Source: Vicinamibacteria bacterium (GTDB lineage Bacteria > Acidobacteriota > Vicinamibacteria > Marinacidobacterales > Marinacidobacteraceae). From it: 64,000 nucleotides of DNA. The notes under the pieces were generated by a model. The model did not search any database, was not told the DNA's origin, and saw only the letters and a list, made by a program, of their open reading frames with translations. Positions within the stretch are counted from its first letter, which is position 1, and every line of letters starts with the position of its first letter. The translations under genes were made by a program, and so were the position numbers. Location: contig OY821641.1 in NCBI GenBank assembly GCA_963555995.3, positions 992,001 through 1,056,000 on the forward strand. Direction: 5' to 3'. Shown piece by piece: positions 1 through 64,000 of the stretch.

Positions 1-959
1 ACCTTCAGGATGTTCCGCTCGGTGGTGTAGTGCGCGCCCTGCTGGCGGCGCTGCTCCGGGTCCATCACCGACTGGAAGAGCGAGCCGAAGATCGCCGGGG
101 AGATGCTCGACCAGTTGAACCGGCAGGCCGCGAGCAGGTGCTCCCGCATCGCAGAGTTGAAGTCGGGAATCGAGATCCGCCCGGCGAAGAGATCGCCATT
201 CACGTAAGGGAACCGGGCGAGATCCTCGTCGAGCGTGGCGGAACGGGCCTCCTCCGGCGTGTCGAGGACCTCGAAGAGGCGCACCAGGAGAGGGCCGAGG
301 TCCATCCCGTCCGGTCGGGTCCGCGTCTCCACGAAGTCGAGCAGGATGTCGCGCGGCTCGAAGACCCCGGTGTCGTCGGCGAACAGGCAGAACACGATCC
401 GCACCAGGAAGCGTTCGAGGTCGTGGTCCGGATACCCGGCGTCCCGCAGCGAGTCGTGGAGCCGGCCGACCAGCTCGGCGGCCTCGATGTTCGCCGGGTC
501 CTGGTCCCGGAACGTCCGGCTCTCGACCCCGAGGATGAACCCGAACTTCTCCGCGTGGTCCGGCAACTCGTCGAGCCGGAAGGCGGCCACCTCCCGCTGG
601 AGGAGGTCGTGGAGCTCGAAGTGCCGGAAGTCGCTCACCAGGATGTAGCGCGGCCGGTCGCGCTCGGAGAGCGCGTCGAAGTAGCTCCCGGCCTGCTCGT
701 AGGCCGCCCCCAGGTCGCGGCCCGCGCTCTTCTGCTCGACGATCAGGACGCCCGGCCAGAAGAGGTCAATGAACCCCCTCGTGTCGTCCAGCTTCGCCAC
801 CCGCTCCTCGTAGCGGGCCACGGACTCCCGGCGCACTCCGAAGATGCGGAAGAAGTCGTTGTAGAAGCTCTGCGTCTCGCCCTTCTCGTAACCGGCGTCC
901 GCCCACTTCCGGGCGAAGGACGCCGCGCGGGCGCGGATCTCGTTCCAGGAGAGGCGCAT
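1..959 (-). CDS. MmeI-like type IIL restriction-modification enzyme (DNA methyltransferase/endonuclease), N-terminal part; runs off the window
   Basis: Not in the ORF track. Manual translation from ATG at 959: MRLSWNEIRARAASFARKW..YEKGETQSFYNDFF..GFIDLFWPGVLIVEQKS..FPYVNGDLF..NWSSISPAIFGSLFQSVM..GAHYTTERNILK, the typical MmeI-family signature. Confidence 0.9.
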   Translation of the reverse strand, partial: MRLSWNEIRARAASFARKWADAGYEKGETQSFYNDFFRIFGVRRESVARYEERVAKLDDTRGFIDLFWPGVLIVEQKSAGRDLGAAYEQAGSYFDALSERDRPRYILVSDFRHFELHDLLQREVAAFRLDELPDHAEKFGFILGVESRTFRDQDPANIEAAELVGRLHDSLRDAGYPDHDLERFLVRIVFCLFADDTGVFEPRDILLDFVETRTRPDGMDLGPLLVRLFEVLDTPEEARSATLDEDLARFPYVNGDLFAGRISIPDFNSAMREHLLAACRFNWSSISPAIFGSLFQSVMDPEQRRQQGAHYTTERNILK

Positions 960-1221
960 GGCGGCGGCGTATTGTGGCAGAGGACCCGACGGGCCGCTCC
1001 GCGCTGGAGACAATCGGAACGCACGGCGGCAACTAGCGCTCGACGTTCCCCTGAGTTACTCCCACCACGAGCCTCATAGTGACTCCACTCCAGTGACGGA
1101 TCCCATCTACGATGACCGGAAGGACTCCACTCAGGATCTCTGCCGTAGAGAAGGCTCCGACTCCCAGAGGATTGCATCATCTGGGCTCTTGGCCCAGAAA
1201 ACAAAAACAGGTGGACCACAT

Positions 1222-1384
1222 TGTTGGGTAGTTTTCCGTTCCGGACAACGACAATTCGGGGCGGTAGAACCCCTCGAAGGAGGCCGACATGTCCAGACGA
1301 CTCCGGCGGAACCATTCGCCGGCATTCAAGGCGAAGGTAGCGATGGCGGCGGCCCGAGCCTTATGTGGACGCGGAACGAGGTGA
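1222..1384 (+). mobile_element. IS3-family insertion sequence remnant (left end plus first ~22 codons of OrfA)
   Basis: TGTTGGGTAG..GTTCCGGACA end-like sequence, then GAAGGAGG RBS and ATG 1289 giving MSRRLRRNHSPAFKAKVAMAA (IS3 OrfA N-terminus RRxHSxxFKAKVAxxA); the sequence then diverges and stops at 1382-1384. Confidence 0.7.
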
Positions 1385-1513
1385 TGGGAGTATCCACAAG
1401 AAGCCGATCCGCACGGGGCAAGGGCGCGGAAAAGCATGACACGGCATGTGATCCGAGACGGGGTTGGTAGTGACTTACACTGGGGGGCTCTTGGACCCAC
1501 TAAGCTAACTACC

Positions 1514-2998
1514 ATGAAGCCGACAACCGAGGCCATTACAAGACCGGGGACCTTCGTAATCAAGCCGATAGGGGCGATTCCGGGGACCCTAACGATCGAC
1601 GGAAGAAACACCGTCCTGTATCTGTGGTCACATCAGAATTTCGAGGTAGATCCCGAGCTCAATAGCACAATCGCTGGAATCCTCGACGACGGACGACCCG
1701 TGTCGCTGATTCGAACCGTACTCACAAGTCATGAGACGAACTTCACAAAGCACGGGCTTTCCCAGAGGATTCGACTATTCCCAAACTATGTGGTCATCGG
1801 TTCGGATTCCGTTACTGATGCCTCGGCCTCCATATCGTCAGTGTCCTTTGAAGTAACAGATGCTCCAACACTGTTCTCTGACCATGAGGCGTTCGGGATC
1901 GTGCATACGAGTAAGGATCTTCTGACAGAGATAGTCAAGGAGAATAAGGGCGATATTTCGTATGAAATAGGAGATTTGCCACTCGTTGCATACTACACGG
2001 GGAAGAGAGAACTATTTCATGCAGAATGCGCAAACTTTGGAGTATCCGGATGGCACGGCATCGGATGGGTAGCTTCTGTCGCAGGAGGCGTGAGGATCAA
2101 CAGCACTCCTCACATAGGGGTCACATTCAAGGATCCGGTTCGTGTCTCGGAAATGACGAAATCTGTAAACGTAGTGGTCCAATTTCTGGAGGCGATGGTC
2201 GGTAGCGTACAGAATGTGGGCGAGATGCATGTGACTGGTCCAATCGGAGGCGAGGACCATGTCGTCGAGTTGCATGACAATACACGTATCCGACATGAGA
2301 TTACTCGTGATGTGCGAGGCAGAATCCCATTCGATGATCTCATAAAACCCGTTCAGCAGCGGGGGGACTTCGAGAGCGTATTGACGCAATGGATGAGTCG
2401 AGACGCGAGTTGGAGCGATGCCCGTTGGCGAGTCTTGATGGGATGGAGACCACCGATACGCTATGGCCCGGATCGTTTGATCAGGGCAGCCAACGCCTTC
2501 GATCTTGTTCCCACGGCGGGCGTTGATGAGCGGCGAGAGTTGCCAAGCGCGATTGCGATCGTGGTCCAAGAGACGAGAGCTAAGTTCCGCGCATTGGATC
2601 CCTCTTGGGAGAGGACCCAGGTACTTAACGCCTTAGGGAGACTGAAGCATCTGTCGCTGAAGAACAAGGTCGCGCGGAGAGCAGAAATAGTGAATGGTTT
2701 GATTGGTGACAATCTCACAGATCTTGTAACGGTCTCAAACAGGGCAATTGACCTGCGAAATGTATACGTTCACGGCCCGTCTGGGCGCCCGAGTGACGAA
2801 GTACTCGAGCAATTCGTTCCGTTCCTGACAAACACCCTTGAGTTCATATTTGTTGTGTCGGATCTTGTCGAGTGCGGCTGGTCGTTCCGTGACTGGTATT
2901 TCGGGAGAAGACTGCGTGGGCACCCGTTTGGCCTCTACATTCGAGACTATGCGTATTGGCAGAGGCAGCTTGAAGCCGCAGTCAGCACTTCGCGATAA
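1514..2998 (+). CDS. ApeA-like HEPN-domain protein (putative anti-phage RNase)
   Basis: ~494 aa; N-terminal IPGTLTIDG..IAGILDDGRPVSL like the ApeA N-terminal domain; C-terminal RxxxxH HEPN motif (LRNVYVHG); visibly more AT-rich than the flanking genes. Confidence 0.7.
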   Translation: MKPTTEAITRPGTFVIKPIGAIPGTLTIDGRNTVLYLWSHQNFEVDPELNSTIAGILDDGRPVSLIRTVLTSHETNFTKHGLSQRIRLFPNYVVIGSDSVTDASASISSVSFEVTDAPTLFSDHEAFGIVHTSKDLLTEIVKENKGDISYEIGDLPLVAYYTGKRELFHAECANFGVSGWHGIGWVASVAGGVRINSTPHIGVTFKDPVRVSEMTKSVNVVVQFLEAMVGSVQNVGEMHVTGPIGGEDHVVELHDNTRIRHEITRDVRGRIPFDDLIKPVQQRGDFESVLTQWMSRDASWSDARWRVLMGWRPPIRYGPDRLIRAANAFDLVPTAGVDERRELPSAIAIVVQETRAKFRALDPSWERTQVLNALGRLKHLSLKNKVARRAEIVNGLIGDNLTDLVTVSNRAIDLRNVYVHGPSGRPSDEVLEQFVPFLTNTLEFIFVVSDLVECGWSFRDWYFGRRLRGHPFGLYIRDYAYWQRQLEAAVSTSR

Positions 2999-3129
2999 CG
3001 TGAGCCGGACAGACGGCACATTCGGCGCCCCCCGAGTAGGTGGCACTAGATCACGGAAAATGGTGGCAGAAAGTGTGAGCGTGCAGCCGACCAATCTGGC
3101 CAGAGGGCGATGCCGAGCTCGGGTCGTCC

Positions 3130-3609
3130 GGCTCCCGACTTGTGGACCGCCAGAAGATCGAGGTAGAAGCCGAACCCGCCCGGACGTTTGCTCCCATCCA
3201 GCGGATCGGCCGCCGGCAGGGGTGGTACTTCGCGACCTGGCTCTGGGTTCTGCGGGGTTTCCTCGACCTGCTGGCGGGCGGCGTAGGGATGCGGCGGGGC
3301 CGCCGGCCTCCGGTGAAACTCCGGGCAGGAGACCCGCTCGACTTCTGGCACGTGGAGGCATGGGAGAAAGATCATCGCCTCCGGCTCCAGACGGAGATGA
3401 AGGTGCCGGGCCGGGCCGGGCTCCAGTTCGAGGTGGAGCCGACCGCTGGCTGCAGCCGGATCACCCGGACGGCGGTGTTCGACCCCTTGGGGCTGAGTGG
3501 GCTTCTCTATTGGTACGGGCTCTACCCGATCCACCGGCTGATCTTCCGGCGGATGCTCCAGGGGGTGGCGGCGCGAGTGAAATCACTTGATCCACCGCTG
3601 TCGCACTGA
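3130..3609 (+). pseudogene. DUF2867 domain (C-terminal part of a YbjT-like SDR-DUF2867 protein), 5'-truncated
   Basis: GSRLVDRQ..IQRIG..GWYFATWLWVLRGFLDLLAGGVGMRRGRR..GDPLDFWHVE..EMKVPGRA..YWYGLYPIHRLIF; no upstream NAD-binding domain. Confidence 0.6.
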
Positions 3610-3788
3610 CGCGCCGTCCCATGGGCGGGTAATTGGGTTCGTTCGACGGGGGATCAATGCAAGAATGTGCGATTGCTTTCCGCAACCAGTGGGCGGTCGA
3701 CACGAGAAGAAGCGGGACGCGTTGTTGACCGTCGAACTCGGGACAAGGGTCCCGGACGACGCTCGACCAAACAGCGAAAGGAACCGCA

Positions 3789-4049
3789 GTGAGGTATCGA
3801 TTGGACGAGTCCGACAGGACGCTGGATATAGATGACAATGGCACGTGGCATATTGGTCCTGGCAGGACCAAGGTCGTGTTGGAACTGGGATTTGGGCAGC
3901 TAGATTTGCAGCCCGGGGCTGGCCAAGTCGTTGTGAACGGGGGGCATGGCCAGATCATCGTTCATCCGAGCGAGGGTCAAGTAGTTCTGTTTGCTGGTAG
4001 AGGTCAGATAATCCTCGACGGCGAGAAGATCCACGATGGTCAAGAATGA
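3789..4049 (+). CDS. small hypothetical protein with 9-residue GQ-hydrophobic repeats
   Basis: AAGGAA before GTG; repeats GFGQLDLQP/GAGQVVVNG/GHGQIIVHP/SEGQVVLFA/GRGQIILDG; ends 9 bp before the next gene. Confidence 0.5.
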   Translation: MRYRLDESDRTLDIDDNGTWHIGPGRTKVVLELGFGQLDLQPGAGQVVVNGGHGQIIVHPSEGQVVLFAGRGQIILDGEKIHDGQE

Positions 4050-4058
4050 CCTCACGTC

Positions 4059-5882
4059 ATGAGTCGGTTCCCGTGCCTGCTCGCCGCCGTCCTCGCCCTC
4101 GTCGGCGTGCCTGGCGCCGCCCAAGAGCCGCGTATCGTCATAGGTCCCGACTACCTCGTCAGCCGGGACGGTGACCGGCCCCACGTGGAGATCATGGCGG
4201 CGGCCAACCCGCGCGATCCGCGGAACCTGCTGGCCGGGGCCATCACCTTCACCCGTCCCGACGGCGGGGCCGCGACCAAGGCGTACGTGAGCTTCGACGG
4301 CGGGACCCAGTGGGAAGACATCACCTTCCCGGAGCAGAAGGAGTCCGGTGGGGGCGACCCACAGGTCGCCTTCACCGCGGTGGGCACCGCGATCTTCGCC
4401 ACCCTCGCCACCCGGGCGGACGAGACCGGGCGGACGCGGGCGTTCCTGCACGCCTACCGCTCCGAGGACGGGGGACGGACCTGGTCGGCGCCCCACGACC
4501 TCGGAGCCTCGTACGACCACCCCATGCTGGCGGCCGACCAGACGGCGGGACCCTTTGCGGGACGTCTCTACATGAGCGTCCTCTACGGGCGTGAGTACAA
4601 CCTCGGCGTCTTCCGCTCGGAAGACGACGGCAGAAGCTGGATCGGCCCGGTGAAGTTCCTGGACGACGGCGGGGAGCGGGGGCTGAACGTGGACCCGCTG
4701 CTGGTGCTTCACGACGGGACGATCATGGTCCCGTTCGTGGACTTCCCGTCCAACCCCGAGCAGACCGCCGGTTGGACCGAATCGCGCATCTGGACGGTGG
4801 TCTCGTCCGACGGCGGGGTGACCTTCTCCGAGCCGAAGCCGGGCCCGGTGAAGATGACGGGCGACGAGGTGCGCGAGGCGAGGGAGGGGACCGAGCGCTT
4901 CCGGGGCGGTTCCTGGACCATGCTCGCGGCGGACCGCAGCGAGCGCTTTCGGGACCGCGCCTATGCGGTGTGGTCCGGCTACTCGGCGGGGCTGCCGCGC
5001 ATCGTGATCTCGTGGACCGACGACCGCGGCTCCTCGTGGAGCGATCCGCGGCCCGTCGCGGCACCGGGTCCGGACACCCAGCAGTTCCAGCCCGCGGTCG
5101 CCGTCAACCGGGACGGCGTGCTGGGGGTGAGCTGGTACGACACCCGGCAGGCGCCGTCGCGGTTCGCTTTCCACCAGTACTTCGCGGCCTCCTTCGACGG
5201 CGGGGAGACGTTCACCGCGCCGCACCGGGTTTCGGGAGCGCTCTCCGAGCCCCTGGGGTCCGGGAATCTGGTGCCCGCGCCGATCACCTTCAGCGGACCG
5301 GAGGGAGAGCTGCGGGTCGCCCTGATCTCGGCGGCGTCGCGCTGGGTGACCGGCGGCGACTACATGGGCCTCACCACCTCGGCAGACGGACACTTCCATC
5401 CGGTCTGGGCCGATGCGCGGTCGGGGACGTATCAGGTGTACACCGCGGCGGTGCGGATCGAGTACGGGCCACCCGCGCCGCCGCCGGTGCTCGGGGAGCC
5501 GGTGGACGTCACCGGGCGGATCGAACTGGTGAACGATCCCGGCAGCTACGACGCCGAGACGGGGGTGGCCGAAATGTGGATCCGGTTACGGAACGCGTCG
5601 GGCGCTCCCGTTGCGGGGCCGATCGAGGTGGAGATCCGCAAGTTCGGGAGTGGCATGGGGGACACGTTTTCGGAGTTGGCCCCGGAGGTGCTGAACGCGG
5701 ACAACGGGGTGCGCGGGAGCGGCGCGGTTTTCCGCTACGACGAGGTACTCGGGAGCGACGGCGTGCTGCCTCCCGGTGGCGTGAGCGGGGCGATTCGCTG
5801 GCGTCTCAAGCTGGTGGAGCCGATCCGGATTCCCGATCTGCATCTCTACATCACGGCGCGGGAGGTCATGGGGTCGCCGTAG
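4059..5882 (+). CDS. secreted BNR/Asp-box repeat (sialidase-like beta-propeller) protein
   Basis: Signal peptide; Asp boxes SFDGGTQW, SEDGGRTW, SEDDGRSW, SSDGGVTF, TDDRGSSW, SFDGGETF; GDYMGL. Confidence 0.8.
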   Translation: MSRFPCLLAAVLALVGVPGAAQEPRIVIGPDYLVSRDGDRPHVEIMAAANPRDPRNLLAGAITFTRPDGGAATKAYVSFDGGTQWEDITFPEQKESGGGDPQVAFTAVGTAIFATLATRADETGRTRAFLHAYRSEDGGRTWSAPHDLGASYDHPMLAADQTAGPFAGRLYMSVLYGREYNLGVFRSEDDGRSWIGPVKFLDDGGERGLNVDPLLVLHDGTIMVPFVDFPSNPEQTAGWTESRIWTVVSSDGGVTFSEPKPGPVKMTGDEVREAREGTERFRGGSWTMLAADRSERFRDRAYAVWSGYSAGLPRIVISWTDDRGSSWSDPRPVAAPGPDTQQFQPAVAVNRDGVLGVSWYDTRQAPSRFAFHQYFAASFDGGETFTAPHRVSGALSEPLGSGNLVPAPITFSGPEGELRVALISAASRWVTGGDYMGLTTSADGHFHPVWADARSGTYQVYTAAVRIEYGPPAPPPVLGEPVDVTGRIELVNDPGSYDAETGVAEMWIRLRNASGAPVAGPIEVEIRKFGSGMGDTFSELAPEVLNADNGVRGSGAVFRYDEVLGSDGVLPPGGVSGAIRWRLKLVEPIRIPDLHLYITAREVMGSP

Positions 5883-5900
5883 GGCTCGGTTTCCGAGCTT

Positions 5901-5920
5901 CGCCTGCCGCTCGGCAGGCG
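5901..5920. terminator. GC-rich hairpin after the Asp-box gene (possible terminator)
   Basis: CGCCTGCC-GCTC-GGCAGGCG perfect 8-bp stem; no U tract. Confidence 0.35.
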
Positions 5921-5939
5921 GTAGGTCATGAAACGGCTG

Positions 5940-6260
5940 GGAGCGCCGGCTTCAGCCGGCACCGCGGGCCGAAGGCCCGCGGATGTCCTGCCGCCGTTCG
6001 GGGTGATGGACCGAGAGCCGAACGCCATTGCGCGGCGCGCTTCGTCCAGTCCGCTGCGCTCCGCGCAGCGGGTGCCGGCTGAAGCCGGCGCTCCAGGCCG
6101 GCGCGCCACGCGGGGGGAGTGGAGCTACGTGACTTCGCCCGCCGTTGGCGGGCGGTGCCGGCTGAAGCCGGCGCTCCAAGCTGGCGCGCCACGCGGGGGA
6201 GTGGCGATACGCGATCCGCCCGCCTTCGGCGGGCTGTGCCGGTCTGAAGACCGGCGCTCC
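5940..6260. repeat. cluster of 4 REP-like palindromes (BIME-like) between convergent genes
   Basis: GGAGCGCCGGCTTCAGCCGGCAC at 5940-5962; inverted copies at 6072-6094, 6155-6177 and 6236-6260; ~82-bp tandem units. Confidence 0.85.
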
Positions 6261-6266
6261 CGGCTG

Positions 6267-7520
6267 TTACGCGACGATGAGGGGACGGAGGGCCTTGAGG
6301 CCGGCGAGGGCGCGCTCGACGTGTTCGGCGGTGTTGTAGAGGTGGGGGGAGAGGCGGAAACCGCCGGAGGTGGAGCCGGCGATGCCGTGCTCGTCGTACA
6401 TCCGGGAGAAGACCTCGCGGCGGGATTCGGGGGGGACCTCGACGATGACCACGCCGGCGGAGAGGGCGTCTTCCATGGGTGTGACGAGCGGGATTCCGTG
6501 CTCCTGGAGGCCCTGCTTGAGGCGGCGGGCGAGGTCCATCATCCGTTCTTCCACCCGGTCGGGGCCGATCTCGCCGTGGAACTCGGCGGTGGTGCCCATG
6601 GCGGCGAGGCAGGCGTCGTCGCGCTGGCCCATGGACTCGAACTTCCGGGCGCCGCTCGGGTCGGGGTCGGCGTCGCCGCCCCAGCCGGGGGCGACTTCCG
6701 AGGGCCAGAGCCCGGGGATGCTCTCGCTGCGCACCACGAGGACTCCGCATTCCTTGGGGCCGCAGAACCACTTGTGGGAGCTGCTGGTGAAGGTGTCGGC
6801 GCCGATCGCCGGGACGTCCACCGCGAGGCCGCCGAAGCTCTGCGCGCCGTCCACGTGGACATGGATGCCCCGCTCGTGGGCGGCGTCGGCGATCCGGCGC
6901 ACCGGAAGGTGGATTCCGGAGACGTTCGAGACGTGGGTGATCGCCACCACCCTGGTGTTCGCGCCGAGGGCCTCGACGAAGGGGGCGGCCAGGTCTTCCG
7001 CTCCCGCCGGCGCCTGCGGAACGGACACCCGGCGGACCGTGAAACCGTAGCGGGCGGCGCGGACGTCCCAGGCCACGTTGTTCGTCGGATGGTTCTGGTC
7101 CCAGAGCAGGACCTCGTCGCCCTCTCCGAGCACCAGGCCGGCGTTCACGATGTTGTTCGCCTCGCTGGTGTTGCGGACCAGCGCCAGCTCGTCGGCCGTC
7201 ACCCCGAGCTGCGCCGCGACCTTCTCCCGCGCCGACTCCCGCAGGTCCGAGAACTTCCCCCGGTTCTGGAAGGAGCAGTCGTGATCAATGTCGCGGGTCA
7301 ACTCGCTCACCCGGTCGGCCACCGACCGCGGGGAGGGACAGAGGTTCGCCGCGTTCATCGGCACCCTGTCCTCTTCGAAGGGGAACTCCCACCGCACCAT
7401 CCGGAACAGCGCCTCGTCGTCGGCGGCAGCGGCCCGGAGGGCCGGGAAGGCGGCCGGAACGGCGGCCGTGGTGCGCAGGAATGCGCGCCGGGATACGGCA
7501 TTCGAGAAGGACTTCGTCAT
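6267..7520 (-). CDS. Tat-exported class V PLP aminotransferase (cysteine desulfurase/isopenicillin N epimerase-like)
   Basis: SRRAFL Tat motif; HVHVDGAQ, SSSHKWFCGP (PLP Lys), RLSPHLYN; GGAGG RBS before ATG 7520. Confidence 0.85.
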   Translation of the reverse strand: MTKSFSNAVSRRAFLRTTAAVPAAFPALRAAAADDEALFRMVRWEFPFEEDRVPMNAANLCPSPRSVADRVSELTRDIDHDCSFQNRGKFSDLRESAREKVAAQLGVTADELALVRNTSEANNIVNAGLVLGEGDEVLLWDQNHPTNNVAWDVRAARYGFTVRRVSVPQAPAGAEDLAAPFVEALGANTRVVAITHVSNVSGIHLPVRRIADAAHERGIHVHVDGAQSFGGLAVDVPAIGADTFTSSSHKWFCGPKECGVLVVRSESIPGLWPSEVAPGWGGDADPDPSGARKFESMGQRDDACLAAMGTTAEFHGEIGPDRVEERMMDLARRLKQGLQEHGIPLVTPMEDALSAGVVIVEVPPESRREVFSRMYDEHGIAGSTSGGFRLSPHLYNTAEHVERALAGLKALRPLIVA

Positions 7521-7545
7521 GGCGGGCGCCTCCGAGCCCACAACT

Positions 7546-8733
7546 CTACCGGGTTCGCGGGGGCGAGGCGGAGACGAGGTCTCCGGGCTGCCGGGCGCTG
7601 CCGTGGGTGATGACCGAGCGGAACAGGACCGGGCAGATGAGCGAGGTGACCGCGGCGATCATCACCGCGATCGCCCGGTCGGTCTGGTCGAGGAGCCCGA
7701 GTTCGAGGCCGACGGTGGCGACGGCGATCACGAGGCTCAGCCGGGCCGAGAGCAGGAATCCGGTGGCGGTGGCGGCCCTGAGCGAGAAACCCCAGAACAC
7801 GAAGAGCAGGGACGGCAGGAACTTGACGAGGAACGCCACGCCGATGATGACCCCGGCGCGCGCGAGCGCGTCGGGGTTCAGGAGCGCCCCCACCTCGAAA
7901 CGGAGGCCGACGTTGATGAAGAAGATGGGGATCAGGAAGCCCCAGGAGATCCCGGAGAGCTGGTGGCGGAGCCCTTCCGGCGGCTGGAAGAGCAGCGCGA
8001 AGACCCCTCCCGCCAGGAAGGCCGCCAGGATCGGCTCCACGTCCAGGACGGTGGACAGGCCCACGAAGATGAGCAGCAGGGCGAGCGCGCCGCGAATCCC
8101 CATCTCGTCGGGATCGTCCTTGCGGAACAGCCGGGACACGCGGAGTGGATGCCACCAGAGCACCAGCTTCATGACCCGGAGCACGACCACCACCGCGACC
8201 AGCAGCAGCGGCCCGTTGATCAGCTCGATCCCCCAGCCGTCCCTCGCCCAGATGGTGATCTCGGCGACCAGCAGCAGGGTCACCAGGTCGGCGATCACCG
8301 CGGAGACCAGGATCGCCTGTCCGAGGCTCTCGGTGGTGATTCCGGCGCTCCTCAGGCTCGGCAGCACGAGGGCCGCCGAGGTGGTCGCGAGCAGCGGGGC
8401 GTAGAAGACCGGCAGGTCGAGCCACACCGTGGCCAGGAAGGAGAGCGCCAGGGTGCCGGCGAAGACCACGAGCGCCTGCCCGATGGGTCCCGCGCCGCCC
8501 CGCCGCAGCGCCCGGAAATCAACCTCGAAACCGGCGAGGAACATCAGCATCAGGAGCCCGAGCGTCCCGATCTGGTCCAGCAGTTCGGTGCCCTGCACCA
8601 GCCCGAGGACCGGGCCGACGAGGACCCCGAAGAGGATCTCGACGACCACCGCGGGCGCCCGCAGCCAGGAGGCCACCGGCGGCAGCAGGAAGGCGGCGAT
8701 CCCCACGATCACCAGCGCGCCGGAGCCGTCCAT
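7546..8733 (-). CDS. cation:proton antiporter (CPA2 family)
   Basis: Real start MDGSGALVIVG at 8733 overlaps the upstream stop (TGATG); EILFGVLVGP, LMFLAGFEVD, IPIFFINVG; ~12 TM segments. Confidence 0.85.
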   Translation of the reverse strand: MDGSGALVIVGIAAFLLPPVASWLRAPAVVVEILFGVLVGPVLGLVQGTELLDQIGTLGLLMLMFLAGFEVDFRALRRGGAGPIGQALVVFAGTLALSFLATVWLDLPVFYAPLLATTSAALVLPSLRSAGITTESLGQAILVSAVIADLVTLLLVAEITIWARDGWGIELINGPLLLVAVVVVLRVMKLVLWWHPLRVSRLFRKDDPDEMGIRGALALLLIFVGLSTVLDVEPILAAFLAGGVFALLFQPPEGLRHQLSGISWGFLIPIFFINVGLRFEVGALLNPDALARAGVIIGVAFLVKFLPSLLFVFWGFSLRAATATGFLLSARLSLVIAVATVGLELGLLDQTDRAIAVMIAAVTSLICPVLFRSVITHGSARQPGDLVSASPPRTR

Positions 8734-10031
8734 CAGTGGGTACCGAGCGCCGCGGCCGCCGCCAGCGCCAGCGCCCCGGTGGCGCGCACCAGCTCCTCGA
8801 CCGGGCAGTGCTCGTCCGGCCGGTGCGCCAGTTCGAGAATCCCCGGCCCGTAGGCGACGCAGTCGGGCACCCCGGCGATCCGGGCGACGTGCTTGTGGTC
8901 GTAGGTCCCGGGGCTCGCCACCTCCTCGACCTCGACGCCGAGCGCGCCCCGCACCCCGTAGCGCACCGCCTCGGTGGCGAGGGACCCGGCCGGTGTCCGC
9001 ACCGGTTCGACCGTGAGCAGCTCCTCGATCCGGTAGCGGCGGCCGGCCTCCCGGTCCGCGCAGGTGGCCACGCGGCGGGCCACCTCTTCCCGCACCGCTT
9101 CGAGTCCTTCCTCGGGCAGGAACCGGCGGTCCACCACCAGTTCGGCCCGGTCGGGAACCTGGGGGCTTTCGGTTCCGGCCCCGGCCTGTCCGCCCCGGAT
9201 GCTGTTCACGTTGACCGTGGCCACGCGCGCCCCTTCGGGGACCACGGGAAGGGCGGTGCGCCGGGCGGCCAGCTCCGGGACCCATTCGTTCCGGATCTCC
9301 TCGAGCAGCGGCGCGAGGTCGGTGATCGCGTTCCGGCCCAGGAACGGCATGCTGCCGTGGGCGACCTCGCCTTCGGCGACGACCCGGAACCAGTACACCC
9401 CGCGGTGTCCCACGCACACCCGGCGCGAGCCGAAGGGCTCCGGAATGATCACCGCGTCGGTGTCGCGGGCGATCGCTCCGGACTCGGCCAGCCACGCGAC
9501 GCCCGCCTGTCCCCCGGTCTCCTCGTCGGCGGTCCCCGAGATCTCCAGGGTGCCGCCGAGCCGGGCGCCCGCCCGCTGGAGGACGATCGCGGCGAAGAAC
9601 GCCGCCGCGATGCCTCCCTTCATGTCGCTTGCCCCGCGGCCCCAGACGGCGCCGTCGCGCACTTCACCCGAGAACGGGTCGGTGGTCCAGCCGGAGCCCG
9701 CGGGGACCACGTCGAGGTGTCCGTTCAGGTGGAGCCGCGGGCCGCCCTCCCCCAGCGGACTCTCGAGCCGGCCGATGACGTTCTGCCGGGGATACGCGGC
9801 GGAACCGGGCGGGCAGGCCGACGCGGGGGGATCGTCGAAAGTCACCTCGAAACCGGCGGCGGCGAGCCGGTCCCCGAGGAGGGCGGCGCATTCGCGGTAG
9901 TTCTCGCCCGGGGGATTCACGGTCGGGATCCGGATCAGGTCGCCGCAGAAGGCGGCGATCTCCGCCCGGGCCGCTTCGGCCTGGCGAAGGATCCGCGCTT
10001 CGAGGCCGTTGGCGACCGGATGGAGTGGCAT
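8733..10031 (-). CDS. M20 metallopeptidase (ArgE/DapE family)
   Basis: LNGHLDVVP, GRGASDMKGG, DEETGG, AHRPDEH. Confidence 0.9.
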   Translation of the reverse strand: MPLHPVANGLEARILRQAEAARAEIAAFCGDLIRIPTVNPPGENYRECAALLGDRLAAAGFEVTFDDPPASACPPGSAAYPRQNVIGRLESPLGEGGPRLHLNGHLDVVPAGSGWTTDPFSGEVRDGAVWGRGASDMKGGIAAAFFAAIVLQRAGARLGGTLEISGTADEETGGQAGVAWLAESGAIARDTDAVIIPEPFGSRRVCVGHRGVYWFRVVAEGEVAHGSMPFLGRNAITDLAPLLEEIRNEWVPELAARRTALPVVPEGARVATVNVNSIRGGQAGAGTESPQVPDRAELVVDRRFLPEEGLEAVREEVARRVATCADREAGRRYRIEELLTVEPVRTPAGSLATEAVRYGVRGALGVEVEEVASPGTYDHKHVARIAGVPDCVAYGPGILELAHRPDEHCPVEELVRATGALALAAAAALGTH

Positions 10032-10077
10032 CGAGCCCGAGGATACCGCCCGGGGAACGGCTGACCGTTGTCCTGAC

Positions 10078-10113
10078 TTGACGGACTCCTATTATTTCGA
10101 TAATATTGGAAAT
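10078..10113 (+). promoter_or_regulatory. sigma70 promoter and ArsR operator of arsR copy 1
   Basis: TTGACG-N17-TAATAT-N7-ATG; imperfect palindrome ATTTCGATAATATTGGAAAT overlapping the -10 box. Confidence 0.75.
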
Positions 10114-10509
10114 ATGGAAACGATAGCGATGTACCCCATCGTCAGCGCGCCGGGACCGCCGTGCGCACTGACCCGGGAGAGCCGCTTTGACATCTTCCGC
10201 CGCCTGGTCCGCAGCCGCCCGGACGGACTCGCGGCGGGGAATACCGCCCGGCACTGCAAGTTGTCGGCGCCGACCTGCTCGCTCCACCTCAAGGAGCTCG
10301 ACGGGGGTGGGCTGCTGAACTGCTGCCGCCACGACAGGTCTCAGATCTATCCGGTGAACTTCCGGGCGGTCCGGGCCCTGCTCGGTGATCTGACGGAGCA
10401 CTGCTGCTCCGAAGACGCGTGCGACGACGAGGGGCCGCAGGTTCCGCCCGGACAGGTGCGCGGTGTGCGTCCGGAGGCGTCCCGACCGGCCCCGGCGAAC
10501 CGGGGTTGA
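10114..10509 (+). CDS. arsR: ArsR/SmtB family regulator, copy 1 (diverged, possibly decaying)
   Basis: ALTRESRFDIFRRLV..PDGLAAG..CSLHLKEL..LTEHCCSEDAC. Confidence 0.7.
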   Translation: METIAMYPIVSAPGPPCALTRESRFDIFRRLVRSRPDGLAAGNTARHCKLSAPTCSLHLKELDGGGLLNCCRHDRSQIYPVNFRAVRALLGDLTEHCCSEDACDDEGPQVPPGQVRGVRPEASRPAPANRG

Positions 10510-10541
10510 CTTCCGGTATTCATTTCAATACTATTGGAAAT
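10506..10541 (+). promoter_or_regulatory. sigma70 promoter and ArsR operator of arsR copy 2
   Basis: TTGACT-N17-TACTAT-N7-ATG; palindrome ATTTCAATACTATTGGAAAT. Confidence 0.75.
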
Positions 10542-10898
10542 ATGGAAACGACGGCAGCCTATTCCACGGGCGAGGCGCTGGAGATGCTCGGCGCCCTCTC
10601 CCAGGAGAGCCGCCTCGACATCTTCCGCCTGCTGGTCCAGAGCGGGCCGGACGGACTCGCCGCCGGCGCCATCGCCAGGCACTGTCAACTGCCGGCGCCG
10701 ACCTGCTCGTTCCATCTGAAGGAACTCAAGAAGGGCGGGCTCCTCAAATGCTGCCGCCGCGGCCGATCCCAGATCTACAGCGTGAACCTGCGGGGGATCC
10801 GGGATCTGCTCGACTATCTGACGGAGCATTGCTGCACCGAGGACTGCGACCACGAGGCGCCGAACCGCGCCGACGGCCGGCAGCCGGAGGCGGCGTGA
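10542..10898 (+). CDS. arsR: ArsR family regulator, copy 2 (C-terminal CC-type As(III) site)
   Basis: ALSQESRLDIFRLLVQSGPDGLAAGAIA..SFHLKEL..GRSQIYS..YLTEHCCTEDC. Confidence 0.85.
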   Translation: METTAAYSTGEALEMLGALSQESRLDIFRLLVQSGPDGLAAGAIARHCQLPAPTCSFHLKELKKGGLLKCCRRGRSQIYSVNLRGIRDLLDYLTEHCCTEDCDHEAPNRADGRQPEAA

Positions 10899-11064
10899 AC
10901 ACTTTGCGACGGGCTCTGCTTGGGGTGGACAAATAACGAAGGTCCGGGGGCGGGTTGGCCGCTCCCGGTGGTGAGGCAGGGAGTTCCCATCACGAGAACG
11001 AAGCCGGAGTCCATGGAGGTGCGCCCCGGCTCGCGCGGCCGCGCCGCTTAGAATCAAGGCCGTT

Positions 11065-12189
11065 CTGTTCCTCCGGCGAGCCTCGGCATCCCTGCTGCTC
11101 CTCGCTCTGGGGACCGGCCCGCTTCGTGGACACGCCGGGGAGGCCAGGCAGCGGCAAGCCGTCCCTCCTGGCGCCGATCCCGGCCTCGTGGCGGTTTCCG
11201 GCATCGAGGTGGGCCACCATGAACTGGACGGCCTCCCCACCGGCTGCACGGTCGTCCTGGCGCGGGAGGGGGCGGTTGCCGGGGTGGACGTCCGGGGTTC
11301 CGCTCCCGGGACCCGCGAGACCGATCTGCTCGATCCCGAGAACACCGTGGAGCGCGTGCAAGCGGTGGTGCTGTCGGGGGGCAGCGCCTTCGGGCTCGCC
11401 GCCGCCGACGGCGCGGTGCGCTTTCTGGAGGAGGCCGGGATCGGCTATCCGGTGGGCCCCTTCCGGGTGCCGATCGTCCCGGCGGCGATCCTCTTCGATC
11501 TCGGAGTCCAGGGGCCGGGGGCCGTCCGTCCGGGCGCCGACTGCGGCTACCGGGCCGCGGCCGCCGCAGGTCCGGACCCGGTGCGGCGCGGTAACGCGGG
11601 GGCCGGGGCGGGGGCCACCGTCGGCAAGAGCCGCGGTCCGGCCCGGGCGATGAAGGGCGGGATCGGCTCGGCCGCGCTGCGTTTTCCGGACGGCCTGGTG
11701 GTGGCGGCGCTCATCGCGGTGAACGCGGTGGGCGACGTGGTGGACCCCGCGGACGGAAGCGTGGTGGCCGGGGTTCGCGACGACGAGGGGAACCTCGCGG
11801 ACGCGCGCCGGCTGCTGCTCGAACCGCGCTCCGGCCCGCCCGCCGGTCCCGCGGCGGCGGGCGCGGGGCCTTCCTTCGGAGCCAACACCACCATCGGCGT
11901 GGTGGCGGTGAACGCCCCGCTCACCAAGGCGGAGGCGAATAAGGTGGCCGAGATGGCGCACGACGGCCTGGCGCGCACCATCTATCCCGTGCATACCCCC
12001 TCGGACGGGGACGCGCTGTTCGCGCTCTCCACGGGGCGCGGACCGGCGGCGCGGGTCGGCCGGGTCGGGGCGCTGGCCGCCGAGGCGGTGGCGCGGGCGG
12101 TCCTCGATGCGGTCCGCTCGGCGGAGTCGCTTCCCGGATACCCTGCGGTCGGGGACCTTCCGGCGCCGCCGGAGCCCCGGGACCGCTGA
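11065..12189 (+). CDS. P1/S58 (DmpA-like) peptidase; start uncertain (CTG 11065 or GTG 11188)
   Basis: TGCTVV, GVDVRGSAPGTRETDLL, GGSAFGL, NTTIGVVA, HTPSDGD; an in-frame signal-peptide-like stretch lies upstream of 11188. Confidence 0.85.
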   Translation: MFLRRASASLLLLALGTGPLRGHAGEARQRQAVPPGADPGLVAVSGIEVGHHELDGLPTGCTVVLAREGAVAGVDVRGSAPGTRETDLLDPENTVERVQAVVLSGGSAFGLAAADGAVRFLEEAGIGYPVGPFRVPIVPAAILFDLGVQGPGAVRPGADCGYRAAAAAGPDPVRRGNAGAGAGATVGKSRGPARAMKGGIGSAALRFPDGLVVAALIAVNAVGDVVDPADGSVVAGVRDDEGNLADARRLLLEPRSGPPAGPAAAGAGPSFGANTTIGVVAVNAPLTKAEANKVAEMAHDGLARTIYPVHTPSDGDALFALSTGRGPAARVGRVGALAAEAVARAVLDAVRSAESLPGYPAVGDLPAPPEPRDR

Positions 12190-12200
12190 GTCGGGCGGCC

Positions 12201-13562
12201 GTGTCCCCGCATCTCGTCGTCCTCGCGGCGTACTCGGGCCTGCTGATCGCCGTCGGCTGGTACGTCTCCCGCAAGGCGCGCTCCGCCGAGGGGTTCTTCG
12301 TGGCGGGCCGCCGTCTGCCCGCGCGGCTGATCTTCGCTACGGTGCTGGCCGCGAACATCGGGGCCGGTTCCACGATCGGCGCGGCGGCGCTCGGCTACGA
12401 GCACGGGCTGGCCGCCTTCTGGTGGGTCGGGGCGGCGGGTCTCGGAACCCTGCTGCTCGCCGGCTGGCTGGGACCGCGGATGTGGCGGGTGGCGTCCGAA
12501 GCCCGCCTGCGGACGGTGGGCGATTTCCTCGAGCTGCGCTACGGCGCGGGGGTGCGGGTCGCCCTCACCGGCCTGCTGCTGGTGGCCACCCTCTTCGTCC
12601 TCGCCGCCCAGTTGCTCGCCGCGGGAGTGCTCATCGAGGGCGCGGCGGGGATTCCGCTGCCGCTCGCGATCCTCGCCGCGGCGGCGGTGATGACGGCCTA
12701 CTTCGCGGTCGGCGGTCTCCAGAGCGCGGCTTCGGTCAACTTCGTGCAACTCGGCGTGCTGCTCGCCGGCCTCGGCCTCGCGGTGCCCTACGCGCTGGCC
12801 GCCGCCGGAGGAGGCGGGGGAATCCGGGGGAGTCTCGGGGAGGGCGCGCTGGATGTCTTCGGCAGCGCCTCGCTCGCGTTCGGCTACACCGCGCTGCTGG
12901 TCCCGGCCTTCCTCGTCTCGCCCGGGATCCTGCAGAAGCTGTTCGGGGCCCGCGACGAGAGCGCCGTCCGGCGCGGCCTCACCGCCGCCGGCATCGTGCT
13001 GCTCGCCTTCGCGGCGGCGCCGCCGCTACTCGGGGCGGCGGCCGCGGTGCTCCATCCGGGACTCGCCCACCCCGACGCCGCCCTCCCCGCGCTGCTGATC
13101 GAATCGCTGCCCCTGTGGCTTGGGTGCTTCGCGGTCGCGGCGCTGTTCTCGGCCGAGGTGTCGAGCGCCGACGCGGTGCTGTTCATGCTCTCCACGTCGC
13201 TGTCACGGGATGTCTTCCATCGTTTCCTGCGGCCGGACGCGGATGACCGCACCGTCCTGCGGGTGGCGCGCGGCGCCGCGGTGGCTTCCGGGCTGGCGGG
13301 CGTGGTCATCGCGATCCTCGCCCAGGGCGTGATCGCTTCGCTGACCGTCTTCTATTCCGTGCTCGGGGTTTCGCTCTTCGTGCCGGTGGTCGTCGGCCTC
13401 CATCGCTGGCGGCCTCCGGCGCGCGCCATCCTGAGCGGCGCCGCCGTCGGGGTGCTGTTCTTCCTGCTCGCGCCCCCGGACGGTCTCCTGCCGCCGCCGC
13501 TGGTGGGTATCGCGGCGTCGGCCGTGGTGGTGTCCCTCCACCTGCGGACCGCCGGACGCTGA
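12201..13562 (+). CDS. sodium:solute symporter (SSS) family transporter
   Basis: FFVAGRRL, AANIGAGSTIG, SAEVSSAD; many TM helices. Confidence 0.85.
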   Translation: MSPHLVVLAAYSGLLIAVGWYVSRKARSAEGFFVAGRRLPARLIFATVLAANIGAGSTIGAAALGYEHGLAAFWWVGAAGLGTLLLAGWLGPRMWRVASEARLRTVGDFLELRYGAGVRVALTGLLLVATLFVLAAQLLAAGVLIEGAAGIPLPLAILAAAAVMTAYFAVGGLQSAASVNFVQLGVLLAGLGLAVPYALAAAGGGGGIRGSLGEGALDVFGSASLAFGYTALLVPAFLVSPGILQKLFGARDESAVRRGLTAAGIVLLAFAAAPPLLGAAAAVLHPGLAHPDAALPALLIESLPLWLGCFAVAALFSAEVSSADAVLFMLSTSLSRDVFHRFLRPDADDRTVLRVARGAAVASGLAGVVIAILAQGVIASLTVFYSVLGVSLFVPVVVGLHRWRPPARAILSGAAVGVLFFLLAPPDGLLPPPLVGIAASAVVVSLHLRTAGR

Positions 13563-13577
13563 CCGGAGCCGCGGCCC

Positions 13578-14723
13578 TTGGTCTCCGGGAGTCCGGGCCG
13601 GGAACGGAATACCGCCGACGTGGTGGTCGTCGGGGCCGGGCTCGCCGGCTTGCAGTGCGCCCGGCTGGTCGCCGAGGCGGGGCTCGACGTGGTGCTCCTC
13701 GACCGGAAGGAGGATGTCGGGGAACGGGTGCACACCACCGGGATCTTCGTCCGCAAGTCGTTCGAGGACTTCCCGCTGCCGCCGTCCTGCCTGGGTCCGC
13801 CGGTCCGCCGGGCGGTGCTCTATTCGCCGGCGCGGCGCGCCCTGGCGCTGTCGAGCCGCCACGACGAGTTCCGGGTGGGCCGGATGGCGGCGCTCTACCG
13901 CGAGCTGCTCGGCCGCTGTCTCGAGTCGGGGGTCCGCTTCGTCTCCGGCGCCCGCTATCGGGGCGCCCGTCGGGTGGGGAGGGGGATCGTCGCCGAGGTG
14001 GAACGCCGGGGACGGTCCCTGAGCTGGGAGACCCGCCTTCTGGTGGGCGCCGACGGTGCGAATTCCCAGGTGGCCCGCGACCTCGGACTCGATTCCAACT
14101 CCGAGTGGCTGGTGGGGCTGGAGTCGGTCCACGGCGGGGTGCCGCTCGCGGAGGGGGCGGCGCTGCACTGCTTTCTGGACCCCCGCATCGCGCCCGGGTA
14201 TCTCGCCTGGGTGGTCCAGGACGGCGAGGAGACCCACGTGGGGGTGGGCGGCTATCCGGACCGGTTCGATCCCCAGGCCGCGCTCCGGGAGTTCACCGCC
14301 AGTCTCGACGGGCGCTTCGCGCTCGACGAGGGACGGCTGCTCGAACAGCGCGGCGGTCGGATCCCGGTGAACGGCGTGCTGCGCCGCATCGGCACGGACG
14401 CGGGGCTGCTGGTCGGGGACGCCGCGGGCGCGGTCTCGCCACTGACCGCCGGCGGTTTCGACGCCTGCCTGCGGCTCTCCCGGCAGGCGGCGGAGGTCAT
14501 CGGGCGCCGCTTCCAGACCGGCGACCCCGCCGTCCTCGCCTCCTATTCGGGAAAGAAGCGCCGAGCCCGGTTCCTCTCCCGCCGCTGGATGCGCGCGCTG
14601 CTGTCGGGGATCCGGAGTCCGGTGGCGATGGAGGCGGCCTGCCTGCTCCTCCGCCACCCGCCCTTGCGGAATCTGGCGTGGCAGGTCTTCTTCCGCCGCC
14701 GCTCCTTCCCGGACATGGACTGA
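13578..14723 (+). CDS. FAD-dependent oxidoreductase, geranylgeranyl reductase-like
   Basis: VVVGAGLAG, LVGADGANS, LVGDAAGAVSPLTAGG. Confidence 0.75.
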   Translation: MVSGSPGRERNTADVVVVGAGLAGLQCARLVAEAGLDVVLLDRKEDVGERVHTTGIFVRKSFEDFPLPPSCLGPPVRRAVLYSPARRALALSSRHDEFRVGRMAALYRELLGRCLESGVRFVSGARYRGARRVGRGIVAEVERRGRSLSWETRLLVGADGANSQVARDLGLDSNSEWLVGLESVHGGVPLAEGAALHCFLDPRIAPGYLAWVVQDGEETHVGVGGYPDRFDPQAALREFTASLDGRFALDEGRLLEQRGGRIPVNGVLRRIGTDAGLLVGDAAGAVSPLTAGGFDACLRLSRQAAEVIGRRFQTGDPAVLASYSGKKRRARFLSRRWMRALLSGIRSPVAMEAACLLLRHPPLRNLAWQVFFRRRSFPDMD

Positions 14724-14741
14724 TACATGACGCGCCGTCTG

Positions 14742-14786
14742 GGAACGCCGGTCTCCAGACCGGCACGCGCGGCGCTCCGCACCGCG
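14742..14786 (+). repeat. REP-like palindrome plus companion hairpin
   Basis: GGAACGCCGGTCTCCAGACCGGCAC followed by GCGCGGCGCTCCGCACCGCGC. Confidence 0.8.
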
Positions 14787-14863
14787 CCCGACGTAACCTC
14801 CATCCCCAACTGGCGCGCCAGCGGTCCCCACGCTCGACCGCCCCGGGCCATAATCCGCGCGCC

Positions 14864-15655
14864 GTGATCGCCTCCACCTCCCCCTTCTCGCTCGCCGGGA
14901 TGGATGTCGTGGTGATCGGCGGCGGGTCCGGGATCGGCGAAGCGAGCGCCCGGCTGGCCGCCCGCTCCGGCGCCCGGGTGGTGGTCGCCGACCGGGACGA
15001 AGCCGCCGCCGACCGGGTCGTCGCCGCCATCGCCGGGGGAGGTGGAACCGCCGTCGCCCGTTCGGTGGACATCCGCTCCGGGGAATCGGTCGAGGATCTG
15101 TTCCGACGGCTCGAATCGGAGGGATTCCGTCCCCGGGGACTCGTCTCCACTCCGGGCGTGAACGTCCGGAAGCGCCTCGCCGATACGAACGAGGAAGAGT
15201 TCGAGCGGGTCGTCTCCCTGAACCTGAAAGGGACCTTCCACGCCCTCCGCCACGGGGCGGCCAGCCTCGCGCGCTCCGGCGGCGGCGGGATCGTGCTGCT
15301 CTCCTCGATCCGCTCCCAGGTGGTGGAAGCGGGGCAGGGGGTCTACGCGGCCACCAAGGCGGGCATCGTGCAGCTCGCCCGCACCGCGGCGGCGGAATGG
15401 GCCGCTTCGGGGGTCCGGGTGAACGCCCTCGCCCCGGGCGTCGTCGAGACCCCGCTGACCGCCCAGATCGAGAAGCGGCCCGACTGGAAACAGGCGTACA
15501 CCGACAAGACCCTGCTCGGGCGCTGGGCGACCGCGGAAGAGATGGCCGCGCCGACGGTGTTCCTCCTGTCCCCGGCGGCGAGCTACGTCACCGGCTCGGT
15601 GCTCTTTGCCGACGGCGGCTGGACGGCGGTGGACGGCCGGTTCGATCCGCTCTGA
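14864..15655 (+). CDS. SDR family oxidoreductase
   Basis: GGGSGIG, YAATK, VNALAPG, DGGWT; GTG 14864 preceded by CATAAT. Confidence 0.9.
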   Translation: MIASTSPFSLAGMDVVVIGGGSGIGEASARLAARSGARVVVADRDEAAADRVVAAIAGGGGTAVARSVDIRSGESVEDLFRRLESEGFRPRGLVSTPGVNVRKRLADTNEEEFERVVSLNLKGTFHALRHGAASLARSGGGGIVLLSSIRSQVVEAGQGVYAATKAGIVQLARTAAAEWAASGVRVNALAPGVVETPLTAQIEKRPDWKQAYTDKTLLGRWATAEEMAAPTVFLLSPAASYVTGSVLFADGGWTAVDGRFDPL

Positions 15656-15765
15656 GCGGCGGGCAGGTGTCTGTTCCAGAGCCTGGCGGCCCGAGCCTGG
15701 GGCGAACGCGGGATCGGCGGGTCCAGGTCGCCGGCGCCATCCGGGAGGGGGTGGGGTTGCGCCGT

Positions 15766-16025
15766 GCGCGGCGCGGAGCGCCGCGGTGCCGGTCTGGAGA
15801 CCGGCGTTCCAAGGCGTACGGGCCACCTCCGGTGTTGGCTCCGCGCCGAGATCGGAGCGGCGGTTTCCGGGTTGGGTTGGGTCGCGCTCCGCATGGCGCG
15901 ACCGCAACCGCCCTCACGGCAACCGTCGCGCCCAGCGCGGCGGGACCGCGTCTCGTTGAGCACCGGATCGCGTACCGGCTTGGAACGCCGGTCTCCAGAC
16001 CGGCACCGCCGCGCTCCGCGCGGCG
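15766..16025. repeat. pair of oppositely oriented REP-like palindromes
   Basis: GTGCCGGTCTGGAGACCGGCGTTCC at 15786-15810 and GGAACGCCGGTCTCCAGACCGGCAC at 15982-16006, each with a companion hairpin. Confidence 0.85.
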
Positions 16026-16053
16026 ACCCGTGTGCGGCCCCTCGGCAGTTCCC

Positions 16054-16227
16054 TCACGGAGAGCCGTCGCCCGCACCGCTCCCGGTGACCACCTCCCGCA
16101 TCAGGTCCGGTACCCCGATCGCCTCGACATCGTTCTTCATCCCGAATCGGTCGCTGCCCGGGTAGGCGACGAACCTCCGCGACGGACGGATGTCCGCGGA
16201 GGCGTCCGAAAAGCCCCGCTCGAGTTC
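16054..16227 (-). pseudogene. C-terminal remnant of an AAA_14/DUF4143 ATPase
   Basis: ELERGFSDASADIRPSRRFVAYPGSDRFGMKNDVEAIGVPDLMREV* resembles the DUF4143 ATPase C-terminus; in-frame TGA at 16237-16239 upstream and no start codon ahead of the homologous stretch. Confidence 0.55.
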
Positions 16228-16320
16228 GCATCGGCATCAAGGAGCCGGTCTCGAGTCCTGGCGCCCCGGAGCTGATCACTCCCCTGCTGCGTTGCGGGGG
16301 ATTCCCTACACTTCCGGGCC

Positions 16321-18930
16321 ATGTGGCGGTTTCGTTGGCCCCGCAGCCTGGGAGCTGCCTTCCTGTTGATTGCCCTCGCTGGTGCGGCGTTCGCCCAGCC
16401 GACCGGCCCGGGGCAGGGGCGGGCGGCCGAGGCCTGGCACTGGATCCAGAAGCTCCAGACGACCGGATCGGTGCTGCACGTCACCGCGCACCCGGATGAC
16501 GAGAACGGAGCGCTGCTGGCGCTGCTGAGCCGCGGACACGGCGTCCGGACCGCGCTCCTCAGCCTCACCCGGGGCGAGGCGGGCGCCAACGCCATCGGGC
16601 CGGAACTCTTTGACGGCTTGGGTCTCATCCGGGCCGCCGAGCTGGAAGTCGCCGGGAACTGGTACGGACTCGACCAGATCTACTACTCCGCGCTCGCCGA
16701 CTACGGCTACTCGAAGAACCTGGAGGAGGCGCTCCGCTCCTGGGACGAGGAGGCCGCGGCGGCCGACGTCGTGGAGGTCATCCGCCGGGAGCGGCCGATG
16801 GTCGTCCTCGCCCGGTTCACCGGGGACCCGCGGGACGGGCACGGCCAGCACCAGTTCGCCGGTCGGATCGCGGCGCGCGGCTTCGACGGCGCCCCGGACA
16901 TGGAGGCGTTTCCCGCCCGCGAGGGGCGGCGGCCGCACCTGCCGTTTGCTTTCTTCCAGCGGGCGCGCGACGAGGAGGGGGCCTTCGAGATCGCTGTCGC
17001 GGGCTCCCGGCCGTGGCTCTCCCGTTCCTTCGCCGAGCTGAACGCGATCGGGCTCTCCTACCAGCGCTCGCAGACCCGCGGGGTGGTCCGGCCCGTCACC
17101 GGACGCGGCCCGGCGCGGTTGGTGCGCGCCGACGGCGATCCGGGCGCCGAGAACGACCTCCTGGCGATGCTCGGCCCGGAACGGGCCTCGCTCTCCGCCC
17201 GCTTCGGTCCCGTCGTGCCGGCCCGGCTCCTGGCGGTGCTGGAGCGCCTGGATGTGCACTTCGGGGCGGTTGCCGCCGATTTCGACTGGGCCGCCCCCGA
17301 AGCGAGCCTGTCGCGGCTCGGCTCGGCGCTCGCCGAAGCCCGGGAACTGCTCTCCGAGCGGTCGCCGTCCGGGTTCTTCGACGTCCGGCACGAGCTGGAG
17401 CGGAAGGAAGAACAGCTCGTCGCGGCGATCCGGGCCGCCGCGGGGGTCTCCTTCGAGGCCCTGGCCAGCGAACCGGCCGCGGAGAGCGGTGGATTGCCCT
17501 TCGCGCCGCCCCCGGCGTTCGGCCCGGCCGTGCCCGGCCAGCGGTTCGAGGTCCGGGTGAGCGCCGCCGCGCTCGCGCCGGCGCGGGTCGCCGGGGTTTC
17601 GCTCGACGTTCCCGGCGAAGTCAGGCCCGTGGACACGGAGGAAGGGACCTACCGGTTCGTCGTGACCCTCGCCGCGGACGCCCCGGTGCTCCAGCCCCAC
17701 GTCGAACGATCCGGGCTCGGCGAGAGCCGCTACCGGGCGAACGGCGACTGGACGCTCGGCGCCCCGCCGCCGGCCCTGACGGCCACTCTCGACCTGGAGA
17801 TTCCCGCGGGCGCCGGAGGCGAGACGGTCACCGTCGCGCTGACCGCCCCGGTGGAGCGCTTCGAACCGAATCTCCCCTACGGCTACGAGCGGCGCGAACT
17901 GGAGATCCTGCCACCGGTCTCGGTCGCCTTCGATCCGGGTTTCGCGGCTTTTCCTTCCGGAGCGGACACCGCCGCCTTCGAAGCCGGTCTGACGGTCACC
18001 GGGAACCAGGCCGGCGAATTCCGGGTGGGCCTGGAGCTGCCGGATGGCTTCCGGGCGGAACCCGCCGGGAGCACCGTCGCCTTCGACCGGGCCGGCGAGG
18101 AGTCGAGCGTCCGCTTCACGGTCCACGCGGACGGGGTGGCGGCGGGCGCCTACGAGATCACGGCGAACGTGGTCGGAGGCTCGGGTGAGCCGGCGGCTGC
18201 AACCTCATACCGGCGCATCGCGCACCGGGACCTGCCGCTGCGCTACCTGGTGCGCCCCGCCTCGCTCCGGGTTGCCGGCGTCGAACTGGCGATGCCGGAG
18301 GGACTCCAGGTCGGCTACGTGGTGGGCGCCGGTGACGAGGTCCCCGCCGGAATCGAGGCGCTCGGGGCCGAGGTGACGCTGCTGGACGAGACGGCCCTCC
18401 TGAACGCGGACCTCGGCGGGTACGACGCGGTGGTGACCGGGACCCGGGCCTACGCGGTGCGGTCGGACCTCCTCCGCGCCAACCGCCGGCTGCTCGACTA
18501 CGCGCGGGGCGGCGGTCACCTGGTCGTGCTCTACAACACGGACGAACTGGTCCCGGACCGGCACGCGCCCTATCCGGGCGTCCTGCCCCGGCGGTCCGAG
18601 GAGGTTTCCGAAGAGGACAGCCCGCTGACCATTCTGGCGCCGGATCATTCCCTGATGACCTGGCCGCACCGGATCGGCCCCGCCGATTTCGAGGGCTGGG
18701 TCGAACAGCGCGGCTCCAAATTCTGGAGCGAGTGGGATCCGGCCTACACCGCACTTTTCGAGACTCGGGACACCGGCCAGGAGCCCCAGCGGGGCGGGGC
18801 GCTCACTACCGAGGTCGGGGAGGGGCGCTACACCTACTTCGCCTACGCCCTCCACCGCCAGCTTCCAGAGGGGGTCCCGGGCGCGTTCCGCCTGCTCGGC
18901 AACCTGATCGCGGCGTCCCGCCGGCCGTGA
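16321..18930 (+). CDS. secreted PIG-L/LmbE family deacetylase with C-terminal Ig-like and GATase-like domains
   Basis: Signal peptide; TAHPDDE, TRGEAGANAIG, HGQHQ, GWVEQRG, RQLPEGVPGAFRL. Confidence 0.85.
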   Translation: MWRFRWPRSLGAAFLLIALAGAAFAQPTGPGQGRAAEAWHWIQKLQTTGSVLHVTAHPDDENGALLALLSRGHGVRTALLSLTRGEAGANAIGPELFDGLGLIRAAELEVAGNWYGLDQIYYSALADYGYSKNLEEALRSWDEEAAAADVVEVIRRERPMVVLARFTGDPRDGHGQHQFAGRIAARGFDGAPDMEAFPAREGRRPHLPFAFFQRARDEEGAFEIAVAGSRPWLSRSFAELNAIGLSYQRSQTRGVVRPVTGRGPARLVRADGDPGAENDLLAMLGPERASLSARFGPVVPARLLAVLERLDVHFGAVAADFDWAAPEASLSRLGSALAEARELLSERSPSGFFDVRHELERKEEQLVAAIRAAAGVSFEALASEPAAESGGLPFAPPPAFGPAVPGQRFEVRVSAAALAPARVAGVSLDVPGEVRPVDTEEGTYRFVVTLAADAPVLQPHVERSGLGESRYRANGDWTLGAPPPALTATLDLEIPAGAGGETVTVALTAPVERFEPNLPYGYERRELEILPPVSVAFDPGFAAFPSGADTAAFEAGLTVTGNQAGEFRVGLELPDGFRAEPAGSTVAFDRAGEESSVRFTVHADGVAAGAYEITANVVGGSGEPAAATSYRRIAHRDLPLRYLVRPASLRVAGVELAMPEGLQVGYVVGAGDEVPAGIEALGAEVTLLDETALLNADLGGYDAVVTGTRAYAVRSDLLRANRRLLDYARGGGHLVVLYNTDELVPDRHAPYPGVLPRRSEEVSEEDSPLTILAPDHSLMTWPHRIGPADFEGWVEQRGSKFWSEWDPAYTALFETRDTGQEPQRGGALTTEVGEGRYTYFAYALHRQLPEGVPGAFRLLGNLIAASRRP

Positions 18931-18955
18931 TAGCCGGCATCCGTCTCACTCCCCG

Positions 18956-20146
18956 ATGACCGCCGAAGCCGCTCCGCTGGTGCGGCGTATCCGCCGGCCG
19001 GACTGGCCGGAGGAACGCGAGGTGGTGCTGGTCGGCACCGCCCACATCTCCCCGGACTCACTCCGGCTCGTGCGGGAAACCATCGAGCGCGAGCGGCCCG
19101 ACGGGGTGTGCATCGAGCTGGACGACGCCCGCTACGAGGCGCTCATGGATCCGGCGGCCATCGAGCGCCTCGATCTCCGGCAGGTGGTCCGGGAGCGGAA
19201 GCTGCTGCCGCTGCTCGCCTCGGTGGCGCTCGGCGCCTGGCAGGCGCGGATGGGTCTCCGGCTCGGGGTGGAGCCGGGCGCCGAACTGAAGGAGGCGGCG
19301 CGCACCGCCGAGGAGGTGGACGCGGAAGTCCATCTCGTGGACCGGCAGGTCCGGACCACCCTCCTCAGGGTGTGGCGGCGGGCCGGCTTCCGGCAGCGGG
19401 TGAAGCTGCTCGCCAGCGGGCTCGAGTCGGGGAGCGCCGACGAGCCCACGAAAGAGGACATTGAGGAACTGCTTTCGGGGGACGTGGTCTCGCGGCTGGT
19501 GAACGAGTTGGGCGAGGCGTTCCCGACCCTGAAGGAGGTCGTCATTGACGAGCGGGACACCTGGATCGGGGAAGCGGTGAAGGCGGTTCCGGGAGGGCGG
19601 CTGGTGGTGGTGATCGGGGCGGGCCATCTCGACGGCGTCGAGCGGACGCTCCTCGCGGAGGAAGCGGTGTCCACCGCGCCGCTGGCCGAGATCCCGCCTC
19701 CGGGAAAGACCGGCCGCATCATCGGGTTCGCCATTCCGGCAATCATCCTGGGCGCGCTCGCCTGGACCTGGGCGGTGCGGGGGGCTGAGGCCGCCTCCGA
19801 CGGAGCGCTCTTCTGGATCGCGGTGAACTCGATTCCGGCGGCGGTCGGCGCGGTGCTCGCGCTGGCGCATCCGCTCACCATCCTGGCGGCGTTCCTGTGC
19901 GCGCCGTTCACCAGTCTGACCCCGGTGGTGGGGACGGGCTACGTCACCGCGTTCGTGCAGGCGTGGGTGCGGCCTCCGCGGGTGTTCGAGTTGCGGGAGC
20001 TGAAGGCGGACGCGCTGGTTCCGCGGCGCTGGTTCCGGAACCGGGCGCTCCGGATCGCGCTGGCGCTGATCCTGCCGACGATCGGGAGTATCTTCGGGAC
20101 GTTCGTGGGCGGGTCAAGGCTGATCAGCGGGGCGCTGGGGGGGTAG
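18956..20146 (+). CDS. TraB/GumN (pheromone shutdown-like) protein
   Basis: LVGTAHIS, CIELD, DERD, IGAGHL; C-terminal TM segments. Confidence 0.85.
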   Translation: MTAEAAPLVRRIRRPDWPEEREVVLVGTAHISPDSLRLVRETIERERPDGVCIELDDARYEALMDPAAIERLDLRQVVRERKLLPLLASVALGAWQARMGLRLGVEPGAELKEAARTAEEVDAEVHLVDRQVRTTLLRVWRRAGFRQRVKLLASGLESGSADEPTKEDIEELLSGDVVSRLVNELGEAFPTLKEVVIDERDTWIGEAVKAVPGGRLVVVIGAGHLDGVERTLLAEEAVSTAPLAEIPPPGKTGRIIGFAIPAIILGALAWTWAVRGAEAASDGALFWIAVNSIPAAVGAVLALAHPLTILAAFLCAPFTSLTPVVGTGYVTAFVQAWVRPPRVFELRELKADALVPRRWFRNRALRIALALILPTIGSIFGTFVGGSRLISGALGG

Positions 20147-20198
20147 GGGAGCCCGCCGAGTCAGGTGGCGTAGCGCGTTCGCTCCGCTGCGGGGAGCG

Positions 20199-20308
20199 GT
20201 GCCGGTCTGGAGACCGGCGTTCCAAGCCGTTTGCGCGATGTGTGGGACGAGCGGATGCGCCGCGCGGCCCTGGGGGGAGCGGTGCCGCCCCCTGAAGATC
20301 GGCGCTCC
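20199..20308 (-). repeat. two REP-like palindromes (second one degenerate)
   Basis: GTGCCGGTCTGGAGACCGGCGTTCC at 20199-20223; GTGCCGCCCCCTGAAGATCGGCGCTCC at 20282-20308. Confidence 0.75.
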
Positions 20309-20345
20309 CCGCCAACGGCCTGCCTGACACACAATCCCCCGTTCC

Positions 20346-21965
20346 GTGCCGCTGTCCACCACCGACCTGGTCACCTTCGTCCTGTTCCTCGGGGCGGTCA
20401 TCTTCGTCTCGCTGCGGGCTTCGCGGGGGCGGCGGACGGCGGAGGGGTACTTCCTCGCGGGCCGGAATCTGGGCGGCTGGGCCATCGGGATGTCGCTGGT
20501 GGCGACCAACATCTCCACCGAGCACTTCGTGGGGATGTCCGGGTCGGCGGCGACCGACATAGGCCTCGCCATCGCCAGTTACGAGTGGACCGCGGCGGCG
20601 GCGCTCATCGTCATCGGCTGGTTCCTGCTGCCCCGCTACCTGAAGAGCGGCGTCTTCACGATGCCGGAGTTCCTCGAGCGCCGCTACGACCGGGGCGCCC
20701 GGACGATCCTCGCCGCGCTCCTGACCGCCGCCACCGTCTTCGTGGCGATGGCGACCGTGCTCTACGCCGGGGCGGTGGCGCTGAACGCGATCTTTCTGCT
20801 TCCGGAACTCCTCGGCGGATTCTTCGGCCTCTCGCCCGACGCCGCCGAACTGGCCGCCACCCTGCTCGGGGTGTGGGGCATCGGCCTGCTGGCCAGCGTG
20901 TACACGATCTACGGCGGGCTGCGGGCGGTGGTCTGGTCCGACTTCATCCAGGGGATCGCGATCCTGGCGGGCGGGGGGATGGTGCTCTGGCTCGGGTTCT
21001 CGGCGCTCGGCGGGGAGGACGGCGTGCTCGCCGGGGCGGCGCTGTTCCTCGCGGAGAACCGGGACCGGCTCCATACGGTGCTGCCCGCCGACCATCCGGA
21101 GGTCCCCTGGACCGCGGTGTTCGTGGGTGGGCTCTGGATCGCCCAGTTCTTCTACTGGGGGGTGAACCAGTTCATCATCCAGCGCACCCTGGCGGCCCGG
21201 AGCCTCGCCGAGGGGCAGCGGGGAACCATCTTCGGGGCGTGGCTCAAGATCCTGGTGCCGTTCCTGATCTGCTTCCCCGGGATCCTCGCGGTGCAGCTTT
21301 ACGGGGACCAGATCGTCCACCCGGACCAGGCGTATCCGGTACTGGTCCGGGAGCTCCTGCCGCCCGCGCTCCGCGGGGTGCTGCTCGCTGCGCTGGCCGG
21401 CGCAATCATGAGTTCCTTCAACTCGATGCTGAACTCGGCTTCGACCATGTACGCGCTGGATGTCCACGGCCGGCTCTTCGGACGGCGGCCGTCGAGCGCA
21501 GCGGACGGGGAATCGTCGGTGCGCGTCGCGCGGGTGGCCTCGACGGTGTTCGTGGTCGCCGCCTGCCTCTGGGCGCCCCTGATCGGCGGGTTTCCCGGGG
21601 TGTTCCGCTACATCCAGACGGTCTGGGGGTTCGTGACTCCGGGCATCGTGGCGGTGTTCTTCGCCGGGGTGGTGTCGAAGCGGATTCCGGCGTTCGCCGC
21701 CCGCGCCGGCCTGCTGGCGGGGATTCCGATCTATGCGGTCCTGCGGCTGGCCTGGCCGGAGACGGCCTTCCTGCACCACATGGGGATCAGCTTCCTGATC
21801 CTGGTGGCGGGACTCGCGTTCGCCGCCTGGCGCTGGCCTCGTACCGAGGTTCCCGCACCCCCGGCCCCGGTGACGGGCGTGGACCTCACCCCGCTGCCGG
21901 GGGTGTACTGGAAGGGCGGGCTGGCGCTGGCGACGATCGCCGCGATCTACCTGATCTTTCCCTGA
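20346..21965 (+). CDS. sodium:solute (sugar/SGLT-like) symporter
   Basis: YFLAGR, SLVATNISTEHFVG, GGLRAVVWSD, FYWGVNQFIIQRTLAA. Confidence 0.9.
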   Translation: MPLSTTDLVTFVLFLGAVIFVSLRASRGRRTAEGYFLAGRNLGGWAIGMSLVATNISTEHFVGMSGSAATDIGLAIASYEWTAAAALIVIGWFLLPRYLKSGVFTMPEFLERRYDRGARTILAALLTAATVFVAMATVLYAGAVALNAIFLLPELLGGFFGLSPDAAELAATLLGVWGIGLLASVYTIYGGLRAVVWSDFIQGIAILAGGGMVLWLGFSALGGEDGVLAGAALFLAENRDRLHTVLPADHPEVPWTAVFVGGLWIAQFFYWGVNQFIIQRTLAARSLAEGQRGTIFGAWLKILVPFLICFPGILAVQLYGDQIVHPDQAYPVLVRELLPPALRGVLLAALAGAIMSSFNSMLNSASTMYALDVHGRLFGRRPSSAADGESSVRVARVASTVFVVAACLWAPLIGGFPGVFRYIQTVWGFVTPGIVAVFFAGVVSKRIPAFAARAGLLAGIPIYAVLRLAWPETAFLHHMGISFLILVAGLAFAAWRWPRTEVPAPPAPVTGVDLTPLPGVYWKGGLALATIAAIYLIFP

Positions 21966-21975
21966 TGGGGTCGCC

Positions 21976-22374
21976 CTACCACAGCGTTCGGACGTGACCG
22001 TATTTGCGGAGCTTCGCGTCCCGGGTGATCAGGACCGCCCCCTGGGTCCGGGCGGTGGCCGCGATGATCTGATCCGCCGGGTCGCCCGGCAGTGCCTCCG
22101 GCAAGCGGCAACTTTCCACCAGCACCGAGCGGCTCAGCGGGACGGTCTTGATTCCCGCCGGCTCCAGGGCGAGATCAAGCCAGTCGTCGAGGGGCTGGCC
22201 CAGTACCAGTTGCCTTTTCTCGACCTTCTTGGCGATCTCCCAGATCGAGATGGACGACAGCCAGAGGTTTCCTTCCGCGCGGCTCGTCTCGATCGCTTTC
22301 CGCGCTTGTGCGGAGAGGCGGTCGTCGTTTGTCACCCACCAGATCCACGCGTGGGTGTCAAGGACGATCGGCAT
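21976..22374 (-). CDS. vapC: VapC family PIN-domain toxin
   Basis: IVLDTHAWIWW, SISIWEI, DPADQIIAATA, LITRD. Confidence 0.9.
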   Translation of the reverse strand: MPIVLDTHAWIWWVTNDDRLSAQARKAIETSRAEGNLWLSSISIWEIAKKVEKRQLVLGQPLDDWLDLALEPAGIKTVPLSRSVLVESCRLPEALPGDPADQIIAATARTQGAVLITRDAKLRKYGHVRTLW

Positions 22375-22582
22375 CCCAGATCTCTCCCGTACCGTAGGGA
22401 TCGCCGGTTTCCCGAAGCACACTCCCGGCGAGACTCCGCTTCCGGTTGGAGGGGATATACGGCATGAGTTGGGCTACCGGCTTTCCGCGTTTGGTGATGA
22501 CCACCGGAGTGCGCGTCTTCGCCACCTCATCGAGCAGTTTGAGACAGGTGTCCTTGAATTTCCCGGCCGCGATGTGAGTCAT
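22358..22582 (-). CDS. Phd/YefM family antitoxin
   Basis: AGKFKDTCLKLLDEV..PVVITKRGKPVAQL; overlaps vapC. Confidence 0.9.
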   Translation of the reverse strand: MTHIAAGKFKDTCLKLLDEVAKTRTPVVITKRGKPVAQLMPYIPSNRKRSLAGSVLRETGDPYGTGEIWDADRP

Positions 22583-22588
22583 GATCCA

Positions 22589-22613
22589 ATTATAGCCATA
22601 GCAATATGGCTAT
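22589..22613 (-). promoter_or_regulatory. TA operon -10 box and palindromic operator
   Basis: TATAAT 6 nt before the ATG; ATAGCCATA-GCAA-TATGGCTAT perfect 9-bp inverted repeat. Confidence 0.75.
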
Positions 22614-22619
22614 GACCAT

Positions 22620-25616
22620 TTATGGACTCGATTCGCCGGAACCCGGCCTTCCGCGCGGCTCCCTGCGCTCCGGCTTCAGGATCCAGCCGTCGCCCCGGCT
22701 CCCCTGCATCCGGACGCTCAGCGGGGCCTCGAGACGCAGGTGGCGGACGGGACCGTGTTCCCAGACAGCCGGTTGGGTGGCCAGCCAGTCCCAATCGAGG
22801 TGGCCGTCGCCGCGCTCGGGATTCACGGTGAAGTAGCCGATCCCGTTCGAGACGAGGTTCTCGAAGAAGTGGGTCCCCTGGGAAGGCGTGACCACCAGAT
22901 CGCGGAATCCGGTCTCCACGATGACGCGGGCGCCGCTGACCTGCTCCCAGGTGACCGGAATCCCGAGGAAGCGGTCCCGGGACCCCCAGCGGCCCACCCC
23001 GACGAGCGCATAGGGACGGCCTTCCCGCTGGAGGCTGCGGTTGCAGCGGGCGACGTCCCGTGCGACCTCCCGGCTCTCCAGGCGGTCGTAGGTGTCCCGG
23101 TGGACCACCACCAGATCGTGCAGCCCCTCGATCTGTCCGTGGCCCAGCACCTGGGAACTCCGGCAGAGCACGCGGTCGCCGCTGGCGGCGGCCATTTCCT
23201 CCGCCGGGGGCGGTTCCCGCGCCGGCTGGAGGCGCCGCAACTGCACGAAACCGAACTCGCGCGGGCTTCCTCGCGGCACGGACAGGTTGGCGGCGAACTC
23301 CAGCTCCACGGGAGCGCGGCAGGCCTCCTCGCCGAGGTCCAGAAGTTCCGTGAGGATGGCCGCCAGCGGGAACAGGTCGGGCATCTTCAGCAGCGGGGCC
23401 AGGGTCAGGAACCGGCTCCCCGGCCGCGAGACGCCATCGTGGAGCGCACCGGACTCCTTGGACCAGGTCGAGGCGAGCAGCCCCAGCACGCCGTCGCTCT
23501 CCGCGTCCGCCAGGGACCCGGAGAGGAGCGGCGGCGACCCCTGGAGTCCGGCCGGGAGCTCGGGTTCGAGATCCACGGCGAGGAACTCGCTCTGGGAATT
23601 GCGCCACGCATCCTGCGTGCTCTGGTATCCGAGGCGGTGCTGGGGATGGCGCGGCGAGAACCGGACCGCCGGACCGCCGCTCGTGATCGCCTCCCCGAGT
23701 CCGAGCCCGACCGTCGCGATCCCGTCGCCGGCCTGGAGCGGCGCGGTGGGATAGAAGTTCTGCGACCGGGCGGTCCCGGCGATGTCCGGGTAGAAGCGGC
23801 GGCCGTGCGGCAGCCCGACGACCCGCTGGAGAATGACCGCCATCTTCTCCTCCTCCTGGCGGTAGGGGGTGCTGTCGAGGAAGCTGCGGACCCTCGGCAG
23901 GAACAGCGAGGCGTACACCTGCTTGATGGCCCGGGCGAGGGCCACGAGGCGTTCCCGGGCGGTGTCTTGCTGGTTCGCGACCAGCACGGTCTCGTACACC
24001 CCGGAGAACGGCTGGTAGGGCGAGTCTTCGAGCAGGCTCGACGAGCGGACCGCCAGCGGATACCGCACCTTTTCCTGGAACCGGCCGAGGTCCCGCCACG
24101 CCTCTTCGGGGAACCGCGCCTGGTCGAACCGCTCCCGGAGCTCCGCTTCGCTCGATACCTCGAGCGCGAAGGAGAGGAGGTCGTTGTCCTCCATGAAGCG
24201 GTCGAAGATCCCGGTCGCGAGCACGACCGACTGCGGCACCGCGATGATCGTTTCCGGGTGTCGCTCCTCGATGCCCGAGCGGGCGAGGACCGAGTTCGTG
24301 AACGCCAGGCCGCGCGCCTTGCCGCCCACCGACCCGCCGCCGATGCGGAGGAATCCGGCGTCCGGGTCGAATCCCTCCCGCGGGAAGTCGGCCACCACCG
24401 AGCGGCTCCGCTCCCGCCGCCGCTGCTGGAGCCGGCGGGCCACGTCCCGGCCCATGTGGTCCCCCGGGCCGTAGTCGCTGATCCGCACTTCGCGGAGGCG
24501 CCGGGCCAGTTCCAGTTCTCCCCGCGCCATCAGCCAGTGCGAGATCTCGTTGTTCCGGGCGTGCGGCACGAGCACTTCGTGGGGCACCGAACCGATGACC
24601 CGTTCGAACGAGTCCAGGTCGCCGGCGCGCGCGACTTCCGCGCCGTCGGGCCCGCGGAATATGAAGTCGCCGAAATGGAACCGTTCGCGCATCAGGCCGC
24701 GGATCCGCCGCAGCAGGTCCCGCGAGCCCTTCAGCAGGAAGTCGGCCCCCACGCTGCGGGCGCGGGCTTCGTTCTCCGGGCGGCGGGAGTGGACGATCGC
24801 GGGAATGTCGGGGCGCATCCGCCGCATCGCGGCGACGAAGCGTTCCCCCGCCTGGGGATCGCGCCGGCCCTTCCGGGGGAACTCCACGTCCGAGATCACT
24901 CCGAGGATCTGGTCCGGGAAGGCGGTGAAGGACTCCCACGCCTCCTCGTAGTCGTCGCACAGGAGGATCTTGGGGCGGCGGCGGACCCGGTCGAACTTCT
25001 CGGTGAGGCTCAGGCCCTCCGGGATGAGCTTCCGGGTCTGCTCGAAGACCGCCTGGTACACCACCGGCAGGAACGAGGAGTAGTAGCGGATGCTGTCCTC
25101 GATCAGCAGGATGGCGGGAACCCCGAGGTTGCCGGTGTCCTGGGGTGCGTTCCGGCGGTCCTCGATCTGCTTCACGATCGCGAGGAAGATCCCGACGTCT
25201 CCCTGCCAGACGAACGGCTTGGCGAGGTCGCTGCCGCGGTGGCGCCGCAGGTACTCGCGCACCGTGCGGGTGTCGTACCCGAAGAGGGTGACCGGCGTCC
25301 GGTGTCCCGCCTCGCGGAGCCGCTGCGCGAAGGTCCCGATGTCCATGTCGCCGAGGTCCGGCGAGCCGATCACCAACTGGAAGCGGTTCGGGGTGTGGGC
25401 GAGGCGTTCCAGGGCCTCGGTCCCCGACTCCACCTGCGTCACGCCCGGACGGATGCGGAGGTTCAGGTCGAGGAACCCGGAGAGGACCCGTTCGTCGAGC
25501 TGGCCGTCCTCCGCCAGGATGAACGAGTCGTAGTGGCTCAGCACGAAGAGGACTTCGTGGACCCGGAACCCCAGCAGGTCGGCGAACGCCGGCGAGAGGG
25601 CGCCGTGGAGCGGCAT
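22620..25616 (-). CDS. receiver-like domains fused to a PPDK/PEP-synthase N-terminal (ATP-grasp) domain
   Basis: ILLIEDSIRYYS (REC-like), GGKARGLAF, YPLAVRSSSLLEDS..PFSGVY, GVGRWGSRD..GIPV, SQGTHFF; no phosphohistidine swivel motif seen. Confidence 0.8.
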   Translation of the reverse strand: MPLHGALSPAFADLLGFRVHEVLFVLSHYDSFILAEDGQLDERVLSGFLDLNLRIRPGVTQVESGTEALERLAHTPNRFQLVIGSPDLGDMDIGTFAQRLREAGHRTPVTLFGYDTRTVREYLRRHRGSDLAKPFVWQGDVGIFLAIVKQIEDRRNAPQDTGNLGVPAILLIEDSIRYYSSFLPVVYQAVFEQTRKLIPEGLSLTEKFDRVRRRPKILLCDDYEEAWESFTAFPDQILGVISDVEFPRKGRRDPQAGERFVAAMRRMRPDIPAIVHSRRPENEARARSVGADFLLKGSRDLLRRIRGLMRERFHFGDFIFRGPDGAEVARAGDLDSFERVIGSVPHEVLVPHARNNEISHWLMARGELELARRLREVRISDYGPGDHMGRDVARRLQQRRRERSRSVVADFPREGFDPDAGFLRIGGGSVGGKARGLAFTNSVLARSGIEERHPETIIAVPQSVVLATGIFDRFMEDNDLLSFALEVSSEAELRERFDQARFPEEAWRDLGRFQEKVRYPLAVRSSSLLEDSPYQPFSGVYETVLVANQQDTARERLVALARAIKQVYASLFLPRVRSFLDSTPYRQEEEKMAVILQRVVGLPHGRRFYPDIAGTARSQNFYPTAPLQAGDGIATVGLGLGEAITSGGPAVRFSPRHPQHRLGYQSTQDAWRNSQSEFLAVDLEPELPAGLQGSPPLLSGSLADAESDGVLGLLASTWSKESGALHDGVSRPGSRFLTLAPLLKMPDLFPLAAILTELLDLGEEACRAPVELEFAANLSVPRGSPREFGFVQLRRLQPAREPPPAEEMAAASGDRVLCRSSQVLGHGQIEGLHDLVVVHRDTYDRLESREVARDVARCNRSLQREGRPYALVGVGRWGSRDRFLGIPVTWEQVSGARVIVETGFRDLVVTPSQGTHFFENLVSNGIGYFTVNPERGDGHLDWDWLATQPAVWEHGPVRHLRLEAPLSVRMQGSRGDGWILKPERREPRGRPGSGESSP

Positions 25617-25744
25617 GGATTTGCTAGTTTCTCATTCCCGCACGCTGGTCGTCGGCGTGGGCCGATCCGGTCCGGAACGGCACTTCGGGTTACGGGACGG
25701 CCCTCCCGCCCCTACAATCCGCGCCCAAATTGGCCGGAGGGTCC

Positions 25745-27103
25745 ATGAGCTATATCGAATCCGTCCTCAACCAGGTCGCGGCGCGGAACGCGAACGAGCC
25801 CGAGTTCAACCAGGCCGTCCGCGAGGTCATCGAGTCGGTGGCGGTCGTCATCGAGCGGCATCCCGAGTACCGCGCCGCGCGGGTGCTCGACCGCATGGTC
25901 GAACCCGAACGCTTGGTCCAGTTCCGGGTCCCCTGGGTGGATGACGCCGGCGAGGTCCGGGTGAACCGGGGCTTCCGGATCGAGATGAACAGCGCGATCG
26001 GGCCCTACAAGGGCGGACTCCGCTTCCATCCCTCGGTCAACGCTTCCATCCTCAAGTTCCTCGCCTTCGAGCAGGTGTTCAAGAACTCGCTGACCACGCT
26101 GCCGCTCGGCGGCGGCAAGGGCGGCTCGGACTTCGACCCCAAGGGCAAGAGCGACGCCGAGGTGATGCGCTTCTGCCAGTCGTTCATGACCGAGCTGCAC
26201 CGCCACATCGGTCCCTACACGGATGTCCCGGCGGGCGACATCGGGGTCGGCGGCCGGGAGATCGGCTTCCTCTTCGGCCAGTACAAGCGGCTCGCCAACG
26301 AGTTCACCGGGACGCTCACCGGGAAGTCGCCGGGCTGGGGCGGTTCGCTGATCCGGCCGGAAGCCACCGGCTACGGGGCCGTCTATTTCGCCCAGGAGAT
26401 GCTCAACACCCGCAGCGACGGACTCCAGGGCAAGACCTGTCTCGTTTCCGGCAGCGGCAACGTGGCGCAGTTCACCGTGGAGAAGCTGCACGAGCTCGAG
26501 GCGAAGGCGGTCACGCTGTCCGATTCGTCGGGCTTCATCCACGACCCCGCCGGCATCGACGCCGAGAAGCTGGCGTTCGTCATGGAGCTGAAGAACGTCC
26601 GCCGCGGCAGGATCCGGGAATACGCCGAGAAGTTCCCGGGGGTGAGCTACCACGACGCCGATCCGGGCGCCGACCACAACCCGCTCTGGGCTATCCCCGC
26701 CGAGTGCGCCTTCCCGAGCGCCACCGAGAACGAGATCAGCGGCAACGACGCCTCCACGCTGCTGGCGAACGGCTGCTTCGTGGTCTCCGAGGGCGCCAAC
26801 ATGCCGTCGGTCCCGGACGCGGTGGAGCAGTTCGTCGCCGCCAAGATCCTCTACGGACCCGGCAAGGCCGCGAACGCCGGCGGCGTCGCGGTGTCCGGGC
26901 TCGAGATGGCCCAGAACGTCGGCATGATCCAGTGGAAGCGGGAGGTGGTGGACCACCGCCTCGCCGACATCATGTTCGAGATCCACGACGCCTGCGTCAA
27001 GGCGTCCGAACGGTTCGACGCGGCCGGCAACTACGTGGTGGGCGCCAACATCGCCGGGTTCTTCAAGGTCGCCGACGCGATGATGGACCAGGGCGTCGTC
27101 TAG
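25745..27103 (+). CDS. gdhA: NADP-specific glutamate dehydrogenase
   Basis: GPYKGGLRFHPSVN, GGGKGGSDFDPKGKS, DVPAGDIGVG, GKAANAGGV; GGAGG RBS; TACAAT at 25713. Confidence 0.95.
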   Translation: MSYIESVLNQVAARNANEPEFNQAVREVIESVAVVIERHPEYRAARVLDRMVEPERLVQFRVPWVDDAGEVRVNRGFRIEMNSAIGPYKGGLRFHPSVNASILKFLAFEQVFKNSLTTLPLGGGKGGSDFDPKGKSDAEVMRFCQSFMTELHRHIGPYTDVPAGDIGVGGREIGFLFGQYKRLANEFTGTLTGKSPGWGGSLIRPEATGYGAVYFAQEMLNTRSDGLQGKTCLVSGSGNVAQFTVEKLHELEAKAVTLSDSSGFIHDPAGIDAEKLAFVMELKNVRRGRIREYAEKFPGVSYHDADPGADHNPLWAIPAECAFPSATENEISGNDASTLLANGCFVVSEGANMPSVPDAVEQFVAAKILYGPGKAANAGGVAVSGLEMAQNVGMIQWKREVVDHRLADIMFEIHDACVKASERFDAAGNYVVGANIAGFFKVADAMMDQGVV

Positions 27104-27203
27104 CGGCCTGCGGCGAAACCCCCGTGAAGGCCGAGACGGGCCAGTTGCCGTGAAAGTGCGGCTCCCGCGGGTCCGCCAACAGCCGTGACGGCGCCGCTCG
27201 CTT

Positions 27204-27403
27204 GGAACGCCGGCTTCAGCCGGCACAGCCCGCCGAAGGCGGGCGGCAGGAAGGATCTCATCCGACGGGATGGCGCGAAGGCCGGGAACGCCTGGCCACC
27301 AGTTCTTTCGTGGCGCCTCGCCTGCCCACGCGCCATGCGGGCAGGAGGTGTACGTCGTTCCGCTGCGCTCTGCGCAGCGGGTGCCGGCTGAAGCCGGCGT
27401 TCC
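27204..27403. repeat. inverted pair of REP-like palindromes
   Basis: GGAACGCCGGCTTCAGCCGGCAC at 27204-27226 and its reverse complement at 27381-27403. Confidence 0.85.
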
Positions 27404-27510
27404 AAGCCGTTTCCGCCATTCTCATGACCGGCGGGATGCATCGCCCGTCGAACGCCGCGTGGGTTTGCCGCAGGCCGCTAGGACCGGCCGCCGGGTAGCC
27501 GGGCAGCGGT

Positions 27511-28221
27511 TCAGGCCGGCGGGGGAGGAGGGTCCCCTTCCAACTGCTCCTTCTGCCACTCGGGGACCACGACCCCGAGCGAGATGATCATCTGGAGGGC
27601 CTGCTGCCGGCTCATCGAGAGCTCGATGACGTCTTCCCTGGGCAGGGTGATCACGAAGCCCGAGGTCGGGTTCGGCGTGGTGGGCACGAAGACCGCCATC
27701 ACTTCCCGCCCGCCCGGCGCCGTTCCGCCGGCCTCGGATGAGTCGCCGGTTCCGTTCCGCTCGGCGATGCGCTTTCGCACCCGGTGCTGCACCTCCCCGA
27801 GTTCGCCCGCCATCTGGAACGCGATGCTGTAGGCCCCGCGCCGGGGATATTCGATCAGGACGACCTTCCCGAAGGCGTCGCCGGAGGTGAAGAGCGCCTC
27901 CAGCAACTGGCGGACGCCCGAATAGATCCAGCGCGCCACCGGGACCCGGCTGAGCGGGCGTTCAACCGTGGCGCGGAGCACCACCCGGAAGACGCCGAAC
28001 TTCGTGACGCCCCAGCCGGTCAGGAACAGCACCCCGATCACCACGCCGAGCGCCGTGAGCCGCGGCTCCCAGGGGAGGGAGGGGAAGAACCAGGACTGGA
28101 TGATCGAATAGATCAACCGTCCCACCAGGAACACCGCCGCGAGCGGAATCCAGACCAGGAAACCGCGCAGCAGATAGCGCCGGAGGTTCGCCCAAAAGGT
28201 CAACTCCGGGGCGGCGGACAT
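27511..28221 (-). CDS. DUF502 membrane protein
   Basis: VVLIEYPRRG, VFVPTTPNPTSGF, IISLGVV. Confidence 0.85.
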   Translation of the reverse strand: MSAAPELTFWANLRRYLLRGFLVWIPLAAVFLVGRLIYSIIQSWFFPSLPWEPRLTALGVVIGVLFLTGWGVTKFGVFRVVLRATVERPLSRVPVARWIYSGVRQLLEALFTSGDAFGKVVLIEYPRRGAYSIAFQMAGELGEVQHRVRKRIAERNGTGDSSEAGGTAPGGREVMAVFVPTTPNPTSGFVITLPREDVIELSMSRQQALQMIISLGVVVPEWQKEQLEGDPPPPPA

Positions 28222-28270
28222 CTCGCGGTGAGTCTATGGCCGTCGGGGCCGTTTACCATCCCCGCCCAAC

Positions 28271-29323
28271 ATGGAACTGCCCATCGTCTGCCTTCCCGGC
28301 GACGGGATCGGCCCCGACGCGGTGGCCGCGGCGGAGCGTGTGCTGGAGCGGGTGGCGGACCGGTTCGGTCACCGCCTTGTGGTCGAGCGCCACGACTTCG
28401 CGGGAGTGGCCTGGGACCGCACGGGAACCGGGTTCCCCGACGAGACGCGGGTCGCCTGCGCCGGCGCCCGGGCGATCCTGCTGGGGGCGGTCGGGGATCC
28501 GCGCCACGACGTGCTCCCCGCCGCCGAGCGTCCCGAACGCGCGCTGCTGCAGCTCCGCCGGATGCTCGGCGCCTACGCGAACCTGCGCCCGATCAAGGTA
28601 ATCCGGGTGCTCGACAGCTCGCCCTTCCGGCCCGCGGCCATCGAAGGCGCGGACCTCCTCATCGTGCGCGAACTGACCGGGGGCATCTACTACGGCGAGC
28701 CGCGCGGCATCCGGGAGGAGAACGGCCAGCGGGTTGGCGTCAACACCCTCCGTTACGAGGTTCGGGAGATCGAGCGGATCGCCCGCGTTGCGTTCGAGGC
28801 CGCCGCGCGTCGCCGCGGTCTCCTCCTGTCGGTGGACAAGGCGAACGTCCTCGAGTCCTCGCAGCTCTGGCGCGAGGTGGTCGCGGGCCTCGCCACCGAC
28901 TATCCCGACGTCCGGCTCGACCACATGTACGTGGACCGGGCGGCGATGGAGATCGTCCGCGACCCGCGCCAGTTCGACGTGATCCTCACCGGCAACATGT
29001 TCGGCGACATCCTGAGCGACGAGGCGTCCGTGCTGGCCGGATCGCTCGGCCTCCTGCCGTCGGCGAGCGTGGGCGAGGGCGGCGGTCTCTACGAGCCGGT
29101 CCACGGCTCGGCCCCGGACATCGCCGGCCAGGGGATCGCGAACCCCCTGGCGGCCATCTCCTCCGCCGCCATGATGCTCGAACTCTCCTTCGGGCTGAAG
29201 GAGGAAGCCGCGGCCATCGAGTCCGCGGTCACCGACTGCCTCCGCGGCGACGTCCTCCCGCGCGACCTCGGCGGCGCCGCCGGCACCACCGAGATCACCG
29301 ACGTCGTCCTGGCCGCCCTGTAA
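28271..29323 (+). CDS. leuB: 3-isopropylmalate dehydrogenase
   Basis: LPGDGIGP, ANLRP, VRELTGGIYYG, VDKANVL, NMFGDILSDEAS, EPVHGSAPDIAG. Confidence 0.95.
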   Translation: MELPIVCLPGDGIGPDAVAAAERVLERVADRFGHRLVVERHDFAGVAWDRTGTGFPDETRVACAGARAILLGAVGDPRHDVLPAAERPERALLQLRRMLGAYANLRPIKVIRVLDSSPFRPAAIEGADLLIVRELTGGIYYGEPRGIREENGQRVGVNTLRYEVREIERIARVAFEAAARRRGLLLSVDKANVLESSQLWREVVAGLATDYPDVRLDHMYVDRAAMEIVRDPRQFDVILTGNMFGDILSDEASVLAGSLGLLPSASVGEGGGLYEPVHGSAPDIAGQGIANPLAAISSAAMMLELSFGLKEEAAAIESAVTDCLRGDVLPRDLGGAAGTTEITDVVLAAL

Positions 29324-29328
29324 ATAAG

Positions 29329-29456
29329 GGAGCGCCGGTGTTCACACCGGCACCGCCGCGCGCAGCGCGGCGAGATCGCGTACGGCTGCTCCCCCGTATG
29401 GCGCCCCCGGCTTGGAACGCCGACCTCCGGTCGGCACCGCCGCGCGGAGCGCGGCG
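29329..29456 (+). repeat. two variant REP-like palindromes with companion hairpins
   Basis: GGAGCGCCGGTGTTCACACCGGCAC at 29329-29353; GGAACGCCGACCTCCGGTCGGCAC at 29414-29437. Confidence 0.75.
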
Positions 29457-29543
29457 AAACTCCCCTTGCTCGTCCCGGTGTGACAGCGGCCTCCTACCGG
29501 ACAAAATAGCCTGGCCGGCACCCCGGCCGGTAAGGAGTTCCCC

Positions 29544-30953
29544 ATGTCCCGTACCCGTGTGCTCATCGCCACCGCGCTTCTCTTCGCCCTCACCGCCCCG
29601 CTCGCCCTCGCCCAGCCGCCCGAGACCCAGCGCCAGGTGGTGGACCGCCGCCAGTTCCTGAACGAAGTCCAGACCTCCGACGACCCACGCCGGGTGCCCG
29701 CTCCGCCGGGTCCGCGCGGACCCGACGGGACGCGGGTCCTCTACGGCGGCTTCCTCTTCGACGGGACGGGCGCCGAGCCTCGCATCGGCACCGTCGTCAT
29801 CGAACGGAACCGGATCGCCGCCATCCTCGGCGAGGGCGAGAGGGATTGGCCGGAGGGCTCCCAGGTGCTCGACGTCTCGGGCCACACCGTCCTGCCGGGA
29901 CTGATTGATCTCCACACCCACCTCACCTACACCGAGCCCGGCGTCCCGCAGGTGCTGGCTATTGACCCGGCGCACCAGACGCTCCGCGCGATGGAGCGGC
30001 TCCACGTCTTCATCGGGGCGGGGATCACCTCCATCCGCGACACCGGGTCCGCCGGGACGGTGCCCTTCATCGTCAAGGACTGGGTGAACCAGAACCGCCT
30101 GCCGGGACCGCGGGTCTTCGCGTCCGGTTCACTCATCACCGGCACGGGCGGGCACGGCGCCGAGGGGTACTCGATCCATCACCCGCTCTACGGCGGGATC
30201 GTCGAGGCGTCCGGGCCCGACGAGTTCCGGGACGCCGTGCGCCAGCAGTTCAAGATGGGGGCCGACCTCATCAAGATCGCGAGCCACTACAGCCGGGAGG
30301 AGATCGCCGCGGCGGTGGACGAAGCCCATGCGCTCGGCCTCAAGGTCACCGTGGACTCGGAGACCTTCTACACCGGCTGGGCGGTCGAGGCGGGCGCCGA
30401 CACCATCGAACACCCGCTGCCGCGCACCGACGAGGTGATCCAGATGATGGCCCGCAGCGGCACGGCGTCGGTGCCCACCATCATCACCTACGACTACATC
30501 TTCAACGAGCGGGGCAGCTACCACAGCTCGACGTCGCGGCGCTTCGAACTTGACGGCGGGATCAGCCGGGCCATGCTGCGCGAGCTCAAGGACGCCGGAA
30601 TCCTCATCGGGGTGGGGACCGACCTGATCCTCGAGAACTACCGCGACCTCCCCCACGCCTACATCTGGGAGCTGGAGGCGTACGTGGAGAGCGGCTTCAC
30701 CCCCACGGAGGCGCTCGTCTCCGCCACCCGCGACAGCGCCCGGATCCTCGGCATGGACGACAAGCTCGGCACGCTCGAAGTCGGGAAGCTGGCCGACATC
30801 CTGATCGTGGAGGGGGATCCGCTCACCGACCTGGGCGCCCTCGCCAATATCGCGGAGGTCTTCCGGGACGGCTACTGGGTGGTCCGGAACGGGTCCGTCC
30901 AGCCGACCCCGCCCGAGACGCGGGTCCGCCCGGGCCCAGGACTCACGAACTGA
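29544..30953 (+). CDS. secreted amidohydrolase family protein
   Basis: Signal peptide; PGLIDLHTH, GTD, GKLADILIV. Confidence 0.85.
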   Translation: MSRTRVLIATALLFALTAPLALAQPPETQRQVVDRRQFLNEVQTSDDPRRVPAPPGPRGPDGTRVLYGGFLFDGTGAEPRIGTVVIERNRIAAILGEGERDWPEGSQVLDVSGHTVLPGLIDLHTHLTYTEPGVPQVLAIDPAHQTLRAMERLHVFIGAGITSIRDTGSAGTVPFIVKDWVNQNRLPGPRVFASGSLITGTGGHGAEGYSIHHPLYGGIVEASGPDEFRDAVRQQFKMGADLIKIASHYSREEIAAAVDEAHALGLKVTVDSETFYTGWAVEAGADTIEHPLPRTDEVIQMMARSGTASVPTIITYDYIFNERGSYHSSTSRRFELDGGISRAMLRELKDAGILIGVGTDLILENYRDLPHAYIWELEAYVESGFTPTEALVSATRDSARILGMDDKLGTLEVGKLADILIVEGDPLTDLGALANIAEVFRDGYWVVRNGSVQPTPPETRVRPGPGLTN

Positions 30954-31111
30954 GCAACCGGACCGGCCGGACGACACGAGCGGGGAATCGCCGGAGGGAC
31001 GCGCCGCGCCCACGTGTCGGAATCGGGATCTCCTACTAAAGGGACCATTGTCCCCAGAGTAGTAGTCTTATCCTTACAAAAGTCGCATTTCTGCCCCATG
31101 CGCATCTCTTA

Positions 31112-32617
31112 GTGTCGGAAAAGTCCCGTCCCGTTTCGTTTCAGGAACTACCGGAAGCGTTCGTCTCCCACCGGGGGATTGCGCGCCGGGTGTCCCGCGC
31201 CGTCCGCACCGGCAAGCTGCGGAAGATCGCGTCGCGGCTTTACACGCGCAACCTGATAGACGCTCCTGAGGCCATCGTGCGGCGGAACCTGTGGTCCATC
31301 GTCGCCGGCTACTTTCCCGGCGCGCTGATCGCCGATCGGACAGCGCTCGAGAACGCTCCCGCGCCGGACGGCTCGATCTGCCTGATCACGGAGCGGGGCC
31401 GGAACGTCCGCCTGCCCGGGATCACGCTCCGCCCCCGCCGCGGGTTGCCGCCGCTCGCCGCCGACAGACCGTTTCTTTCCGGTCTCTTTCTCTGCTCTAC
31501 CGCGCGCGCCTACCTCGAAAACATGCGCCCGACGCGCGCGAGGGGCGGTCTCGACCGCCGGACCCTGAGTCGCGTCGGGCTCGAGGAACGGCTCGACGCG
31601 CTGGTCCGCCGTTCAGGCGCCTCGGAGCTCCGCAGAATGCGGGACGAGGTCCGCGCGGTCGCCGCCGAAGCCGGGCTCGAGCACGAGGCTGTCTCTTTCG
31701 ACGCTCTGGCGGGCGCGCTCCTGGGCACCCGCGAGGCCCCGCTGAGCGCCCCGGTCGCCGTCGCGCGAAGTCGGGGGCGCGCCTACGACCCGGAGCGCCT
31801 GACTCTCTTCGAAGAGCTGTTCATCGCTCTCCGGAATCTCCCGCCCTCTCCCCGCATTGCGGTTCAACGAGGATCGGAGTCTCTCAGGACTCTCGCCTTC
31901 TTTGAAGCCTACTTCTCGAACTTCATCGAGGGGACCGAGTTCGAAGTGAGCGAGGCCGCGGACATCGTGTTCCGCGGTGTGGTGCCGCGCCGACGCCCCG
32001 AAGATGCCCACGATGTGCTCGGTACGTGGCGCATCGTTTCCGACGAACAGGAAATGCGTCGGACGCCGAACAACCGGCGCGCACTCGAGGCTCTGCTCAA
32101 GACACGGCACGCGGCCGTCATGGCGGGCCGTCCGGACCGGGAACCCGGCCGGTTCAAGCAGATTCCGAACCGCGCCGGGCAGACAGTCTTCGTGGCGCCG
32201 GACCTCGTTCACGGCACCCTGGAGAAGGGCTTCGATCTTGCCCGCAGCCTCGAAACGCCGTTTCAGCGGGCCGTTTTCCTGCACTTCCTCGTTTCCGAGG
32301 TCCACCCCTTCGCCGACGGGAACGGTCGGATAGCGCGCATCATGATGAACACCGAACTCGTCGCCGGAGGCGAGGAACGGATTGTCATTCCGACGATCTA
32401 TCGGGACAACTACCTGGCCGCGCTCAGGGCGCTCTCCCAGAACGGCATCTGCGAACCGCTGATCCGCATGCTGGACTACGCCCAGCGCTGGACGGCGGTG
32501 GTGGACTGGCGGTCGGTCGCCGAAACCGAGCGCGAACTGCGCGCCCTGAATGCGTTCGTTGACTCGCGGGCCGCTGACGATGACGGACGTCGACTGCGGA
32601 TGCCGGGCAGCGGATAG
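31112..32617 (+). CDS. Fic family protein with long N-terminal extension
   Basis: HPFADGNGRIAR canonical Fic motif; SNFIEG inhibitory-type motif. Confidence 0.9.
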   Translation: MSEKSRPVSFQELPEAFVSHRGIARRVSRAVRTGKLRKIASRLYTRNLIDAPEAIVRRNLWSIVAGYFPGALIADRTALENAPAPDGSICLITERGRNVRLPGITLRPRRGLPPLAADRPFLSGLFLCSTARAYLENMRPTRARGGLDRRTLSRVGLEERLDALVRRSGASELRRMRDEVRAVAAEAGLEHEAVSFDALAGALLGTREAPLSAPVAVARSRGRAYDPERLTLFEELFIALRNLPPSPRIAVQRGSESLRTLAFFEAYFSNFIEGTEFEVSEAADIVFRGVVPRRRPEDAHDVLGTWRIVSDEQEMRRTPNNRRALEALLKTRHAAVMAGRPDREPGRFKQIPNRAGQTVFVAPDLVHGTLEKGFDLARSLETPFQRAVFLHFLVSEVHPFADGNGRIARIMMNTELVAGGEERIVIPTIYRDNYLAALRALSQNGICEPLIRMLDYAQRWTAVVDWRSVAETERELRALNAFVDSRAADDDGRRLRMPGSG

Positions 32618-32620
32618 GGC

Positions 32621-33967
32621 TCAGTCCGCTACCACCGGCAGCTTCGGGAACGTCTGCCACCCGCCGCGCGTGAAGTCCGGGAAATCCATCGGCCGGCTGC
32701 GGTCCGCCACCGAGCGCTCGCTGAGGTCGGTGACCGCGGAGAGCGCCGCCGCGTCATAGACGTTCGTCTCGGTCGGCAGCCCCTCCTGGAGGCAGCGGAT
32801 CAGCCGGTAGTCCTCGAGGTAGTCCATCCGCCCGTGCCCGAGCTCCTCGCCGGGGCTCGCGACATTGCGCCACAGCGGATGCGCGTACTCCTCGTACCAG
32901 GTCTCGGCGTCGTCCCAGCGGTGCGACTCGCTTCGGCCCTCCACGTACACCCGGTTCGGATAGCCCTGGAAGATGCCCCGCGTCCCCTGGACCAGGTTGA
33001 TGCGGCTGTAGGGACGCGGGAGGTTCGTGTCGTGGACCACGGTGATCGTGCGGCCGAGCGCCGTCTTGATCAGGCTCAGGTTCACGTCGCCGAGCGTGAA
33101 CTTCTCGGCCCGCTGGGGCGCGCCCTCGGGGAAGTGTTCCCGGGCGTAGTCCTGAAGGCCGCGCGAGGGCCCGCTCATCGAGACCAGGTAGTCGAAGCGG
33201 TCTCCGCGGCCGATGTCCATGCAGTTCGCCACCGGGCCGAGCCCGTGCGTTGGGTAGAGGTTGGCATTCCGCACCCGTGAGTGCGCCCGTCGCCAGAGCC
33301 CCTCGCCACGGTTCGCGAACTTCACCTCGCGGAGGTCGTGGAGGTAGCCGCCCTCGGCGTGGAGGACCTCGCCGAAGACCCCCAGCCGGACCAGGTGGAA
33401 GACCATCATTTCCCAGCGGCCGTAGTTGCAGTTCTCCATCATCACGCAGTGCCGGCCGGTCCGCTCCGCGGTCTCGACGAGTTCCCAGCACTCGTCAATG
33501 GTGGTCGCCGCCGGCACCTCGGTGGCGGCGTGCTTGCCGTTCTCCATCGCCGCAACGCATACCGGGACGTGAAAGCGCCAGGGCGTGGCGGTGAAGACGA
33601 GGTCGAGTTCTTCCTCGGCGCACATCCGCTCGTAGTCCCGTTCTCCCCTGGTGTAGAGCGTCGGGTCAGGTCCCCCCGCCTCCCGGATGAAGTCCCGCGC
33701 CCGCTCGGCGTTCTCGGGCCGAATGTCGCAGACGGCCCGGATCTCGACTCCCGGCGACGCCTGGTGCACCGCCAGCAGGTTACGGACGTGGACCGTCCCC
33801 ATGCCGCCGACGCCCACGAAGCCGATGCGGACGTTCGGGATCTTCGGCGCGGCCAGCAGGTTCGCCGGGGCCGTCTGGACCCCCGCGAGGGCGGGGCCGG
33901 CGGCCGCCGCGCCCGCTCCGGCCGCCAGGAGTTGCCTTCGGGTCAGTCCGGATCGCTTCTCGGTCAT
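32621..33967 (-). CDS. Tat-exported Gfo/Idh/MocA protein, GH109 (alpha-N-acetylgalactosaminidase-like)
   Basis: TRRQLL Tat motif; GVGGMG, ATPW, EVPAA, MMENCNY, LYPTHGLGP. Confidence 0.85.
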   Translation of the reverse strand: MTEKRSGLTRRQLLAAGAGAAAAGPALAGVQTAPANLLAAPKIPNVRIGFVGVGGMGTVHVRNLLAVHQASPGVEIRAVCDIRPENAERARDFIREAGGPDPTLYTRGERDYERMCAEEELDLVFTATPWRFHVPVCVAAMENGKHAATEVPAATTIDECWELVETAERTGRHCVMMENCNYGRWEMMVFHLVRLGVFGEVLHAEGGYLHDLREVKFANRGEGLWRRAHSRVRNANLYPTHGLGPVANCMDIGRGDRFDYLVSMSGPSRGLQDYAREHFPEGAPQRAEKFTLGDVNLSLIKTALGRTITVVHDTNLPRPYSRINLVQGTRGIFQGYPNRVYVEGRSESHRWDDAETWYEEYAHPLWRNVASPGEELGHGRMDYLEDYRLIRCLQEGLPTETNVYDAAALSAVTDLSERSVADRSRPMDFPDFTRGGWQTFPKLPVVAD

Positions 33968-34647
33968 GGTGTTGCCTCCTGACGGGGGACCGGATCCCAG
34001 AAGGAACCCGTCAGTCCCACCCCGGCGAAGATAGCGCGGGCCTCCCCGGGAGTGCGGCGGGGCGCCTCCGGGTCGAGCCGGTTCCCGTACCAGCCCCGCG
34101 AGAGGCGCCAGAGCTGCGGCACCGGCACCGCCGGCCCCGGTTTGACCCCCCGATCCCGGCACCAGGCCCCCAGATCGTCTTCCGACCGGAAGAACAGCAT
34201 GTTCGCTCAGGTGAAGACGATGTCGTCCCACCAGCGCACCGCGGGCACCAGCGAGTGGAAGAGCCAGTCGCTCGGTTCCGGGCCGTTCTCCGTGACTTTG
34301 AGCCGCAACGGTTCTTCCGAGTTCGCGCAGTGCGACCGGACCGTCCCGCCCCGTCCGAGTGCGGCCGGGATGCCGAGGGCGTCCCACGCGCAGTTCGCGT
34401 AATAGTGGACTCCTGCCGACTCGAAGGTGTGGTCGGTGGGCACCCCGGAGAACGGGTTCGCCATCCGGATGGAGACCCCGTCCTCGCCGGTCACGATCGC
34501 CCGGCCCTCGCGGAGACGCACCCAGGTCCGTTGGACGGAAGGGACATCCACTCCCAGCCGTTCAGCCACGGTGGCGGGCGTGGGAGCGATGCCGGTTTCC
34601 GCGAAGAACTCCAGGATCGCGGTCCTTGTCTGCGTCTCCAGCGGCAC
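33964..34647 (-). CDS. MerB (organomercurial lyase)-like protein with in-frame TGA, probable selenoprotein (227 aa)
   Basis: ORFs 34207-34827 and 33964-34200 share one frame: ..MANPFS..YANCAWDALGI..WWDDIVFT-TGA-ANMLFFRSE..; GAGGAG RBS before GTG 34647. Confidence 0.8.
34178..34193 (-). promoter_or_regulatory. candidate bacterial SECIS hairpin
   Basis: 13 nt after the TGA (34207-34209): TCTTCC-GGTC-GGAAGA, with G at the start of the loop. Confidence 0.65.
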
Positions 34648-34658
34648 GCCGCTTCTCC

Positions 34659-34988
34659 TCAGAGCCGGCGGGCGTAGAGGAAGGACGCGACGAGACCTCC
34701 TCCGAGCGGAACCAGGTTGCCGGCCACGAGCCACGGCTCCAAACGGTCCGGCGTCCATTCCGGAAAGGCCGACGACAGCGCCAGGTTGAAGGCAAACGAC
34801 ACGGCGGCGGCGGCGATCATGAACCAACCCGCCGCCCGATTGGCCGCGTACCAGACCTCTGGAGAGGAAAGGGTCTCCGACGTCCGGAAACCGTAAATCC
34901 GGTTGGGAGGGACCATGCCCAGGGCCATCGGGGCGGACGCCGCCAAGACGATCAACGGAATGCCGTAGATGACCAGATCTTGTTCCAC
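34659..34988 (-). CDS. SdpI family membrane protein
   Basis: VPPNRIYGFRT..W..ANRAAG; three TM segments. Confidence 0.75.
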   Translation of the reverse strand: MEQDLVIYGIPLIVLAASAPMALGMVPPNRIYGFRTSETLSSPEVWYAANRAAGWFMIAAAAVSFAFNLALSSAFPEWTPDRLEPWLVAGNLVPLGGGLVASFLYARRL

Positions 34989-35008
34989 ATTGTCCTCCCG
35001 GCTTCCCC

Positions 35009-36949
35009 TCAGTCCGCGGCGAGGACTTCGGCGACCGCCCGGTGGGCCTCGCGGATGGCCGCGTCCGAGTGCGGGCTCGCCGCCGCGTCGGCGCCGGCGA
35101 TGGCGATGCGCCCGAACGGCTGCCGCGCGGCGACCACCGGACGGTCGTCGCCGGCCTCGAAGGACCACTCCGGGGGGTCGAAGAGGGGGTTGTACGAATA
35201 CGTGTAACCGTGGGGCCAGCGGTTCGCGGTGATCGCCGCGATGTCGCGGTCGGGATCGAACCCGAACCCGCCCAGCATCCGCACGAGCTGGTCGCGGAGC
35301 TGCGCCTCCACCATCTCGAAGGTGGCGTGCAGCAGCTCCATCCGTCCGATCCGGTGCTGCTCCCGGCGGGAGAGGCCCGCTTCGCCGGGATACCGGTTCA
35401 TCCGCAGCACGAGCGGTTCGTCCGGGGAGGTCGAGGTGCGGTACTCGCCGAGCGCGAGCGGCGGGGCGAGCGCGACCGTGGTGCAGTAGCTGGCGGGCGC
35501 CGCGATCTGGGAGATCCCGGCGGCGACGAAGGGCCGCCAGTTGCGGAGCAGCACGCTCGTGTACTGGAGCGGGGACTTCACCGGCCAGGCGAGCGCTTCC
35601 CGCTGGGCTTCCGGGAGCGCGGGGACGAGGTAGGGGATGATGTTGTGCCAGCAGGCGAGGACGACCCGCCCGGCGGTCACCGTCTTCGCGGCGTCGTCCC
35701 GGACGTAGGTGACCCGCGCCGGCGCGGCGCCGTTCGGTTCCACGCCGATCACGGTCGAGGAGAGCCGGATGCGGGTCGTGGCGTCGGCTACGTCGAGCCG
35801 CCGGTAGTCCACCGGCGCGAGGATGACGTCCTCGAAGCTGTTGCCGGGGACCGCGTGCGGGAGCAGCGAGCGGACCAGCAGCCGGGTGATCGTGGCGTTG
35901 CCATCCGGGAAGTAGAGGTCCGGCAGTCCCTCTTCGGCCCGCGCCTGGTTCTCCCGGCCGTGCTGGCCGCCGGGCTCGTCGGCGAGCGCGTCGCGCGGCG
36001 TCTCCGGAATCTCCATGCCGGAAAAGCCGGGCCAGCCCTCCTCCCAGCAGTAGCGCGCCGGGACCGCGTCAATCCCGGTGCAGAAGATGCTCCGGTGGCG
36101 ATGGTCGAAGAACCAGAGCGCCTTCGCGTCGCACGCGACGTGCTTCGTGAGGAAGTCGGCGTAGCTGATGGTGGCCAGGTAGTCCTTCTTCTCCTGCGGG
36201 CCGAGGTGCTGCAGGTAGTCGGGCTGCGGTTCGGCGTGGAGGCGCAGCAGGTCCTCCCGCGCCGCCGCCGGCATCGGCGACTCGCCGAGGAAATCGCCGA
36301 GGTCGCGCCCGCGCGGGCCGCGCACCAGCCGGTCCTCCCCGAACGTCTCGCGGTCGAAGAACATCCCGCTCCCCATTCCGAGGTTCTGGTAGGTGCGGCC
36401 CACCTCGCGGAGGCTTTCGACGTAGCCGGCGGCGTCGATCCCGAGGTCGCGGAGCAGCCCGCCGGCGATTGCGCCGTACTGGGAGGGCGCCTCCACGTTC
36501 AGGGTGCCGCCGTTCATCAGGTAGGTCCGGCCGTCGAGGCGGAACTCGTTGCGCTTGGCGTGGCCGCCGAAGTCGTCGTGGTTGTCGAGGACGAGGATGC
36601 GCGCCGCCGGCCCCGCTTCGCGCCGGAAGTAGTAGGCCGCCGCGAGCCCGGAGATCCCGGCGCCCACCACCACCAGGTCGTACGCCTCCCCGCTGTCCTC
36701 CGCTTCCCAGCTCCGTCCCTCGTGGGCGAAGGCGTGGGCGGTCTCGAACGAGCCGGGATGCGAACCGCGCATCCCGGTGCGGAGCGGCGGATACGGGGCC
36801 GTCCCCTCGCGCTCGATCTCGGCGCGGAACTCCGGCACCTCGGTGCAGGCGAGCGCCGCCCCGGTGAGGGCCACCGGCACGCCGGAAAGGAAATCGCGGC
36901 GGCTGACGCCGTCTCCGAAGGGTCGCTGCGTCGTTCTTCGTGAGGTCAT
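35009..36949 (-). CDS. spermidine dehydrogenase (SpdH)-like FAD oxidoreductase
   Basis: SRRDFL; YPPLRTGMRGSHPGSFE; VVGAGISGL; DNHDDFGGHAKRNEF; NRWPHGY. Confidence 0.75.
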   Translation of the reverse strand: MTSRRTTQRPFGDGVSRRDFLSGVPVALTGAALACTEVPEFRAEIEREGTAPYPPLRTGMRGSHPGSFETAHAFAHEGRSWEAEDSGEAYDLVVVGAGISGLAAAYYFRREAGPAARILVLDNHDDFGGHAKRNEFRLDGRTYLMNGGTLNVEAPSQYGAIAGGLLRDLGIDAAGYVESLREVGRTYQNLGMGSGMFFDRETFGEDRLVRGPRGRDLGDFLGESPMPAAAREDLLRLHAEPQPDYLQHLGPQEKKDYLATISYADFLTKHVACDAKALWFFDHRHRSIFCTGIDAVPARYCWEEGWPGFSGMEIPETPRDALADEPGGQHGRENQARAEEGLPDLYFPDGNATITRLLVRSLLPHAVPGNSFEDVILAPVDYRRLDVADATTRIRLSSTVIGVEPNGAAPARVTYVRDDAAKTVTAGRVVLACWHNIIPYLVPALPEAQREALAWPVKSPLQYTSVLLRNWRPFVAAGISQIAAPASYCTTVALAPPLALGEYRTSTSPDEPLVLRMNRYPGEAGLSRREQHRIGRMELLHATFEMVEAQLRDQLVRMLGGFGFDPDRDIAAITANRWPHGYTYSYNPLFDPPEWSFEAGDDRPVVAARQPFGRIAIAGADAAASPHSDAAIREAHRAVAEVLAAD

Positions 36950-37094
36950 GGTCGGGCCTCCGGGGAGAGCGGGGGGTGCGTCCTTCGCGGGGTAGGATCG
37001 GGAGCGCCCGCGCCCGGCGGAAGGGACGGTCCCGCTTGTACCACATTCGCTTCCGCCCGGACGGTTTGCCGCCCTGCGTCGGGTCCGCCAGCCG

Positions 37095-37493
37095 ATGTCC
37101 CGCTTCTCCCCGTACCCCCTCCCGCTTCCGGGGACCGAGGGCAAATTCGAGCGGGTGCACGCCGTCGTCCGGCGGGTCCCGTCGGGCCGGGTGACCACCT
37201 ACGGCCGGGTGGCGCGGGCAGTCACCGCCGCCGGGTATCCGCTCTCGGCGCGGGCGGCCGGTTGGGCGCTCCGGAACTCCCCGGCGGGCGTTCCCTGGCA
37301 CCGGGTGGTGAACGCCGAGGGCGCCCTGTCGGCCGAACTGAGCGGGAACTGCGAGCCCGGCCGGCAGCGGGCGCTCCTCGCGCGGGAAGGCGTGCCGTTC
37401 GACGACCGGGGGCGAGTTCGCCTCGATCGGTGCGTCTTCGAGCCGTCGGACAGCGAGGCGTTCTTCTTCCCGGACGGGGAACCCCCGCCGTGA
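37095..37493 (+). CDS. alkyltransferase-like (Atl/YbaZ, MGMT family) protein
   Basis: GRVTTYG, PWHRVVNA (Trp in place of the catalytic Cys). Confidence 0.85.
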   Translation: MSRFSPYPLPLPGTEGKFERVHAVVRRVPSGRVTTYGRVARAVTAAGYPLSARAAGWALRNSPAGVPWHRVVNAEGALSAELSGNCEPGRQRALLAREGVPFDDRGRVRLDRCVFEPSDSEAFFFPDGEPPP

Positions 37494-37536
37494 CGCGCGG
37501 GCGCGCGCCGGCGGTGGGACGGCAGGACGGGACCTC

Positions 37537-38298
37537 GTGTACCGCGGGCTGAGCGTTGCCGCCGTCGTCCCCGCGCGGGACGAGGAGCGCAACATCGGTC
37601 CCGTGGTGCGGGACCTGCTTCAACTCACCGACCCGGCGGGCCGGCCCGTGATTGACGAGTTCGTGGTGTGCGACAACGGCTCGGGCGACGAAACCGCCCT
37701 CCGCGCCGAGGAAGCCGGGGCGCGGGTCGTTCGTCAGGATCGGCCCGGCTACGGAATCGCCTGCCGAACCGCCCTGGCGTCGCTCGGACCGGTGGACGTG
37801 GTGCTCTTCACCGATGGGGACGGGTCGTTCGTCGCGGCGCAGGGCGAGCGCCTGCTCGCGGCGGTCGCCGGGGGAGCGGACCTCGCCATCGGATCCCGGG
37901 TGCTGGGCCGCGCCGAGCCCGGGGCGCTCTCCTGGCCGCAGGCGGTGGGGAACCGGGTGGCGTCGCTGCTGATCCGCCTGCTGTGGCGGCGGCGGGTCAG
38001 CGACCTCGGCCCTTACCGGGCGGTCCGGTCCGGCGCGCTGCGCCGCATCGCGATGGAGGATCGGGCCTACGGGTGGACCGTCGAGATGCAGATCAAGGCG
38101 ATCCAGCACGGTCTCAGGATCGTCGAGGTGCCGGTGGACACGCGAAGGCGGCGGTACGGCCGGTCCAAGGTGGGAGGCACGATCCGCGGAGTCGCGGGGG
38201 CGAGCGCCGGCATCCTGCGAAAGATCGCTAGGCTATTCGTCGAGCAGCAAATCCACTCCCTCCGGGTCGGCCGGAGAAAGGAGGCAGGTCGCTCATGA
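37537..38298 (+). CDS. glycosyltransferase family 2
   Basis: VVPARDEE, DNGSGD, GYGIAC, DGDGS, DLGPYRA, YGWTVEMQIKA. Confidence 0.9.
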   Translation: MYRGLSVAAVVPARDEERNIGPVVRDLLQLTDPAGRPVIDEFVVCDNGSGDETALRAEEAGARVVRQDRPGYGIACRTALASLGPVDVVLFTDGDGSFVAAQGERLLAAVAGGADLAIGSRVLGRAEPGALSWPQAVGNRVASLLIRLLWRRRVSDLGPYRAVRSGALRRIAMEDRAYGWTVEMQIKAIQHGLRIVEVPVDTRRRRYGRSKVGGTIRGVAGASAGILRKIARLFVEQQIHSLRVGRRKEAGRS

Positions 38299-39164
38299 AG
38301 AGCGAAGACTTGACCCGAAGCGGGCTTCGGCGCCCCATGCTGGCGGTCTTGACGGTCGTTGCGGCCGGGACCTGGCTCGGAGCCGGCAACTGTGCGACCG
38401 ACGGCCCGGGGCCGGTGGTTTCCTGGGCCGACCACGACAACGCGAACCCCGACACGATGGACCACGCCGCGTGGCAGGCGATCCTGGACGGCTACCTGCA
38501 CACCGGCGATCCCTCGGGCGTCCACCTGTTCGACTACGGCGGGCTCAAGGCGAACCCGGATGACCGGGCGCGCCTGCAGGGCTACCTCGCGCACCTCGAA
38601 ACCGTGGACCCGCGCCTCTACGCGCGCGACGAGGCGATGGCCTACTGGATCAACTTCTACAACGCGCTCACTGTCGAGACCGTGGTCGAGGCGCATCCGG
38701 TGGACTCGATCAAGAGCATCCACGAGGGCATCGTTCCCCTCTCGGGTCCGTGGGGCGACGAGCGGGCCACGGTTGCCGGCCAGCGACTCACGCTCGACAA
38801 CATGGAGCACGACATCCTGCGGGCGCTCTGGCGGGACCCCCGCATCCACTACGCGGTGAACTGCGCGAGCATCGGCTGCCCGAACCTCGCCCCCACGGTC
38901 TTCACCGCGGCGAATCTCGAGGAGTTGATGGAAGCCGCCGCGCGCGGCTACGTGAATCACCCGCGCGGGGTCACGCTCAGGGACGATTCCTCGGCGCTCG
39001 TCTCCAGCATCTATACGTGGTTCCAGGAGGACTTCGGGGGCAGCGAAGCCGGCGTCGTCGAGCACCTGCTCCGCTACGCGGAACCGGAACTCCGGGAGCG
39101 ATTGCAGGGGTTCAGCGGCGGTCTCGACTACGAATACGACTGGAGTCTGAACGACGTCCGGTAG
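38295..39164 (+). CDS. DUF547 domain protein
   Basis: AYWINFYNA, LDNMEH, DPRIHYAVNCASIGCP, YDWSLN. Confidence 0.9.
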   Translation: MKSEDLTRSGLRRPMLAVLTVVAAGTWLGAGNCATDGPGPVVSWADHDNANPDTMDHAAWQAILDGYLHTGDPSGVHLFDYGGLKANPDDRARLQGYLAHLETVDPRLYARDEAMAYWINFYNALTVETVVEAHPVDSIKSIHEGIVPLSGPWGDERATVAGQRLTLDNMEHDILRALWRDPRIHYAVNCASIGCPNLAPTVFTAANLEELMEAAARGYVNHPRGVTLRDDSSALVSSIYTWFQEDFGGSEAGVVEHLLRYAEPELRERLQGFSGGLDYEYDWSLNDVR

Positions 39165-39165
39165 C

Positions 39166-39834
39166 ACGTCGCCGGCCCATCGCTGGGACGTTTCCCCGCG
39201 GGAGGCCGCCGCGATCCAGCGGGAACTCGCCAACGGCGTGGAGGCGAAGGCGCCGCCCGGATTCGCCCCGCGGATCGTGGCGGGGCTGGACGCCGCCTTC
39301 CCGAAGGGGGGCCGGGAGTGCGTGGCGGCGGCGGTGGCGTGGTCGGTGCGCGAGCGCCGGGTGGTCGAGGAGCGGGTCGTCCGCCGCCCGCTGACCTTCC
39401 CCTATGTTCCGGGCCTCCTCTCCTTCCGCGAGGCCCCGGCGGTGCTGGCGGCGCTCGCGGAACTGGAGACGCCGGTGGATGCCCTGCTCGCTGACGGCCA
39501 CGGGCTCGCGCACCCGCGGCGGTTCGGCCTGGCGTGCCACCTCGGCGTCCTGACCGGGATTCCGGCGATCGGCTGCGCGAAGAGCGTCCTGGTCGGCGAG
39601 CACCGGGAAATCGCTCTGCCGCGCGGCTCGCAGGGTCCGCTCGATCATCGCGGCGAGCGCGTCGGCACCGTCCTCCGTACCCGCGATCGCGTACGGCCGG
39701 TGTTCGTGAGCATCGGCCACCGGATGGACCTCGAGTCTGCGGTGGGACTCGTCCTCGCCTGCGCCATAGGATTTCGGCTCCCGGAACCGATCCGCCGCGC
39801 CGACCGGCTGGTGAGTCAGGCCCGGAAACTCTGA
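39166..39834 (+). CDS. nfi: endonuclease V; start probably the near-cognate ACG at 39166 (first canonical start GTG 39238)
   Basis: HRWDVSPREAAAIQRELA N-terminus; FPYVPGLLSFRE, DGHGLAHPRRFGLACH, IGCAKS, RLPEP. Confidence 0.85.
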   Translation, partial: TSPAHRWDVSPREAAAIQRELANGVEAKAPPGFAPRIVAGLDAAFPKGGRECVAAAVAWSVRERRVVEERVVRRPLTFPYVPGLLSFREAPAVLAALAELETPVDALLADGHGLAHPRRFGLACHLGVLTGIPAIGCAKSVLVGEHREIALPRGSQGPLDHRGERVGTVLRTRDRVRPVFVSIGHRMDLESAVGLVLACAIGFRLPEPIRRADRLVSQARKL

Positions 39835-39856
39835 CCGCGGAGGCAGGAGGGATGCG

Positions 39857-41020
39857 ATGGTCCACGACGATCCGAGACAGTGGTTCGCCGCCATGGTGCT
39901 CCTGGCCGGATTGGGAGCGGCCTGCGGCGGCGGGGATTCGGCGCCTTCCGGCGAAGCGGCTCCCGTGGACCTGACGCCTCCGGCGCTCGAGGAGGCGGGC
40001 GCGGCCGCGTTCGCGGCGCTCGCCCTCGACTGCGTGACGAAGGAGTATCCGTACGGGCTGCGGGTGCGCCTCGAGAGCGCCGACGACCTCGGCCTGCCCG
40101 TGGACCTGACGCCGGTCTTCTACGGCTGCTACGACTGGCATTCGGCGGTGCACGGACACTGGCTGCTCGCCCGCCTGACCCGGGCGTTCCCCGGTGCGGA
40201 CTTCGCTTCCGGCGCCCGGGCGGCGCTCGATCAGAACCTGACCGAAGAGCGGGTCGCCGGCGAGCTGGATTTCGTCTCCAAGAAGGGCCGGCGCGGGTTC
40301 GAGCGTCCCTACGGCCTGGCCTGGCTGCTCCAGCTCGATGCCGAGCTGGCCGAATGGGCCGCCGCTCCGGTCTCCTCAGCCGACGACCGCGGCCGAGCGG
40401 CCCGCTGGCGCGAAACGCTCGCGCCCCTGGTCGAGAATGCCGTGGAGCGGCTCGGTGAGTTCCTGGAGAAGCTGGAACATCCGGTCCGGGTGGGCGAGCA
40501 CAAGCAGACGGCCTTCTCGGTGGGACTGATCCACGACTGGGCGGTATCCGTGGGCGACGAGGGAATGCAGGACCTCCTGGCCGCCCGGGCGCGGGTCTGG
40601 TACGGCGGAGACCGAGACTGCCCGGTGGGCTACGAACCGTCGGGTCAGGACTTCCTTTCGCCCTGTCTTGCCGAGGCCGACTTCATGCGGCGGGTGCTGC
40701 CGTCCGGCGAGTTCGCCGCCTGGCTCGACGGCTTCCTGCCCGGCCCTCTCTCAGCGACGCTGGAACCGGTGCACGTTCCCGCCGACGAGGAAGATGCCTT
40801 CGGTCATCTCCACGGCCTGCACCTGAGCCGCGCCTGGATGCTGCAGGGCATCGCCAGCGCGCTCCCCGAGGGCGATCCGCGCCAGGCGGCGATGGCCGCC
40901 CTCGCCAGCCGGAACGCCGAAGCCGGCTTCGCTGGCGTGGACCCCAACAACTACGTGGGCAGTCACTGGCTCGGCAGCTTCGCCACCTACCTGGCGACCC
41001 GCCGCGGGATCAGGGACTAG
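39857..41020 (+). CDS. DUF2891 family lipoprotein
   Basis: Lipobox-like GAAC; FYGCYDWHSAVHGHW, FERPYGLAW, DFLSPCLAEAD, HWLGSFA. Confidence 0.85.
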   Translation: MVHDDPRQWFAAMVLLAGLGAACGGGDSAPSGEAAPVDLTPPALEEAGAAAFAALALDCVTKEYPYGLRVRLESADDLGLPVDLTPVFYGCYDWHSAVHGHWLLARLTRAFPGADFASGARAALDQNLTEERVAGELDFVSKKGRRGFERPYGLAWLLQLDAELAEWAAAPVSSADDRGRAARWRETLAPLVENAVERLGEFLEKLEHPVRVGEHKQTAFSVGLIHDWAVSVGDEGMQDLLAARARVWYGGDRDCPVGYEPSGQDFLSPCLAEADFMRRVLPSGEFAAWLDGFLPGPLSATLEPVHVPADEEDAFGHLHGLHLSRAWMLQGIASALPEGDPRQAAMAALASRNAEAGFAGVDPNNYVGSHWLGSFATYLATRRGIRD

Positions 41021-41035
41021 CGGCGGGGACGGCCT

Positions 41036-41166
41036 GGAGCGCCGGCTTCAGCCGGCACCCGCTGCACGGAGCGCCGCGTGGCCGCGGTACCGCTGCTCCC
41101 CCGCATAGCACCCACGGCTTGGAACGCCGGTCTCCAGACCGGCACGCGCGGCGCTCCGCGCCGAGC
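41036..41166 (+). repeat. two tandem REP-like palindromes
   Basis: GGAGCGCCGGCTTCAGCCGGCAC at 41036-41058; GGAACGCCGGTCTCCAGACCGGCAC at 41121-41145. Confidence 0.85.
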
Positions 41167-41236
41167 ATGTCGCAACTCCATCAACCCCTACAGCATCCAC
41201 AGCTTGGAATCCTGACCCCCCTTGGAGTTCGGACGT

Positions 41237-42400
41237 TCAGCGGTACAACAAAAACGCGTCCCGGACGGGCTTGAAACCCTCGCCCTCGGCGTCCCCGGCG
41301 TCCGCAATCTCCGCCGTGGTGCGTCCCGCCTCGATCCCCTCGCGGATGTCCGGACTCCCGGACAGGATGTCAATCGGCAGGCGCACCAGCTCGTACTCGT
41401 AGGGCGGCTGGCGCCAGGCGAAGTCCGAGGGCCAGAGTCGCCGGACGTGGTTCAGGACGGCGATGCCGGTCCGCCACGGCAGGTAGGCGTCCCGGTCCGT
41501 GACGTGCTGCATGACCCCGCCGCACTCCGCGTTCCAGAACTTGTGGAAGGTGGGACGGAAGCGCACCGGGCGGAAGTGGACGCCGGGCAGCTCATCGCCC
41601 GCGAGGGCGTCGGCCAGCCGGGGTCCGTCCACCCACGGCGCGCCGCAGATTTCGAACGGCCGGGTGGTCCCCCGTCCCTCGGAGAGGTTCGTCCCCTCGA
41701 GCAGGCACGCGCCGGGATACACGGTCGCGGTGTCGAGCGTCGGCATGTTCGGCGAGGTCGGGATGAAGGGCAGGTTCGTCTGGTCGAGCCACGCTTCCCG
41801 CTTCCAGCCCCGGCAGCCGACGACCACCAGATCGCTGCCGATCCGGTGCCGACGGTTCAGGAGCCCGGCGATCTCGCCCACCGTCATCCCGTAGCGGTTG
41901 GGGAGGGAGTAGAGACCGACGAACGAGCGGTGGTCGCTGCGGATCAGGTTCCCCTCCACCGCGCTGCCGATGGGGTTCGGGCGGTCGAGGACGACGATCC
42001 GCTTGCCGCATTCGGCCGCCGCTTCCATCGCGTGGGCCATGGTCCAGACGTAGGTGTAGTAGCGGGAGCCGACGTCCGGGACGTCGAACACGAGGGCGTC
42101 GAGCCCCTCCAGCATCGCCCCCGTCGGCCGGCGCGTGGGTCCGTAGAGGCTGTACACCGGGATGCTGTCCTCCACGTCCGGGATCTCGATCAGGTCCTGT
42201 TCGGTGGCGTGGAACCCGTGCTCCGGGGCGAAGAGCGCCGCCAGCGTCACCCCGGGCATCCCCGCCAGCACGTCCCGCGCGTGGCAGAAGGACGAGTCCA
42301 CCGAAGCGGTGTTCGCGATCAACCCCACCCGGAGCCCCCGCAGCAACTCTCCCATCTCCGGGAGGCGATCCAGACCGGTCTGGACCGCGTACGCACTCAT
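41237..42400 (-). CDS. DUF1343 / exo-beta-N-acetylmuramidase NamZ family
   Basis: LFAPEHG, DVGSRYYTY, LDRPNP, GMTVGE, TSPNMP, SEGRGTTRPFE. Confidence 0.9.
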   Translation of the reverse strand: MSAYAVQTGLDRLPEMGELLRGLRVGLIANTASVDSSFCHARDVLAGMPGVTLAALFAPEHGFHATEQDLIEIPDVEDSIPVYSLYGPTRRPTGAMLEGLDALVFDVPDVGSRYYTYVWTMAHAMEAAAECGKRIVVLDRPNPIGSAVEGNLIRSDHRSFVGLYSLPNRYGMTVGEIAGLLNRRHRIGSDLVVVGCRGWKREAWLDQTNLPFIPTSPNMPTLDTATVYPGACLLEGTNLSEGRGTTRPFEICGAPWVDGPRLADALAGDELPGVHFRPVRFRPTFHKFWNAECGGVMQHVTDRDAYLPWRTGIAVLNHVRRLWPSDFAWRQPPYEYELVRLPIDILSGSPDIREGIEAGRTTAEIADAGDAEGEGFKPVRDAFLLYR

Positions 42401-42490
42401 CGGGGGAAGATTACACAGGGAACCGCCGCGTCGGTCCCTCCGGCGGATCGCTCAAGAATTTGACATTCGTGGCATTTTGTACGTTTTGGG

Positions 42491-42760
42491 ATGAAATCCA
42501 CCGTACCCGACGTTCTCTCCGTCACCGCAGCCCGCGACCAACTCGCCGAGATCACCGGACGAGTCCGCTTCGCTGGAGAACGAATCGTGCTGCAAAAGCA
42601 CGGCAAGACGGTCGCGGCGCTGGTGTCGCCGTCGGATCTTGAGGCACTGGAAGCGCTGGAGGATCGCCTCGATCTTCTGGATGCCCTCGACGCGCTTGCC
42701 GACTACCGGGCGAACGGTGGCGTGGATTTCGAAACCATCAAGGCTGACCTGGGTCTTTGA
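42491..42760 (+). CDS. Phd/YefM family antitoxin
   Basis: SVTAARDQLAEI..RIVLQKHGKTVAALV..LED. Confidence 0.85.
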   Translation: MKSTVPDVLSVTAARDQLAEITGRVRFAGERIVLQKHGKTVAALVSPSDLEALEALEDRLDLLDALDALADYRANGGVDFETIKADLGL

Positions 42761-43038
42761 AGCGGCGGATCGTCTTCTCACGAGCGGCGGACCGCGACTT
42801 CCGCAGGATTTCGGACCGTTCGGCGAGACGAAGGCTGGCTACCGCGATGGATGCGCTGGCGGAGAACCTGCATCCCCCGGACGCCCGGAAGCTCGCGGGT
42901 TTCGATGCGGTATGGCGCATCCGCGCCGGCGGATACCGGGTCCGCTACACATCGGAGCACGGGACGTTGGTCATTCTCGTGCTGGCGATCGCTCGACGGG
43001 CGGACATCTACGCGAAGCTGCGCCGACGCCTCGGGTGA
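42757..43038 (+). CDS. RelE/ParE family toxin
   Basis: TTG overlaps the antitoxin stop; KLAG..WRIRAGGYRVRY..RRADIY. Confidence 0.85.
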   Translation: MKRRIVFSRAADRDFRRISDRSARRRLATAMDALAENLHPPDARKLAGFDAVWRIRAGGYRVRYTSEHGTLVILVLAIARRADIYAKLRRRLG

Positions 43039-43138
43039 GCCGCATCGCTCCGGTAACGGCGAAGTCCGCCGCCGCGGTGCGATACTCGACAATTCGGCAG
43101 CCGTCCCAGATCGAGCGTGCTGCCGGAGAAGGCGCGCC

Positions 43139-43642
43139 GTGATCCCTCCCGTGGTTATCGCTCTCCTGCTGCTGGCCTTGGCCGCGCCTCCCACCACGTT
43201 CGTCGGCGGGATCGGGAGTGTGCCGCAGGTGTCCCCGGACGACCCGGCGGTCGCAGCCCTGGGAACGGACGCCGATGGGGACGGATTGTGGGACGACGTC
43301 CGGGCGGGCCTGGATCTGCTTCGGGAGGTCCCGGAGTCCCCGGCGAGCGACGGCGCTTACCGGGACACGCTGGAACAGGGCGCCAGAGCGTTGCAGCGGG
43401 CGCTTGTGGCGGTCGTCGCCGAGCCGGGAGCGAGCGCCGACCGGCTGCCTTCGGCGGCGCGGACCCTGGCGCGGGCGATCAACTGTCTGGGCCTCGTTTC
43501 CGACGACCCGCGGGAAGCGCTGACCTGGCTGGAAGGACTGGTGGTGAGCACGCCGGAGCGAGTAGAAGCCCACGTCCGGTTCCAGCGGGCCGTCGGGGAC
43601 CTGGTGACGGAAAGCCTGGAGCGCGAGCCCTGCGAACCGTGA
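43139..43642 (+). CDS. secreted hypothetical protein with DxDGDGxxDD motif
   Basis: GGAGAAGG RBS; signal peptide; PDDP..GTDADGDGLWDDVR; two Cys. Confidence 0.65.
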   Translation: MIPPVVIALLLLALAAPPTTFVGGIGSVPQVSPDDPAVAALGTDADGDGLWDDVRAGLDLLREVPESPASDGAYRDTLEQGARALQRALVAVVAEPGASADRLPSAARTLARAINCLGLVSDDPREALTWLEGLVVSTPERVEAHVRFQRAVGDLVTESLEREPCEP

Positions 43643-43736
43643 CGGGGCCCGATCGAGAGCGGTTGCCGGTGGTCTTTGCGATACTTGGCGGTTCGGCAGC
43701 CGCCCGGGTGGAGCGCGTTGCCGGAGGAGGCTCGCC

Positions 43737-45773
43737 GTGATCCTGCGCACCGTTGTCGCTCTCGCCCTGTTGGCCCTGGCCGCGCCGCCCGCCGCGATCG
43801 CCGCGGAAGAGGACCGCTGGACCCCGGCGCTCTCCATGAAGTACCACCGGGTCGGCTCGGTCGCCATCTCGCCGGACGGGACGCTGGTCGCCTTCGCGGT
43901 CACCGTGCCGCTCATGGAGGGCGACAAGTCCGAGTACCGGACCCAGATCCACGTGGTCCCGGCGGCGGGCGGTGACGCGGTCGCCTGGACCACCGGCGAG
44001 AACTCGGCGACCTCGCCTGCCTTCTCTCCGGACGGGCGCTATCTCGCGTTCCTCCGGAAGGGGGAGGAGAACCAGCAGGTCTGGCTGCTGCCGCTGGCGG
44101 GCGGCGAGGCCTACCGGGCGACCCACGCGGAGAACGGAGCGCGTTCCTACCGGTTCTCGCCGGACGGCTTCAGCATCGGTTACCTGATGACCGATCCCGA
44201 GACCGAGGAGGAGAAGACCCGCAAGAAGGAGAAGCGCGACGTCGAACTGGTGGACCAGGACTTCAAGTACGGCCATCTCTACGTGACCCTGGTGTCGGAT
44301 CGCCATGACCCCGACGGCGAGGACCGGCGCCTCACCCGGGGCGACTTCCACGTTTCGGGCTGGGACTGGTCGAGCAGTGACCGCATCGTCTTCAGCCACC
44401 AGGACGATCCGCGCATCAACACGAACCGCCGCTCCGGAGACCTGTCGGTCGTCAACCTGGGAAACGGGCAGGTCAACCTCCTGCACGGCGGCGACGGGAT
44501 CGAGAGCTCGCCCCGGGTCTCCCCGGACGGCCAGACGGTCGCGTTCCGCTCGACCGGCGACCAGCCGGAGCCGATCGGGCTCGGCGACGTCTACGTGATG
44601 CCGGTGATGGGCGGCGAGCGGGTGAAGCTCGCCGAGACGAAGGACCGGAGCCCGGGAATCCTCGGGTGGTCCCGGGACGGCTCGCTCGTTTACGTGGCGG
44701 AAGCCGAGCGCACCTCGCGCCGGCTCTTCGGACTTCCCGCTGACGGAGGCGATCTGGTGGACCTGACGCCGGGTGAGGGCGTGTTCCGCTCCACGGCCGT
44801 CGCGACCGCCGCCGACGTGATGGCGTTCACGCACGAGACGCCGGAGACGCCGTGGGACGTGTTCGCCGCCGACCTCGGCAAGGGAGGCGGCGCCGCGGCG
44901 GCCTTCGAGCCGCGCCGCCTCACCGACCTCCACCAGGACGTGCCCCGTCCCGCGATGGGGAAGACCAGCGTCCTCACCTGGACCTCACCGGACGGCACCC
45001 CGGTGGAAGGTCTCCTGACCCTCCCGGTGGGCTACGAGGAGGGTCGCCGGGTTCCCCTGATCCTGAACGTCCACGGCGGACCGGCGGGGGTCTATTCCGA
45101 GACCTTCACCGGCGCCCCGTCCATCTACATGCTCCAGTACTTCGCCCAGGAGGGGTTCGCGATCCTGCGTCCCAACCCGCGCGGGTCCACCGGCTACGGC
45201 AAGGACTTCCGCTACGCCAACTTCATGGACTGGGGCTTCGGGGACATGGACGACCTGATGGCGGGGGTGGACCTCGTGATCGAGCAGGGGGTGGCGCAGG
45301 TCGACCGGCTCTACATCATGGGATGGAGCTACGGCGGCTACATGACCTCGTTCGCGGTCACCCGCACCGACCGTTTCGTGGCCGCCAGCATGGGCGCGGG
45401 GCTGCCGAACCTGATCAGCATGGTCACCACCACCGACATCCAGGACTACCTCGCCGGCCACATGGGCGGCGACTTCTGGGAGGACTACGAGGTGTACGAG
45501 GCCCACTCGGCGATCTACCGCATCGCCGAGGTGACCACCCCGACGCAGGTCATCCACGGCGCGCAGGACCTCCGGGTCCCCTTCACCCAGGGGCAGGAGT
45601 TCTACCGGGCGCTCGACCGCCGGGGGGTGCCCACCGAGTTCGTGGTCTATCCCCGGACCCCGCACGGGCCCCGGGAGCCGAAGTTCCTGATGGACGTCTC
45701 GGAGCGCATCCTGACCTGGTTCCGGGCGCACACGCCGGAAGAAGCGACCGACGACGCCGCGAGCAGCCGCTGA
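43737..45773 (+). CDS. S9 family peptidase (acylaminoacyl-peptidase-like, PD40 repeats)
   Basis: SPDG repeats, VHGGP, GWSYGG, HGAQDLRVP, H of the catalytic triad. Confidence 0.9.
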   Translation: MILRTVVALALLALAAPPAAIAAEEDRWTPALSMKYHRVGSVAISPDGTLVAFAVTVPLMEGDKSEYRTQIHVVPAAGGDAVAWTTGENSATSPAFSPDGRYLAFLRKGEENQQVWLLPLAGGEAYRATHAENGARSYRFSPDGFSIGYLMTDPETEEEKTRKKEKRDVELVDQDFKYGHLYVTLVSDRHDPDGEDRRLTRGDFHVSGWDWSSSDRIVFSHQDDPRINTNRRSGDLSVVNLGNGQVNLLHGGDGIESSPRVSPDGQTVAFRSTGDQPEPIGLGDVYVMPVMGGERVKLAETKDRSPGILGWSRDGSLVYVAEAERTSRRLFGLPADGGDLVDLTPGEGVFRSTAVATAADVMAFTHETPETPWDVFAADLGKGGGAAAAFEPRRLTDLHQDVPRPAMGKTSVLTWTSPDGTPVEGLLTLPVGYEEGRRVPLILNVHGGPAGVYSETFTGAPSIYMLQYFAQEGFAILRPNPRGSTGYGKDFRYANFMDWGFGDMDDLMAGVDLVIEQGVAQVDRLYIMGWSYGGYMTSFAVTRTDRFVAASMGAGLPNLISMVTTTDIQDYLAGHMGGDFWEDYEVYEAHSAIYRIAEVTTPTQVIHGAQDLRVPFTQGQEFYRALDRRGVPTEFVVYPRTPHGPREPKFLMDVSERILTWFRAHTPEEATDDAASSR

Positions 45774-45848
45774 CGGGGTCGGCGTCCGGCCCGCCGGGGG
45801 CCGGTTCGGAAGCCCGCGCTCTCCGGCGCGTCGTTTCTCCCCGCTCGG

Positions 45849-46085
45849 CTACCAGTCGCTTGGACCGATGCTCCTGGCCTGCATCTCCGCGAACACCGGA
45901 TCCAGCCCGCTGGGCTCCTCCGCGTACACCTCGTTCAGTTTGGCCGTGATCTCCTCGCGGCTTAGTCGGGTCCAGGGCGGGACCGAGGCTGTTTCGGCGC
46001 GCTCCGTCTCCGACGCTTCACGCGGATTCTTGGCGGGATCGGCTGCCTGGGAGCGCTCTACCGGGGTGCGATCAGCTTTGGTCAC
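45849..46085 (-). CDS. small protein resembling the C-terminal half of a MazE/ChpI-like antitoxin (orphan)
   Basis: EITAKLNEVYAEEPSGLDPVFAEMQARSI..DW; TAGGTT 6 nt before the GTG. Confidence 0.5.
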   Translation of the reverse strand: MTKADRTPVERSQAADPAKNPREASETERAETASVPPWTRLSREEITAKLNEVYAEEPSGLDPVFAEMQARSIGPSDW

Positions 46086-46146
46086 ACTCCAAACCTACCG
46101 CAAGTTGCACTGGTGATGGAGTCGTGGTCGCCACGGGGGGAGGCGC

Positions 46147-46254
46147 GTGCCGGCTGAAGCCGGCGTTCCAAACCGGTGCGCCGTCCGCGTGGTTGGCGGT
46201 ACGCGGTTCCGCTGCGCTCCGCGCAGCGGGTGCCGGCCTGGAGGCCGGCGCTCC
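46147..46254 (-). repeat. two REP-like palindromes
   Basis: GTGCCGGCTGAAGCCGGCGTTCC at 46147-46169; GTGCCGGCCTGGAGGCCGGCGCTCC at 46230-46254. Confidence 0.85.
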
Positions 46255-46380
46255 CTTTCCGCCCCGCTACACTTCGCGCCTTCCGGTCCCGAATGGGCGG
46301 GACCCTGAGCAGTTCGCGGCCCAGCCTCGCCGGCGCTCCCCCGGTCGGGCCCGCGCATCTCACCGAGTGAGGAAAGCCCC

Positions 46381-48657
<2,277 letters not shown>

Positions 48658-48676
48658 CGGCGAGCCGGGAGCCGGA

Positions 48677-49879
48677 GTGCCGCGCGACTCGGCGGTAACC
48701 GGCAACCCGCCGCGTCCCGCCCGGGCGCGGATCCACTCCCTGGACGCGCTGCGCGCGGTGATGATGCTGCTCGGGCTGGTGCTGCACACCGCCCTCAGCT
48801 ACGTCCCCGAACTGTCGTCCGGCGAGTGGCCCTACCAGGACCGGCAGGCGAGCGATGGGTTCGGCTGGCTGGTCAGCCTCATCCACACGTTCCGGATGCC
48901 GGCGTTCTTCACGGTAGCCGGATTCTTCGCGGCGTTCCTGGTCGAAAGGCGCGGCACGGGCGCGTTCCTCCGCCATCGGCTGCACCGGATCGGCGTTCCG
49001 CTGGTCGGCGGCTGGATCCTTCTCTTCCCGCTGGGCGCGGTGGCCTGGGTCTTCGCGGCGTCCCGTTCCGGCGTTCCGCTGGCGCCGGCGCCCGGGTCGG
49101 AGGACATCGGATTCGACTGGATGCACCTCTGGTTCCTGTACCAACTGCTGATCCTTTCCGCCTGCGCCGCGCTGTTCCGGTCCGGTCTCGTCCGGTTCCG
49201 GCCGGCGGGAGCGGCCCGGCTCGCGGGAATCGCGCGCCGGGCCCTCGGCCGGCGGTGGATGTTCCCGGTGCTGGCGGGGATCACCGCGTTGACGCTGATT
49301 CCCATGGAAGCCTGGGAGCTGGAGACCGACGGCTCGCTGTTCCCCCCGATCCGGCTGCTGGCGGCCTACACGGTCTTCTTCGTCTTCGGCTGGCTGGAGC
49401 ACGGCCGGGGCGGGAGCTTCGGCCACCTCCGCGACCGCTGCCTCACCCGCCTCGGCGGGGGTCTCTTCTTCCACACCCTCTACCTCGCGGTGATCGTGCC
49501 CCACGTCGGGACCGCGCCGGCGGAAGCCCCGGTCGCACACAACGCGGGGATGGCCCTCCTCGCAGTCTCGATGTGGCTCTTCGTCCTCGGGTTCCTGGGC
49601 CTGTTCCGCCGCTGGCTGGACGCCCCGAGCCCCGGCTGGCGCTATCTCTCGGACGCCTCCTACTGGATGTACCTGGTCCACCTGCCGCTGACCGTCGCGC
49701 TGCCGCCGCTCCTTTCGGGCTGGGACGCCCCCGGCCTCATCAAGTTCGCTCTCGCCCTCGGCGCGGCGTTCGCCGTCACCCTCGTCACCTACCACTACGG
49801 TGTGCGCTCCACCTGGGTGGGGAAGCGCCTCAATGGCCGCCGCCATCCCCGGATCTTTCCCTGGCGGGCGCCCGCATAG
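48677..49879 (+). CDS. acyltransferase-3 (OpgC/MdoC-like) membrane protein
   Basis: LDALRA, HTFRMPAFF, HLWFL, DASYWMYLVH. Confidence 0.85.
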   Translation: MPRDSAVTGNPPRPARARIHSLDALRAVMMLLGLVLHTALSYVPELSSGEWPYQDRQASDGFGWLVSLIHTFRMPAFFTVAGFFAAFLVERRGTGAFLRHRLHRIGVPLVGGWILLFPLGAVAWVFAASRSGVPLAPAPGSEDIGFDWMHLWFLYQLLILSACAALFRSGLVRFRPAGAARLAGIARRALGRRWMFPVLAGITALTLIPMEAWELETDGSLFPPIRLLAAYTVFFVFGWLEHGRGGSFGHLRDRCLTRLGGGLFFHTLYLAVIVPHVGTAPAEAPVAHNAGMALLAVSMWLFVLGFLGLFRRWLDAPSPGWRYLSDASYWMYLVHLPLTVALPPLLSGWDAPGLIKFALALGAAFAVTLVTYHYGVRSTWVGKRLNGRRHPRIFPWRAPA

Positions 49880-49918
49880 CGGATAACCTAGCCGGAGGTA
49901 CGCACCACCGCCGATCTC

Positions 49919-51163
49919 ATGGCCTTTGCTGGCATCCGCTTCCGGGATCTGATCGCGGTCGTCGGTGTCGCTGGGGTGCTGGTGGCCGGTGCGGTGCTGC
50001 TCCACCAGGCGCGTCCGCGGGTGGCCGGCAGGACCCCCGAGCAGATCCGGGCGAGCGGCGAGTGCGCGAACTGTCATCGCAACGAGACTGGGGCGGTGGT
50101 GGCGCAGTTCGAGATGAGCGCCCACGCGGGCGCCGGGGTGACCTGCCTCGACTGCCACCAAGTGCGTCCGGGGCAGGCCGCGGTCGAGCACCACGGGTTC
50201 GAGATCACCACCGCGACCACCGCGCTCGCCTGCCGGGGCTGCCACGCCGACGAGGCGCGCCAGTTCGAACGCAGCCGCCACGCGCTTCCGGCCTACGCGG
50301 CCGTCATGGGCACCGAGGGGTATCCCGCCACGTTCGCCACCGAGCGGATCGCCCGCGCCGAGGAGATCCACCCCGGAGCGGTCCGGCGCCCGCCGAACGC
50401 GCTCGCGCGGCTCGAGGGCTCGCCGACCACGGTGTCCGGCTGTCTCGGGTGCCACGACATCGGGCGGCCGAACGCCGACGGCTCCATCGGGACCTGCACG
50501 GCCTGCCACAGCCGGCACTCCACCGCGATCTCGCTGGCCCGGGCGCCGGCCACCTGCGGGCAGTGCCATATGGGGCCGGACCACGCGCAAAAGGAGATCT
50601 ACAGCGAGTCGAAGCACGGCATCCTGTTCGAGGCGCAGCGGCACCTGATGAACCTGGACGCCGAACCAAAACTGCTCACTGCCTTCGACATGCCGGTGCC
50701 GACCTGCGCCACGTGCCACATGAGCGGCCTGGAGGGCGCGAAGGTGACCCACGACACCACCGAGCGGCTCTCGTGGTGGCTCTTCGCCCCGGTTTCCGAG
50801 AAACGGCCCCACTACGACCAGGCGCAGGCCGAGATGCAGGGCATCTGCCTCAAATGCCATGCCGAGAACCAGGTGACGCAGTTCTATGCCGACGCCGAGG
50901 CGCTGGTGGAGACCACCAACGCCCGCGTCGCCGAGCTGATGGAACGCATGGCCGAGGTGCAGGAAGCGGGGCTCCTGACCGAGGCGCCCTTCGACGAGCC
51001 GCTCGATTTCCTGTTCTTCGACGCCTGGCACTACGCGGGCCGCACGGTGAAGCACGGCGCGTTCATGGACGGCGCCGACTTCGTGCAGTGGCACGGGACC
51101 TACGACCTCATCAACCGGATCACCGAGATCGAGGAACGGATCCAAGCGCTTTCGCCGGAGTGA
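49919..51163 (+). CDS. membrane-anchored octaheme c-type cytochrome, HAO-family-like
   Basis: 8 CxxCH motifs (CANCH, CLDCH, CRGCH, CLGCH, CTACH, CGQCH, CATCH, CLKCH); CHMGPDH..IY.ESKHG and PTCATCHM as in the HAO family. Confidence 0.85.
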   Translation: MAFAGIRFRDLIAVVGVAGVLVAGAVLLHQARPRVAGRTPEQIRASGECANCHRNETGAVVAQFEMSAHAGAGVTCLDCHQVRPGQAAVEHHGFEITTATTALACRGCHADEARQFERSRHALPAYAAVMGTEGYPATFATERIARAEEIHPGAVRRPPNALARLEGSPTTVSGCLGCHDIGRPNADGSIGTCTACHSRHSTAISLARAPATCGQCHMGPDHAQKEIYSESKHGILFEAQRHLMNLDAEPKLLTAFDMPVPTCATCHMSGLEGAKVTHDTTERLSWWLFAPVSEKRPHYDQAQAEMQGICLKCHAENQVTQFYADAEALVETTNARVAELMERMAEVQEAGLLTEAPFDEPLDFLFFDAWHYAGRTVKHGAFMDGADFVQWHGTYDLINRITEIEERIQALSPE

Positions 51164-51206
51164 CCCCGGTCCGCGTGCGGCTACCGAGAACGCCCCCGGC
51201 GATCCC

Positions 51207-52055
51207 GTGAATATCTCCCTTCCGGGCCTGCGCCGCCGCCGGCGCCTCCTGCTCGAGGTCTTTCTCGCCGGGAACCTGCTCTTCCTGGCGGTGGACATTT
51301 TCTTCGCCCACTCGGTGAACTCCTTCCGCGAGCCGGTGGAGTGGCTGCCCCTCTGGTTCTCGCTGGCCGGCGGCCTGGTGCTCTTCGGGCTCCTCGCCTC
51401 CGGGCGCGGACCCGATGTTCCGGCGATGCGATGGGCCGGGGCAGTGATCGGCGGCCTCTCGGTGGGGGTGGGGATCTGGGGAACGATCCTGCACCTGGAG
51501 AGCGCCTTCTTCCGCCGGTTCGCCCTCGACGGCCTGATTTACGCGGCGCCGTTCGTGGCGCCGCTCGCCTACGCCGGAATCGGGTTCCTGCTGCTCGCCA
51601 ACCGCGCCGGTCTTTTCCGTCCCGCCGATGACGATTTCGGCTGGGGCCAATGGGTGACGATGTTCGCGGCCGGCGGGTTCGCGGGCAACTTCGTGCTCTC
51701 GCTGCTCGACCACGAACAAAACGGCTTTTCCTATTGGACCGAGTGGATCCCGGTGGCCGCGGCGGCACTGGCGGTGTCGAGCCTGGCGCTCGTCGGACTG
51801 CGGCACGCGCCGGCGCCGGGACTGGTCCGGCTGGCGGTGCTGACGCTGCTCCTCCAGGTGGGCGTCGGACTCCTCGGCTTCTGGCTCCACTTGGGCGCCG
51901 GCATCAGCGCCATCGGGGGGCGGCCCTTCGAGGCATTCGTCCACGGAGCTCCCCCGTTCGCGCCGCTGCTGTTCGCGGACCTCGCCGTCCTTGCCGGGAT
52001 CGGGCTGCTCGCCCTACCGGCGTCGTCGATTGCGGCGACCGGGGAAGACAGGTAG
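51207..52055 (+). CDS. uncharacterised integral membrane protein with internal duplication and 4 conserved His
   Basis: HSVNSF..EWLP/HEQNGF..EWIP; GTILHL/GFWLHL; APFVAPL/APPFAPL. Confidence 0.75.
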   Translation: MNISLPGLRRRRRLLLEVFLAGNLLFLAVDIFFAHSVNSFREPVEWLPLWFSLAGGLVLFGLLASGRGPDVPAMRWAGAVIGGLSVGVGIWGTILHLESAFFRRFALDGLIYAAPFVAPLAYAGIGFLLLANRAGLFRPADDDFGWGQWVTMFAAGGFAGNFVLSLLDHEQNGFSYWTEWIPVAAAALAVSSLALVGLRHAPAPGLVRLAVLTLLLQVGVGLLGFWLHLGAGISAIGGRPFEAFVHGAPPFAPLLFADLAVLAGIGLLALPASSIAATGEDR

Positions 52056-52096
52056 CACGGCCGTACACGCCCTGAGGGTGGGTGGGGTTGCGACGT

Positions 52097-52142
52097 GCGC
52101 GGCGCGGAGCGCCGCGCGTGCCGGTCTGGAGACCGGCGTTCC
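52097..52142 (-). repeat. REP-like palindrome with companion hairpin
   Basis: GCGCGGCGCGGAGCGCCGCGC followed by GTGCCGGTCTGGAGACCGGCGTTCC (52118-52142). Confidence 0.85.
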
Positions 52143-52250
52143 CAGCCGGTGCGCCATCCGGGTCGTCAACGGCACTCGACTCCCTCCGGCCACCAGGCCG
52201 TCAGATCGAGAAGCCCGGGCCGGGCCCGCGCTTCGGTTACGTCGAGGGGG

Positions 52251-55200
52251 TCACGCCGCCGTTCGCGGCAGCCCGCGCGCCCGCCAGACGAAGTAGATCG
52301 CCGGGAACACCACCAGCACCACGGCCGCGGCGGTGACGACCCCGCCCACCATGGGGGCGGCGATCCGTTTCATGACGTCGGACCCGGCGCCGGTGCTCCA
52401 CATGATGGGCAGCAGGCCGAGCGCGGTGGTGGCGGTGAGCATCGCGACGGGTCGAACGCGCCGGAGCGCGCCGTCGAAGACCGCCTCGCTCAGCTCGGCG
52501 CGGTTCGTGAGACGCCCCGCCTCCTTCGCCGCTTCGCAGGAGCGGTCCAGGTAGAGCAGCATCACCACTCCGGTCTCGGCGCTCAGTCCGGCGAGGGCGA
52601 TGATCCCCACCCCGACCGCGATGCTCAGGTTGTAGTCGAGCGCGTAGAGCAGCCAGAACGTGCCGACCAGCGAGAGCGGCACCGCGGTCAGCACGATGAG
52701 CGTCCGGGACACCGAGCGGGTGCTCATCTGGATGGTGAGCAGGATGAGCAGCAGGGTCAGCGGGACCATGATCTCCATCCGTTCCCGGGCGCGCAGCAGG
52801 AACTCGTACTGGCCGCTCCAGCCCAGGCTGTAGCCGGTCGGGATCTCCACCTCCTCGGCGACCGCGGCCCGGGCGTCTTCGACGTAGCTGCCCACGTCCA
52901 CGTCCTCGATGTCCACGTAGATCCAGGCGTTCGGCCGGGACTGTTCGCTCTTGATCACCGGCGGCCCCTTGACGAAGGACATGTCCGCCAGGAAGGCCAG
53001 CGGAATCTGCTGCCGGGTCGGCGTCTGCACCAGGATGTCCCCGAACTCGGAGGGGTTGTCGCGGAGGTCGCGGCTGTAGCGCAGGTTCACCGGATAGCGC
53101 TCGAGTCCCTCCACGGTGGTGGTGATGTTCATCCCCCCGATCGCCGACTGGATGACCTCCTGCACGTCGCCCACCGTCAGGCCGTAGCGGGCGATGGCGT
53201 CGCGCCGGATGGTGAAGTTCAGGTAGTTCCCACCCATGGCCCGTTCCGAGTACGCCGAACGGGTGCCCGGAACCTCGCGCACCACGGCTTCGACCTGACC
53301 GCCGAGGTCCTCGAGGACCGCGAGATCCGGACCAGCGAGTTTGATCCCCACCGGCGTCTTGATGCCGGTGGACAGCATGTCGATCCGGGTCTTGATGGGC
53401 ATCGTCCAGGCGTTCGTCAGGCCGGGGAAGCGGATGGCGTCGTCCATCTCCGCGATAAGCCGGTCGGGGGTCATGCCGGGGCGCCACTCGCTCTCCGGTT
53501 TCAGGAGGATCGTCGTCTCGATCATGCTGAGCGGGGCCGGGTCGGTGGCGGTGTCGGCGCGGCCGACCTTCCCGAAGACCGTCTCCACCTCGGGGAAGTC
53601 CCGCAGGATCCGGTCGGTCTGCTGCAGCACCTCGCGGGCCTTGGTGATCGAGACCCCGGGCAGGGTGGTCGGCATGTAGAGCAGGTCGCCCTCCCAGAGC
53701 GGCGGCATGAACTCCGACCCGAGGCGCGAGACGGGCACGGCGGTGGCGGCCGCCCCCGCCAGGGTGAGTGCGAGGACCGCCCAGCGCCACCGCAGGACCA
53801 GCCGCAGGACGGGCCGGTAGAGCGCCATCAGCAGCCAGGTGACCGGGTTGCGGCCCGCCGGCCGGATGCGTCCGCGGATCCAGAAGCCGGCGAGCACCGG
53901 AACGAGGGTCACCGAGAGCAGCGCCGCCGCCGCCATCGCGTAGGTCTTGGTGAACGCGAGCGGCCGGAAGAGGCGGCCCTCCTGCGCCTCCAGCGCGAAG
54001 ATGGGCGCGAAGGAGATCGTGATCACCAGGAGCGCGAAGAAGAGGGTGGGCCCGACCTCGGTGGAGGCGCGCGCGATGATGCGCCAGTGGGGCGTCTTGC
54101 CCCCCTCTTCCTGCCGGTCCCGCTCCAGGTGCCGGTGGGCGTTCTCCACGATCACAATCGCCGCGTCCACCATCGCCCCGATGGCGATCGCGATGCCGCC
54201 GAGCGACATGATGTTGGCTCCGACCCCCTGGAAGTACATGACGATGAAGGCCATCAGCACCGCGAGCGGGAGGGTGATCACCGCGACCAGCGCGGAGCGC
54301 AGGTGCAGCAGGAAGACGACGCACACGAGCGCCACGATCGCCATCTCCTCGACCAGCTTCTCCCGCAGGGTGGCGACGGAGTCCTCGATCAGCTCCGTCC
54401 GGTCATAGACCGGCACCACCTCCACTCCGGCGGGCAGGCCGGCCTGGAGCTCCTCGAGCCGCGCCTTGACCCGCCCGACGACCTCGTGGACGTTCGCGCC
54501 GGAGCGGACGACGACGATGCCGCCGACCACCTCGCCCTCACCGTTCAGTTCGGCGAGACCCCGGCGGATCTCCGGCCCGAACTGCACGGTTGCGATGTCC
54601 TCGACGGTGACCGGGGTGCCGGAGGCGTCCACCCCGAGCGCGATGCGGCGCACGTCGTCGAGCCCCCGGATGTACCCCTCCCCGCGCACCATGAACTCGG
54701 TCTCCGCGGTCTCGAAGACCCGCCCCCCCACGTCCGTGTTGCTGCGCCGCACCGCGTCCCGGATGCGGGCCAGCGAGATGTCGTAGGCGCGCAGCCGGTT
54801 CGGGTCCACGGTGATCTGGTACTGCCGGACGAACCCGCCGACGCTCGCCACCTCCGAGACTCCCTGGACGGCGGTGAGCTCGTACTTGAGGAACCAGTCC
54901 TGGACCGACCGCAGTTCGGCGAGGTCGTGGTCGTCGGAGCGGAGCGCGTACATGTAGGCCCAGCCGACGCCGCTCGCGTCGGGACCCAGGGTGGGGCTGA
55001 CTCCCTCCGGAAGCCTGCCGCTGACGTAGTTGAGGTACTCGAGGACCCGGCTCCGGGCCCAGTAGAGGTCGGTGCCGTCCTCGAAGATCACATAGACGAA
55101 CGAGAACCCGAAGAAGGAGTAGCCCCGCACCACGGTGGCCGAGGGGACCGCGAGCATCTGGGTGGTGATCGGGTAGGTCACCTGGTCCTCGACGACCTGC

Positions 55201-55373
55201 GGGGCCTGTCCCGGGTAGTCGGTGAACACGATCACCTGGACGTCGGAGAGATCGGGCAGCGCGTCGAGGGGGATGGCGCGGAGCGCCTGGAACCCGGCGA
55301 CGGCGAGGAACGCCGCCAGCACGAGGACGAACAGGCGGTTCCGGAGGGACCACTCGATGAGGCGGGTCAACAT
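52251..55373 (-). CDS. cusA: CusA-type heavy-metal RND permease
   Basis: DALPDLSDVQV, YWARSRVLEYL, NIMSLGGIAIAIGAMVD, EFMPPL.EGDLLYMP, DVMKRIAAPMVGG. Confidence 0.95.
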   Translation of the reverse strand: MLTRLIEWSLRNRLFVLVLAAFLAVAGFQALRAIPLDALPDLSDVQVIVFTDYPGQAPQVVEDQVTYPITTQMLAVPSATVVRGYSFFGFSFVYVIFEDGTDLYWARSRVLEYLNYVSGRLPEGVSPTLGPDASGVGWAYMYALRSDDHDLAELRSVQDWFLKYELTAVQGVSEVASVGGFVRQYQITVDPNRLRAYDISLARIRDAVRRSNTDVGGRVFETAETEFMVRGEGYIRGLDDVRRIALGVDASGTPVTVEDIATVQFGPEIRRGLAELNGEGEVVGGIVVVRSGANVHEVVGRVKARLEELQAGLPAGVEVVPVYDRTELIEDSVATLREKLVEEMAIVALVCVVFLLHLRSALVAVITLPLAVLMAFIVMYFQGVGANIMSLGGIAIAIGAMVDAAIVIVENAHRHLERDRQEEGGKTPHWRIIARASTEVGPTLFFALLVITISFAPIFALEAQEGRLFRPLAFTKTYAMAAAALLSVTLVPVLAGFWIRGRIRPAGRNPVTWLLMALYRPVLRLVLRWRWAVLALTLAGAAATAVPVSRLGSEFMPPLWEGDLLYMPTTLPGVSITKAREVLQQTDRILRDFPEVETVFGKVGRADTATDPAPLSMIETTILLKPESEWRPGMTPDRLIAEMDDAIRFPGLTNAWTMPIKTRIDMLSTGIKTPVGIKLAGPDLAVLEDLGGQVEAVVREVPGTRSAYSERAMGGNYLNFTIRRDAIARYGLTVGDVQEVIQSAIGGMNITTTVEGLERYPVNLRYSRDLRDNPSEFGDILVQTPTRQQIPLAFLADMSFVKGPPVIKSEQSRPNAWIYVDIEDVDVGSYVEDARAAVAEEVEIPTGYSLGWSGQYEFLLRARERMEIMVPLTLLLILLTIQMSTRSVSRTLIVLTAVPLSLVGTFWLLYALDYNLSIAVGVGIIALAGLSAETGVVMLLYLDRSCEAAKEAGRLTNRAELSEAVFDGALRRVRPVAMLTATTALGLLPIMWSTGAGSDVMKRIAAPMVGGVVTAAAVVLVVFPAIYFVWRARGLPRTAA

Positions 55374-55475
55374 GTGATGGTTCCGGGCTGGTTAGCGGGT
55401 TCCGGCGCCGGCTTGATCCTGCCAGGATGCCGTGCGCCAGTGCTTCGGGTCGGCGGGCGCCGGAGGGGTGGGGGG

Positions 55476-55639
55476 TGGGGAGGGGTGTCCCCTCCCCACG
55501 AGAGAATCGGTGGAGAGAATCGCGCAGCGATTCGCGCCACCGACCCGTGGGGAAAGCACCCTGCATCCGTGGATTCCCCCGGGTCCCGCCGGATGGCGGG
55601 AGGTTCCGGGGACGGGATGCGGGGTGCTTTTTCCACGGG
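55476..55639. repeat. multi-hairpin intergenic element between cusB and cusA
   Basis: Hairpins at 55476-55499 and 55507-55543; long imperfect inverted repeat CCCGTGGGGAAAGCACCCTGCATCC ... GGATGCGGGGTGCTTTTTCCACGGG (55544-55639). Confidence 0.6.
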
Positions 55640-55642
55640 CTG

Positions 55643-57001
55643 CTAGTGGTGTCGGTGGGTCATGGCCGGTTCCGGCGCCTCGGGCTCGGCGGTCTCCGGT
55701 TCGGCGACCGGCGCCTTGATCGCCTGGGTGAGGTTGCTCTCGGAATCGATCAGGAACTGGGCCGAGACCACGACCCGGTCCGCTTCGGAGATTCCGTCCG
55801 CGATCTCCCAGACCCCGTCGCCGCCGGCGCCGAGGGTGACGTCCGCCACCCGGTAGAGGCCCGGTGAGAGTTCAAGGACCACCAGGTCCCGGGCGCCGCT
55901 CCGGATCACCGCCTCCTCGGGCACCGTCAGCGCGTCCCGCGCTACCGGCACGTCGAAGGTGACGTTCGCGTACATGCCGGCCCGCAGCGCCAGATCGGGG
56001 TTCGCGAGTTCGATGGACACTGTCATCGTCCGCGTCTCCTGGTTGAAATGGGGATACAGGAAGCGGACGAACCCGGTGTAGGGCCGTCCCGGCACGTAGG
56101 GCAGCTCCACCTCGGCCCGCTGGCCGATCCGCATGGCCTGCACCTGGTGTTCGAAGATCTCGACGTCCACCCAGATGGTGGTCAGGTCGGCCAGCTTGTA
56201 GAGGTTCATCCCCGGCTCGACGTACATGCCGTCGAGCGCCTCGTCCACCTTCTCCACGACCACGCCGGTGACCGGAGAGACCACCGAGAGCGTGCGTCGG
56301 GGGGTCTCCTCCCGCTCCAGCAGCGCGATCTGTTCGTCGGTGATGTCCCAGTAGCGGAGCCGGGCGCGGGCCGCCTCGACGAGCGAGCGCGCCCGCCCGG
56401 CGACGTCGGGGAACCGCGAGGCGTCGAGCCGCTCCGCGTAGTGCACGGCCTGGAGGTATTCGGTCTGGGCCGCGACCAGTTGCGGGCTGTAGATGTCGAA
56501 GAGCGCCTGGCCCTCCTCGACCGTCTCCCCGAGATAGTTCACCGCGACGTTTTCGATCCAGCCGTCGTACTTCGTGCCCACCCAGGCGATCTGCTTGTCG
56601 TTGTGGGCGAGGGTGCCGACGGTGCGGATCGTCTGGGCGATGTCCCGCCGCTCGACCGGGGTGGTGCGCACCCCGATCCGCTGCACGAAGCCGGGATCGA
56701 GGCGCACCGCGCCTTCCGGCGTGGCGCCCGCTTCGTCCGCGTAGACGGGGACCAGGTCCATTCCCATGGGCGACTTGCCGGGCCGGTCCGAAATGAAGTT
56801 CGGATCCATGGGCGCCCGCCAGTAGAGGACCTCCCGGTCGTCCTCCGCGGCCGGGACGGCCATGTCGTGCCCTTCGTGGCCGTCCGCGGCCTCGCCGAAG
56901 CGGGGCGGCCACTCCCAGCCGCCGAGGGCGAACCCGGCGAGGACGACGAGCGCCATGCCGGCGAGGAAGGCGCCGGCGCCGATGACGAGGGTGCGGTTCA
57001 T
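55643..57001 (-). CDS. cusB: CusB-type periplasmic adaptor
   Basis: YWRAPMDP..PGKSPMGMDLVP, YSPQLV, GMYANV, QFLIDSESNL. Confidence 0.9.
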   Translation of the reverse strand: MNRTLVIGAGAFLAGMALVVLAGFALGGWEWPPRFGEAADGHEGHDMAVPAAEDDREVLYWRAPMDPNFISDRPGKSPMGMDLVPVYADEAGATPEGAVRLDPGFVQRIGVRTTPVERRDIAQTIRTVGTLAHNDKQIAWVGTKYDGWIENVAVNYLGETVEEGQALFDIYSPQLVAAQTEYLQAVHYAERLDASRFPDVAGRARSLVEAARARLRYWDITDEQIALLEREETPRRTLSVVSPVTGVVVEKVDEALDGMYVEPGMNLYKLADLTTIWVDVEIFEHQVQAMRIGQRAEVELPYVPGRPYTGFVRFLYPHFNQETRTMTVSIELANPDLALRAGMYANVTFDVPVARDALTVPEEAVIRSGARDLVVLELSPGLYRVADVTLGAGGDGVWEIADGISEADRVVVSAQFLIDSESNLTQAIKAPVAEPETAEPEAPEPAMTHRHH

Positions 57002-58374
57002 GAGGACCTCCCGGCGGGCAGGGGAACCTGGGCGCCGATGCCCCGTTCGAGATCCGCGAGCGCGATGAGGAAGTCGGACACGTAGCGGGCGCGCATCCGC
57101 AGGACGTCGAGCTGGACGCGTTCGCCGTCGAGCAGGTCGAGGACTCCCACCTGACCCGTTTCGTAGGCGGTCTCGGTGGCGCGGAGCGTTTCCTCGCTCT
57201 GCGGGATGAGCACGGTCTCGAGCAGGGCGAGCTGTTCCTCGATGGTCTCGACCCGGATCAGGGCCAGCTCCACCGCGTTCTCCATGGCGTCCCGGGCCTC
57301 TTCAAGGCGCCTTCGGTTCGCCGTGAGGCGGTGCCCGGCTTCCTCGACGCCGGCGCGGTACTTCTCCTTCCAGACCGGCAGGGAGACCCCCAGGGACACG
57401 CTCAGGGAGTTCTTGCCCTCGTCCGGAGGGAGCGGTCCGAGGACGTCGGCCGGATCGCGGCCGGCGACGTTCATCAGCGCGAGGCTTGCGGTGAAGCGGG
57501 GCCGGAAGTTCATCCCGGCCAGCTCGACCGCGTCTTCGCTCGCCTCGATGAGCGCGGTCGCCGCCCGCAGTTCCTGCCGGTTCCGCGCTCCCAGGTCCAG
57601 CAACTGCGCCCGGTCCAGGCTCACCGCGGGCGGTTCGATGGCGGGGACCTCTGGAACCGCGGTTTCGGGGGAGCGGGCGCAGAGCGTGTTGAGGTTCGCG
57701 GCGAGCGTCCGGCGCTGGCCGGTGAGCTGACGCTGCCGGTCGGCGATCCGGGTGAGTTCCGCCTGCAGCCGGATGACCGCCTGCTGGAGGCCCTCGCCGG
57801 TGGCGTAGCGCGCCCGCGCCAGCGTTTCGTAGTGCCCCACGAGCGAGCGTTCTTCTTCCAGCAGCCGGCGCGCCGCGTCCAGATAGGCGATGTCGTAGAA
57901 GGTCCGCTTGACCCGGGCGATGAGTTCGCGTTCCTCGGCCTGGACGAGGAGGAACTGGGCATCGGCTTCGGAGAGCGCCAACCGGCCGCGGAGATCACGA
58001 GCGCCGAACCAGGGCAGGGACTGGGTCACCGTGATGCCGCCGGTCTGGGACCCGACGCGGGTCTCCATCCTCCGGAGCGCCTGGCTCACGCTCAGGGTCG
58101 GGTCGGGGAGGGCCGTGACCTGCGGGACGCGCTGCCGGGTAGCCTGGTGCTTCGCCCGGGACGCGAGCAACGCGGGATGCCGTTCGATGGCGCTGTCCAC
58201 GCAGCTTCTGAGCTCCGCTTCGGGAGCGTAGAAGTCGGGAGGTGGTTCCGGCGGGATTCCCGCAGCCGCCGCGACGGCCATCAGGACCGCCGCCGGGCAG
58301 GCAAAAAGGGATCGTAGAGACAACACGATAGGGAGAATCCGTCGCCAGGCTGCGGCGGGCCGGGGCCAGACCAC
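56998..58374 (-). CDS. TolC family outer membrane efflux protein (CusC-like); start uncertain
   Basis: ALPDP, QSLPWFG, ARYATG, AYETG; directly upstream of cusB. Confidence 0.85.
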   Translation of the reverse strand: MVWPRPAAAWRRILPIVLSLRSLFACPAAVLMAVAAAAGIPPEPPPDFYAPEAELRSCVDSAIERHPALLASRAKHQATRQRVPQVTALPDPTLSVSQALRRMETRVGSQTGGITVTQSLPWFGARDLRGRLALSEADAQFLLVQAEERELIARVKRTFYDIAYLDAARRLLEEERSLVGHYETLARARYATGEGLQQAVIRLQAELTRIADRQRQLTGQRRTLAANLNTLCARSPETAVPEVPAIEPPAVSLDRAQLLDLGARNRQELRAATALIEASEDAVELAGMNFRPRFTASLALMNVAGRDPADVLGPLPPDEGKNSLSVSLGVSLPVWKEKYRAGVEEAGHRLTANRRRLEEARDAMENAVELALIRVETIEEQLALLETVLIPQSEETLRATETAYETGQVGVLDLLDGERVQLDVLRMRARYVSDFLIALADLERGIGAQVPLPAGRSS

Positions 58375-58424
58375 GCGGCGCTGGCCGCCGGCGGGTCACC
58401 GGGTTGGCGGGCCCGGGAAACCGC

Positions 58425-58447
58425 CCCGTGCCGGGTTCCGGCACGGG
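58425..58447. promoter_or_regulatory. perfect hairpin between the leader ORF and tolC
   Basis: CCCGTGCCGG-GTT-CCGGCACGGG. Confidence 0.5.
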
Positions 58448-58561
58448 CCGCCGGTCGTCAGGGGTGCTGGCCGGGGACGGCGCCTTCGGGGCGCGCGCGA
58501 GGCGCGAGCCCGGTCCGGCGACGTTCGGCTCAGCGGGACCGAACGCGCGGCGGACGGAGAC

Positions 58562-58912
58562 TCAGATCAGCAGGGCGGCGTGCCGGACGAAAAGGGGCGG
58601 CCGCGGCTCCCGGGGAGGAAGGGGCCCGTCGGGCTGGCGGTTCCATCGGAAAATCGGCTGGAGCGACTCCCCGGAGGCGGGCAGGACCGCCGCCGGACCC
58701 GGCTCGGGGGCAAGGAGCTTGGGGACGGTGACCGACGAACAGCAGGCGCTCACGCGTTCCGCGTCCGGGACCGGCTCGGAACCGCCGTGACAGCTCGCCT
58801 CGGCGGGGATGCCGGGCGCCGCCATCAGCGGGCAGACCACCGCGAACGCCAGCACCACGGCCAGCACGGTGGCGGCCAGCGGCTTGCGGCGTGTGGACGT
58901 GAACAGCTTCAT
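58562..58912 (-). CDS. Cys/Pro-rich leader protein upstream of the Cus operon
   Basis: 116 aa; signal/TM stretch, SCHGG, ACC, C-terminal PLPPREPRPPLFVRHAALLI; TATACT upstream. Confidence 0.65.
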   Translation of the reverse strand: MKLFTSTRRKPLAATVLAVVLAFAVVCPLMAAPGIPAEASCHGGSEPVPDAERVSACCSSVTVPKLLAPEPGPAAVLPASGESLQPIFRWNRQPDGPLPPREPRPPLFVRHAALLI

Positions 58913-58966
58913 TGCCGGCGGCCAGTATAGAGACCCCGGCTTCACGGGCGCCAATGGCGGGAATTC

Positions 58967-59656
58967 CTATCGCCGTTCCCGCACCCCCTGTTGCAGAGGG
59001 AAATAGACCTTCGCGATCCACTTTGGGGGCGCCCCCGCGAGCCAGGCTCCGAGCGCGAGGTAGTCGAGGAGGGCCGTCGAGACCGGGCCGAGGCGTTCCC
59101 AGTGTTCCGTCCCGGTGGTCACCGCCGCTCCGGCGGGCTCGAGGCGGCCGAGGCGGCGGAGGCGGCGGGCGAGCCCGGCGTCCTCGAAGATGGGCTCTTC
59201 CGGGAAGCCGCCGACCTCCCCGAAGGCGGTGCGGGTGGTGAAGATGGCCTGGTCGCCGTAGGGAAGCCCGAGCCAGCGCGCCCGCCGGTTCGCTCCGCGC
59301 GCGCCGAAACGGAGCAGCGCCCCGCCGCCCTCGATGCGCTGCGGGAACCAGCCGCCGACCACGCCGGGCCGGGCGAGGATGCCCGTCACCTGTCCCGCCG
59401 CCGCGCGCGGGAGCCGGCAGTCGGCGTGCAGGAACACCAGAACGTCTCCCCGGGCGGCGCGCGCCCCGGCGTTCATCTGGAGGGCGCGTCCCCGCCCGGC
59501 GGTCTCGACCCGCGCCCCGGCGCGCGCGGCTTCGTCCGCCGTGCCGTCGCGGCTGCCGCCGTCCACCACGATCACGTCCGCCCCGTCGGGGGCGGAGCGG
59601 ATGGCGGCGCCGATGGTGCTGGCGGAGTCGAGGGTCGGGATGACGACGGAGATCAC
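58967..59656 (-). CDS. TIGR04283-type GT2 glycosyltransferase
   Basis: ISVVIPTL, VDGGSRDGT, GRALQMNAGA, FLHAD, LPYGDQAIF, GGFP..FED. Confidence 0.85.
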   Translation of the reverse strand: MISVVIPTLDSASTIGAAIRSAPDGADVIVVDGGSRDGTADEAARAGARVETAGRGRALQMNAGARAARGDVLVFLHADCRLPRAAAGQVTGILARPGVVGGWFPQRIEGGGALLRFGARGANRRARWLGLPYGDQAIFTTRTAFGEVGGFPEEPIFEDAGLARRLRRLGRLEPAGAAVTTGTEHWERLGPVSTALLDYLALGAWLAGAPPKWIAKVYFPLQQGVRERR

Positions 59657-59793
59657 GGTGGAGAAGGGGGTGCGGCCGGCGCACGCCGACGCTTTGTTCC
59701 GCACGTTTGGTCTTTACCTATCGTCGGGCCCCCCGGTAGAATTCTCTGCGTTCCGCGGTCCGGGCTGCCGAGGCGGCGGTTTTTCGATTTTCC

Positions 59794-60222
59794 ATGGGCG
59801 AATACCTCGGACCGCTGGTCGCGATCGCGGTCGGCGTGCTCTTCGTGGCGGTCACCCTCCTGGTTTCGTCGCTCGTCCGTCCCTCGCTGCCGCTCGACTC
59901 GAAGTCGCAACCCTATGAGTGCGGGGAGAACCCGGTCGGCTCGCCGTGGGGCGTGCAGTTCAACATCCGGTTCTACGTCTTCGCGCTGGTGTTTCTCATC
60001 TTCGACGTGGAAGCGGTCATGCTGCTGCCCTGGGCGCTTGCCTATCTCGACCTGGGCGCCGGCGCGCTGGTCGCCGGACTCATCTTCATCGGGATGCTCG
60101 TTCTCGGGCTCGCCGACGTCTGGGTGAAGGGCGATCTCGAGTGGGTGCGCGAGGAAGAGCGGCGCGCCCTGAAAACGCGTTCGGGAGCCGAGGCGTCCTC
60201 CGCCTCGGGAGCGGCCGCCTGA
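59794..60222 (+). CDS. nuoA: NADH-quinone oxidoreductase subunit A
   Basis: [25 protein letters not shown]. Confidence 0.95.
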
Positions 60223-60269
60223 GGCGCGTGCGTCACGTTGTTCCAAGGGCCGCTGAACGGAGAGTCCGC

Positions 60270-60833
60270 GTGGATCTGATCGGCGCCCTCGGCAAGGGTC
60301 TCGGCAAGGACAACGTGGCGCTCACCACGGTGAGCGCGATCGTGAACTGGGCGCGGCTGTCGGCGCTCTGGCCGATGACCTTCGGCCTCGCCTGCTGCGC
60401 CATCGAGATGATGGCGACCGGGGCGAGCCGCTTCGACTGGGACCGGCTCGGCCTCATCCCCCGGGCGACCCCCCGGCAGTCGGACTGCATGATCGTCGCC
60501 GGCACCGTCACCCACAAGATGGCGATCCGCATCAAGACGCTCTACGACCAGATGCCGGAACCCAAGTACGTGATCTCGATGGGTAGCTGCGCCAACAACG
60601 GCGGTCCCTACTGGCAGTACGGCTACCACGTCGTGAAGGGCGTGGACCAGATCATCCCGGTGGATGTCTACGTGCCGGGTTGTCCGCCCCGGCCGGAAGC
60701 GCTGCTCTACGGGATCATGGCGCTCCAGGATCGCATCCGCGAGAAGTCGCTGCTCGACGATCCGCGCGAGGGCCGCCCCCGGCCGGCGGCCGCGAGCCAG
60801 CCCGCGGGCCGGATGGTGGAGATGGCCGGGTGA
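60270..60833 (+). CDS. nuoB: NADH-quinone oxidoreductase subunit B
   Basis: [29 protein letters not shown]. Confidence 0.95.
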
Positions 60834-61381
60834 GCGCCGCCTCCATCATCGAGCGCCTCGCCGCCCATCTCGGTCTGGAGGAGGGCTCGTTCGACTCCGA
60901 TGCGGAGGCGAAGGATCCCTGGGTCCGGGTCCCGGGGGACCGGCTGCTGGCGGCGGCCGAGTTCCTGAAGACGGATCCGGAACTCGACTTCGACACCCTC
61001 CACTGCGTCTCGGGAGTGGACTGGCCCGGCGACGACCCGCCGGCCGTCGAGGTGGTGTACCACCTGACCTCGCTGAGCAAGAAGCACTGGATCGTGCTGA
61101 AGACCCGGGTGCCGCGCGAAGGCGCCAGCCTCCCCACCCTGGAGACGGTCTGGAAGGCGGCCAACTGGCACGAGCGCGAGACGTACGACCTCTTCGGCGT
61201 CCGTTTCGAGGGGCACAGCGACCTCCGGCGCATCCTGCTGCCGGCCGACTGGCCCGGCCATCCGCTGCTCCGCGACTGGGAGTGGCCCGAGACCTGGCAC
61301 AAGATCCCGGTGAAGCCGGGACGGCAGATGACGGAGCGCGCCGAGGGCGGCCAGATGACGGGCGTGGGCCCCTTCGACTGA
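60830..61381 (+). CDS. nuoC: NADH-quinone oxidoreductase subunit C
   Basis: [28 protein letters not shown]. Confidence 0.95.
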
Positions 61382-61397
61382 GGTAGCGGGGATCCGG

Positions 61398-61514
61398 ATG
61401 GCCGAGCAACGTTCCCCCGTCGACGAGGCCCCGCTGGCACGCCCGGCTTGGAACGCCGGTCTCCAGACCGGCATCGCCGCCGCAGGCGGCGAACCCGTCG
61501 AGGGAGGCTCCTAG
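61398..61514 (+). other. 38-codon uORF: duplicated nuoD 5' end carrying a REP-like palindrome
   Basis: MAEQRSPVDEAPLARPAWNAGLQTGIAAAGGEPVEGGS-TAG directly followed by the nuoD ATG; REP at 61450-61473. Confidence 0.6.
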
Positions 61515-62729
61515 ATGGCCGAGCAACGTTCGCCCGTTGACGGCGCCCCGCTCGTCACCCTCTACGACGAGGAACTGCCGCCCGACAACGCCTACGCCTT
61601 CTCCCCCGAGGAACTCGAAGAGGACGAGATGATCCTCAACATGGGGCCCCAGCACCCGTCGACCCACGGAGTGCTCCGGGTGGAGCTCAAGACCGACGGG
61701 GAGATCGTCAAGGACGCCCGGCCGCACATCGGCTACCTGCACCGGAACTTCGAAAAGCACGCCGAGAACATTGACTACCAGGGCGTCATCCCCTTCACCG
61801 ACCGGATGGACTACGTCGGCTCGATGGGGAACAGCCTCGCCTACGCGCTCACCGTCGAGAAACTGCTCGGCATCGGGGTGGGGGAGCGGGTCGCGGGCAT
61901 CCGGGTGATCACCGCCGAACTGCAGCGGATCGCCAGCCACCTGCTCGCGATGGGCACCTACGGGATGGACATCGGCGCCTTCACGCCGTTCCTGCTCTGC
62001 TTCCAGCAGCGCGAGCGGATCCTCGATCTCTTCGAGTGGCTCTGCGGCGCCCGCCTGCTCTACAACTACAACTGGGTCGGCGGCGTCTCCCACGACCTGC
62101 CCGAGGGCTGGACCGACAAGGCCCGCCGCTTCCTCGACGAATTCGTGCCGGTGCTGGACGAGGTGGACAAGCTCCTCAGCCACAACAAGATCTTCATCCG
62201 CCGGACGGCCGACATCGGGATCATCACTCCGGAGATGGCGAAGGACTACGCGCTCTCCGGCCCGAACCTCCGCGGGTCCGGGATTGACTGGGACCTGCGG
62301 CGGGACGATCCCTACCTGGGCTACGAGAACTACGACTTCGACGTGGTCGTGGCAACCAGTCCTCACGGCCCCGCCGGTTCCTGCTGGGACCGGTACTTCG
62401 TGCGGGTCCGCGAGATGTACGAGAGCGTCAAGATCGTCCGCCAGGCCCTTGACCGTCTGCCCGCCGAAGGCGACGTCCACGAGAACGTGCCGCGGTTCGT
62501 CCGGCCGCTGGCCGGCGAGGCCTACTGCCGGAGCGAGGCGCCGCGGGGCGAACTCGCCTTCTACATCGTCGCCGAGAACAAGAAGCCCATCCCCTACCGG
62601 GTGAAGGGACGCTCCCCCTGCTTCGTGGCGATGGGGCTCTTCCACGAGATCACCCGCGGCGAGATGATCGCCGACATCATCGCCATCATCGGCAGCCTGG
62701 ACATCGTCCTCGGGGAGATTGACCGGTGA
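61515..62729 (+). CDS. nuoD: NADH-quinone oxidoreductase subunit D
   Basis: NMGPQHPSTHGVLR, IGYLHR, DRMDY, EAPRGE, DIVLGEIDR. Confidence 0.95.
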   Translation: MAEQRSPVDGAPLVTLYDEELPPDNAYAFSPEELEEDEMILNMGPQHPSTHGVLRVELKTDGEIVKDARPHIGYLHRNFEKHAENIDYQGVIPFTDRMDYVGSMGNSLAYALTVEKLLGIGVGERVAGIRVITAELQRIASHLLAMGTYGMDIGAFTPFLLCFQQRERILDLFEWLCGARLLYNYNWVGGVSHDLPEGWTDKARRFLDEFVPVLDEVDKLLSHNKIFIRRTADIGIITPEMAKDYALSGPNLRGSGIDWDLRRDDPYLGYENYDFDVVVATSPHGPAGSCWDRYFVRVREMYESVKIVRQALDRLPAEGDVHENVPRFVRPLAGEAYCRSEAPRGELAFYIVAENKKPIPYRVKGRSPCFVAMGLFHEITRGEMIADIIAIIGSLDIVLGEIDR

Positions 62730-63877
62730 TCACCCGCTTCCGGCAGATCGAGATGCGGCTCATGGGGCCGCTCACGATGATCCCCATCGTGCTCTGCCTG
62801 GTGGTGCTCGGGACGATCGCGGCGCTCCCGGTGGTCGCGACCATCCTCTCCGAACTGGTCGCGGACTTCGTACCGCCCGCGCTCCAGCACCTGACCATCG
62901 TGGTGCTCGGCACCGCGGGATTCGTGGGCATCCTGGCGCTCAATCCGATCTACTCGATCTGGCTCGAGCGCAAGGTCGCGGCCCACGTCCAGGACCGGCT
63001 CGGCCCGATGCGGGTCGGGTGGCACGGGCTGCTCCAGAGCTTCGCCGACGGCGTGAAGCTCCTCTTCAAGGAGGACCTCGTCCCCCGCGACGCCGACCGG
63101 GTGCTGTTCGGCGCGGCGCCCATGCTCGCGATCGCGAGCGCGTTCGCGGCCTTCGCGATCGTTCCCTGGGGCGTCCGCGAGGACGGCACGGTGCTCGCGG
63201 TTTCGAACCTGAACATCGGCGTCCTCTACTTCATCGCGATCACCTCGCTCGGCGCCCTCGCGGTGCTGATGGCGGGCTGGGGCTCGAACAACAAGTACGC
63301 GCTCTACGGCGGTATGCGGGCGGCGGCCCAGATGGTCAGCTACGAGATCCCGACCGCGATCCTGGTGCTGGTGGTGGTCGCCCAGGTCGGGAGCCTCCAC
63401 ATTCCGGACATCGTGGCCGCCCAGGCGGGCGGGATCCTCGGGGTCGGCGACTGGCTGATCTTCCAGCTCTTCCCGCTCAACCTGATCGCCTTCGTGCTGT
63501 TCTTCATCTGCGGGCTCGCCGAGACGAACCGCACCCCGTTCGACATCCCCGAAGCCGAATCGGAGCTCGTGGCCGGGTTCCACACCGAGTACAGCGGGAT
63601 GCGGTTCGCGTTCTTCTTCCTCGCCGAATACGGGAACATGCTGCTGGTCTCGATGCTGGCGGCGTTGCTCTTCCTGGGCGGCTGGGTCGGCCCTTTCGGG
63701 TCGAACCCGCTCCTCCTCTTCGTCAAGGGATTCGGCCTGGTGGTGGTCCAGATGTGGCTCCGCTGGACGCTGCCCCGGCTGCGGGTGGACCAGTTGATGG
63801 GAATCTGCTGGAAGTACGTCATCCCGATCTCGTTCTTCCTCCTGGTGGTGACCACCGTCATCAAGGGACTCTTGTGA
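62726..63877 (+). CDS. nuoH: NADH-quinone oxidoreductase subunit H
   Basis: ERKV..QDRLGP, DGVKLLFKED, AETNRTPFD, EYSG, LPRLRVDQ. Confidence 0.95.
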   Translation: MITRFRQIEMRLMGPLTMIPIVLCLVVLGTIAALPVVATILSELVADFVPPALQHLTIVVLGTAGFVGILALNPIYSIWLERKVAAHVQDRLGPMRVGWHGLLQSFADGVKLLFKEDLVPRDADRVLFGAAPMLAIASAFAAFAIVPWGVREDGTVLAVSNLNIGVLYFIAITSLGALAVLMAGWGSNNKYALYGGMRAAAQMVSYEIPTAILVLVVVAQVGSLHIPDIVAAQAGGILGVGDWLIFQLFPLNLIAFVLFFICGLAETNRTPFDIPEAESELVAGFHTEYSGMRFAFFFLAEYGNMLLVSMLAALLFLGGWVGPFGSNPLLLFVKGFGLVVVQMWLRWTLPRLRVDQLMGICWKYVIPISFFLLVVTTVIKGLL

Positions 63878-63884
63878 GGGGGAC

Positions 63885-64000
63885 ATGAAACGCTATTTCG
63901 TTGATCTGTGGGAATCGGTCAGCACCGTCCTCATCGGGATGGGGGTGACCTTCCGCCACCTCTTCACCCGCTCGGTGACGCAGCAGTACACCGCCGACGA
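63885..64000 (+). CDS. nuoI: NADH-quinone oxidoreductase subunit I, N-terminal fragment
   Basis: MKRYFVDLWESVSTVLIGMGVTFRHLFTRSVTQQY directly after nuoH. Confidence 0.75.
   Translation, partial: MKRYFVDLWESVSTVLIGMGVTFRHLFTRSVTQQYTAD

Follow-up and report, generated by a model that had tools for sequence, protein, structure and literature searches.

The merB-like gene at 33964..34647 on the minus strand of the window (the whole stretch of 64,000 nucleotides that was analysed, from a Vicinamibacteria bacterium) is very likely a hidden selenoprotein gene with a product of MerB fold, a reading that is well supported by sequence comparison. It would encode 227 amino acids, with an in-frame TGA at codon 147 (34207..34209, minus strand) that, judged by frame, alignment and conservation, probably specifies selenocysteine (Sec) in the place of MerB Cys159. 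That this UGA is read as Sec, through binding of SelB-tRNA(Sec) to a hairpin with a GGUC loop, appears close to certain.

The gene begins with a GTG at 34647 and ends with a TGA stop at 33964-33966, and within the 227 codons from 34647 to 33964 the TGA of codon 147 is the sole internal one. The original prediction, that two entries in the open reading frame track are a single frame, held on re-reading: the entries 34207..34827 and 33964..34200 are the two halves of the merB-like frame, separated by the TGA at 34207-34209, and the motifs YANCAWDA and WWDDIVFT*ANMLFFRSE are present exactly as claimed. A Shine-Dalgarno-like GAGGAG (34655..34660, minus strand) lies 7 nt 5' of the GTG and overlaps the stop codon of the SdpI-family ORF that lies upstream. 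The downstream gene, of the GH109 / Gfo-Idh-MocA type (32621..33967, minus strand), has an ATG that overlaps the merB-like stop (ATGA), with AGGAGG in front at 33975-33980; its linkage to the merB-like gene is found only in the closest relatives. The contigs of four public runs, which represent at most three samples from one study and are possibly the source of the assembly, contain no variant letter or indel at codon 147, and their agreement with the TGA argues against an assembly error.

The read-through protein matches the Pfam family PF03243 (MerB) with 100.1 bits over residues 66-188, the gathering threshold being 27. MerB is defined by four signature residues, Cys96, Asp99, Cys117 and Cys159 (PMC8261052); in its mechanism R-Hg is held by Cys96 and Cys159, and the carbon receives its proton from Asp99 (PMC10114901). 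Sequence alignment to solved MerB chains placed Cys86, Asp89, Cys107 and codon 147 of the window protein on Cys96, Asp99, Cys117 and Cys159 of E. coli MerB, respectively. Cys86 (34390..34392, minus strand), corresponding to the first metal ligand, and Asp89 (34381..34383, minus strand), corresponding to the proton shuttle of MerB, are conserved as Cys and Asp in 80 of 80 loci. Cys107 (34327..34329, minus strand), whose counterpart is structural in MerB, is Cys in 79 of 80.

The predicted fold of the product is that of MerB. The AlphaFold model used was based on an 86-row alignment with Cys in place of Sec and has a pLDDT of 96.5; a single-sequence model (pLDDT 40) was set aside. Foldseek gave 11 matches with E <= 0.001, every one of them a MerB chain (best E 3e-11, TM about 0.6). 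Ranking with VIA-align put MerB2 (Z 18.7, rmsd 3.1, 187 residues) and MerB (Z 15.0, rmsd 4.2, 184 residues) above the winged-helix matches, which cover residues 1-62. The latter residues (34462..34647, minus strand) form an N-terminal winged-helix domain that in structure alignment resembles LexA/DtxR DNA-binding domains (LexA 3k2z, Z 10.2 over 62 residues; LexA/DtxR-type Z about 8-10). The MerB2 structure 5c17 also aligns from model residue 1, and MerB has a matching N-terminal part. At the other end, the aligned ranges of the model and MerB stop at residues 192-196, and a C-terminal extension of residues ~193-219 (33991..34071, minus strand) that does not align to solved MerB is kept both in the family and in its Cys-form relatives.

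The TGA is conserved at the codon-147 column. A search of GTDB gave 440 stretches encoding a relative, of which 80 were kept for analysis of the column, and HMM-guided extraction found the TGA in 80 of these 80 loci; among all loci covering the site it is present in 116 of 117. Both counts concern loci picked by similarity and are therefore biased toward the TGA clade. By record title the carriers belong to Acidobacteriota, Chloroflexota, Verrucomicrobiota, Gemmatimonadota, Eisenbacteria, Planctomycetota and others. Of 107 carrier genes, 104 have Thr immediately before the TGA; the other three have Asn or Ser. The protein database gave 4,660 matches, and in 118 of the 120 top-ranked ones the sequence stops at the residue just before the TGA. 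The column was surveyed in 150 cluster representatives together with the query and P0049, with 66 homologues ending there (60 of them on Thr) and 81 spanning it, the latter with 63 Cys, 4 Trp, 9 other residues and 5 gaps, several of them with garbled tails. The claim that Sec replaces the second Cys of MerB is thus borne out by the alignment of the TGA to Cys159 and by Cys in 63 of the 81 spanning homologues, and a Trp column, which would have spoken against it, is represented by only 4 of the 81. Read-through forms are about 219-227 amino acids long and the Cys homologues mostly 220-240, with end-to-end alignment. When the C-terminal region was used as a protein query, the window's own protein was the only one found among 40 candidates.

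The FastTree analysis (150 N-terminal columns and 119 rows, with weak backbone support) placed the window protein within a clade of TGA forms. Deeper in the tree, where the weak backbone applies, Cys and TGA forms are intermixed, and the rows of canonical MerB fall outside the merB-like family. Given the weak backbone and a data set free of SaoL sequences, no order of the changes between Sec and Cys is claimed. Sister clades contain a double-Sec form, with Sec at both metal ligands.

The hairpin UCUUCC-GGUC-GGAAGA (34178..34193, minus strand, loop 34184-34187) occupies nt +17 to +32, with the U of the UGA as +1. As had been stated beforehand, the stem (TCTTCC-GGTC-GGAAGA) starts 13 nt past the TGA, and its loop, with G first, at 19 nt. 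By folding energy alone the hairpin is not significant: at a length of 60 nt z was -1.80 and 11 of 200 shuffles reached the same stability, and other lengths gave weaker values. A genome-wide scan for TGA followed by a hairpin was dropped as evidence, the pattern being too permissive: a loose pattern of TGA and GG-loop hairpin occurs at 936 of 36,505 open-flanked TGAs in the source genome, which has about 70% GC. The hairpin stands above chance because it is conserved across genomes, both in synonymous constraint and in compensatory pairs. In 107 carrier genes, which include two apparent duplicate genomes and one unpublished genome, the codons within the hairpin are Arg CGG (99%), Ser TCG (99%), Glu GAA (92%) and Phe TTC (100%), as compared with 30%, 35%, 34% and 77% for the same codons elsewhere in these genes. 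The six stem pairs are 99.1% paired over 57 hand-picked diverse sequences, seven of them from the double-Sec clades, and 13 double-sided changes were found, against 0.8 in shuffled and 0-6 in slid controls. The closing pair varies between C-G, U-A, A-U and U-G. The sole Cys-form locus compared has no such stem.

The source genome contains the machinery for Sec. Profile searches found selA, selB and selD above the cut-offs and a tRNA-Sec with 69.7 bits (cut-off 47), so the components proposed for checking are all present. The tRNA-Sec is the only tRNA with a UCA anticodon, and most long coding frames (785 of 1,234) end in TGA, which shows that this is not a genome that reads TGA as Trp. Among the first 50 of the 80 carrier genomes selA was found in 49; in one carrier MAG (G021/L036), for which completeness is not given, selA, selB and tRNA-Sec were not found. 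In a sample of 401 genomes from the source phylum, selA is present in all 28 carriers of the single-TGA form (27 of 27 without one unpublished genome, G073) and in 297 of the 401 overall; as the carriers are related and the base rate of selA is high, the co-occurrence is supportive rather than decisive. Six further candidates for TGA read-through occur in the source genome, each with a downstream hairpin: one CYCXC protein over its selenoprotein cut-off, one AhpD/CMD, two AhpC/Prx, one OsmC and one rhodanese, family types that are also listed as selenoprotein types in PMC13188914.

Haft and Gwadz (bioRxiv 10.1101/2022.07.06.499078) recognise selenoproteins by a TGA that falls on a conserved Cys/Sec column in ten or more candidates, by similarity that runs through the U and by lengths that match the Cys homologues. 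All three are seen in the merB-like family, and a 6-bp stem with a G-containing loop lies just 3' of the UGA, as expected of a SECIS element. The alternative of genuine termination at the TGA, with separate translation of the C-terminal part from an ATG 10 nt downstream to give a two-chain protein without Sec, draws on the presence of ATG at that spot in 104 of 116 TGA loci (GTG in one), on the calling of both halves as genes in the ORF track and in one database homologue, and on the carrier MAG in which no sel genes were found. It is nevertheless very improbable, since the stop would sit exactly on the catalytic Cys column and the ligand would be lost, and 11 of the 116 loci have neither ATG nor GTG there. 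The internal ATG is not preceded by a Shine-Dalgarno sequence, the spacing always preserves the frame, and both the covariation of the hairpin and the co-occurrence with selA would be left unexplained. Reading of the TGA as Trp, or its origin in a sequencing error or pseudogene lesion, can practically be dismissed. Four database homologues do have Trp at the column, one of them nested in the TGA clade, but gene callers may have written Trp for TGA in these rows, and stop usage and the single UCA-anticodon tRNA of the source genome both oppose such a reading. An error or lesion is contradicted by the same TGA in 80 of 80 genomes and by the four runs, which show no other letter.

The neighbourhood gives little guidance to the substrate. 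In the window the merB-like gene is flanked by a flavin oxidoreductase, an SdpI-family gene and GH109, and when the neighbourhoods of 81 loci were clustered, these genes recurred in only 13-14 of them, every one a close relative. Outside the nearest relatives the clustering showed no conserved partner, and a Pfam search of 120 flanking proteins from more distant loci (part of 180 dereplicated ORFs called by a rough heuristic) gave no meaningfully recurring family. The original prediction had pointed to an unusual run of spdH-like, sdpI and GH109 genes; the SdpI and GH109 neighbours were confirmed, but the run is kept only among the closest relatives and so says little about the substrate. No match gave the label spdH-like.

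A mer operon is lacking, in agreement with what had been noted. There are no mer genes among the window neighbours, and the best MerA-like match in the source genome (93% complete) has 373 bits, below the cut-off of 454. The sole mer gene among the 120 flanking proteins (MerF-MerA) lies beside a canonical Cys MerB that served as control. MerA exceeded the cut-off in 3 of 57 genomes, namely one canonical-MerB control and two of the 56 carriers of the Sec form; in one of these two a canonical merB is present as well. The hgcA gene was found in none of five genomes (the source genome and four double-Sec carriers).

With the positions of Cys96, Asp99 and Cys159 kept and Sec at the last of these, the simplest reading is MerB chemistry with a stronger metal ligand. 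By analogy, the protein may work on its own as an enzyme for the cleavage or trapping of organometals at a site formed by Cys86, Sec147 and Asp89, a proposal with an even prospect or slightly better. Cys86 and Sec147 would bind R-M+ (R-Hg+ or another soft organometal), coordination by two chalcogens would weaken the M-C bond and Asp89 would protonate the leaving carbon. At cell pH the Sec is ionised, so that water and not the second ligand would supply the proton. As most carriers have no MerA, the metal once released would remain on the selenolate or go to cell thiols, and the enzyme would act as a scavenger of high affinity and low flux instead of a resistance enzyme of the mer-operon kind. 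The bond between Se and Hg is very strong and could block turnover, which would count against a lyase. A lyase would also release Hg(II) without a reductase in most carriers, as these have no MerA. The replacement of MerB Phe158 and Cys160 by Thr and Ala, and an identity to MerB of about 20-25%, likewise speak against this reading.

Tight binding of Hg by Sec implies slower product release, and this fits the MerA-less scavenger as well as a selenoprotein that is not a lyase but a Cys/Sec sink, chaperone or sensor for soft metals (Hg, Cu, Ag, Au), possibly with a regulatory winged helix. Such a role is unlikely on balance, although it suits the absence of MerA from most carriers, the stand-alone gene with random neighbours and the likeness of the N-terminal domain to LexA/DtxR-type DNA-binding domains, and MerB is itself described as binding other metals, the D99S mutant binding Cu (PMC8261052, PMC10114901). 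Against it, Asp89, the acid that separates the lyase from metal-binding variants, is found in 80 of 80 loci, no conserved target gene lies nearby, and the matching N-terminal part in MerB itself means that regulation is not implied by this domain. A MerB site repurposed for thiol/selenol redox chemistry, with a selenenylsulfide cycle of Cys86 and Sec147 used for example in reduction of peroxides or disulfides, is about equally unlikely. The other read-through candidates in the source genome are mostly of redox folds, and redox enzymes are considered to make up the majority of prokaryotic selenoproteins (PMC13188914), but the MerB fold is without reported redox activity in the portions of the literature covered, no thioredoxin or reductase neighbour is conserved, and the kept Asp and the buried structural Cys suit the lyase site.

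The single-TGA form occurs in 28 of 401 sampled genomes of the source phylum and in many other phyla, and thousands of database entries are likely to be shortened halves of the merB-like gene. Surveys of merB screen for Cys96, Asp99, Cys117 and Cys159 (PMC8261052), and because they require Cys159, genes of the Sec form would be dropped. As annotation in addition shortens the gene, the family would be invisible to current inventories of mercury cycling. It may tentatively be suggested, as a somewhat doubtful extension, that this is a large unannotated family of MerA-independent selenoenzymes that demethylate or permanently trap organomercury or another organometal at the Cys/Sec site, and possibly a missing sink of methylmercury. 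Should the Sec forms cleave methylmercury, the capacity of many environmental bacteria for demethylation is underestimated. The natural MerB sites of Cys/Cys, Cys/Sec and Sec/Sec type would also permit a direct test of the effect of selenium on Hg-C protonolysis and product release.

A MerB with Sec is as an idea already published, which limits the novelty of the present family. SaoL (NF040728) is a MerB-like organometallic lyase selenoprotein with the residues Cys99, Asp102 and Sec162, and it marks a nine-gene locus in 52 anaerobes (bioRxiv 10.1101/2022.07.06.499078). The window protein resembles SaoL in the PF03243 MerB fold, in a putative Sec where MerB has Cys159, in retaining both the first Cys and the Asp, and in database entries that are shortened at the UGA. 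It scored 33.5 bits against the NF040728 cut-off of 140, and identity as SaoL was therefore rejected. The two differ in the residue before the Sec, with T-U in the window protein (WWDDIVFTU) and CU (or CC) in SaoL, the published representatives of which read ASCU. The merB-like family further has a C-terminal extension and is without a conserved locus, and its carriers, by record title, include Acidobacteriota, Verrucomicrobiota, Chloroflexota and Gemmatimonadota. An NCBIfam scan of 11 flanking window proteins found no Sao families, and SaoC gave no match genome-wide in the source genome, in a search run without a positive control.

In the part covered of an inventory from 2026 that counts 119 selenoprotein families of prokaryotes (PMC13188914), the only MerB-like entry is of CU type, the same CU-type accession appears in PMC9312934, and both MerB-like representatives of deep-Sep (PMC12013277) have the CU motif. 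The main text and one supplementary file of BSepDB (PMC13326102), possibly an incomplete set, contain no MerB, and a table in PMC7435645 carries the label 'Organic mercuric lyase MerB2', unexplained and with no sequence in the passage covered. A description of the TU family was not found in the literature, which was partly covered and gave only SaoL-type entries, so that a prior mention is possible. No NCBIfam model covers the family.

Identity as canonical MerB was also rejected, the scores being 49.1 against 200 bits (NF033555) and 57.6 against 193 bits (NF009710). The likeness to MerB (EC 4.99.1.2; PDB 3F0O/3F2F/3F2G and 1S6L; B. megaterium MerB2, 5C17) lies in the fold and in the equivalents of Cys96, Asp99 and Cys117, and the difference in the absent mer operon and in the TGA, probably Sec, at Cys159. 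The widespread TU family, which is without a curated model, is well supported as a MerB-fold selenoprotein distinct from both SaoL and canonical MerB.

In seven MerB-fold genes from six genomes of the Acidobacteriota, the Cys96 and Cys159 columns, which correspond to the two metal ligands of E. coli MerB, each hold a TGA; these genes form two clades in the phylogenetic tree. They are located at L125:1495-2172 (+), L126:2329-2985 (+), L127:2675-3298 (-), L128:2923-3540 (-), L129:3119-3745 (+), L130:2999-3592 (+) and L131:2996-3622 (-). The hairpin of the single-TGA form is also kept at their second TGA site, where the closing pair is U-A or U-G in five of the seven. None of the five double-TGA proteins scored reached the cut-off for MerB or that for SaoL, the published MerB-like selenoprotein. 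selA is present in five of the six genomes, selB and tRNA-Sec were found in genome G342, and a search of four of the carrier genomes gave no hgcA.

Four database homologues (P0049, P0131, P0147 and P0216) have Trp at the Sec column, and P0049 is placed inside the TGA clade in the tree. These rows may represent TGA translated under another code, or genuine changes to TGG. In-frame stops were seen in two MerA-like reductase matches below the cut-off, one with a single TGA (G019 C153:342-1694, -) and one with a TGA and a TAG (G177 C73:14789-16153, -); the latter adjoins two canonical-type merB genes.

Besides the MerB-like gene, the genome of the window encodes six other probable selenoproteins (L137-L142), at C1:1335270 (-), 3698142 (+), 1619913 (+), 1621024 (+), 1183397 (-) and 1885614 (-). 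The families are CYCXC, AhpD/CMD-like, AhpC/Prx-like (two genes), OsmC-like and rhodanese, with about 1 kb separating the AhpC and OsmC candidates. A loop starting with GGUC is common to the MerB-like gene and two of the six. The genome-wide TGA scan also met a tandem array at C1:751868-752428, in which near-identical units recur every 80 nt. In the window, a Fic-domain gene (PF02661; 31112-32617, +) lies downstream of the GH109 gene, and its presence in only 4 of the 81 loci compared suggests a variable insertion.

The selD match of the same genome (L011, C1:2910735-2911673, -) has no TGA interruption within the matched region and sits inside a reading frame that stays open for 1,450 codons without internal stop, possibly a fusion. 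The TGA form of the MerB-like gene, with a perfect hairpin, is also carried by a Verrucomicrobiae MAG (L036 in G021) in which no selA, selB or tRNA-Sec was found; the assembly may be incomplete, or the gene may be orphaned. Among the sampled Acidobacteriota genomes selA was found in 297 of 401 (74%), a share above the bacterial average of about a quarter.

Follow-up and report, generated by a model that had tools for sequence, protein, structure and literature searches.

A tyrosine-less octaheme cytochrome c of the HAO fold is encoded next to a two-repeat, eight-helix membrane protein: a candidate quinol-fed N-oxide reductase

INTRODUCTION

In metagenomes, genes for HAO-type octaheme cytochromes such as those lacking the cross-linking tyrosine (Tyr-less HAOs) are commonly annotated as 'hydroxylamine dehydrogenase' or 'nitrite reductase' (PMC8940962 and PMC11266412, available parts). 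A gene of this kind on contig OY821641.1 of a Vicinamibacteria bacterium (Acidobacteriota; GCA_963555995.3) raises the question of where its product obtains electrons and in which direction it works. From the window, that is, the whole 64,000-nucleotide stretch that was analysed, a sequence-only reading had proposed a reductive octaheme fed from quinol through a new, possibly di-heme-b, membrane anchor encoded directly downstream. Here, we report a computational analysis of both genes, their neighbourhoods and their homologs.

RESULTS

An octaheme of the HAO family without the cross-linking tyrosine

The proposed assignment to the HAO family was borne out, as PF13447, the fold match and the heme spacing agree (Table 1). 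Exactly eight CxxCH motifs were counted in the ORF (residues 49, 76, 105, 175, 193, 213, 263 and 310), with the spacing of HAO, and the motif contexts named beforehand are all present (CGQCHMGPDH..ESKHG, PTCATCHM and GAFMDGADFVQWHG); in the whole genome, eight such motifs occur in only 3 of 5,325 six-frame stop-to-stop segments of at least 300 aa. The proximal histidines of all eight motifs are invariant in 119 of 119 octahemes, six further invariant histidines are candidate distal ligands, and the aligned D221-H222 pair is kept in 119/119. The corresponding Asp267/His268 residues of HAO are named as functional in the available part of PMC3814345. The model of the monomer shows the HAO fold, including the three C-terminal helices (Foldseek; VIA Z 21–27). 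TIGR01703 was dropped as an HAO marker, as this model describes the hybrid-cluster protein (0/5 genomes matched).

The region of the N-terminal helix is conserved (F8 and A25 in 65/67, R32 and P33 in 67/67), and this helix is likely an uncleaved membrane anchor rather than a signal peptide. A scan of the locus found no promoter-like site, and terminator-like sites only at chance level; RNA runs X2 and X3 yielded nothing beyond small scattered pieces.

Table 1. Features of the two-gene locus (positions in the window)
Feature	Position	Strand	Basis
Octaheme cytochrome c, HAO fold, Tyr-less, IhOCC/epsilon-Hao-like clade, 414 aa	49919..51163	+	PF13447 E 7e-18; 4QO5 match
N-terminal hydrophobic helix, residues 8-31	49940..50011	+	helix in model
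Span with eight CxxCH heme-binding motifs, residues 49-314	50063..50860	+	motif count
D221-H222, equivalent of Asp267/His268 on the distal side of the HAO catalytic heme	50579..50584	+	alignment to 4FAS
M383, site of N. europaea HAO His459	51065..51067	+	pairwise alignments
Q390-W391, site of cross-link Tyr467, no Tyr	51086..51091	+	chained alignments
Uncharacterised 8-helix membrane protein, 282 aa, two homologous four-helix repeats	51207..52055	+	ORF, AlphaFold model, duplication test
Repeat 1, residues 10-134: D30, H35 (51309-51311), E45, G89/G92, H96 (51492-51494), P115-x2-A118-P119	51234..51608	+	
Repeat 2, residues 144-270: D168, H169 (51711-51713), E179, G221/G224, H228 (51888-51890), P249-x2-A252-P253	51636..52016	+	

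The sequence-only reading had placed a tryptophan where oxidative HAO carries its cross-linking tyrosine. The absence of the tyrosine stands; the tryptophan is obtained only by counting from the His459 position (W391), and chained pairwise alignments (octaheme to Kustc0458, Kustc0458 to HDH, HDH to N. europaea HAO) give Q390. We took the register from this chain because an insertion in HDH misled the direct C-terminal profile alignment to HDH. By neither route is the residue a tyrosine: Q390 is glutamine in 118/119 octahemes and W391 tryptophan in 119/119, and the nearby conserved Y395 is also present in IhOCC. His459 of N. europaea HAO, a heme ligand, corresponds to M383, and this site is methionine in 118/119 octahemes and in 20/20 sister proteins. 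Seven bis-His transfer hemes were not found; instead, M383 would likely form a His/Met heme, as in IhOCC. Such a heme would be high-potential.

Comparison with known octahemes

With the oxidative HAO/HDH enzymes (1FGJ, 4N4J, 6HIF), the octaheme has the fold, the heme spacing and the Asp267/His268 pair in common. It differs from these P460-type oxidative enzymes in the lack of Tyr467, in that no c554/cM552 genes were found in the 93%-complete genome, and in its separate tree branch: in a quick tree built from sequences other than IhOCC and epsilon-Hao, the partner-linked octahemes group with an epsilon-Hao-like sister clade, away from oxidative HAO/HDH.

The nearest solved structure, by sequence (E 6.5e-34) and by fold (Z 27.3, rmsd 2.1 over 344, 31% identity; HAO, HDH and Kustc0458 reach Z 21–23), is IhOCC of Ignicoccus hospitalis (4QO5), which likewise combines the HAO fold and eight CxxCH motifs with methionine at the His459 site and no cross-linking tyrosine. 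The octaheme is about 100 residues shorter than IhOCC and keeps the distal histidine (D221-H222) where IhOCC has D-V; its N-terminal helix is conserved, and it has an eight-helix partner of its own. IhOCC is described as an octaheme nitrite reductase without P460 in the available part of PMC9250108, and the I. hospitalis octahemes are reduced in a hydrogenase-dependent manner according to that of PMC4429474, which leaves their in vivo role unsettled.

Two further Tyr-less systems invite comparison. The epsilon-Hao of the reverse-HURM pathway in Nautilia profundicola (HaoA with a NapC/NrfH-like cM552) is proposed in the available part of PMC3701875 to be a quinol-fed nitrite reductase; its quinol-side partner is a c-type cytochrome, whereas the partner here is an unrelated, histidine-bearing eight-helix protein. 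HAOr of Kuenenia stuttgartiensis (Kustc0458/0457, 6H5L) has the same fold (Z 21.9), lacks the tyrosine and aligns gap-free over the C-terminal motif, but has histidine in place of methionine at the His459 site and a soluble diheme partner in place of a membrane protein (22% identity). As far as the available text of PMC8042395 extends, HAOr forms NO from nitrite and can reduce NO and NH2OH as well; reduction of nitrite and of NH2OH is also reported there for four epsilon-HAOs, and the Tyr-less HAOs characterised so far barely oxidise hydroxylamine.

The octaheme gene is paired with the membrane-protein gene

As proposed earlier, the membrane-protein gene follows closely: its GTG start at 51207 lies 43 bp beyond the octaheme stop. 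Co-occurrence of the two families, which that proposal required, was found. The membrane-protein gene lies directly 3' of the octaheme gene in 79 of 80 GTDB loci, the single exception having only 115 bases available upstream. Among 301 genomes of the same phylum, the same 11 carry strong matches to both genes, always adjacent, and all six strong matches in 251 Planctomycetota genomes are adjacent, so that 17 of 17 are paired in the two phylum samples combined. At least 546 GTDB stretches, from many bacterial phyla, carry the two-gene unit. Distances within the one family correlate with those within the other (rho 0.50, n=67 for the two matrices), a correlation that we did not count as co-evolution because shared ancestry explains it.

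The membrane-protein gene is missing from 20/20 sister octaheme loci. Where neighbours of sister loci were scanned, cytochrome b was found at L125 and L135, the latter also with a Rieske gene, NapC-family genes at L134 and L137, and an NrfCD-type gene at L133; cytochrome b, Rieske, NapC and NrfD gave zero matches in the 80 partner loci. Classical partners had been reported missing from the window, and in the 93%-complete genome we likewise found no NapC/NirT-family gene, no NrfD and no ORF with three or four CxxCH motifs.

The partner consists of two four-helix repeats with four histidines on one side

The expected architecture of about eight transmembrane helices in two homologous halves was recovered. 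The AlphaFold model has eight long helices (pLDDT 92), the halves are homologous to each other (hhalign 99.4%, E 4e-21), and HxxNxF-x4-EWxP, GxxLHL and APxxAPL occur in both. The four histidines proposed to be conserved are nearly invariant among 142 aligned homologs (H35 in 141; H96, H169 and H228 in 142), and the protein contains no cysteine.

In contrast, the suggested pairing of these histidines across the membrane was not observed. Helices 1, 3, 5 and 7 each carry one of the four at the end that faces the Lys/Arg-poor loop side (0.4–1.2 Lys/Arg per loop versus 2.0–3.1 on the other side), each bundle contributing them from its first and third helix; in helices 3 and 7 the histidine belongs to a GxxGxxxH motif. 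Since all four thus face the periplasm, each four-helix repeat likely holds one two-His site, any hemes would both be located at the periplasmic face, making the module non-electrogenic. This one-sidedness differs from the arrangement in di-heme cytochrome b anchors of the NarI, FdnI, HyaC, PetB or b561 type, with histidine pairs stacked across the membrane.

Family and fold searches returned no named relative. Pfam and NCBIfam hold no family for the protein, and member-wise Pfam searches on the 142 homologs gave weak scattered matches only (Zip 12/142, DUF2339 7/142). Sequence searches of the PDB gave no real match, Foldseek nothing at E 0.001 or better, the ESM Atlas unnamed clusters only (repeat 1 having no named match) and a plasmid search no match. 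No solved cytochrome b matches the protein, which counts against a cytochrome b; cytochrome b, CtaA and DsbB are absent among the best 50 VIA fold matches listed, leaving kinship possible. DsbB, raised by a weak NCBIfam match (E 6e-4) of a single-repeat homolog, was rejected at an hhalign probability below 1% against all repeats, in a comparison set that included some wrong-frame rows. The best fold matches are the Bacillus cereus metalloproteins 3D19/3DBY (Z 16.5, rmsd 3.5 over 237, 6% identity), soluble proteins of the DUF2935 family, which also consist of two tandem four-helix bundles; at 6–9% identity the likeness is one of fold alone and may reflect a common helical arrangement only.

The repeat occurs in a wider superfamily

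Judged by its homologs, the repeat defines a wider, so far unnamed superfamily. In a branch linked to GMC oxidoreductases (4,254 homologs counted; hhalign 99.1%, E 1.6e-18), all four histidines align, and the partner is a flavoprotein dehydrogenase where the octaheme locus has a cytochrome. These homologs lie before gluconate-2-dehydrogenase subunit 3 in 61/63 loci and before the GMC oxidoreductase in 43/43, and none of 26 long loci of this branch has a multi-CxxCH ORF on the same strand. They probably carry electrons from the dehydrogenase to quinone; in classical gluconate dehydrogenase a cytochrome c subunit fills that role. Proteins of this branch show no clear sidedness. The two repeats may be separate genes in this branch (Deinococcus), and WP_114200511.1, from a Paraburkholderia caledonica plasmid, is homologous over both repeats and likewise annotated hypothetical. 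Single-repeat homologs keep both histidines (30/30), so each repeat appears to be a self-contained two-His site; they adjoin a helix-hairpin-helix protein in 28/30 loci and a PQQ dehydrogenase in only 3/30. Two-repeat homologs of family f14 have no redox neighbour.

Three branches conserve an acidic residue that precedes the first histidine by five to six positions (D30 in 141/142; E55 and E218 invariant; E44 in 28/30), and a non-heme metal site of two histidines and one carboxylate would fit the repeat equally well. The partner could then bind such a metal, or heme in transit, and serve assembly, metal delivery or sensing, electrons reaching the octaheme by another route. This acidic residue, the two-bundle metalloprotein as best fold match and the single-repeat and f14 homologs without adjoining redox enzymes all speak for such a role. 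We nonetheless consider it rather unlikely, since the 80 loci contain no other quinol dehydrogenase and the genome no detected NapC or NrfD, sister octahemes mature without the membrane gene, and the 3D19 match may be coincidental at its low identity.

Host genome and nitrogen context

Searches of the 93%-complete genome gave no match to nitrate reductase, NirK, qNor or Hcp; the host encodes an aa3-type oxidase and a Rieske/cytochrome b cluster, and N-oxide respiration was not detected. This setting would suit a quinone-linked pair that works in the oxidative direction, or without a nitrogen substrate (with a sulfur compound, or as periplasmic electron relay or capacitor), and passes electrons to quinone, as would the probable direction of flow in the GMC-linked homologs, a high-potential His/Met heme and the finding that reduction of the I. 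hospitalis octahemes depends on hydrogenase. The missing cross-link, the scant hydroxylamine oxidation by characterised Tyr-less HAOs and the retained distal Asp/His pair argue the other way, as do NO-stress neighbours that recur across several phyla, and we regard this alternative as distinctly unlikely. These neighbours (qNor, NnrS, YtfE/RIC or Hcp) lie near 10/70 more distant loci versus 0/80 control loci, the markers having been chosen from the same loci as counted and three of the 10 matches being close kin; they are absent from 60/70 distant loci and from all 10 closest loci.

qNor itself occurs at 5/80 partner loci and 4/20 sister loci, which would fit a pair that takes the place of NirK/NirS in respiration, forming NO from nitrite and passing it on to qNor. 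HAOr does produce NO in this way (PMC8042395, available part), and the same role is proposed for hao-like octahemes of Phycisphaerae in the available part of PMC11266412. With 75/80 loci lacking qNor, and neither qNor nor nitrate reductase matched in the genome, this role is very unlikely for the present pair.

DISCUSSION

On balance, we lean towards a quinol-fed, non-electrogenic N-oxide reductase for detoxification, composed of a membrane-anchored Tyr-less octaheme and its adjacent eight-helix partner. In this putative complex, each four-helix repeat would likely hold one heme b between its two histidines at the periplasmic face, where the partner would likely oxidise quinol at a predicted site; electrons would pass on to the octaheme, whose likely activity is the reduction of nitrite, nitric oxide or hydroxylamine, chiefly to detoxify them. 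With both predicted sites on the same side, the mode would resemble that of NrfH-NrfA or cM552-epsilonHao, being non-electrogenic with protons released to the periplasm. A full-text literature search covering the main text of articles returned no paper on this pair or on the membrane family; the available part of a Ferrigenium preprint (10.64898/2026.01.22.701106) describes a different, cytochrome bd-like partner.

More tentatively, and with less than even confidence, the repeat may represent a class of membrane cytochrome b that has so far gone undescribed. It would be a single-sided modular quinone interface, single or doubled, through which Tyr-less HAO octahemes, cytochrome-less GMC dehydrogenases and some quinoproteins exchange electrons with the quinone pool in soil and marine bacteria numbering thousands, and the octaheme pair would be a sink for nitrite, NO or hydroxylamine that is widespread but overlooked. 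Should the partner prove to be a cytochrome b, it would found a quinone-interface family that is new and absent from Pfam, and would account for the many GMC dehydrogenase operons without a cytochrome subunit. The fixed two-gene unit is a minimal system open to expression and testing. If the proposed function is true, it would provide a nitrite, NO or hydroxylamine sink in abundant heterotrophs of the Acidobacteriota, Planctomycetota, Gemmatimonadota, Verrucomicrobiota and Myxococcota, which often lack canonical reductases.

An octaheme cytochrome and a membrane protein form a two-gene unit

In the window, the octaheme gene is preceded by malic enzyme and MdoC-like acyltransferase genes, and the membrane gene is followed, on the opposite strand, by an RND efflux pump. 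Since no third gene is common to related loci, apart from a peptidase-like gene in close relatives and a few others, the unit consists of two genes. Most of 49955–52024 is covered by contigs from a related strain (∼90–95% identical) in a single sponge metatranscriptome, and the gene upstream of the octaheme is mostly uncovered; one contig bridges the octaheme and membrane genes, such contigs being proof neither of transcription nor of a single transcript. One copy of a dispersed intergenic repeat, likely a REP/MITE-like element, immediately follows the membrane gene; BLAST recovers 632 pieces of this repeat across the genome (79–100% identity), and its depth in the sequencing runs is very high.

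Features of the window and of contig C1 of its own genome (G000)
Feature	Position	Strand	Description
Octaheme ORF	49919–51163	+	414 aa, eight CxxCH motifs
Membrane protein ORF	51207–52055	+	282 aa, hydrophobic; starts after 43-bp gap
Heavy-metal efflux cluster	52251–58954	-	CusA/CusB/TolC-type; converges on membrane gene
Dispersed intergenic repeat	52060–52190, 41100–41187, 61417–61473, 14727–16025, 20164–20239		∼90–130 bases
Low-G+C stretch	1–4000		58–62% vs ∼70% elsewhere; possibly foreign DNA
Single-repeat homolog	G000:C1:1074340–1074873 (L145:5341–5876)		just outside window; lacks usual helix-hairpin-helix neighbour; follows gene resembling membrane pyrophosphatase
952-codon frame	G000:C1:3719709–3722567		8 CxxCH; flanked by split cytochrome b genes and aa3-type oxidase cluster; candidate multiheme bc-oxidase supercomplex
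Three large multiheme ORFs	G000:C1:1316378–1324115 and C1:42960–44945		8, 5 and 7 CxxCH; unrelated to HAO profile

The octaheme belongs to the Tyr-less HAO branch

The CxxCH and all other motifs quoted in the sequence-only reading were present in the ORF translations, and its assignment to the HAO family held. The octaheme matches PF13447, and its best solved relative is the Ignicoccus hospitalis octaheme cytochrome c (IhOCC, PDB 4QO5), both by sequence (E 6.5e-34; profile E 4e-49) and by fold of the AlphaFold model (pLDDT 87.5; Foldseek E 1.4e-14; VIA Z 27.3, rmsd 2.1 over 344 residues). The oxidative KsHAO and NeHAO, the HAOr Kustc0458 and hydrazine dehydrogenase (HDH) ranked behind it in the VIA comparison (Z 21–23). 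Invariance in 119/119 close homologs extends to the eight proximal His, to six other His (69, 91, 121, 200, 233, 278) and to D221-H222; this last pair aligns to NeHAO Asp267-His268, named as functional residues in PMC3814345. The N-terminal helix is also conserved (F8 and A25 in 65/67, R32-P33 in 67/67), as would fit an anchor that contacts a partner.

A Trp had been placed where oxidative HAO carries its cross-linking Tyr. There is indeed no Tyr at this site; the register of the Trp is ambiguous. NeHAO 452–470 aligns gap-free to HDH, which anchors His459 and Tyr467 at a spacing of eight residues; between HDH and Kustc0458 the alignment has one gap of a single residue, and between Kustc0458 and the window octaheme profile none. 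Chaining these alignments sets M383 on His459 and Q390 on Tyr467, whereas counting eight residues from M383 leads to W391; both are conserved in close homologs (118/119 and 119/119, respectively). NeHAO His459 is a heme ligand. Because a Met at its position is common to IhOCC and all 20 sister octahemes, one heme is likely to be His/Met-ligated, judging from the alignments. Y395 is likewise conserved and has a counterpart in IhOCC, which lacks P460 (PMC9250108). In PMC8042395, HAOr, which also has no cross-linking Tyr, is shown to convert nitrite to NO and to be unable to oxidise hydroxylamine, and reduction of nitrite and hydroxylamine is reported for four epsilon-HAOs. Taken together, the octaheme belongs to the Tyr-less HAO branch, not to oxidative HAO, and most likely works like IhOCC or epsilon-Hao.

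The membrane protein belongs to an uncharacterised family adjoining octahemes

No sequence family in Pfam, NCBIfam or PDB covers the membrane protein, and its homologs, 814 in a set of 7,996 scored candidates and 549 in the 50%-identity representatives, bear only the name 'hypothetical'. Full-text searches of the published literature found no description of it. As had been read from the sequence, it consists of two homologous halves (profile comparison, 99.4%, E 4e-21), modelled with eight long helices (AlphaFold pLDDT 92.3, pTM 0.91). The four His (H35, H96, H169, H228) are retained in 141–142 of 142 aligned rows, the most distant at 28% identity, and so are N23, D30, E45, D168, E179, the glycines of GxxGxxxH and the prolines of PxxAP. 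The proposed pairing of these His across the membrane did not hold: all four sit at helix ends (helices 1, 3, 5 and 7) on the same, Lys/Arg-poor side. Loops on this side average 0.4–1.2 Lys/Arg against 2.0–3.1 opposite, which likely places the His on the periplasmic face, the expected location of the heme domain. Foldseek gave no significant match to the model; the best VIA matches were the two-bundle Bacillus metalloproteins 3D19 and 3DBY (Z 16.5 and 16.0, 6–9% identity), followed by single four-helix bundles (Z ≤12). By sequence or His arrangement, the protein lies outside every described cytochrome b family.

Co-occurrence with multiheme genes, proposed as a check, was borne out. Among the 80 best of at least 546 GTDB relatives of the membrane gene, 79 have an octaheme gene immediately upstream in the same orientation, the exception (L029) having just 115 bases of upstream sequence. 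Ten of these best 80 are close relatives (≥77% identity); by record title, the other 70 belong to Acidobacteriota, Planctomycetota, Gemmatimonadota, Verrucomicrobiota, Myxococcota, Bacteroidota/Rhodothermota, Zixiibacteriota, Poribacteria and others. In the own phylum, 11 of 301 genomes, counting the window's own and G024 (unpublished data), carry a membrane match (E ≤1.4e-68); the 11 genomes with an octaheme match (E ≤1.8e-136) are identical to these, and the two matches are adjacent by coordinates. Strong membrane matches adjoin an HAO-like gene in 6/6 cases among 251 Planctomycetota genomes, and 12/15 same-genus genomes carry the membrane gene. The octaheme–membrane feature is real. One Verrucomicrobiota contig holds two paralogous pairs (L034, L036), one of them beside qNor and a Crp/Fnr regulator.

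The membrane gene fills a slot that quinol-oxidising modules take in some sister loci

A quick maximum-likelihood tree (56 rows) places the 26 partner-linked octahemes together on one side of a branch (support 59; 97 for 25 of them) and the 20 sister octahemes in another group (support 89), with four anammox HDH/HAO rows apart from both. These sisters, sampled from weaker octaheme matches (E 1e-40 to 1e-102), lack the membrane gene in their 10-kb loci (20/20). Pfam searches on chosen neighbours identified cytochrome b at L125 and L135, Rieske at L135, NapC family at L134 and L137, and NrfD with ferredoxin at L133; similar-looking cytochrome b or NapC genes were seen at L136 and L138–L143 by sequence look alone. 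None of cytochrome b, Rieske, NapC or NrfD matched in the 80 partner loci (best 80 of at least 546). From these neighbours, and their absence beside the membrane gene, we conclude that it fills the slot taken by known quinol-oxidising modules in some members of the sister clade. Sister loci with a NapC-type gene have the arrangement proposed for Nautilia as the reverse-HURM module (PMC3701875). Sister loci also hold qNor (4/20) and a NapA-like gene (4/20), and the Rieske–cytochrome b–octaheme–NapA operons at L139, L142 and L143 are candidates for a complete quinol-to-nitrate/nitrite module.

The repeat belongs to a wider superfamily

Weaker matches in the 301 phylum genomes led to three further branches, whose homology comes from profile comparisons in which both His and PxxAP align (probabilities 86–99%; full length 99.1%); DsbB, negative in profile comparison, was rejected as a relative. 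Branch (a) comprises two-repeat proteins (4,254 homologs) encoded before gluconate-2-dehydrogenase subunit 3 (61/63 loci with enough sequence) and a GMC oxidoreductase (43/43), also on Paraburkholderia and Komagataeibacter plasmids; in the 26 long loci checked, no same-strand ORF has multiple CxxCH motifs. Branch (a) supports a redox-anchor role of the module. A Deinococcus plasmid has two half-size genes in place of the two-repeat gene. At L112–L114, L212–L291 and L292–L294 the conserved operon encodes a TPP enzyme, an enolase-like protein, the two-repeat homolog, subunit 3, a GMC oxidoreductase and an SDR; it lacks a cytochrome c subunit, and subunit 3 has no obvious Tat signal.

Branch (b) comprises single-repeat proteins in 41/301 genomes, the window's included. 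As these keep both His (30/30), each repeat would be a self-contained two-His site. A helix-hairpin-helix protein lies alongside in 28/30, and 3/30 directly follow a quinohemoprotein dehydrogenase. In Acidobacteriota (L170–L198, L115–L124), this unnamed pair of four-helix two-His protein and apparently secreted, double helix-hairpin-helix (ComEA-like) protein occurs in either order. Branch (c), the two-repeat family f14, has no redox neighbour; its divergent members (L092, L105–L111) often lie near an RND efflux gene and retain the repeat 2 His. Branches (b) and (c) show that the module need not be linked to an oxidoreductase. Three branches of the superfamily also conserve an acidic residue located 5–6 positions ahead of the first His, so the module may be a non-heme metal site rather than a heme site.

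A predicted quinol-to-octaheme reductase

Overall, we lean slightly towards a heme-based reading, in which quinol would be oxidised at predicted single-sided heme b sites of the membrane protein and electrons would pass into the octaheme, which would reduce nitrite, NO or hydroxylamine. Among the 70 more distant of the 80 best partner loci (of at least 546), ten hold qNor (5), NnrS (2), YtfE/RIC (2) or Hcp (2), and five a Crp/Fnr regulator; a small gene that we take to be DUF2249 would make eleven stress-gene loci. The same four markers were absent from the 10 closest of these best 80 and from 80 branch (a) control loci (0.5 Mb vs 0.95 Mb). Because the markers were chosen from the same loci and three matches are close kin, this NO-stress neighbourhood is suggestive only.

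In the window's genome (93% complete), no NapC, NrfD, NirK, qNor or Hcp was found, which agrees with the noted lack of a NapC-type classical partner. It encodes one molybdopterin enzyme, with just 26% identity to NapA, and a single heme-copper oxidase, which adjoins a Rieske/cytochrome b cluster. This gene content is more easily reconciled with detoxification of N-oxides of external origin than with nitrate respiration.
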